Assembly (NCBI GenBank): GCA_963709585.1
Contig: CAVPXI010000010.1
Coordinates: 1 to 34,297, forward strand
Direction of reading: 5' to 3'
DNA from: Candidatus Dormiibacterota bacterium
GTDB lineage: Bacteria; Chloroflexota; Dormibacteria; Aeolococcales; Aeolococcaceae
DNA: 34,297 bases
In this document: in pieces, positions 1-34,297 of the stretch
How the letters are laid out: every line of letters starts with the position of its first letter
How positions within the stretch are numbered: the stretch's first letter is position 1
Position numbers and translations under genes: made by a program
The notes under the pieces: generated by a model
Database searches by the model: none
Told to the model about the DNA's origin: nothing
What the model saw: the letters and a program-made list of their open reading frames with translations, nothing else

Positions 1-765
1 AGGCCGACGTCGCGCTCGGTAACCGATCCTGCACTTGTCACACCGGACGAGCCCACCGGAGGTAAGCGCCACCGCGAGCCCTAAGGATAGGGCAGCTCGC
101 ACACCGCGGCCGAGCAGGAGTGAAGTGAACGCCCTATCAGAAGCAAGTGCGTCGAGCCACAGATCCTCCGTGTGTAGCAGCACCGACAAGAACTCGCGGA
201 GAAGCTCGGATGAATCCTCCACATCGGTGCGTGACCCGACGATCAATGAGGGTACTAAGAGGCGCAGTGCCTGACATTCCAGTGGATTTGGCTGGTTCCC
301 CTCCGATAAGTCGGCCCAGATACCTAGCGCGCTCCAAAGAGCACGGGAACTGAGTCGCCAAAGAGACAGAGGTTCCCAAGTGTCTGGGAAGTCTTGGTGG
401 GGAAGGCGTTGCGAACACGCGCGGCAATCCACGGAGGGATGCAGGGGGTTGGTACATTCGCCGAGCCGCCCAAATTCACGAGCGAAATCCAGGATTTGGA
501 CATCGGTGCCTTCGTTTAGGCGGACGAATCGGCTGAGGAGTTCGGTTGGCTCGAGCATCAGCGGGGTCGCAAAGACCTCCTGCTGGATATCAGCTGTGGA
601 CATAAGGTCCTGAAAGTGGCCAGCAATACCCAGCTGACCGTGTTCATCTGGGATCAAGGAGAGTACGGGCCAGTTCAGGGTCCGAGCCGCCAGAACCTCT
701 GGGGCGAGTTGGCCGGCGATAGATCGATCAGCCAGTTCTAGACGAACCGAGAGAGGCCTTTTCAT
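1..765 (-). CDS. Putative Zn-finger (CGNR/ABATE-like) regulator, runs off the left edge; not in the ORF track
   Basis: Manual translation from ATG 765 is open for 255 codons to position 1: MKRPLSVRLELADRSIAG...ELLSRFVRL...ILDFAREFGRLG...WEPLSLWR...LAVALTSGGLVRCDKCRIGYRARRRP. Has a C-terminal CxxC and is divergent from the xis-like gene. Confidence 0.7.
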   Translation of the reverse strand, partial: MKRPLSVRLELADRSIAGQLAPEVLAARTLNWPVLSLIPDEHGQLGIAGHFQDLMSTADIQQEVFATPLMLEPTELLSRFVRLNEGTDVQILDFAREFGRLGECTNPLHPSVDCRACSQRLPHQDFPDTWEPLSLWRLSSRALWSALGIWADLSEGNQPNPLECQALRLLVPSLIVGSRTDVEDSSELLREFLSVLLHTEDLWLDALASDRAFTSLLLGRGVRAALSLGLAVALTSGGLVRCDKCRIGYRARRRP

Positions 766-824
766 TGGTTGGATCATGGATTCTAATCAATGCAGCATCC
801 GCTGAGATCCAGCACGATCCGCTC

Positions 825-1040
825 GTGTCCAATACAACCCCGATCGATCGACGGTTGCTGACGATCAGGGAAGCGGCCGAAGCCCTCGCGATCGGGCGTT
901 CCCATGCCTACGACCTCGTGCTCAAGGGGCAAATCGAGAGTGTCGTCGTCGGCGTGCGATGCCGCCGAGTCCCTGTGACCGCGATCGATGACTACGTTCG
1001 CAAGCTGTCGACGCAGGGCGCACCGCGAGGTGGGGCATGA
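825..1040 (+). CDS. Excisionase/AlpA-like HTH_17 DNA-binding protein
   Basis: LLTIREAAEALAIGRSHAYDLVLKGQIESVVVG..RRVPVTAIDDYV is a typical xis-family pattern. Likely start GTG 825; ATGA overlap with the next gene. Confidence 0.85.
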   Translation: MSNTTPIDRRLLTIREAAEALAIGRSHAYDLVLKGQIESVVVGVRCRRVPVTAIDDYVRKLSTQGAPRGGA

Positions 1041-2360
1041 CCGACACAGCCGCCCCGGTGTCCGGCCAGCGTCAGCTCACCGAGCCGAGGGCTGAACGCG
1101 TATCGGGCAGCACAGCGCCTCCGATGGGCTCGTGGCCGGTCCCGCCCGCCGAGGAGGCTTTCCGTGGACTCGCCGGCGATGTCGTCGCCACCCTCCGTGG
1201 GCACACCGAGGCCGACGACGTGGCCCTGCTCATCTCCTTCCTTGAGATCGTGGGCTGTGCCATCGGACCTGGGCCCCACGTGTACGTAGGGGAGGCACGG
1301 CATGGCGTCAACCTGTTTGCCGTCGCCGTGGGCGACACCTCGCGAGCGCGTAAGGGCCACGCCTGGGCGTCGACGCGCGGGCTTGTCCTCGAGGCCGACC
1401 AAACGATGGCCGAGCAGATCGTTACCGGACTGTCGACGGGCGAGGGGCTGATTGAGAGAGTGCGCGATGGCATCGAAGTGCGAGAGTGGAACAAGCAAAC
1501 CAATACCTACGACACTCGGATCGATCCGGGACGCGACGACAAGCGGCTGCTCGCCGTCGAAACGGAGATGGCAAGGACGCTGGAAGTGGCCCGGCGCGAC
1601 GGGAACACGCTCTCCCACATCCTGCGCCAAGCTTGGGACGGCGACCCGTTGGACGTGCTCACTCGGAAGTCACCGATAAGGGCCACGGGCGCTCACATCT
1701 CGGTGTTCGGACACATCACAACTGAGGAGCTGCGCCGTCGAACTCGATGACGTCTCTATCGCCAATGGATTCGCCAACCGGTTCATGTGGCTTCCAGTGC
1801 GCCGTGCGCGGCAGCTAGCCCGACCCGAACCGCTGCTCGAAGCCGATAGGGCACCACTCGTGGCGCGGATTCGCGCGGTGCTCGATGCCGCTCACGGGCG
1901 CAGCCGTCTAGATTTCGATCCCGAAGCCCAGGCCGCTTGGGATGCCGCGTATCCCGCCTTGACGGCGGATCACCCCGGTCTTGCTGGTGCCATGACCGCC
2001 CGGGCGGAAGCACACGCGCGCCGGCTCGCACTTGAGTACGCACTCCTCGACAGCGACCACGCCATCCGCGCTCCGCACATCTTCGCCGCGCTCGCCCTGG
2101 TTGAGTTTGCGGACAGGGGCGTCGCCTACCTGTTCGGCGACCGCCTCGGCGACGGCACTGCCGATACCATCCTCGAGTCGGTACGACGCCGCGGCAAGGT
2201 GACTCGATCCGAGGTTCGTGACATCTTCCACCACCACGTGACCTCGTCGCGTTTGGACGTGGCCATCGCGGGGCTCGTGGCCTCCGGCGCGATCAACGTG
2301 GAGGAGGAGAGCACGAGCGGGAGACCAGTGACGGTGCTCACTTTGGGCACGAAGCGATGA
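1037..2360 (+). CDS. DUF3987/YfjI-family replication-associated NTPase with C-terminal wHTH; +1 frameshift near 1741
   Basis: Motifs VGDTSRARKG, GLSTGEGLI, LRQAWDG, HISVFGHITTEEL; continues in the next frame as LDDVSIANGFANRFMW. ORFs 1037..1750 and 1785..2360 join. Confidence 0.75.
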
Positions 2361-2365
2361 GCTAT

Positions 2366-2434
2366 CACCGCGCGAAAGGCGCGGAAAGCGCGATTAGGGT
2401 GGCTTTCGTCGCTTATGTCGCTTTTCGCGCAGTG
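2366..2434. repeat. Convergent 9-bp iteron-like repeats (3+3) forming an imperfect inverted repeat; candidate origin
   Basis: Plus strand GCGAAAGGC/GCGGAAAGC/GCGATTAGG (2372-2398). Minus strand GCGAAAAGC/GACATAAGC/GACGAAAGC (2428-2402). Outer arms CACCGCGCGAAAGGC vs CACTGCGCGAAAAGC. Confidence 0.6.
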
Positions 2435-2448
2435 GTGGGCGCTGCGAT

Positions 2449-2874
2449 ATGACTTATCTCGACGCTGCTCGCGAGGCGGTGAGGCGGCGGCATCTAGGGG
2501 CGCCCGCGCCAGAAGCGGACGCCGCGGACGGTTCACCGGTCGATGGGTCCGCCAAGTCGATCGAGCCACTGGTGGTTTCCGCGCCGCGGCGGCTCGTCAC
2601 CGACGAGCTCCGCGGCGAGCTGATCAACCATCGCGACGAATTGGTTGCCCTCGCGAGCCGCGAAGACGCAGATGCCGTCTCTTGGCGAGTGGAGGCTATG
2701 AGGGGGCAACTCCCCCCCTTTCCACGTCCGGTACCGCTACTTCTCGCTCGTCCCGACAACCCGTACGTGGCGGGTACTTGCATCTCCTGCGGTGACCCGG
2801 TTCCGGCAGCCCGGTGCGGCCCGTGCCGGGAGGCAGTGCGGCAAGTCCTTCACCATTGGGACACGAAGAAGTGA
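2449..2874 (+). CDS. Hypothetical protein with a TubC-N-like segment and C-terminal Cys4 zinc finger
   Basis: LVVSAPRRLVTDELRGELINHRDEL; CISC...CGPC; lies in the operon after the replication gene. Confidence 0.6.
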   Translation: MTYLDAAREAVRRRHLGAPAPEADAADGSPVDGSAKSIEPLVVSAPRRLVTDELRGELINHRDELVALASREDADAVSWRVEAMRGQLPPFPRPVPLLLARPDNPYVAGTCISCGDPVPAARCGPCREAVRQVLHHWDTKK

Positions 2875-2944
2875 GCGAGAAGCCTTCTCAGACTTCGCCA
2901 CAGTCCGCCCGAACTGGTATTCGCCGCGCCCTTGGGCATATGTC

Positions 2945-3869
2945 GTGAGCGTCACCGGACGCGTCTACAGTGCTACGCGGGTTCGTGGCCTCGCCGACTG
3001 GTCACCGCAGAGTGCCACCCGTGCGCTGCTGGTCCACATCGCCGCCGTCGTCGACGAGTTCGCCGACTATCTCCCGATGACCCTCCGGCAGGTCTTTTAC
3101 CGTCTCGTCGCGACACGCGACTACCCCAAAGACGAGCGGGCATCTGAACGTCTCGGCGAGACTGTCAACCGCGCCCGGCGAGCCGGACTACTCGACTGGG
3201 AGGCCATCCGCGACGATGGCACTACGCGTCTCGACCCCGAAGGGTTCAACGGCACGCCGGATTTCTTGGCGACGGTCCAAGCGTTAGCATCGGCGTACAC
3301 GCGTGACCCAGCGCCGGACCAGGAAGTTGACCTCGAGGTGTGGGTCGAGGCTGCAGGCATGGTCCCGCAGGTAGCCCGCGTCGCGGGACCTTACGGCGTG
3401 CCGGTGTTTTCCGGTGGCGGCTTCGACAGCGTCACCGCAAAGCACGACGCCGCACTTCGGATCGTCGAGCGATCGCGACGCGGTCGCCGGACGGTGGTCC
3501 TGCACATTGGCGACCACGACCCGTCTGGGTGCAGCATCATCGACAGTGCGGCCGCCGACGTCTCCAAGTTCTGTGACGACTACCACGAGCCCGAACTCGG
3601 TAACTTTCCGGCGCATTGCCGTCACCCCAGACCAGGTCGAGACGCTCCGACTCCCCACCGCGCCGCCGAAAGCCACCGATCGTCGCGGCGAACGTATGGC
3701 GTACACGGTGCAGGCCGAGGCGCTCGCCCCACCGATCTTGGCCGAAATCGTCCGCCTGGCCATTGAGACGGAACTCGATCTCGACATTCTCGATCGATCG
3801 CGCCGTGAAGGCGAAGCAGAGCGCCAGCGGCTGCTTAGTGTGCTCGCGACCTTGCCCGAGGAGCCGTGA
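2945..3869 (+). CDS. Topoisomerase VI-A/Spo11-like protein (winged helix + Toprim); +1 frameshift near 3594
   Basis: MTLRQVFYRLV (Tyr-bearing winged helix), EVWVE, VFSGGGFDS, HIGDHDPSG (Toprim DxD); continues as VTFRRIAVTPDQV...QAEAL in the next frame. Confidence 0.7.
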
Positions 3870-3912
3870 CGGTCGGGCCCCTCAACATGGTCGAGTACAA
3901 GGGGCTTCCCTG

Positions 3913-4621
3913 ATGGCGTCCGCACCTCATGGCCGCCGCACTCCGAGGAACACGCGGACGGGCCGCACCAAGGGCTACAGCCGCCAGAAGGGCGGCGCAC
4001 ATCAAGTCGCTTGGCAAGAAGATCCGATCATCCTCGACCGCATCAGGGCCGGTCTCAAGCCATGGCTGGAACGCAGGTCGCCCCTAGAGTGCCTTGACGT
4101 CGTACGCACCTACATGGCCGAAGCTCATCCGGGCGAGCCGCCAATCGGGCTACGGACGATGTACGAGGACCGGGAACGCGCCCAGTCGTTGACCGCTCAC
4201 GATCTGGAGGCGCTCAGGGCGGAACACCTTGCGGAACTCGACCACGTCATGCGACGGGGATGGGAGACGCTGGAGTTCGACGAACCCGAGCAACGCAAGT
4301 CGTGCAGCGTTGCTCGGGATGATCTCCCAGACGATCGAGCGCAAGGCCCGGGTCGATGGAACACTCGCCACGGCGCTGCGGATCGCCTCGATAGCCGTAG
4401 TTCAGTCACCGAAACCAGAGGAGCGAGCCGAGGTCGACATGTCGGACGAGGCGTTTGCGCGCATCTTGGCGGTCGCCATGGATCTGCGGGAGAGCCACGG
4501 GCTGGTCATTGACGCCGGGAACGACTTCGTCTCGCCGCTTCCTCCGTCGCTGCCGGAGCCGAACGGCAAACCGGCATCGGATGATGACGACGGCGTCCTC
4601 GACTATTACGAGCCGGTGTGA
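3913..4621 (+). CDS. HTH protein resembling a phage terminase small subunit; +1 frameshift near 4276
   Basis: IGLRTMYED (helix), LRAEHLAELDHVMRRGW...LLGMISQTIERKARVDG resembles the 'ELxRLDxL..W...L.I.ERRAKLLG' pattern of TerS-like phage proteins. Confidence 0.45.
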
Positions 4622-4921
4622 CCACATCACCACCGAGAAGCTCGACACTCGGCCGACTGAGGAGACCTACTCCGCCGCCAAGTGAAGCGCGGCCGGCACT
4701 TGGCGCTAGCGGGCGAAAAGCGCAGCCACGACGTGATTTCCACGCTCGATCCATGCACACCACTGTGTGGTGGGGGCGGGGCCGTGATTCCGACAGACTG
4801 AGGCGTGCACGGCCAACCGCACGAAGGTCGCCCTAGCGACGATCGGCGGCGATTCAGGCGACGACTCCTCCCTGATCTCAGAAGGTCGCGATCACCCGCG
4901 AGCTTCGCTAGGCTGCGCTAT

Positions 4922-5842
4922 GTGCCGATTCCCGACTACCAGTCCCTGATGCTCCCTGCCCTCCGCGTCCTCGGCGACGGCAAGGAGCATTCCCCGCAGG
5001 ACGTGATCACGCGATTGGCGGATGAGTTTCACCTAACCGAGGTGGAGAGAAAGCAGGTTCTGCCAAGTGGTCGCACTCCGGTGATCAACAATCGCGTCCA
5101 CTGGGCTGTCACTTACATGCAGCACGCCGGACTGTTGGAGAAACCGCGTCGGGCCGTCTGGCGGGTCAGCGCGGAAGGGCAGAAGTTACTCGCCGCTTAC
5201 CCTTCAGCCTTGGACGTTGGGTATCTCAAGCGATACCCGGGCTTCGCTGCGTGGCACAAGGGAGACGCCGGCGAGGGGCAGCAGGTGTCCTCAGCTCCAC
5301 TCTTATCGGGTCCCCAGGAGCCCGAGACGCCCGAGGAGGCGCTCGAACGGATCTGGGGTGCAATCCGTGGACAAGTCGCCAATGACCTGCTCGAAAGCGT
5401 CAAGGCAGGGACCTCGCAGTTCTTCGAGCGCGTCGTCGTGCAGCTACTCGTGGCGATGGGGTATGGAGGTAGCTACGCCGAAGCCGCTCAGGTGATTGGA
5501 CGCGCAGGCGATGGCGGTATTGACGGCCTTATCAAGGAAGACCGGCTGGGCCTCGACACCGTATACGTGCAAGCGAAGAAGTGGGAGGGGTCTGTAGGAC
5601 GCCCAGAGATCCAGAAGTTTGCTGGGAGCCTGGAGGGCGAGAGGTCTCGGAAGGGTGTCTTCATCACGACGTCTTCATTCAGTGCTGAGGCACGCGACTA
5701 TGTGAAGAAGATCGACAAGCGCATCGCGCTCATCGACGGGTCGACCCTCGCGAATCTAATGATCGAGCACAGCGTCGGGGTAACCACTGATCGGGAGTAC
5801 GCCATCCCGAAGGTCGATCCGGATTTCTTCGATGAGGCGTAG
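4922..5842 (+). CDS. mrr: Mrr type IV (modification-dependent) restriction endonuclease
   Basis: N-terminal PIPDYQSLMLP...NRVHWA (Mrr_N); catalytic FERVVVQLLVAMGY...GDGGIDG...YVQAKKW; TAGGCT -10 seven nt before GTG 4922. Confidence 0.93.
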   Translation: MPIPDYQSLMLPALRVLGDGKEHSPQDVITRLADEFHLTEVERKQVLPSGRTPVINNRVHWAVTYMQHAGLLEKPRRAVWRVSAEGQKLLAAYPSALDVGYLKRYPGFAAWHKGDAGEGQQVSSAPLLSGPQEPETPEEALERIWGAIRGQVANDLLESVKAGTSQFFERVVVQLLVAMGYGGSYAEAAQVIGRAGDGGIDGLIKEDRLGLDTVYVQAKKWEGSVGRPEIQKFAGSLEGERSRKGVFITTSSFSAEARDYVKKIDKRIALIDGSTLANLMIEHSVGVTTDREYAIPKVDPDFFDEA

Positions 5843-6008
5843 GGACCCCGCGCCGCAAGCACACCTGCAAGGTCCCAGGGCGCTTTGATCGTCGATACTC
5901 TTGGGTCGTGCCCGAGCGCCTTGGCGAGCTCACCGCTCAGGAGCGGCGGCGGCGCTCGAAGGCAACTGACGAGCGCGGCGGGCTTCGTGGGATATGGGTT
6001 CTAGCGCC

Positions 6009-8489
6009 ATGGCCATCAAGAAGTCCGACCTGTACGCCTCACTCTGGGCCTCCTGCGATGAGCTGCGCGGCGGCATGGATGCCAGCCAGTACAAGGACTA
6101 CGTCCTGTTCATGCTGTTCATTAAGTACATCACCGACAAGTACGGCAGCAGCAGCGACTTCGCTCCACCAGTCACGATCCCCAAGGGCGCGAGCTTCAAT
6201 GACATGCTTGCGCTCCGCGGCAAGAGTGACATCGGCGAGAAGATCAACACCGAGGTCATCGGACCGCTCGTGCTGGCGAATGACCGGTTGGCTCGCAGCG
6301 ATTTCCCCGACTTCAACGATTCCAACAAGCTCGGCGAAGGACAAGCGAAGGTCGAGCGGCTGACCAACCTGGTCAACATCTTCGCGAGCCCGCAACTCGA
6401 CTTCTCGCAGAATCGCGCCGACCACGACGATATCCTCGGGGACGCCTACGAGTACCTGATGCGGCACTTCGCCACCGAGAGTGGCAGGAGCAAGGGGCAG
6501 TTCTACACCCCGGCCGAGGTCAGCCGCGTGATCGCAAAGGTGATCGGCATCTCGCCCAGCAAGGCGAAGGCGTCGACGACCGCGTACGACCCGACCTGCG
6601 GCTCGGGCTCACTGCTTCTCAAGGTGGCTGCCGAGTCCGGCAAGCACATCACGCTCGAAGGGCAGGAGAAGGACGGGACCACGGCTGGCTTGGCCCGCAT
6701 GAACATGATCCTGCATGACTTCCCCACAGCGAACATCCTGCAGGGCAACACCCTGGCCACGCCCAAGTTCAAGGACGGCGAGGCGCTTCGTACCTACGAC
6801 TACGTAGTCGCCAATCCGCCGTTCTCCGACAAGACCTGGACCACTGGCATCGCGCCAGCGAAAGACCCGTTTAAGCGCTTTGAGTGGGGCGAGCCGCCCG
6901 CCAGGCAGGGCGATTACGCCTACCTGCTGCACATCATCCGCTCCATGAAGGGGACGGGCAAAGCCGCCTGTATTCTGCCCCACGGCGTCCTCTTCCGCGG
7001 CAATGCCGAGGCCAGTATCCGCCAGCAGCTCGTCCGCTCAGGCTACCTCAAGGCCATCATCGGCCTGCCCGCAAACCTCTTCTACGGCACAAGCATCGCC
7101 GCCTGCATCGTGGTGCTCGACAAGGAGAACGCCGCCGGCCGCAAGGGCGTGTTCATGATCGACGCCTCCAAGGGCTTCAAGAAGGACGGCCCCAAGAACC
7201 GCCTGCGCGAGCAAGACATCCACCATATCGTCGACGTCTTCTGCAAACAAGCGGACGTTCCTCGCTATGCCCGGCTGGTGTCGTTGGACGAGATCACCGA
7301 TCCGAAGAACGACTTCAACCTCAACCTGCCCCGCTATATCGACAGCTCTGAGCCCGAAGACCTTCAGGACATCGACGGTCACCTGCGCGGTGGCATCCCG
7401 GAGCGTGATCTGGACCTGCTCGGCCCGTACTGGAAGGTGCTACCCACTGTTCGCGGCGTTCTCTTCGAGTCCGCGGGCCGCCCCGGCTATGCGCGCCTGA
7501 AACTGCCGCTCGCCGATGTGAAGCGGGCCATTCTCGGCCACGCCGAATTCGCCGCCTTCCAGCAGAAGGCGACCAAGGGGTTTGCCGACTGGCGCAAGGC
7601 CATAACGCCGCGCCTTACCGGCTTCGACAAGGACGGCCACCCTAAGGCACTGATCGAGACCATCGCCGAGGATCTCCTGGCCGCGTTCCGTGAGGCACCG
7701 CTCCTCGATGTCTATGACGTCTACCAGCACCTCATGGACTACTGGGCCGAGACCATGCAGGACGACTGCTACCTGATCTCCGCCGACGGCTGGGTGAAGG
7801 GCGGCCAGCCGCGCGAGATCGTTCAGGTCAAGAACAAGGAGAACAAGCTCACCTGGCCGGAGCCGCACGATTACTTGAAGGGCAAGCGGCGCTTCAAATC
7901 CGACCTGGTTCCCGCGCCGATCCTCGTCGCCAGGGACTTCGTCGCCGAACGCGATGCCATCGAAGCGCTCGACAATCAGCTCGCTACGCTGGAGCAGCAA
8001 CTCGACGAGATGCGGGAGGAGAACAGCGGCGAGGAAGGGCTGCTCACCGAGGTGATCGAGGGTGAGGGCGACAAGCAGAAGATTGCCGCGAAGGCCGTGA
8101 AGGCGCGGCTGAAGGAGATCGGCAAAGACCCCCTCTACGCCGACGAGCGAACAGCGCTCGAATCGTACGCTGCCCTGCTGGACCAGCAGACCCAGACCAA
8201 GGCCAAGCGCAAGGCCGCACAAGAGGACCTGGACAACAAGGTCGACGCCAAGTACCCCAAGCTCACCGAGGCTGAGATCAAGACGCTGGTAGTCGACGAC
8301 AAGTGGATGTCGCGTCTATCGGCCGCCGTGCAGGGCGAACTGGATCGAGTGTCGCAGACCATCACCGGCCGCCTCCGCGAGCTGGCCGAGCGCTACGCCA
8401 CGCCGCTGCCCAAGCTCGCCGACGAGGTCGCGACGCTCGCCTCTCTGGTCGATGACCACCTTACGAAGATGGGCGTGGTATGGAAGTGA
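6009..8489 (+). CDS. hsdM: Type I R-M methyltransferase subunit (m6A)
   Basis: LWASCDELRGGMD, GQFYTP, YDPTCGSGSLL, NPPF motif IV; long coiled-coil C-terminus. Confidence 0.96.
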   Translation: MAIKKSDLYASLWASCDELRGGMDASQYKDYVLFMLFIKYITDKYGSSSDFAPPVTIPKGASFNDMLALRGKSDIGEKINTEVIGPLVLANDRLARSDFPDFNDSNKLGEGQAKVERLTNLVNIFASPQLDFSQNRADHDDILGDAYEYLMRHFATESGRSKGQFYTPAEVSRVIAKVIGISPSKAKASTTAYDPTCGSGSLLLKVAAESGKHITLEGQEKDGTTAGLARMNMILHDFPTANILQGNTLATPKFKDGEALRTYDYVVANPPFSDKTWTTGIAPAKDPFKRFEWGEPPARQGDYAYLLHIIRSMKGTGKAACILPHGVLFRGNAEASIRQQLVRSGYLKAIIGLPANLFYGTSIAACIVVLDKENAAGRKGVFMIDASKGFKKDGPKNRLREQDIHHIVDVFCKQADVPRYARLVSLDEITDPKNDFNLNLPRYIDSSEPEDLQDIDGHLRGGIPERDLDLLGPYWKVLPTVRGVLFESAGRPGYARLKLPLADVKRAILGHAEFAAFQQKATKGFADWRKAITPRLTGFDKDGHPKALIETIAEDLLAAFREAPLLDVYDVYQHLMDYWAETMQDDCYLISADGWVKGGQPREIVQVKNKENKLTWPEPHDYLKGKRRFKSDLVPAPILVARDFVAERDAIEALDNQLATLEQQLDEMREENSGEEGLLTEVIEGEGDKQKIAAKAVKARLKEIGKDPLYADERTALESYAALLDQQTQTKAKRKAAQEDLDNKVDAKYPKLTEAEIKTLVVDDKWMSRLSAAVQGELDRVSQTITGRLRELAERYATPLPKLADEVATLASLVDDHLTKMGVVWK

Positions 8490-9718
8490 AGCCTGGCTAC
8501 AAGCAGACCGAGGTTGGGGTTATCCCGGAGGATTGGAAAGAGGCCCAGGTTGACGACCTGGCTGTAAAAGTCGGAAGCGGAGTCACACCTAGAGGAGGGA
8601 ACGCCAACTACCGGGAGTCCGGCCGACCTTTCGTGCGAAGTCAGAACGTTGGATGGGGACAGCTCCTACTCGACGACCTCGTTTACATAGACGACGACAC
8701 CCACCGCACCTTCCTAGCAACGGAACTTTGTGACCTTGATGTTCTCCTGAACATCACCGGCGCCTCAATTGGTCGCTGTGCCATTGCCAACTCATACGTA
8801 GCCGGCGGCAATGTCAATCAGCATGTCTGCATCATAAGAACGGCGCCCGGACGAGTGGCCCCTCAGTTCGTTAGCTACTTGCTTCTCTCGGAATTGGGCC
8901 AGCGTCAAATTGAAAGCTTTCAGGCTGGAGGGAATCGTCAGGGGCTTAACTTTGGTCAGATCCGTTCAATCCGACTACCCCTTCCACCCACAAAGCGAGA
9001 GCAAGAAGCGATCGCGACTACGTTGAGCGACGTGGATGCGCTACTCGACGGACTGGATCGCCTGATCGTCAAGAAGCGCGACCTCAAACAGGCCGTGATG
9101 CAGCAGCTACTGACCGGTCAGACCCGTCTCCCCGGCTTCCACGGCGAGTGGGAGGTGAATACACTTGAGACGTTAGCAGACTGTCTCGATGGCGTTCGCG
9201 TGCCACTAAATGAGACACAGCGTGCGCAGATGCGAGGCGATGTTCCCTATTGCGGAGCGAATGGCGTGCTGGACTACGTCAGCGGCTACGTCATCGACGA
9301 CGACATCATCTTGATGGCTGAAGACGGTGGCTACTTCGATGAATACGCAACACGCCCGATCGCATATCGGATGAAGGGCAAGTGCTGGGTCAACAATCAC
9401 GCTCACATCTTGAAAGCGAAGTCCGGATACGACCAAGGGTTCCTCTTTCACTCGCTAGTTCACAAGAACATCCTGCCCTTCTTGGCGAGCGGAACGCGGG
9501 CGAAGCTGAACAAATCTAAAATGACCAAGATTGAGATTAGGGGCCCAGTTGACGAGGCCGAACAGACTGCCATCGCCGCCGCGCTTTCGGATATGGACGC
9601 CGAGCTGGCGGCCCTCGAAGCCCGGCGCGACAAGACCCTCAACCTCAAGCATGCCCTGATGCAGGAGCTGCTCACCGGCAAGACGCGGCTAGTTCCGGCG
9701 GGGGCGCGCGATGCCTGA
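8480..9718 (+). CDS. hsdS: Type I R-M specificity subunit
   Basis: [14 protein letters not shown]; two TRDs, each followed by conserved EQ.AIA..LSD.D...MQ.LLTG.TRL helices. Confidence 0.96.
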
Positions 9719-12700
9719 GGAACCCCGCTCCGAGCGCAAGACGCAGAACCGCGTCGTCGCCCTGTTCACAGACAAGGCGCGGGTCGACTGGCTCGGCTAC
9801 CGCTATCTCGGCGAGTGGAACAAACGAGATAACAACCGCTCTATCGAGACGGTGATCTTCCGCGACAACCTGACAAGCCGGGGCTACTCCGCGGCGCACA
9901 TCTCCGCCGCGTTGCAGAAGCTCGAGACCGCGGCTGACTCGACGGGCGTCACGCTCTACCAGGCCAACCTACGCACGTACCAATTCCTACGCTACGGCGT
10001 GCCGGTGCAGATCGCCGCGGGCCAGGCGCACGAGACGGTGCACCTTATCGACTGGGGACACCCGGAGAAGAACGACTTCGCGCTGGCCGAGGAGGTGACG
10101 CTGAAAGGCGGCTACGAGCGCCGGCCGGATCTCGTGATCTACATCAACGGCCTCGCCATCGCAGTGATCGAGCTCAAGCGAAGCTCGGTGGAGCTGGCCG
10201 ACGGCGTGCGGCAGCTCATCACCAACCAGGAGGAGATCTTCAACAAGGCCTTCTTCAGCGCCGTGCAGCTCGTGCTAGCGGGCAGCGACTCACAGGGGCT
10301 GCGCTATGGCACCACCGGCACGCCGGAGCAGTTCTTCGTGGAGTGGAAACACGAGGCGAGAGATGTGACAGCATCCCGCGCTGCGCCTTCCGCCGGAGCG
10401 CTGCTTGACCGGCCGCTGGCGCAGCTCTGCAACAAGACACGACTGCTTGACCTGATCCGCAACTTCATCATCTACGACGCCGGCCAGAAGAAGGTGCCGC
10501 GGCCTCACCAGTTCTTCGGCGTGAAGGCCGCGCAGGACCGCATCGCCAGGCGCGAGGGTGGCGTCATCTGGCACACCCAGGGGAGCGGCAAGAGCATCGT
10601 CATGGTGCTTGTCGCCAAGTGGCTGCTGGAGCACGACCCGGATGCGCGCATCCTCGTCATCACCGACCGTGACGAGTTAGACAAGCAGATCGAGGGAGTA
10701 ATGAAGAACGCCGGCGTCATCGGCGCCGAGTTCGCCCTCGCCGCGCATCACGTCCCGGGCCGAGTTCGTGGAGAAGCTCGGCGCGGCCACGCCGCGCCTC
10801 CTGTGTGCGCTTATCCACAAGTTCGACGTGGCCGACCTCAAGGGCGACCCGCCCCCGGTCAGCGGTCGCTTCTATGTGTTCGTGGACGAGTGCCACCGCA
10901 CCCAGAGCGGCGACATGAACAAGCAGATGAAGCGCTGGCTGGAGGGCGCGATCTTCATCGGTTTCACCGGCACACCGCTACTGCGCAAGGACAAGAAGTT
11001 AACGCGAGATGTGTTCGGCACTTACATTCACACCTACAAGTTCCAAGAGGGTGTGGCCGATGGCGTCATTCTGGACCTGAAGTACGAGGCTCGGGATGTG
11101 CCGCAGCGCCTCACCTCGCAGGCCGCTATCGACCGATGGTTCCAGCAGAAGACCAAGGGACTTAACAACTTCCAGAAGGCTGTGCTGCGCAAGCGCTGGG
11201 CGACGATGGAGGAACTGATGAGCGCCGGCGAGCGCAAGCAGCGGATCATCGCCGACATCATCGAGGACTTCAGCTTGAAGCCGCGGCTGAACAACGATCG
11301 CGGCACGGCTATCCTGGTCTGTGCCTCGATCTATGACGCATGCCACTACTACCGGCTGTTCCAAAACACGGGCTTCCGGCCGTACTGCGGGATCATCACG
11401 TCGTACGAGCCGAACCACAACGCGATTTCCCGCGAGCCTGCCAACAGCGACGAGCGCTACAAGTTCGACACCTACACGCAGCACGTTCTCAAGGCGGGAC
11501 AGACCACCAAGCAGTACGAAGACGAAGCCAAGCGCCGCTTCATCGAGGAGCCGGCGAACATGAAGCTGCTGATCGTCGTGAGCAAGCTGCTGACCGGTTT
11601 CGATGCGCCGAGCTGCACCTATATCTACCTCGACAACGAACTGCGGGACCACAACCTGTTCCAGGCCATCTGCCGCACCAACCGTCTCGACGGCGACGAT
11701 AAGGAGTACGGCCACATTGTCGACTTCAAGGAGCTGTTCGGTGAAGTGGAGGAGGCGATCGCCGTGTACAGCTCCGACGAGCTCGACACGGACGAGGGCA
11801 GTGGTGGCGAAAACAACGTCCACCTCAAGGACTGGCTCGATGAGGGCAAGAAGAAGCTCAACGAGGCCCGGGAGGCGCTGCGCTACCTGTGCGAGCCGGT
11901 GGCAGTACCCCGCGAGGTTGAGCAGTACCTTCATTACTTCTGCGGCGATGCCGCCAATCCGAACGCGCTCAACGAGACTGAGGCGGTTCGGGTTTCGTTC
12001 TACAAAGCCGCTGCCGTCTTTGTCCGCGCCTACGCCGCCATTGCGCAGAATCTCACGGAAGCCGGTTACACGGACGATGAGGCGCACGCGCTGCAGAAAG
12101 ATGTCGAGTTCTACAGTGAGATCCGCTCGGCGATCAAGAGGCACTCGGGTGAGGAACTCGACGTCAAGCCCTACGAGGCGGACATGCGGCACCTCCTCAA
12201 CAGCTACATCCAGGCTGACCCGGCGGCTGGCCTGGGAGAGCTTGGCGAGATGTCGCTGACCGAAGTGATTATCGAGACCGGGATCAACGACGCCATAGCT
12301 CGGAAGCTCAACGAGAAAGGGAATCTCTCGAAGAACGCTATCGCGGAAGGAATTATCAACAACGTCCGCAGGACCATCATCCGGGAGCAGTTGACCGACC
12401 CCCGGTTCTACGAACTGATGTCGACGTTGCTCGACGACCTCATCAAACAGAACCGGACCGACGCAGCCGCGTATGAGGAATTCCTTCGGAAGGCGGAGGC
12501 GCTGGTCAAGCGGCTGCTATCAAGGGAACCCGATGAAGGTGTGCCGGCAGCGCTGCACGGGAAAGCCGAGGCAACGGTGATCTACCGCAACCTGCCACGG
12601 ATTCTCGCCGCAGGCAGCGACGGGACTTACCGGGTCGCGGAGGCCTCTCCGGAATACGGGGACGTACGCCTGAGGTTGGCGCTCGAGATCGACCGTGTGA

Positions 12701-12843
12701 TGCGCGAGCGAGCTCCGGCGGGGTGGAAGGGGGACCAGGCGCGCGAGGCGCAGGTGCTGAACGCGCTGTTTCCTCTGCTCCACCGCGACCGCGCCGCAAC
12801 GCTTGCGCTGTTCGAGCTCATCATGAATCAGCCCGGTTACTGA
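9711..12843 (+). CDS. hsdR: Type I R-M restriction subunit; +1 frameshift near 10731
   Basis: RRPDLV...IELK nuclease, WHTQGSGKS Walker A, then [24 protein letters not shown]. Deleting one T restores ...[18 protein letters not shown]. Confidence 0.93.
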
Positions 12844-13559
12844 TGGAAGAGACGATTGAATTCGGCGATATCGCCATCGCCCTGAAGCGCAAGGACGTCA
12901 AGCATGTCCATCTAACGGTGCATCCGCCGAGCGGACGCGTCACGCTTGTCGCTCCCAACCCGACCCGCCCTGAGGCCGCTCGCGCCTATGCGGCATCCAA
13001 GCTCGGTTGGATACGAGAACAGCAGGCTAAGCTGCGTGAGCAAGCGCGGGAGACACCGCGCCAGTTCGTTGAGCGTGAGAGCCATTATCTCTGGGGCAGG
13101 CGCTACCTGCTCTCTGTGAGGGAAGAGGAGGCAAAGCCCGCCATCCGCCTCGGCCACCGCGACATCACGCTCACGATGCGCCCTGGTAGTAGTAGGGCGC
13201 AGCGTGAAGCAGTCGTGCATGAGTGGCACAAGTCCCTCTTGCACGGCGCGGTTCGCGAACTGATCCGGAGGTTGGAACCGAAGATGGGCGTCGAGGTAGA
13301 AGAGTATTTCCTTCAGCGCATGAAGACTAAATGGGGCGGCTGCAACCCCAGGTCGCGGAATATCCGCTTGAACACCGAACTCGTGAAGAAGCCCAAGGAT
13401 CTCCTTCGGTACGTTGTCGTCCATGAGATGCTTCACCTGCTCGAACCGACCCATAACGATCGATTTATCGCGCTGATGAGCAAGCACTACCCTGCATGGC
13501 GCGAGGCCAGAGCTGAGTTGAACGAGCTGCCCTTGGGCGCGACGGCATGGAAGGAGTAG
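12843..13559 (+). CDS. YgjP/DUF45 (SprT-like) zinc metalloprotease associated with type I R-M
   Basis: MKTKWGGC, IRLNTEL, YVVVHEMLHLLEPTH (HExxH); TGATG overlap with the hsdR stop. Confidence 0.9.
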   Translation: MEETIEFGDIAIALKRKDVKHVHLTVHPPSGRVTLVAPNPTRPEAARAYAASKLGWIREQQAKLREQARETPRQFVERESHYLWGRRYLLSVREEEAKPAIRLGHRDITLTMRPGSSRAQREAVVHEWHKSLLHGAVRELIRRLEPKMGVEVEEYFLQRMKTKWGGCNPRSRNIRLNTELVKKPKDLLRYVVVHEMLHLLEPTHNDRFIALMSKHYPAWREARAELNELPLGATAWKE

Positions 13560-13924
13560 CGAAACGGGCCCCGTGCACCGAACGCGACCCCAGCCGCAGA
13601 CTAGCCGGTGATGCTCCGAAGCCACCCGAATCCGTAGATCAGGATCGACTCGGACGTCTAACCGCCACCTCTGCGACGGGGGCTCACATTGGAGCTATAG
13701 CCGCAGCGGTTAGGCGAATCACTGTTAGGTAGCCCTGGGAAGCGGTTATTGGGCTCGCGCCCGATGGCAGCCATAAGCGCGCCACCTCCGAGAGCCACCC
13801 CGCGGCGAGACTCATCGGTCTGGGGCCTCGCGGAATAGCGCGCGACGGCTGGTCGACAAATGCGTCGCAGACTTGGCGCGGATCTGGTCACGCGCCGCAG
13901 CCCGGCCTATCCTCCGCCTGACAG

Positions 13925-15397
13925 ATGCGCTGCCTTATTGACACAAACGTAGTCATAGCGCTTGACCCTGCCTCCTCCGATCTCGAGGCCGGGGCTGCAA
14001 TGGCTGCCGCCCTGATGGGCGAGTTGCACCGGCACCGTCACCAGGTGTTCGTCCACCCTGCTGTGCAGGCGGACCTTGGCCGCGATCGCGACCCAGCACG
14101 CGGCGCGGCGCGTCGAACGTTGGCAGCCAAATACGTTGTCCTTGAGGCCCCGCCGCCACTTTCCGTTCTAGATCCAGGTCTCGTTCGCGACGCGAGCTCG
14201 CATGATCAGGCAGACTTGGCAATGCTCGCCGCCGTCGTTGGCAATGCGGTCGACATATTCATTACTGACGACGCTGGCATCCACCGGCGAGCTCGCCGCG
14301 CGAACGTAGCCGATCGCGTCCTGACTGTCGTGGACGCACTCTCGTTTCTGCGGACGATCGCGAGCCAGGACATACCCCCCCCGCCTTTTGTTGAGGACGT
14401 CCCTCTTTACAGTGTGCCCGATCAAGATCCAATTTGGATTGGACTGCGAGACGACTATCCTGGGTTCGATCTGTGGCTCTCACGAACGAAGCGTGCTGGA
14501 CGCCGCGCCTTAGTCGTCCGGTCGCTTAAGAACAGCTTCGCCGCCGCGATCTGCATCCTGAAGGACGCTGACGACCAGTTCGAGCTCGGAGGCTGGGTCG
14601 TCAAGCTCTGCACATTCAAGGTCTCAGATGACTTCCGAGGCTATCGATTTGGCGAACTGTTGCTCAAGGCTGCCTTTGGCTACTGCACGCGACGCGGGGC
14701 AAACAAAGCTTGGGTGACCGTGTACCCGAAGCATGCCGAGCTTGTGGATCTCTTCGAAGACTTCGGCTTTGAGTTGGCACGAGCACTCGAGGGAGGAGAA
14801 CTACTGTATGTGAAGACGTTTGCGGAGACCTCCACAATTGCGTGTCAAGACACGCAGGGCTCTCACTGTCTCGATTGGCATGTTCGGTTTGGGCCCCCAG
14901 CGCTTCACGTTCGGACCGGGCACGTCTTCTTGGTCCCTGTGCGACCCGAGTATCACCGGCGCCTCTTTCCCGATGCTGAGCTGGCGCCTACCCTGCCGCT
15001 GGAGTTCGATCCGATTGCTAACGCGCTGCGCATGGCGTACCTATCGAACGCTTCGACTCGCACCGTCACTCAGGGCGCCGGGCTACTCTTCTACCGAAGC
15101 CAAGAGAGTCAGGGGGTGTACGCCATCGGAGTAGCAGAGGGGAGCCTAGTCTCAAACGACGCCAGCGAGATCATTCGGTTCGTTGGGCAGAGGACGGTGT
15201 ACTCAGATGAAGAGATCACTCAGCTCGCTCAGAAGCAGGTTCTGGCGATACTATTCCGGCAAGATCGGATTCTATCAACCCCAATATCGTTGTCAGAGTT
15301 GACTTGCAATTCCGCCATTGGCGGAGCCCCTCAACAAATCTCACTCATCCGATCGGAGGCCACACCATGGTTAGTGCGGCGGCTGGCTCTCGCGTAG
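13925..15397 (+). CDS. PIN-GNAT-EVE/PUA-like three-domain fusion protein
   Basis: PIN: LIDTNVV, DQAD, FITDDAGI. GNAT: KLCTFKVSDDFRGYRFGELLL...FEDFGF. C-terminal: VPVRPEYHRRLFPD...NALRMAYLS...LLFYRS...AIGVAE. Confidence 0.8.
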   Translation: MRCLIDTNVVIALDPASSDLEAGAAMAAALMGELHRHRHQVFVHPAVQADLGRDRDPARGAARRTLAAKYVVLEAPPPLSVLDPGLVRDASSHDQADLAMLAAVVGNAVDIFITDDAGIHRRARRANVADRVLTVVDALSFLRTIASQDIPPPPFVEDVPLYSVPDQDPIWIGLRDDYPGFDLWLSRTKRAGRRALVVRSLKNSFAAAICILKDADDQFELGGWVVKLCTFKVSDDFRGYRFGELLLKAAFGYCTRRGANKAWVTVYPKHAELVDLFEDFGFELARALEGGELLYVKTFAETSTIACQDTQGSHCLDWHVRFGPPALHVRTGHVFLVPVRPEYHRRLFPDAELAPTLPLEFDPIANALRMAYLSNASTRTVTQGAGLLFYRSQESQGVYAIGVAEGSLVSNDASEIIRFVGQRTVYSDEEITQLAQKQVLAILFRQDRILSTPISLSELTCNSAIGGAPQQISLIRSEATPWLVRRLALA

Positions 15398-15816
15398 CCC
15401 TCATGAGCGTTCGCCCTCGCTGGGCCGACGCTTTGTTGACCGGCAACAAGACAGTCGAATTGCGGCGCGCCAGCATCGCTCCCGACATCAGTCACGCGCT
15501 CATCTACGCAACTTTGCCCGTGGGAGCCATCGTTGGGTGGTTTGAAGTCGATTGCGTAGAACGCGCTTCACCCACTGATATCTGGAAAAGGTGGGGGCGG
15601 TCAGCCGCCGTTAGCAGAGCAGAGTTCGAAGCCTATTACGCCGGGGCCTCGAGAGCCGTCGCGATCGTAGTCAAATCCGCGCACGCGCTAAGCCGCCCGA
15701 TCCCCCTACGTGAATGGGGACATCTTGTCCGCGCGCCACAGAGCTTCGTCTACGTTGAAGGTGCTTTGGCCGCATCGCTTGGCATGTCGGGGATTAGCCC
15801 GTCCATCGCAGCATGA
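15367..15816 (+). CDS. ASCH/PUA-domain protein
   Basis: LMSVRPRWADALLTGNKTVELRR (GxKxxExR), IYATLPVGAIVG, EFEAYY, APQSFVY; overlaps the upstream gene by 31 bp. Confidence 0.85.
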   Translation: MVSAAAGSRVALMSVRPRWADALLTGNKTVELRRASIAPDISHALIYATLPVGAIVGWFEVDCVERASPTDIWKRWGRSAAVSRAEFEAYYAGASRAVAIVVKSAHALSRPIPLREWGHLVRAPQSFVYVEGALAASLGMSGISPSIAA

Positions 15817-15891
15817 TCGGCGATTCTTGCGTCGCGGCGATCGCATGTAGGCACGCGGTCGCAGCCGTGGCGATAGTCATCCGCTAGCGAG

Positions 15892-17094
15892 CTAACGCAG
15901 AACCTTCGCCAACGCAGCAAGGGCGTCAGCCTGCACGGCAGGTGAGACGTGGCTGTACGTGTCAAGCGTCAACGAGATCTGGGAATGCCCAAGGATCTCC
16001 ATGACCACCCGAGGCATGACACCCAGAGCAAGCAGGAAAGAAGCACTTGTATGCCGCAGATCATGAAACCGCTTCCGAGGCAGACCTGCGGCGGCCAGAT
16101 GAGCCTGGAAGGTGTGGGTGACGTCAGCTGAGTGGAGTGGCCGACCTATCGGAGTTGTGAACACTAGCCCCCATTGCTCCGCCCAGTAATGGCTCGCCAG
16201 CCGCTCTTGAGCTTGGCGGGTGCGATGGGTTCGTAGGGTGTCGATCAGTCCCGATGGCAGGGGGCCAATCGGTCGGCGGCTACGGTCACTCTTCGGTTCC
16301 ACGAGCATGAACCCATTGGGACCGCGTTGAAGCGACTTGCGGACGTGGAGCACTCGATTCTCAAAGTCGACGTCGTCCCATGTCATGCCAAGAATTTCGC
16401 CTTGACGCATCCCAAGAGCCAGTGCGACCGAATAGAGAGCTTCAAGGCGGTCGCCTCTGACCGTGTCGAGCAACCTGCGAGCTTGTTCTGTTGTGAGGGG
16501 CTCCACTTCACGCTTAGGAACGCGAGGGCTATGGGCGAGGGCCGCCACGTTGCGGCTCACCATGCCCCAGCGAAGGGCTTGATTAAGAGCATTCCGGAGC
16601 ACAGACCTGATGTAGTCCACGCGACGTGGCGACAGCCCGGATGCGAGTTTCCGATTCAGCATGGCTTGCACTTGGGCGGGCGTAAGTCGGTTCAGGCGGA
16701 CCTTCCCAAGTTCGGGCTCGATGTGGAGCCGAACAAGGTCCTGGTAGCTACGGTAGGTCGAGGGCCGCACCTTGGTCTTCGCTGTCCCTTCAAGCCACTC
16801 TTGTAAGAACTGTTCAACTGTCCCGCGTTCAGGCGGAATCGGTACTCCCTCGCTGGCGGCCCTCACTCCTTGCGCCACTTTGGCTGCAACTTCGACCCGG
16901 GTCTTGCCCGTATACCACTTCCGGCGACCGCGGTCCAAGGTGACGTACCCGTACCAAGTCCCGTCCTTGCGCTTGGAGATGCAACCTTCTCGATTGCCTC
17001 GGCGACCCCGGCGCTTTCGAGGCTCCGAAAGTGCCTCTGGCGCTCCAACTGTTGTAACAACTGTTGTGTTGGGGCTACCCGCTGCTTCGCTCAC
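15892..17094 (-). CDS. int: Tyrosine recombinase / phage integrase
   Basis: Arm-binding N-terminus (RGNREGCISKRKDGTW); catalytic LGMRQGE, PKS, RFHDLRH, ILGHS, TYSH. Confidence 0.96.
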   Translation of the reverse strand: MSEAAGSPNTTVVTTVGAPEALSEPRKRRGRRGNREGCISKRKDGTWYGYVTLDRGRRKWYTGKTRVEVAAKVAQGVRAASEGVPIPPERGTVEQFLQEWLEGTAKTKVRPSTYRSYQDLVRLHIEPELGKVRLNRLTPAQVQAMLNRKLASGLSPRRVDYIRSVLRNALNQALRWGMVSRNVAALAHSPRVPKREVEPLTTEQARRLLDTVRGDRLEALYSVALALGMRQGEILGMTWDDVDFENRVLHVRKSLQRGPNGFMLVEPKSDRSRRPIGPLPSGLIDTLRTHRTRQAQERLASHYWAEQWGLVFTTPIGRPLHSADVTHTFQAHLAAAGLPRKRFHDLRHTSASFLLALGVMPRVVMEILGHSQISLTLDTYSHVSPAVQADALAALAKVLR

Positions 17095-17134
17095 CAGGCA
17101 ATTATAGCCCTGGAATCGTATTCGGATCCGCCAA

Positions 17135-17207
17135 TGCCCGCTCAGGGATTCGAACCCTGGACCTTGGGATTAAGAGTCCCCTGCTCTACCAACTGAGCTA
17201 AACGGGC
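17135..17207 (-). tRNA. tRNA-Lys (anticodon CTT), CCA not encoded
   Basis: GCCCGTT TA GCTC AGTTGGTA GAGC A GGGGA CTCTTAA TCCCA AGGTC CAGGG TTCGAAT CCCTG AGCGGGC A folds as a cloverleaf; TAGAAT -10 upstream. Confidence 0.96.
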
Positions 17208-17232
17208 CAGAGCGCTCGATTCTACCCGGGGG

Positions 17233-18020
17233 TCATGGGCGCATCGGACCGGCACCGGAGCCGACCCGCCCTGCGCGACGCTCTCCGCTGAGCCACACCA
17301 TCGCCCGGTACTGCTGAGCCAGTCGCATCCGAAGGGGCGGCGGTGACGGCGAAACCGATCCCGAGATCGGCGACGTCGTCCGCTCTTCGATCGCCCGGCG
17401 CAGATCCGCAGCCCCGGTCCCCGGGAACACGGTGAGCACCCGACCCAGATCGTGCTCGCCGAAATGACTGTCCCCTGCCCCAAGCGCGGCCCCAAGCTGC
17501 TCGCGATGCTCGGCGTAAAACGAGTCGAGCAGACCCCACGTCCTGGGCAGGACGGGCGCGGTATGGCGTACTTCGACCCCATCGAAACGCCGGCTGCTAA
17601 GAGCTGTCGAGCCCTCCCGGGCGTCATCGAAGCAAACCATGTCGGCATGAACGGGTGAGCGATCACGGCGAGGCCACCGGCATCGTGGATGGCGTCAACT
17701 GTGTCTTCGACCGACATGTGCATTCGGATCTGGCGCTCCAGGAACAGCCCGACGATGTGAATCCCCGGAGGGAAGGCTGCGGTTACCTCCTCGCCCCGGA
17801 CCACGTCGACGCCGAGCGCCGCGCCGATCTCGATCGCCGGTCCAAGCTCGGAGATCGTGTCGTGGTCGGTGATGCAGAGAACGTTGAGCCCGATCGCGGC
17901 AGCCGCCCGAACCAGGTCCTCGGCGCTCACCATCCCATCGCTGGCGAGGGTATGCGCATGGATCTCGGCCAGGCCGAGCCCATCGCCGGCGCGCGCATGA
18001 GTGCGCGCTGTTTGCTTCAC
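17233..18020 (-). CDS. PHP-domain metal-dependent phosphoesterase; frameshift near 17595
   Basis: EIHAHTLASDG, CITDHD, GEEV, AHPF, then FDGVEV...GAGDSHF in another frame. Confidence 0.85.
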
Positions 18021-18139
18021 CGACCAAGTGTAATCGGCTGCTCCGCTATCGCTTTTGCCCCCCTGAGAGCGCGCTGAGAAAGGCTTTTGAGTTCATCTCG
18101 CGACAGAGCTCTGGGGAACCAACTCATATACTCGAAGCA

Positions 18140-18844
18140 ATGAGCGGCCCGACCCGCGTCCTCGTTGTGGACGATGAGCAGAGCATCACCGACTTCATCG
18201 CGCTCGGGTTGCGCCACGAGGGCTTCGACGTCCGCACCGCGCCGGACGGACATGTCGCGCTTCGGGCCGTCGACGAGTTCAAGCCGCACGTCGTCGTGCT
18301 CGACCTGATGATGCCCCGCGTCGACGGCTGGCAATTGTGCCGCGCCCTGTCGGGCGACCGCTCACGAGGGATCATCATCCTCAGCGCGCGTGACGAGACC
18401 AGCGATCGTATCCAGGGCCTCGAGCTCGGGGCTGACGATTACCTGGTCAAGCCATTTGATTTCGCCGAGTTGCTCGCCAGGATCCGGGCGGTCCTCCGCC
18501 GCCGCAACCCGGACCTCGCCCGCGTCCTCCGCGTCGGCGACCTCAGCATCGACACGGCCACCCGCGAGGTTCGCGCCGGGAAACGCAACGTCGATCTTTC
18601 GGTGCGTGAATACGATCTCCTCCTGTTCCTCGCCAGCAACGCCGACCAGGTCCTGCCTCGCCAGCGCATTCTCGACGAGGTCTGGGGCTACAACTTCTTC
18701 GGCGACGAGAACAACATCGAGGTCTACGTCCGCTACCTGCGCACCAAGCTCGGCGACACGACCCACGAACGGATTCAGACAGTCCGCGGCGTCGGCTACC
18801 GGCTGCGCAGCACCGTCGACGGGAAAGACGCCGCGGCGCGGTAG
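18140..18844 (+). CDS. OmpR/MprA-family response regulator
   Basis: VLVVDDE, LDLMMP, GADDYLVKPF, IQTVRGVGY. Confidence 0.95.
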   Translation: MSGPTRVLVVDDEQSITDFIALGLRHEGFDVRTAPDGHVALRAVDEFKPHVVVLDLMMPRVDGWQLCRALSGDRSRGIIILSARDETSDRIQGLELGADDYLVKPFDFAELLARIRAVLRRRNPDLARVLRVGDLSIDTATREVRAGKRNVDLSVREYDLLLFLASNADQVLPRQRILDEVWGYNFFGDENNIEVYVRYLRTKLGDTTHERIQTVRGVGYRLRSTVDGKDAAAR

Positions 18845-18847
18845 GAC

Positions 18848-20353
18848 GTGCGCCGCATCCGACACGCTCTCGCATCGCTGCGATGGCGGCTGACCCTCAC
18901 CTTTATCGCACTGCTCCTGCCGCTGCTCGTGCTGCTCGCCGGCTATCAGTACCTGACGTTGCGGGCCAGCCTGATCAGCAATCAAGTCGGCGTGATGCAG
19001 GCAGACTTCACGTCGGCGAAGCGGCTGGTGGCGAGCAAGGAGCGAGCGTTGGGTGGCACCGCCACCACGACTGCCGCCCGCCGTCTGTGCGCCGCCCATC
19101 CAGCGCTGGTCGGGACCGCGGTCGCAACTGCGGTGTCAACCGTGACCGGCCAGACGGTCCAGGTGGTTGTGTACAACCGCGATCTGGTCGAAGAAGCGGT
19201 CGCGCCGGTCGGCGCCACCCCGCCTACCCTCGATGCCGCTGTGCTCCAGGGCGTGGTGACGCGCGGGACCCGCTCCGGCGCCGAGCAGGTTTCCACGAGC
19301 AGCGGCGATCAACTCGTCGTGGGCTTCCCGGTCGTTGCCGGGGTGGCGGCATGCGGCGTCGCACAGCTGTCGGTCTCCATGACGCCGATCACCAATGTGC
19401 TGCACGACGAGATCCTCCTGATCACCGCCGGGGGCATCGTGGTTCTGGTACTCGCGCTCGTTCTCGGCGTGCTGCTCACCGGCCGGACGCTGCGCCCCAT
19501 GCGCCGTCTCTCCGCCACCGCCGAGCAACTCGCAGCCGGCGATCTGACCGCGCGGAGCCGGCTGACACCCAGCAGCGACGAGGTCGGACAGCTCGCGGGC
19601 AGCTTTGACCACATGGCCGACCGAATCCAGGAAGCGTTCACCGCACAACGGGACTCCGAAGCGCAGGTGCGACGCTTCATCGCCGACGCGTCGCACGAGC
19701 TGCGCACGCCGCTGACCGCGCTCAAGGGCTACATCGACGTCCTGCGCAGGGGCGCGGGTCGTGAACCCGCCGCGCTCGACGCCGCGCTCGAGGCGATGAG
19801 CAACGAGTCCGAGCGGATGCGCGTGCTGGTCCTCGATCTCCTGACGCTGGCACGGCTCGATGCGCATCGCGAGTCGCGCCCCGAGGATTTCGACCTCAAC
19901 GCCGCCGTCGACGGGCTGCTCAATGAAGGCGTGCCGGGAATGCCCGCCCTGGTGGAACGCAACCTCGGTCCATTGCCGCTGCTCGTGCGCGCCGACCGCG
20001 GCGCGGTGAGCACCATCGTTCGCAACGTGCTCGTCAACGCTTGCAAGTACGCCCATGGCGCCGCGCAGCACTGGAGCACGGCCGCCGAATCGGGCTGGGC
20101 GAAGCTCGAGCTGCGCGACGACGGACCCGGCATCCCGGCTACCGACCTGCCCCACGTGTTCGAGCGCTTCTACCGGGGCGAGAAGACGCGGGCGCGCGAG
20201 GAGGGCGGCAGCGGACTTGGACTCAGCATCGTGCAGGGGCTGGCCAGCGCCCAGGGCGGCGATGTGGCGATCCGGAGCAGCGAGGGCGTGGGCACGACCG
20301 TGACCGTCTGGCTCCCGCTCGCGCCCGTGCCGCCGCCACCGCCTACAGATTGA
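18848..20353 (+). CDS. HAMP sensor histidine kinase
   Basis: Two TM segments, HAMP, ASHELRTPL, NACKY, DDGPGI, GSGLGL. Confidence 0.95.
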   Translation: MRRIRHALASLRWRLTLTFIALLLPLLVLLAGYQYLTLRASLISNQVGVMQADFTSAKRLVASKERALGGTATTTAARRLCAAHPALVGTAVATAVSTVTGQTVQVVVYNRDLVEEAVAPVGATPPTLDAAVLQGVVTRGTRSGAEQVSTSSGDQLVVGFPVVAGVAACGVAQLSVSMTPITNVLHDEILLITAGGIVVLVLALVLGVLLTGRTLRPMRRLSATAEQLAAGDLTARSRLTPSSDEVGQLAGSFDHMADRIQEAFTAQRDSEAQVRRFIADASHELRTPLTALKGYIDVLRRGAGREPAALDAALEAMSNESERMRVLVLDLLTLARLDAHRESRPEDFDLNAAVDGLLNEGVPGMPALVERNLGPLPLLVRADRGAVSTIVRNVLVNACKYAHGAAQHWSTAAESGWAKLELRDDGPGIPATDLPHVFERFYRGEKTRAREEGGSGLGLSIVQGLASAQGGDVAIRSSEGVGTTVTVWLPLAPVPPPPPTD

Positions 20354-21086
20354 ACGGCGACTGGAACGAGAGCCCGCTCAACACGGTCAGTTGCCCGGTC
20401 GCCATCAGCAGGCCGAAGCCGAAGAGAATCACGCCGGCCACGATGCTGATCACGCGGAGGTGACGGTTGATGCTGCGCAGGGCCCCCTGGAGGCGGTCGG
20501 CGAGCAGCGCGACGAGCAGGAACGGGACCGCCAGCCCAAGGCAGTACAGGATCATGAACGGGAGCCCGCCGTACTCGCGGTTCTGAGCGATCGTGAGGAT
20601 TGCGCCGAGTTGGGGTCCGAGGCAGGGCAGCCATCCAGCCGCGAAAGTGAGCCCGAGGAGCACACCGCCGGCCGCGCCGCTCGAGACACGAAGGTGGAAC
20701 CGCCGCTCCCGCTCCAGCCAGCCGAATCGCAGCACCCCCATCGTCTGGAGCGCCAGCACCATGATGATCGCGCCTGCGATCCGGTTGACCAGCTCGAGGT
20801 TGCGCTGGAAAACGGTGATGGCGAGCACCCCCTCGAGCAGGTAGTACTCGGCGATGAACACCACGCTGAAGCCGACCACGAAGGCGACGCCGGTCACCAT
20901 CGCGGAGCTCCGGTTGGAGGCTGAAACCGTACCGCCCCCTGCTGCGGCCAGAGCGGGCTGGCCCGCGCGTCCGCCCAGGTAGGCGGCGTAGGCGGGCATG
21001 AGCGGGAACACGCAGGGCGAGAGGAAGGACACGAGACCCGCGAGAAACGCGAGCGGAATCGTCGGCCCCGCGGACACCCCGATCAC
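20343..21086 (-). CDS. ccdA: Cytochrome c biogenesis CcdA-family membrane protein
   Basis: AGLVSFLSPCVFPL and WLPCLGP cysteine motifs; hydrophobic. Confidence 0.88.
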   Translation of the reverse strand: MIGVSAGPTIPLAFLAGLVSFLSPCVFPLMPAYAAYLGGRAGQPALAAAGGGTVSASNRSSAMVTGVAFVVGFSVVFIAEYYLLEGVLAITVFQRNLELVNRIAGAIIMVLALQTMGVLRFGWLERERRFHLRVSSGAAGGVLLGLTFAAGWLPCLGPQLGAILTIAQNREYGGLPFMILYCLGLAVPFLLVALLADRLQGALRSINRHLRVISIVAGVILFGFGLLMATGQLTVLSGLSFQSPFNL

Positions 21087-21110
21087 GGCGCTAGCGTAGG
21101 TCGGCGGGTG

Positions 21111-22403
21111 CTAGGGAGGTCCTTCCACGTAATAGCGCTGCCGCCAGCGGATGTAGACATACAGCGCGAGCAGCACGAAGAACACCTCGTAGACGAGCGG
21201 CGTCGGCCAGTGAAAGGCCGCCTGCGCGAACCGCTGGATACTGCTTGCCGGCGGTGAGGTCGCTGCCGGTTTGACGGCCTGGGGAATCGGGGTCGCAGTC
21301 GGCAGCGGTGTGGGGACCGATGAGGGCACCGGTGCTCCCGACGCCTCCGCGACCAGCGGCGGTGGCGCCGGTGCGCTCGTGTCGCTCTCGCGATAGACCT
21401 GGCTGCCGCCGGTCGGAGGGTTCAGCGCCACCACCACCTCGGGGGGCGTGGTGTTGGCGACCGCGATGGCGTCAACGTTCTTGCTGCCGCTCGGGAGCCC
21501 GGCGTCGGCCTTGTGATATGTGAGACCACCGTCGGTCGATCGATAGAAGTCGCCGCCGGTGCTGCCGCCGGCGTCCGCCCCGGCATAGGCGAGGTTGGGG
21601 TCCAGCGGTCCGAACCGGGCGATGCTGAGCGTCAGCGCCTGCGGCGCTCCGGATCCGGCGGTCCAGGTCGCGCCACCGTCGCCGCTCCGGAAGATGCCCT
21701 GCGAGGTCGCCACGATCAGGGGTCGCTTCGGGATCGCCTTGTCGATCTCCCCGGCCGTGATCGACGAGACGACGGCGCCGGCGGGCAACCCCGACTGCAG
21801 AACCTCCCAGGCACCGCCGCCGCTGCTGCTGAAGAGATAGCCGGCCGCGAGCGTTCCGCTGATCGCCCCGTCGGCACCCGCGATCACCGTGAACTGCGGG
21901 TAGTTCGCGGCCACGGCGACCGCCGCGATCGAATACCTGTCCAGGCCGCCGTCGTGCCAGATGAGGCCGTTCGGGCTCAGGGCCACCCCCGCGTCGGTCC
22001 CGGCTGCGATGCCGTCGAGCCCGAACGCGAGCGCCCGGATGTCGAGGTTGCCGAGCCCGTTCGAGGCGTTCGTCCAGGTCGCTCCCGAGTTGGCGCTGGC
22101 GTAGACGCCCTTGCCGTCGGTCCCGGCGAAAGCGTTTGACGGGGTTCGCGCGTCGAAGCCGACGGTCCAGACCCGAAGGCCGCCCAGAGTCCGGATCCAG
22201 GTGGCTCCGGTGTCACGGGAGACGTAGACGCCAGCGTCGGTCCCGGCGAGGATCGTGCTCGGCAGCGATGGTTCGACCGCGACGCTCCAGATCTTTCCCG
22301 ATCCGAGGCCGGTGAGCCGGCCGGTCGCGGCGAAGCCGACCTGGGCCGCCGAGACATGGGCGCTGAGCGCCCCCCATCCCATGAGCAGCGAAACGCCGAG
22401 CAT
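21111..22403 (-). CDS. Exported BNR/Asp-box beta-propeller protein with C-terminal membrane anchor (start uncertain, possibly further upstream)
   Basis: Repeats SRDTGATW, SANSGATW, SGDGGATW, STDGGLTY; signal-like N-terminus; Pro-rich linker and TM helix. Confidence 0.75.
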   Translation of the reverse strand: MLGVSLLMGWGALSAHVSAAQVGFAATGRLTGLGSGKIWSVAVEPSLPSTILAGTDAGVYVSRDTGATWIRTLGGLRVWTVGFDARTPSNAFAGTDGKGVYASANSGATWTNASNGLGNLDIRALAFGLDGIAAGTDAGVALSPNGLIWHDGGLDRYSIAAVAVAANYPQFTVIAGADGAISGTLAAGYLFSSSGGGAWEVLQSGLPAGAVVSSITAGEIDKAIPKRPLIVATSQGIFRSGDGGATWTAGSGAPQALTLSIARFGPLDPNLAYAGADAGGSTGGDFYRSTDGGLTYHKADAGLPSGSKNVDAIAVANTTPPEVVVALNPPTGGSQVYRESDTSAPAPPPLVAEASGAPVPSSVPTPLPTATPIPQAVKPAATSPPASSIQRFAQAAFHWPTPLVYEVFFVLLALYVYIRWRQRYYVEGPP

Positions 22404-22615
22404 GACGGCGCCCAGCGACCGCCGTCGCCGGCGTGCCGGCGGCTTGGCGGGCGGACGTGAGCGGGCGGGGTGGTGAGTTCTCAGTGCAGGGCGCTTGAGT
22501 AGGTCGAGGTGGGAGGGCGGCGCCGCGAGGTCTCGCGCCGCAATCGGGGAGACCGCCCAAGAATACCCCGCGTTCGGGGTTTCGCGACCGCCCCGTCGCG
22601 GTATCTGCGAACCAG

Positions 22616-23575
22616 ATGCCAACCGCTTTCAAGGACTACTACGCGATCCTGGGCGTTCCGCGGACGGCCACCGAGAAGGAGATCCGCACCGCCTTCCGGA
22701 AGCTTGCCCGCAAGCATCACCCCGACGTTAACCAGGGCGACAAGGCCGCCGAGGATCGGTTCAAGGAGATCAACGAGGCCAATGAGGTGCTCAGCGATCC
22801 GGAAAAGCGGAAGAAATACGACGAGCTCGGGCCGCGCTGGCAGGAGTACGAGCAGTGGGAGCGCGCCGGACAGCCGGGGCCCAATCCGTTCCAGGGCAAC
22901 GAGCACTTCGGCTATCGGACGGTCTCGCCGGACGAGCTCGAGGGCATGTTCGGCGACCGCGCCCCGTTCAGCGACTTCTTCCAGCAGTTCTTCGGCGGCG
23001 CCGAGGCACCCGAGGGCTTCGGCACGGGGCGCTCGCGACGCCGGGTCGCTCGCCGGGGCCAGGACGTCGAAGGCGACGCGGAGATCCGCCTGGAGGACGC
23101 CTACTCCGGGTCGGCGCTCACGGTCGACCTGAGCTCGACCGATGGTCCGCGCCGGGTCGAGGTGAAGATTCCCGCAGGGATCCACGAGGGTGCCCGGGTA
23201 CGGGCATCGGGTCAGGGCGGCGCGGGCAGGGGAGGCGGACCGCGCGGCGACCTCTTCATTCGCGTTCACATCCGACCGCACCCGATTTTCACCCGCTCCG
23301 GCGACGATCTCAGCGTCCGCGTGCAGACACCGCTGGCCACAGCGATCGCGGGCGGCACGGTGGCAGTCCCGACGCTTCGGGGCACGACCGCTCAGCTGTC
23401 GATCCCGCCGGGAACGCAGAACGGCGCCCGGCTGCGCCTTCGCGGGCTCGGGATGCCGCACCTCAAAGGCGACGGGGCCGGCGATCTCCTCGCCACCGTC
23501 GACGTGCGCCTGCCGCACCCGACGCCCGAGGCGTTGCTCGCCTGGGCTCAGTCAGAGCAGACGCCCCCGGGCTGA
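22616..23575 (+). CDS. Class B J-domain chaperone (DnaJ/CbpA-like, no Zn finger)
   Basis: KDYYAILGV...HHPD, FSDFF, DnaJ_C LRLRGLGMP. Confidence 0.93.
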   Translation: MPTAFKDYYAILGVPRTATEKEIRTAFRKLARKHHPDVNQGDKAAEDRFKEINEANEVLSDPEKRKKYDELGPRWQEYEQWERAGQPGPNPFQGNEHFGYRTVSPDELEGMFGDRAPFSDFFQQFFGGAEAPEGFGTGRSRRRVARRGQDVEGDAEIRLEDAYSGSALTVDLSSTDGPRRVEVKIPAGIHEGARVRASGQGGAGRGGGPRGDLFIRVHIRPHPIFTRSGDDLSVRVQTPLATAIAGGTVAVPTLRGTTAQLSIPPGTQNGARLRLRGLGMPHLKGDGAGDLLATVDVRLPHPTPEALLAWAQSEQTPPG

Positions 23576-23581
23576 CGCGCT

Positions 23582-25240
23582 CTACGAGACCGTGAGGATG
23601 TGCTCGCGGATACTCCGTCTGATCGTGCAGACGTCGCCTTCGCACGTTGATGCGATCACGTCCACGGCGAGCACGCCGCTGCCGGGGCCGCCCAGACGCA
23701 ACTCGAGGGTCACGGGGAGTGCGTCCAGTGCCCACGATCGCGGCCCTGCTCCGAGCAGCGTCTCCGGATCGGCGCTCACGCTGACGCGCACGGGCGGCCC
23801 CTGCCGGAGGTCGAGGATCGAGCCGTCGAGGTCGACGTCCGCGCTGATCACCAGCCCGGCACCCGCGAGCCCCGAGAGTTCCGTCCCCCCTGGCTGCGCG
23901 GACTCTCGACCGTCGCGGATCTTGACCTCGGTCACCGCGCCGGTGTTCGCGTCGACGGTGACCACGCGGTGATGGTTCGTGTCCGCGACGACCAGGCGTC
24001 CATCCGGCAGGACGTCGAGGCCCCCGGGCTCGTCCAGGGGCTCGCTCAGCGGTACGGTCCGCAGCGCGCCGTCGCGCCAGACCCGAAGCAGCGAGTTGAA
24101 CGTGTCCGCGATGGCTATCGACTCGTCGGGGAGCGCCGCGACCCCGAGCGGATGCTGCAGCCTCGCGGTCGTTCGATCGCCGTCGTCGGTCCCCCAGTCG
24201 AAAAGGCCGGTGCCGACCAGCGTCTCCACCCTGCCGTTGCTCAGAACCCGGAGCGCCGAGACTTCGGAGTCCGCAAAGGCGATGCCGCCATTCGCAATCG
24301 TGGTCAGCCCGCTCGGCTGAGCGAGATGGGCGTCGCGTGCCGGTCCGTCCCGCAGCCCCTCGGCGCGGCTTCCGGCCAGGATCTCCGCCGGTCCGCCGTC
24401 GGGAGCGACGGCGACGATCCTGTGCAAGCCGGCCTCGGCGATCGCGATCCTTCGGTCGTCGAGCACGAGCGCGTCCCACGGCGACCGAAGGCCGGACGCG
24501 AGCACCCGCCGCTCGCCACCGGGCAGGGTGATCGCCAGCAGGTCTCCGGTAACGGTGTCGCAGACCAGCAGTCGGTCGGCGTCGAAGCGCACTCCCTGCG
24601 GCTGGTGGAAGCCTACGAACTCGAGGCGGACGCTCCCGTCGAGGTCGCAGACGAGGACACGGTCGTTGCCGGTGTCCGCGATCGCGATCCGGTTCCCGCC
24701 GTCCGAGGCGATCTTGCCTGGGAAGGACAGGGTGTGCTCCCCCCGCACAGAAACCGGCGCGAACGCAGGACCGGCCGCCAGGTCGCGCCTGCCCTCCAGG
24801 AGCTGGGCGACGGCACCCTCGAGCGCCGGACCGTTCCCCTCGCCGGATGCCATCGCTGCCACGTAGCCGTCGGGGTCGATCACGACCAGCGTCGGCCAGG
24901 CGCGCACGCCGTACTGCTGCCACGTCTCCAGCTCCGGGTCGTCCAGCACCGGATGGGTGACGCGATGGCGGGCCACCGCTCGCGCGACCGCGGCGTGATC
25001 GGACTCGTGCGGGAACTTCGGTGAGTGCACGCCGATCACCACGAGACGATCCCCAAAACGCTCCTCGAGGGGTCGCAGCTCCTCGATGACGCGCAGGCAG
25101 TTGATGCAGCAGAAGGTCCAGAAATCCAGCAGCACGACACGCCCTCGCAGGTCGCGCAACGCGAGTGGATGGTCGGTGTTGATCCACCCGCCGGCGCCGC
25201 GAAGCTCCGGTGCGCGGACGCGTCCGAGCGTGGTTGTCAT
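23582..25240 (-). CDS. Thioredoxin-like + NHL-repeat protein (NHLRC2-like)
   Basis: DFWTFCCINC, GVHSPKF, NHL repeats (IADTGNDRV, LAQPSG, LQHPLG, VADTNHHRV). Confidence 0.9.
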   Translation of the reverse strand: MTTTLGRVRAPELRGAGGWINTDHPLALRDLRGRVVLLDFWTFCCINCLRVIEELRPLEERFGDRLVVIGVHSPKFPHESDHAAVARAVARHRVTHPVLDDPELETWQQYGVRAWPTLVVIDPDGYVAAMASGEGNGPALEGAVAQLLEGRRDLAAGPAFAPVSVRGEHTLSFPGKIASDGGNRIAIADTGNDRVLVCDLDGSVRLEFVGFHQPQGVRFDADRLLVCDTVTGDLLAITLPGGERRVLASGLRSPWDALVLDDRRIAIAEAGLHRIVAVAPDGGPAEILAGSRAEGLRDGPARDAHLAQPSGLTTIANGGIAFADSEVSALRVLSNGRVETLVGTGLFDWGTDDGDRTTARLQHPLGVAALPDESIAIADTFNSLLRVWRDGALRTVPLSEPLDEPGGLDVLPDGRLVVADTNHHRVVTVDANTGAVTEVKIRDGRESAQPGGTELSGLAGAGLVISADVDLDGSILDLRQGPPVRVSVSADPETLLGAGPRSWALDALPVTLELRLGGPGSGVLAVDVIASTCEGDVCTIRRSIREHILTVS

Positions 25241-25306
25241 GCGTCCTCATCATGCCGCGCCACGGGCATCGGGCCGCCTGATCGGGGGCGGGCGTCTCAG
25301 GACGCT

Positions 25307-25315
25307 TGGTATAAT
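25307..25315 (+). promoter_or_regulatory. Extended -10 promoter (TGgTATAAT) with no downstream gene
   Basis: Perfect TATAAT at 25310-25315 preceded by TG-N in a GC-rich intergenic region. Confidence 0.65.
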
Positions 25316-25321
25316 CGCTTC

Positions 25322-25448
25322 AGAGGTAGGTTGGTGCACCGGCCAACAGCACTGGGGTAGCGCTGACCGGCCGTCCACATTCGTTTGAAACTCTCCCTAT
25401 CCCTTCCTGACCGGCAGGGGGTGGCACTCCGCCCCCTGCCACTTTTCT
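25322..25448 (+). ncRNA. Candidate small RNA (~125 nt)
   Basis: Between a consensus promoter and an intrinsic terminator; two 5' hairpins and a C/U-rich single-stranded tract. Confidence 0.5.
25413..25448 (+). terminator. Intrinsic terminator (may also serve the convergent purA)
   Basis: GGCAGGGGGTGG-CACT-CCGCCCCCTGCC 12-bp stem (one G-U) followed by ACTTTTCT. Confidence 0.75.
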
Positions 25449-25454
25449 CGACGG

Positions 25455-26813
<1,359 letters not shown>

Positions 26814-26855
26814 TCAGCGTCGGAATGTTGGAACCCGGCAGGAACGAGAGAGAAC

Positions 26856-27041
26856 ATGGCAGACCAGACCCCGTTGACCGAGTTGACCGCCCAGCTTCCC
26901 CCCGACTGGAAATGGGCCGCACTGTTCAATGTCCCCGAGGGATTCGAGCGCGAGTGGCGCGCGTGGCTCGGTGCGGCGGCGCACGAGGAAGAGCTTTCCC
27001 TGCTGCGCTGGTGGGGTCAGCGGGCCGACAAGGCCGCCTGA
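26856..27041 (+). CDS. Small Trp-rich hypothetical protein (61 aa)
   Basis: Purine-rich leader GAGAGAGAAC before ATG, genome-like codon use, divergent from purA. Confidence 0.5.
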   Translation: MADQTPLTELTAQLPPDWKWAALFNVPEGFEREWRAWLGAAAHEEELSLLRWWGQRADKAA

Positions 27042-27223
27042 CCGTTCTCAGGTTGGACGTGCCCCGCTGAGGTGCGGCCGGGCCAAGGCGCGGCGCAGAT
27101 GCCTTTGTGAGGCTTTCGGCGTCTGGGTAGCCTGTCGGGTCGCGCGCGTCCGTTGGACGCTTGATGGGCAGCGCTCCCACCGTGTACCGCGGCCGACGCG
27201 TGCTCGCGTCGCGCTGCCCGCAA

Positions 27224-27242
27224 CGAACACTTGTTCTATAAT
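27224..27242 (+). promoter_or_regulatory. Gram-positive-type LexA (SOS) box abutting a TATAAT -10
   Basis: CGAAC-ACTT-GTTCT (GAAC-N4-GTTC, 27225-27236), TATAAT 27237-27242, GTG start at 27249. Confidence 0.75.
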
Positions 27243-27248
27243 ACTGAG

Positions 27249-28353
27249 GTGTGTGATGGCGCGGGCAACATGAAGTCGCTGCGTAGCCTCATGGATGCGA
27301 TCGGACAGTTCGTGGCCCAGCCGGGTGCGGCCTCGCCCCCCGAACTCGGGGAGCGTCTGATCGAGCTCCGCCATGGGATCGATCTCCTCGAACTCCGCTT
27401 CGCGCGTGAGGCGGCCGCCTTCGCTACGACTGACGAGTACGAGATCCAGGGGCCGACATCGCCGATCGACTGGGTGCTTCACCAGTGCTCCATGTCGATC
27501 GGGGCAGCCGCACGCGCGGTCGCCACCGGCGAGGCCGCCGAGCGGCTGCCGGCGAGTGTCGCTGCGCTCCAGGCGGGGCGGATCGGCTTCGCCCACCTTG
27601 GCCTGATCGCCGGGACCGAGCGGGCGGTGACCGGCGGCCGTGGCTTCGACGAGCGCCCGCTGCTGAAACTCGCCCCCGAGCACTCGGTGAGCCGGTTCGC
27701 CAACGACTGCACCCACGCCCGCCACGTCGCTGACGCCACCGCGGTGCTCGCCGAGCACGTCGGCCTGGTCGAGTCCCGGCGGCTCGAGCTCACCCGCTGT
27801 GAAGACGGTCGGATCGTCGTTCGCGGGCTGCTCGACCCGGTGGGTGGGGCCACATTGCGGGTCGCGCTCGCCCCGCTGACCAAGCGCAACGGCGCGGGCG
27901 ACGACCGCTCCCGCGAGCGCCGGTATGCCGACGCACTCGTCGAGCTCGCCCATCACGCGCTGGATCACGGGTTCATCACCGAGCGGGGCACCGCCCGACC
28001 CCATCTGCAGCTCACCGCGTCGGCCGAGACCGTGATGGGACTGCGCGGAGCTCCCGGCGGTGATCTCGAATTCGCCGGGGCGGTGCCGGCCGCCACCGCA
28101 GCGCCTCGCCTGCGACGCGAGCATCCGCCGGGTGCTGCTCGGCCCGGACTCGGCGGTGATCGATGTCGGCCGGGCGCTGCGGGTGCCCTCCGCGCCCGCC
28201 CGGGCCGCGCTCCGAGTGCGCGACCAGGGGTGGGTGTGGCCGGGATGCGATCGGCCCTCGTCGTGGACCAATGCGCATCACGTCTTCCACTCGGGCCACG
28301 GCGGGGTCACCGAGGTGCCAAACCTGGTGCTGCTCTGCCTACGCCGTGTTTGA
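27249..28353 (+). pseudogene. DUF222 + HNH endonuclease (REP13E12-like); frameshifted near 28100, HNH degenerate
   Basis: GLLDPVGGA, DDRSRERRYADALVEL, RPHL, QRLACDA...RDQGWVWPGCDRP...AHH...NLVLLC. First Cys is Trp and the terminal His residues are lost. Confidence 0.8.
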
Positions 28354-28455
28354 CTGTTCGCTTGTTCGAGGTCTCCACCTTAAGAACCCTGAGTGCGGTG
28401 TGCCCGCTGTGGAGAGCGGCGCCGACCCAAGCCGGGTGAAGATTAGGATTCCGTC

Positions 28456-29223
28456 GTGCTTCCGTATGACGAGGCCGGGTCCGGAGAGGTCGTCCTGCTC
28501 ATCCACGCCGGTGTGGCGGATCGCTCGATGTGGGGCGAGCACCTTGACTGGCTGGCGGAAGCCGGGTTTCGGGCGGTAGCCGTCGACCTTCCCGGCTTCG
28601 GTGAGGCGGTGATAGAAGACGGACTGCAGGCGCCGTGGGCCGATGTTCTGCAGACGCTGAGGGGGCTCGATGTCGCATGTGCAGCTTTCGTCGGTAACTC
28701 GCTCGGCGCTGCAGTGGCACTGCGGGCGGCTGCCGTCGAGCCAGCGGCGGTCTCCGCCCTGGTGCTCATCTCCCCACCGCCGCTGGTAGCGAATCCGTCG
28801 CCGGCGCTGCGTTCGGCGTGGGACGCTGAAAACACGGCTCTGGAGGACGGCGACATCGATGGGGCGGTGGCCGCGGTGGTCGCGGCCTGGACCCAGCCAA
28901 ACGCGCCCGAGGCGCTCCGCGAACGGGTCGCGACGATGCAGCGTCGTGCTTTTGAACTGCAGGCTGCCGCGGGAGAGATCCAGGAGGCGCCGGATCCGCT
29001 CGAACAACACCCAGAGGTACTGGCGGAACTACAGATCGCCGCTTTAGTGGCGGCGGGAGAGGACGACATGGTGGACTTCCGGGATGCCGCCGAGCAGCTA
29101 GCAGAAGTTCTGCCACTGGCGCGGCATGCCGTGATCAGGGGCGCTGGTCACCTCGCTCCGCTCGAAGCTCCAGGCGAATTCAAACGGCTCTTACTCGACT
29201 TCCTGCGTAACCGAGCGACCTGA
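28456..29223 (+). CDS. Alpha/beta fold hydrolase
   Basis: LLIHAG, DLPGFG, GNSLG nucleophile elbow, GEDD, GAGHL. Confidence 0.9.
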   Translation: MLPYDEAGSGEVVLLIHAGVADRSMWGEHLDWLAEAGFRAVAVDLPGFGEAVIEDGLQAPWADVLQTLRGLDVACAAFVGNSLGAAVALRAAAVEPAAVSALVLISPPPLVANPSPALRSAWDAENTALEDGDIDGAVAAVVAAWTQPNAPEALRERVATMQRRAFELQAAAGEIQEAPDPLEQHPEVLAELQIAALVAAGEDDMVDFRDAAEQLAEVLPLARHAVIRGAGHLAPLEAPGEFKRLLLDFLRNRAT

Positions 29224-29495
29224 CAAGGCGCCTTGCGGAGGGATCGACACACTCGGAGTTCTCCCTCGAAGCTCTCCGTCCGGTGCTGAGAGATGTGATC
29301 TTGGGTGGGGTGTCGACCACCTTGATCGGAATCGTTCATCCGTGCATTGGCGCCAACGCGCGTCACCAAATGGCGGTACGGCGCTCGCGGGATAGACAGC
29401 CGGTATGCGCTCGTCGAACTCGCGGCGGCGGCGTCAACCGCAGGTGAAGCGCCAACCCTGACCTCTCAGTCTGCCTCAACGTACATTTGCGGATT

Positions 29496-29564
29496 GACGG
29501 GCACCACATCATCCACTGGTCGGACGGCGGTCCCACCGAGGTCGACAACCTCGTCAATCGTTAG
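29496..29564 (+). pseudogene. Isolated HNH-motif remnant
   Basis: Translates DGHHIIHWSDGGPTEVDNLVNR*, the core of DUF222-type HNH domains. Confidence 0.7.
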
Positions 29565-29665
29565 GACGACCCCCTCGACAGTCGCCATGCGAGATCAGCG
29601 TCGGCTGAGCGACCATGTTCGGTCTCGGTTCGCCTCACTATCAACCAACTAGGCTGTCCGGGGGA

Positions 29666-29820
29666 TCAGCAGAGAAACCTCATCACCGGCCGCGTGGGGT
29701 AGGTGCGTGCAACCTCGGTGAACCCCGCGGCGGAGAACATGGCCACGGTGCCGGTGTAGATCGCGGCCCCTCCGACCCGGGTGGTGCGCAGGGCGGCCAC
29801 GTCGACTGGATGACCCCTCG
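29666..29820 (-). pseudogene. C-terminal remnant of a GNAT acetyltransferase
   Basis: GHPVD...IYTGTVAMFSAAGFTEVARTYPTRPVMR; upstream sequence not protein-like. Confidence 0.6.
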
Positions 29821-29943
29821 ACGGCTGTCGCCCCGTGCTCACGGGCGAACTCGACCGCCGACCTGAGTAGCGCTCACAAGGACCAGCCGGTCGGCTGTCG
29901 GACCCGGCGCCGGTACGGTCATCCAGGGTCCTGGGAGACCAAC

Positions 29944-30177
29944 GTGCACAAGCACGAGGGAACCTTTGCCGTGGGGCAAGAGATATCCGAGCGTCACCCC
30001 GAGCTTGCGGGTCAGCGGGGCGACTTCGCGTCGGGCATCGAGCGAGCGCGGTACATCCAGCAGGGGACATTCGCCGCGGGTCAGGAGCACGCGGACCCGC
30101 ATCCCGAATTGATCGAGAACCGGCTCGGCTTTGCAGCCGGCCAGAGGACTATCAGGTTCATACCGTCGTACCGGTAG
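29944..30177 (+). CDS. Small protein with four FAxG(Q/I) repeats
   Basis: GGAG RBS before GTG; repeats GTFAVGQE, GDFASGIE, GTFAAGQE, LGFAAGQR, and two HPEL motifs. Confidence 0.65.
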   Translation: MHKHEGTFAVGQEISERHPELAGQRGDFASGIERARYIQQGTFAAGQEHADPHPELIENRLGFAAGQRTIRFIPSYR

Positions 30178-30484
30178 CTTCTCGAGTTCAGGGCCTGCGG
30201 CCTATCGCGACACTCGGACCACCCAGAGTGGTGATGACATTGCCCCGGTCCCGGCCGGTTCTAGGGTAGTTCGCGCCTTAGACTCAAGTGTGTTAATGGC
30301 ACGCTAGGGTGCTCTGCCATCTTGTCCCCGAGATTCCAGCTCGGGCCAGGTTCCTCTTGTCGATCCAATCGGCCGAAACTTAGTCGGGCTGGTCAGGTCG
30401 ATGCCGTCGGGCACGACCTTCGCCCCGGGATCCCTGGGCAGCCCGGTGCCCCCCGATCGCCGACATTCGTCGGCCCGGCCACGC

Positions 30485-30775
30485 TCACGCCTGGCCGGGT
30501 GGCGAAGGCCCGCCGGCCAGCAGCCGGTCGAGTTCGTCGCCCGCCTCGCCGCATCCAGCGTCTACGAGCCGCTGCAGCTCGAGCAGGTCGCCGTTGGTCA
30601 CCGCGCGAGCGGTCAGCAGGTGCCCCGCACGCAGGCAGCCTTCATCCAGCAGATCGTTCAGCTCCTCGAGGTCCCCGCGCTGATCCGCGAGGTCGGCCAA
30701 CCGGTCCAGGGCCATCTCGTTTCCCTCGTCGGCGAGTGCTCGCAGGGTGTCTCGATCGGCGTTGATGTTCGTCAT
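30485..30775 (-). CDS. Small acidic helical-repeat protein, probable MerR target
   Basis: LRALADEG / LNDLLDEG / LQRLVDAG repeats; directly downstream of a MerR-type promoter. Confidence 0.7.
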   Translation of the reverse strand: MTNINADRDTLRALADEGNEMALDRLADLADQRGDLEELNDLLDEGCLRAGHLLTARAVTNGDLLELQRLVDAGCGEAGDELDRLLAGGPSPPGQA

Positions 30776-30782
30776 GCCTCCT

Positions 30783-30814
30783 ATGGTGCGACCTTGCCCT
30801 CGGGGCAAGGTCAA
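30783..30814 (-). promoter_or_regulatory. MerR-type promoter/operator
   Basis: Minus strand TTGACC-N20-CACCAT enclosing the palindrome GACCTTGCCC-TCG-GGGCAAGGTC (30790-30812). Confidence 0.8.
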
Positions 30815-30830
30815 GTGCGACCATCGGGTC

Positions 30831-31583
30831 GTGATTACCATCGGTCAACTCGCCAGGTACGCGGGCGTGTCCATCAAGACCATCCGGGTCTATCACGACA
30901 AAGGCCTCCTGGCTGAGCCCGGTCGTGACGCCTCCGGCTACCGTCGTTACAACGCCCAGGACGCCATTGACCTGATCAAGATCCGCACCCTGGCCGAAGC
31001 GGGAGTCCCGCTCGCGCGGATCCGAGCCCTCAAGGCGGCACCGGACCCGGCGTTCCAGCGCGCGGTCACCGAGATCGAGCACGATCTCACCGCGCGTATC
31101 CGAAGCCTGCGCGCCACCCAACGGCGACTGCGGGAACTCGCCTCCGGCCACACCCGTTTGCTTCCTGCGGAGGTCGGCCAGCACCTCCAGCGGCTCGGCG
31201 AGCTCGGATTCAGTGAGCGATGGGTCGCGTTGGAAAGCGACCTTTGGATCCTCGTCTTCGCCACGCACCCGGACATAGCTGACGAACTCTTCCGAGACCA
31301 AGCCCAGGCAATAACCGACCCCGCCCTCCGACAGCTCTACCTCGACTACGACCGCGCGCACGACCTCGACCCGGAGGACCCCATCGTTGCCGACCTCGCC
31401 CGACGCATCTTCGACGCGACCACACGGCGATATGGAACCGGTGAGCTCCCCGGACAAGCGATCGGCTCGGCAATCCCGCAGCTGATCCAAGGCGCCGTCA
31501 ACGCCTCGTCGCCCGCCTGGCAACGACTCGACACCCTGATCCGCGACGCACTCGACAAGGCATCCGAAGGCGCCGCCGACTAG
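30831..31583 (+). CDS. MerR-family transcriptional regulator
   Basis: ITIGQLARYAGVSIKTIRVYHDKGLL...RDASGYRRY; likely start GTG 30831. Confidence 0.92.
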   Translation: MITIGQLARYAGVSIKTIRVYHDKGLLAEPGRDASGYRRYNAQDAIDLIKIRTLAEAGVPLARIRALKAAPDPAFQRAVTEIEHDLTARIRSLRATQRRLRELASGHTRLLPAEVGQHLQRLGELGFSERWVALESDLWILVFATHPDIADELFRDQAQAITDPALRQLYLDYDRAHDLDPEDPIVADLARRIFDATTRRYGTGELPGQAIGSAIPQLIQGAVNASSPAWQRLDTLIRDALDKASEGAAD

Positions 31584-32018
31584 AGCGACACTGTGTTCGA
31601 AGCCGCACCCGTCAGGGGCGATGCAACAAGACTTGCAGTGCCGTCTCCTGACGGCGACGGGTTCGCTGACAGCCGACCAGGCGAACGCCACCGAGTTCGC
31701 GCTCCATTCGAGCAGCGAACGTTTCTAAGCCGATCGGAGAGGCGATAGGGTTTTAGGCTACAGGGCGGTCCTGCTCGATCGCTGGGTCGACTTCCTCTCC
31801 GGGTGCACCACCCCGAAAACATGAGTTCGTTCTGGTGTGTTATTTGCACGCTGGGGTGGCCGAGGGGCATTTCCCCTGGGTGATGTCCCTCAACAGCGGT
31901 TCACTCCGGGGCACGACCCGGTCTTATGGGGCTTCCGGCGAGCAGACCGTGCGGCTCCGGTCGTTGTCGTCCATTCGACCGCCACACGAGAGCGCCCTCT
32001 TTCGGCGAAACTCGGTGC

Positions 32019-34297
32019 GTGGCCAGATGCCCGAATTGCGGGAAGGAGCTCCCCGGCGACTACCCGTTCTGCCCCTTTTGCGGGGCTCCACTCGACGAGG
32101 CTGCCCCGGCGCCGGTCCGCGAGGAGCGCAAGGTCGTCTCCGTGCTCTTCTGTGACCTCGTGGGCTTCACCGCGGCCTCCGAGCACGCCGACCCCGAAGA
32201 CGTGCGCGCCCGGCTCCGCCCATATCACGCGCAGCTCCAGCAGGTGATCGAGCGCCACGGTGGCACCATGGAGAAGTTCGTCGGCGACGCGGTGATGGCC
32301 GTGTTCGGCGCGCCGGTGGCGCATGAGGATGACGCCGAGCGCGCGGTCCGCGCGGGCTTGCGCATCCTGGAAGCCATCGAGGACCTGAACCGCGGCGACG
32401 ACAAGCTGCAGCTCCAGGTCAGGGTGGGCATCAATACCGGTGAGGCGGTGGTCGCCCTGGGCGCGCACCCCGAGCGCGGCGAAGGCTTCGTCACCGGCGA
32501 CGTGGTCAACACGGCCTCACGCCTGCAGGGCATCGCCCCCATCAATGGAGTGGCGGTATCGGAGCCAACCTTTCGCCAGACCGAGCGCGTCTTCACCTTT
32601 GTTCGCCTCGAGTCGGTCCAGGTCAAAGGCAAGACGGACGCACTCCCGGTCTGGCAGCCGCTCGCCGCCCGAGCCCGCTTCGGGGCCGACGTCATCAGAA
32701 CCAGTGCCACGCCGTTGGTGGGCCGGGAGTTCGAGCGCCAGCAGCTGATCGCCACCTTCGAGCGCGCCGCGACGCAGCGTTCCTGCCAGCTGGTGACCGT
32801 GGTGGGCGAGCCCGGGGTGGGCAAGACCCGCCTCTGCACCGAGCTCTTGCAGTACGTCGAGCAACGCCCAGGGCTGGTGCGCTGGCGCCAGGGCCGGTGT
32901 CTCCCGTACGGGGAGGGGATCGCCTTCTGGGCCCTGGGGGAGATCGTCAAGGCGGAAAGCGGCATCCTCGAGTTCGGACTCTCCGGAGGAGGCGTTGGCC
33001 AAGCTTGACCAGGCCATCCCCGAGCACGAAATGGACCGGGCGTGGCTCAAAGCAAGGCTGGCTCCGCTCGTCGGCGCGGGCGGCGAGCCGGCGGCGCAGG
33101 AAGAGTCGTTCACCGCCTGGCGACGCTTTCTCGATGGGCTGGCGGCGCAGAACCCCACGGTGCTCGTGGTCGACGATCTGCATTGGGCGGACGCGCCGAT
33201 GCTCGCCTTTCTCGAGCATCTGGCTGACTGGTCCACGGGGGTGCCGCTGCTCCTGCTCTGCACCGCGCGCCCGGAGCTCCACGAGAAGCATCCGACCTGG
33301 GCGGCGGGAGTGCGCAACGCCAGACGATCAACCTCGCACCGCTCTCCGACGACGAGACGGCGACGCTGATCGCCCTGCTCCTGAAGCGGACCGTGCTGCC
33401 CGCCGCGACCCAGCAAGCCCTGCTCGACCGCGCCGGCGGCAACCCGCTCTATGCGGAGGAGTTCGTTCGCCTGCTCAGTGACCGCAATCTCCTGGGCACT
33501 CGCTCGAGGAGGTCTCTTCCCGATCGGTGCAGGCCCTCATCGCCGCCCGCCTGGACACGCTCTCAGCGGAGCGCAAGAGCCTGCTCCAGGACGCCGCGGT
33601 GATCGGCAAGGTCTTCTGGGCCGGAGCGCTCGCGAGCATGGGCGATCGTGACCCGCGCGATGTCGAGCTCGCCCTCCACGAGCTGGCCCGCAAGGAGCTG
33701 GTCCGGCCCGCCCGGAGCAGCTCGATGGAGGGTGAGCGGGAGTACGGCTTCTGGCACCTGTTGGTGCGCGACGTCTGCTACGCCCAGATCCCGCGGTCCA
33801 GCCGGGCCGCCCGGCACCGCGCCGCAGCTGCGTGGATCGAGCGCGAGGCCGGGGAACGCGTCGACGACCTCAGCGACGTGCTCGCCTATCACTACACCCA
33901 GTCACTGGAGCTGCCCGCGCCGCCGGCCAAGAGCAGGTCATCCCGGAGCTGGAGGCAATCTCGCGCCGGTATCTCGCCTTGGCCGGGATCGGGCGTTGCC
34001 GATCGACGTGGCCGGCGCTGAAGCCAGCTTCGCCCGAGCGATCGAGCTCGCCCCGGGGGACCACCCGGATCGGGCTGCCCTGCTGGAACGTTGGGCGAAC
34101 GCGGCGCAGCTGCTGGGACGCCTCCCGGAGGCGAGGTTGGCGCTCGAGGAGGCGTGGCTCAGCATCGCGACGCCGGTGCCACCGTGGCCGCGGCGCGGAC
34201 ATTGACCGCTCTGTCGAGGTGCTCCGCATGGCCGGCGATCTGCGTTCGCGGATCTCATCGCCGAGGCGGTCGAACTGCTCGAGGCTGAGGAGCCGGG
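32019..34297 (+). CDS. Zn-ribbon / class III adenylate-guanylate cyclase / AAA / TPR protein; several frameshifts, runs off the right edge
   Basis: CPNCG..CPFCG, ERKVVSVLFCDLVGFT, KFVGDAVMAVFG, GDVVNTASRLQ, GEPGVGKT, DDLHWAD, GGNPLY, ARLDTL. Confidence 0.88.

Follow-up and report, generated by a model that had tools for sequence, protein, structure and literature searches.

A PIN-GNAT-EVE-like and ASCH gene pair of the PDC-M11 family on a tRNA-Lys island of a Candidatus Dormiibacterota bacterium: a candidate toxin-antidote module

We analysed a 34,297-nucleotide stretch of DNA from a Candidatus Dormiibacterota bacterium (contig CAVPXI010000010.1; hereafter the window) and found that an overlapping pair of genes within it, here called A and B, belongs as an ordinary member to the (PIN)-GNAT-EVE plus ASCH family, catalogued in PADLOC as the candidate PDC-M11. 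We propose that the pair forms a toxin-antidote conflict module carried on a tRNA-Lys island, with A as the effector and B as an antidote that may include an eraser step, and we put the probability of this reading at about one half. Running PADLOC had been suggested as a check when the pair was noticed in a reading of the sequence alone (the sequence-only reading), and both genes matched. A aligned with the PDC-M11A profile PDLC04421 (E 9.9e-154, residues 1-487 to profile positions 1-484 of 486), and B aligned over its full length with the PDC-M11B profile PDLC04425 (E 7.4e-35). Because PDC-M11 is already catalogued and the architecture has already been described, the locus is not new. In its domain order, its adjoining ASCH gene and its position near type I restriction-modification (R-M) genes it agrees with the operons described before, and nothing essential differs.

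The expectation that this architecture had been noted in comparative genomics and not characterised agrees with Bell, Wolf and Koonin (2020). There, (PIN)-GNAT-EVE operons are described as nearly always accompanied by an ASCH gene and often located beside type I R-M, the architecture is credited to Iyer et al. (2013), and none of the modules is reported as experimentally characterised. The same text notes that such operons often include an AAA_17 ATPase gene; none was seen adjoining the A-B pair in the window. The PDC systems are unvalidated candidates obtained by 'guilt by embedding' in R-M, BREX or DISARM loci, according to Payne et al. Our literature search on GNAT-EVE returned Bell et al. 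(2020) and its preprint alone, the texts found on PDC-M11 merely list it as detected, and the literature searched yielded no experiments on any PDC-M11, GNAT-EVE or GevT-GevA member.

Gene A (13925..15397, forward strand) is an open reading frame encoding a PIN-GNAT-EVE-like fusion of 490 amino acids. Homologues cover 99-100% of this length, and the AlphaFold model has a mean pLDDT of 90.9. The four domains originally proposed for the pair, namely a PIN domain with acidic motifs, a GNAT domain and a PUA-like C-terminus in A and an ASCH domain in B, were all correctly called. The PIN domain (residues 1-150; 13925..14374, forward strand) matches Pfam PIN_3 weakly, at E 0.011 and under the cut-off. 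Its acidic residues are nevertheless kept in the family alignment (D6 in 51/53 sequences, D/E50 in 53/53, D97 in 52/53 and D116 in 53/53), and language-model (atlas) features place residues 1-150 among PIN clusters (0.94; 173 features in common).

The GNAT acetyltransferase domain (residues 154-304; 14384..14836, forward strand) is recognised by Pfam Acetyltransf_1 at residues 184-282 with an E value of 2.8e-6, which exceeds the curated cut-off. Residues 154-304 of the model superpose on RimI (2cnm) with Z 16.8 and rmsd 2.6 over 140 aligned residues, and G239, G243 and E244-K248 are near-invariant among homologues. A VIA-align search with the whole model of A gave a list filled by GNAT chains, with hundreds at Z 15-17; the fold match is therefore generic and uninformative on the substrate of A.

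The remainder of A is a C-terminal EVE-like PUA-fold domain (residues 305-490; 14837..15394, forward strand), identified from matches of its relatives to EVE, from Foldseek and from hhalign. In the window's own protein this domain has no Pfam match, EVE included; among the gene A family, 25 of 53 members match Pfam EVE (PF01878) at E<=1, the best at 2.1e-6. Its profile retrieved weak matches only from the PDB: RPRD2 (4flb, E 0.007), 2kku (0.034) and the EVE protein 1zce (0.44). When the whole model of A was searched with Foldseek, the top match was ZmASCH of Zymomonas mobilis (E 2.6e-8, TM by target 0.76-0.80). The C-terminal domain also aligned with the B family in hhalign (probability 82.6%, E 9.6e-6, 138 columns), and by this profile comparison B and the C-terminal domain of A are distant homologues. 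The Lys/Glu motif of ASCH proteins is absent from the domain in A.

Gene B was originally read from 15304, the TTG start of a longer open reading frame (15304..15816, forward strand, 170 amino acids). The ATG at 15367 is most likely the true start, since a GGAGG ribosome-binding site, read from the sequence at 15356..15360 (forward strand) within the 3' end of gene A, lies just upstream of it. The B homologues of 80 related loci begin at residue 1-2 of the resulting form of 149 amino acids, which is also the form in the protein database. With this start, gene B occupies 15367..15816 (forward strand) and overlaps gene A by 31 nt. That the two genes make up an intact overlapping operon was borne out: both open reading frames are present, and their order and overlap recur in relatives.

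B carries a Pfam ASCH domain (E 1.4e-4, which exceeds the cut-off), and its model has a pLDDT of 92.0; a Pfam scan of the window's protein detected no HTH or RHH domain. The motif GNKTVELR, noticed in B from the start, is present as written and corresponds to the octapeptide GxKxxExR (G26-N-K28-T-V-E31-L-R33). K28, E31, R33, Y47, P51 and Y90 are invariant in 81/81 B sequences, and the glycine of the octapeptide is found in 79/81. From the residues conserved in each of them, it appears likely that the PIN and GNAT domains of A, as well as B, are active enzymes.

The closest characterised relative of B is ZmASCH and not YqfB, the protein with which B was first compared. A search of the PDB with the B profile matched ZmASCH at E 2.1e-30 over positions 1-142, and the model of B superposed on ZmASCH (5guq_A) with Z 18.7, rmsd 1.9, 133 aligned residues and 29% identity; the next chain scored Z 11.3. 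YqfB (9kyf_A; Z 9.7, 94 aligned) and TRIP4 (9kyk; Z 9.6) have the same ASCH beta-barrel fold, and further structural neighbours of B include the DNA modified-base readers McrB-N, THYN1 and VcaM4I (Z 8-9). ZmASCH (PDB 5GUQ/5GUS) binds nucleic acids and shows weak Mg-dependent cleavage of ssRNA in vitro (Kim et al. 2017). Its homology to B extends over the full length, and the two proteins have Y47, the PQS serine and the GxKxxExR motif in common. Of three residues whose importance in ZmASCH was shown by mutagenesis, Y47 and S128 are retained in B as Y47 (81/81) and S126 (68/81), and the third, K53, is Gly53 in the window's B, at a position that is variable in the family (Q in 33 sequences, K in 14, G in 11 and R in 10).

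The sequence-only reading had cautioned that B, with Glu where YqfB has its catalytic Thr, might bind rather than hydrolyse its substrate. This caveat is outdated because B retains, as invariant residues, the Lys and Glu reported to be essential for tRNA N4-acetylcytidine (ac4C) deacetylation by ASCH proteins. According to a 2026 preprint, 19 of 19 ASCH proteins tested, ZmASCH among them, removed ac4C from tRNA in vitro, and this activity required both the Lys and the Glu in the GKER motif. The same source treats G-K-E-R as the common ASCH motif, defines the YqfB-type subgroup by GK[T/S]R, and proposes a regulatory role for ASCH erasers of tRNA ac4C. It also reports that ZmASCH did not act on free ac4C and did not significantly lower ac4C in E. 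coli cells. B does not match the GK[T/S]R octapeptide, with the family-invariant Glu31 at the sixth position; YqfB has Thr at this position, is about 100 amino acids long and acts on the free nucleoside. The GKER-type deacetylases TthASCH, EOLA1 and TRIP4 resemble B in their ASCH fold and in an octapeptide with the Lys/Glu pair. However, GKER-type and YqfB-type proteins are far more distant from B than ZmASCH is, and none is encoded beside an acetyltransferase toxin; the ssRNA cleavage and in vitro tRNA ac4C removal of ZmASCH were likewise reported outside any GNAT-EVE context.

The pairing of A and B is strict among relatives. A B homologue lies directly 3' of A in all 80 related loci, which come from many phyla, and the two genes overlap in 74 of 75 loci, most often by 28 nt (with B starts set by a rule of thumb). 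That the same order and an overlapping junction recur across such a range of phyla places the association beyond chance. Pairwise distances of A and B correlated with r 0.78 over 68 loci, compared with a maximum of 0.12 in 500 permutations, and one natural A-B fusion was found among 116 clusters (P0091). Clustered at 50% identity, the family comprises roughly 1000 clusters or more (1043 with E<=1e-30) and is patchily distributed over many phyla of bacteria and archaea, on plasmids and in temperate phages. We found the pair in the archaeal provirus psiM100 and in 31 plasmid records; of 5426 complete E. coli genomes, 275 carry it in lambdoid prophages. On rhizobial plasmids, the partners are annotated as helix-turn-helix proteins.

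One pair of phage homologues has been annotated with roles. In Escherichia phage PhiR47_2 (GenBank PV340567.1), a pair without a PIN domain is annotated 'GevT toxin' and 'GevA antitoxin'. GevT aligned with residues 160-462 of A (hhalign 99.9%, E 4e-32) and GevA with B (100%, E 3e-41), and PADLOC assigned both to PDC-M11. The phage genes overlap and have the same order as A and B. GevT differs from A in its length of 357 amino acids, its lack of a PIN domain and its location in a lambdoid phage immunity region, between cI and kil, with no adjoining R-M genes. We found no publication behind the GevT and GevA names; the role labels come from a database annotation. Because the roles we propose for A and B rest on this annotation of another record, we infer them from it and speak of a candidate toxin and antidote.

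The pair was also described at the outset as lying inside a mobile element, right after Mrr and type I R-M genes, and the corresponding genes are present. Downstream of B, on the reverse strand, are a tyrosine integrase (15892..17094; Pfam Phage_integrase E 2.3e-23, plus Phage_int_SAM_3) and a tRNA-Lys(CTT) gene found by ARAGORN (17135..17207), which is likely the integration site of the island. Upstream, on the forward strand, are Mrr (4805..5842; Pfam, and PADLOC mREase_IV at E 1e-85) and the Pfam-identified hsdM (5994..8489), hsdS (8480..9718) and hsdR (9711..12843), and a gene for a YgjP-like metallopeptidase also lies in the neighbourhood of the pair. The hsdR gene is split by a frame switch caused by a single extra base near 10731 in the window; in contigs from four public runs, one letter is missing at 10731, and hsdR is therefore probably intact. 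G+C content is 0.59-0.67 over positions 1-17000 and 0.64-0.72 further on. No att-type direct repeat of the tRNA end was detected in 1-17300, and the island may extend past the contig end. A scan for promoters and terminators in 13400-16000 gave nothing useful on the forward strand. An open reading frame at 17233..17640 (reverse strand), which we checked for a second frameshift in the PHP gene, had no Pfam match.

We asked how often relatives of the pair keep such company. A tblastn search of 80 loci with the window's Mrr, Hsd, YgjP and integrase proteins recovered HsdM in 4, the integrase in 3 and Mrr in 1. Because single-sequence tblastn is insensitive, PADLOC scans of relatives were added. 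Of the 37 relatives covered, 12 have clear defence genes no more than about 4 kb from the pair, and the other 25 have no clear PADLOC neighbour up to that distance (raw counts). Parts of type I R-M systems lay within about 4 kb in just 4 of the 37 (L020, L021, L027 and L068), and in L068 the pair is embedded in a type I R-M operon.

In the mechanism we favour, A would be the effector, and its EVE-like PUA domain would dock it on nucleic acid; RNA or tRNA is the likeliest target, and the docking site may be a modified base. The GNAT domain would then acetylate the docked target using acetyl-CoA, or the PIN domain would cut it, or both, and translation or growth would stop. PIN domains are typically RNases. 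B, made by translational coupling from the overlapping frame, would keep A harmless; it would most likely act as an amidohydrolase that strips the acyl mark by means of Lys28 and Glu31, and perhaps it would bind A as well. The balance would shift in favour of A upon infection or under another stress. What we infer for the pair thus extends to its substrate, its acetyl writer and eraser chemistry, its trigger and an anti-phage effect.

Two kinds of known system are close to this proposal. TacT, AtaT and KacT are single-domain GNAT toxins, each neutralised by a DNA-binding antitoxin that binds it. They share with A the GNAT fold and the proposed growth-arresting acetylation of a component of translation, and a GNAT chain described as a 'bacterial toxin' (7byy) was among the Foldseek matches of A (E 3e-5). 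In contrast to these type II systems, A has three domains, with the GNAT flanked by the PIN and EVE-like domains, and its partner is an enzyme-like ASCH protein. In DarTG, the toxin ADP-ribosylates DNA, the macrodomain antitoxin removes the mark, and the system acts in phage defence. DarTG offers a working analogy only, that of a writer toxin with an eraser antidote; there is no homology and the chemistry differs.

A more specific version of the toxin-antidote reading is that the GNAT domain, guided by the EVE-like reader, adds an N4-acetylcytidine-type N-acetyl mark to tRNA, other RNA or DNA, that the PIN domain cuts the same or marked target, and that B keeps removing the mark until an infection shifts the balance. 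The sequence-only reading had offered such a writer and eraser as one of two alternatives, and it fits the findings and is now better founded; at this level of detail we hold it only tentatively. It is doubtful that B is a non-catalytic antidote or regulator that leaves the mark in place and instead binds A, competes for its ligand or represses the operon through a PUA fold related to that of A. The distant homology of B and the C-terminal domain of A, the natural A-B fusion, the helix-turn-helix annotation of the rhizobial partners and the lack of a significant ac4C decrease by ZmASCH in cells (2026 preprint) would all suit such a protein, as would the HTH-ASCH fusions from which Bell et al. 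suggest that ASCH binds DNA and may regulate expression. However, the window's B has no HTH domain, and a pure binder would not need the exact K28/E31/R33 triad, the positions reported as catalytic in GKER-type ASCH proteins in the preprint, so that its invariance in all 81 sequences counts against this explanation. The mark might alternatively be placed on DNA: the GNAT-EVE part would acetylate a base to label self DNA or to serve as an epigenetic mark, the ASCH protein would read or edit this mark, and the PIN domain would attack unmarked or foreign nucleic acid in a manner loosely like R-M. Iyer et al. (2013) made a proposal of this kind, as related by Bell et al., who also take a Methanohalophilus ASCH-HsdS fusion to imply reading of modified DNA by ASCH. 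The R-M genes beside the pair here, the R-M operon around it in L068 and the modified-base readers among the structural neighbours of B point the same way, but RNA is the substrate of PIN domains and of ZmASCH, the phage homologues carry toxin and antitoxin labels, and DNA-directed activity is known for no family member. We regard marking of DNA as unlikely.

The other alternative offered at the outset, a backup to R-M comparable to PrrC, proved poorly supported. Such a guard would sense inhibition of the neighbouring type I R-M system by a phage and kill by cutting or acetylating tRNA. The pair does lie directly 3' of hsdMSR, with hsdR probably intact, and it is accompanied by type I R-M parts in the four relatives named above. 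A frequent type I R-M association is also noted by Bell et al., and the PDC systems were found through their embedding in R-M, BREX or DISARM loci, according to Payne et al. PrrC itself, however, is obligately embedded in a type I R-M locus (figure legend in Payne et al.), whereas 33 of the 37 relatives lack any type I R-M part up to about 4 kb from the pair, the window's HsdM was found by tblastn in only 4 of 80 loci, and the lambdoid phages carry their PIN-less pair between cI and kil with no adjoining R-M. Neither A nor B had a PADLOC match to PrrC, and the pair is unrelated to PrrC in sequence and lacks an ATPase sensor; we judge this explanation very unlikely. It is equally hard to credit a housekeeping or stress role, in which translation would be tuned through an acetyl mark that A writes on tRNA or rRNA and B erases, and the pair would play no part in conflict; we consider it scarcely probable. 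The regulatory role proposed for ASCH tRNA ac4C erasers in the preprint and the two thirds of relatives without a clear defence neighbour would agree with it. Against it are the patchy distribution, the location of family members on plasmids, in prophages and on an integrative island, the low frequency of the pair in E. coli (275 of 5426 complete genomes), the fusion of a PIN nuclease to the writer and the toxin and antitoxin annotation of the phage pair.

As one further copy of a large family, this single locus adds little. It is the family that matters: a widespread and strictly paired module in which three nucleic-acid-directed activities (PIN, GNAT and a PUA-like reader) are combined with an ASCH protein, and for which we found no published biochemistry. 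The link from B to ZmASCH and from there to the ASCH tRNA deacetylases, together with the invariant Lys and Glu of B, gives a concrete way into reversible base acetylation as a possible bacterial weapon. If A and B do act as writer and eraser, they would represent the first toxin-antitoxin or abortive-infection system based on base acetylation, a chemical parallel to DarTG, and would give ASCH erasers their first physiological role in bacteria.

Gene A, which encodes the PIN-GNAT-EVE-like protein, lies at 13925..15397 (+) as an ORF of 490 aa, and gene B, which encodes the ASCH protein, follows it on the same strand. The sequence-only reading had described two overlapping genes at this locus, and that arrangement held; the start it had given to the second gene, TTG 15304, did not. 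The start of B is most likely ATG 15367, as judged from sequence inspection (GGAGG sits 7 nt 5' of this ATG) and from the homologues of B at 80 loci, which start at residue 1-2 of the resulting 149-aa form; the protein database entry for B has this form as well. With the start placed there, B occupies 15367..15816, and its first 31 nt lie within A. For A, the public protein entry (P0001) has 402 aa: its start is called further 3', so that most of the PIN domain is missing. Sequence comparison indicates that the long form is right, because relatives of A span 99-100% of the 490 aa.

To A had been ascribed a PIN domain retaining acidic motifs and a GNAT domain, and both were recovered. PIN_3 gave a weak Pfam match (residues 2-116, E 0.011), residues 1-150 group with PIN clusters by language-model features (0.94), and the acidic active-site positions are conserved in a 53-member family alignment (D6 in 51/53, position 50 as D or E in 53/53, D97 in 52/53 and D116 in 53/53). 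The Pfam match to GNAT is above cut-off (residues 184-282, E 2.8e-6). In an AlphaFold model of A built on the same alignment (mean pLDDT 90.9), residues 154-304 superpose on many GNATs (Z 15-17), including RimI (2cnm; Z 16.8, rmsd 2.6, 140 aligned). This structure alignment confirms the GNAT fold of the modelled protein and is silent on substrate.

The top Foldseek match of the whole A model was ZmASCH, the ASCH protein of Zymomonas mobilis (E 2.6e-8, TM by target 0.76-0.80, ~155 columns). Foldseek supplied no aligned range, and we assign the match to the C-terminal domain because a profile of B aligns to A residues 329-490. EVE (PF01878) was found at E<=1 in 25 of 53 relatives of A (best 2.1e-6), and Pfam gave no match to residues 305-490 of the window's own copy. 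These results agree with the PUA-like C-terminal domain proposed earlier, and we read residues 305-490 as an EVE-like, PUA-fold reader domain of the same class as in Bell et al. The domain is distantly akin to B (hhalign 82.6%, E 9.6e-6, 138 columns), and the Lys/Glu motif of B is absent from it.

B had been called a stand-alone ASCH protein, and it matches Pfam ASCH above cut-off; a profile of 57 B homologues matches ZmASCH (PDB 5GUS/5GUQ) over its full length (E 2.1e-30). A model of B (pLDDT 92.0) aligns with 5guq_A at Z 18.7 (rmsd 1.9, 133 residues, 29% identity), followed by 2kku at Z 11.3, and the N4-acetylcytidine amidohydrolase YqfB (9kyf) scores Z 9.7. Across the window and 80 loci, K28, E31, R33, Y47, P51 and Y90 of B are invariant (81/81) and G26 is present in 79/81; by sequence, the octapeptide is the canonical GxKxxExR ASCH motif. 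ZmASCH is reported to bind nucleic acids and to cleave single-stranded RNA weakly, with Mg, in vitro; its residues Y47, K53 and S128 contribute (Kim et al.). The tyrosine and the serine are kept in B (Y47, S126), whereas position 53 is Gly in B and varies across the B family. According to a 2026 preprint, all 19 ASCH proteins assayed, ZmASCH among them, took N4-acetylcytidine off tRNA in vitro, and two residues of the GKER octapeptide, Lys and Glu, were essential in TthASCH, EOLA1 and TRIP4. In the same study ZmASCH had no activity on the free nucleoside and lowered N4-acetylcytidine in E. coli cells by no significant amount.

Scanning a single genome from each species retrieved 157 stretches encoding relatives of A, of which the best 80 were kept. 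These 80 loci come from Actinomycetota, Chloroflexota, Myxococcota, Planctomycetota, Verrucomicrobiota, Armatimonadota, Acidobacteriota, Desulfobacterota and other phyla, and a B homologue lies directly 3' of A in every one of them. The genes overlap in 74 of the 75 loci looked at, with a mode of 28 nt when B starts are set by rule of thumb. Pairwise distances of A and of B correlate across 68 loci (r 0.78; at most 0.12 in 500 permutations), and this agreement of sequence distances shows that A and B are inherited together; it speaks to co-inheritance, not binding. At 50% identity and E<=1e-30 the family forms 1043 clusters, and the pair is also found on 31 plasmid records. One protein from a metagenome contig (P0091, 636 aa; 1 of 116 clusters) carries A (1-493) and B (497-633) in a single frame; it may be a genuine fusion, or the stop may have been lost in what is a short contig. 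The pair extends to the archaeal Methanothermobacter provirus psiM100 (NC_002628.3, 2501..4346), as ORFD, a PIN-GNAT-EVE protein with 25.7% identity over 91% of A, and the overlapping ORF5, an ASCH protein (hhalign 99.9%). ORFD lies inside, and slightly overruns, the 'inserted fragment IFa' that sets psiM100 apart from psiM2; ORF5 starts beyond IFa.

The pair adds a member to a family that is already known and catalogued, though biochemically untested. PADLOC matched both proteins over their full length to the candidate system PDC-M11 (A to PDC-M11A, E 9.9e-154; B to PDC-M11B, E 7.4e-35). A 2024 preprint (Payne et al.) describes PDC systems as 'phage defence candidates' taken from genes that sit inside R-M, BREX and DISARM loci, and PMC12988326 terms them unvalidated. 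Texts matching a literature search for 'PDC-M11' merely list the system. The sequence-only reading was right that the architecture had been noted in comparative genomics and was mechanistically uncharacterised: Bell, Wolf and Koonin 2020 (PMC7641849), who credit Iyer et al. 2013, state that operons of (PIN)-GNAT-EVE proteins almost always include an ASCH gene, that the PIN form is often near type I R-M, and that none of the modules had been experimentally characterised. A PIN-less homologous pair in Escherichia phage PhiR47_2 (PV340567.1, 2947..4375) bears the labels 'GevT toxin' and 'GevA antitoxin' (hhalign 99.9% to the A family and 100% to the B family, respectively; both also PDC-M11). It lies between cI and kil, the place of rexAB in lambda. 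Among 5426 complete E. coli genomes, 275 carry GevT/GevA at >=99% identity, in every case on the chromosome, and five of the eight best E. coli records listed are labelled O157:H7. Our literature search found no paper behind the two names.

The surroundings of the pair were scanned with PADLOC, using 269 crude ORF calls no more than ~4 kb away in 37 of 41 full-flank loci (threshold E<=1e-5 in the first 19 loci, 1e-10 in the remainder; four loci and 23 ORFs were left out). Clear defence neighbours occurred in 12 of the 37, as a raw count: a BrxH/DpdF-type helicase and mad2 (L003), SoFic (L004), AbiTii and a type IIG fragment (L016), PDC-S11 with type I S and M (L020), type I R (L021), type I S and R (L027), type II methyltransferases (L043, L059), an Mrr-like enzyme (L045), CapP (L049), IetA and IetS (L065), and type I M/S and R flanking the pair (L068). 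Weaker matches appeared in a few further loci (e.g. L026, L051). The association with defence genes is real but partial, and type I R-M in particular was present in 4 of 37. At L068 (3915..13809, from a candidate-division genome), the order within the type I operon is hsdM, a PDC-S05 gene, hsdS, A, B, a small ORF and hsdR.

In the window, the mobile-element setting with Mrr and type I R-M was as first described. The pair is the last cargo ahead of a tyrosine integrase (15892..17094, -) and tRNA-Lys(CTT) (17135-17207, -), and 5' of it lie a YgjP-like metallopeptidase gene, hsdR, hsdS, hsdM and Mrr (PADLOC mREase_IV, E 1e-85). G+C of 1-17000 is below that of the remaining window. Because a search of 1-17300 found no att repeat and the window is the entire contig, the island may be truncated by the contig edge. 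The metallopeptidase gene (SprT-like, 12723..13559; Pfam E 2.5e-55, no PADLOC match) directly follows hsdR; its true start is probably later than the listed GTG, because that start lies ~120 nt inside the end of hsdR and residue 63 is the first that Pfam matches. hsdR (9711..12843) is split into ORFs 9711..11165 and 10768..12843, with homology to intact HsdR in one frame up to 10691 and in another from 10780. In four public runs, which come from two studies, the contigs are one letter shorter at 10731; two of these contigs agree with the window everywhere else. Removing that letter puts both ORFs in frame. Either an indel error of the assembly or strain variation thus probably explains the split, and hsdR, and with it the R-M system, is probably intact. 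Six ORFs at the far end of the low-G+C island (1..777 (-), 1037..1750, 1785..2360, 2415..2795, 2792..3766 and 3616..4512) had no PADLOC match, and five of them (2415..2795 left out) had no Pfam match; they are either unexplained island cargo or in part spurious ORFs such as high-G+C DNA yields. Beyond the integrase, a PHP-domain ORF (17142..18020, -) runs through the tRNA-Lys gene, with its PHP match confined to residues 20-82 and a tail that looks out of frame. ORF 17233..17640 (-), in another frame and possibly the true C-terminal part, had no Pfam match; the contig may contain a second indel here.

Conservation of the acidic positions in PIN, together with the GNAT loop and the invariant Lys/Glu/Arg of B, suggests that PIN, GNAT and B are all catalytically active. 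A would be a toxin, a nucleic-acid-directed acetyltransferase/RNase aimed by its EVE-like domain, and B its antidote, which would probably act by taking the acyl mark off again; the A:B ratio would be set through translational coupling. Taken together, the ASCH deacetylation in the 2026 preprint and the GevT/GevA annotation make this the most economical model. We give the toxin-antidote reading a probability of roughly 0.5; the specific acetyl writer/eraser chemistry is a good deal more doubtful. B might instead be a non-catalytic antidote or regulator, a less likely reading against which the invariant Lys, Glu and Arg of B count. It is also less likely that the pair is a PrrC-like guard of R-M, as its place in the window and at L068 would allow and its scarcity near type I R-M elsewhere would not lead one to expect. 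Two further rivals, likewise less probable, are a DNA-marking system and housekeeping RNA acetylation.

The observation made from the sequence is confirmed, with the start of B corrected, and its interpretation as a defence or toxin-antitoxin module is partly supported. What results is a sharper, testable hypothesis that covers the whole PIN-GNAT-EVE and ASCH family.
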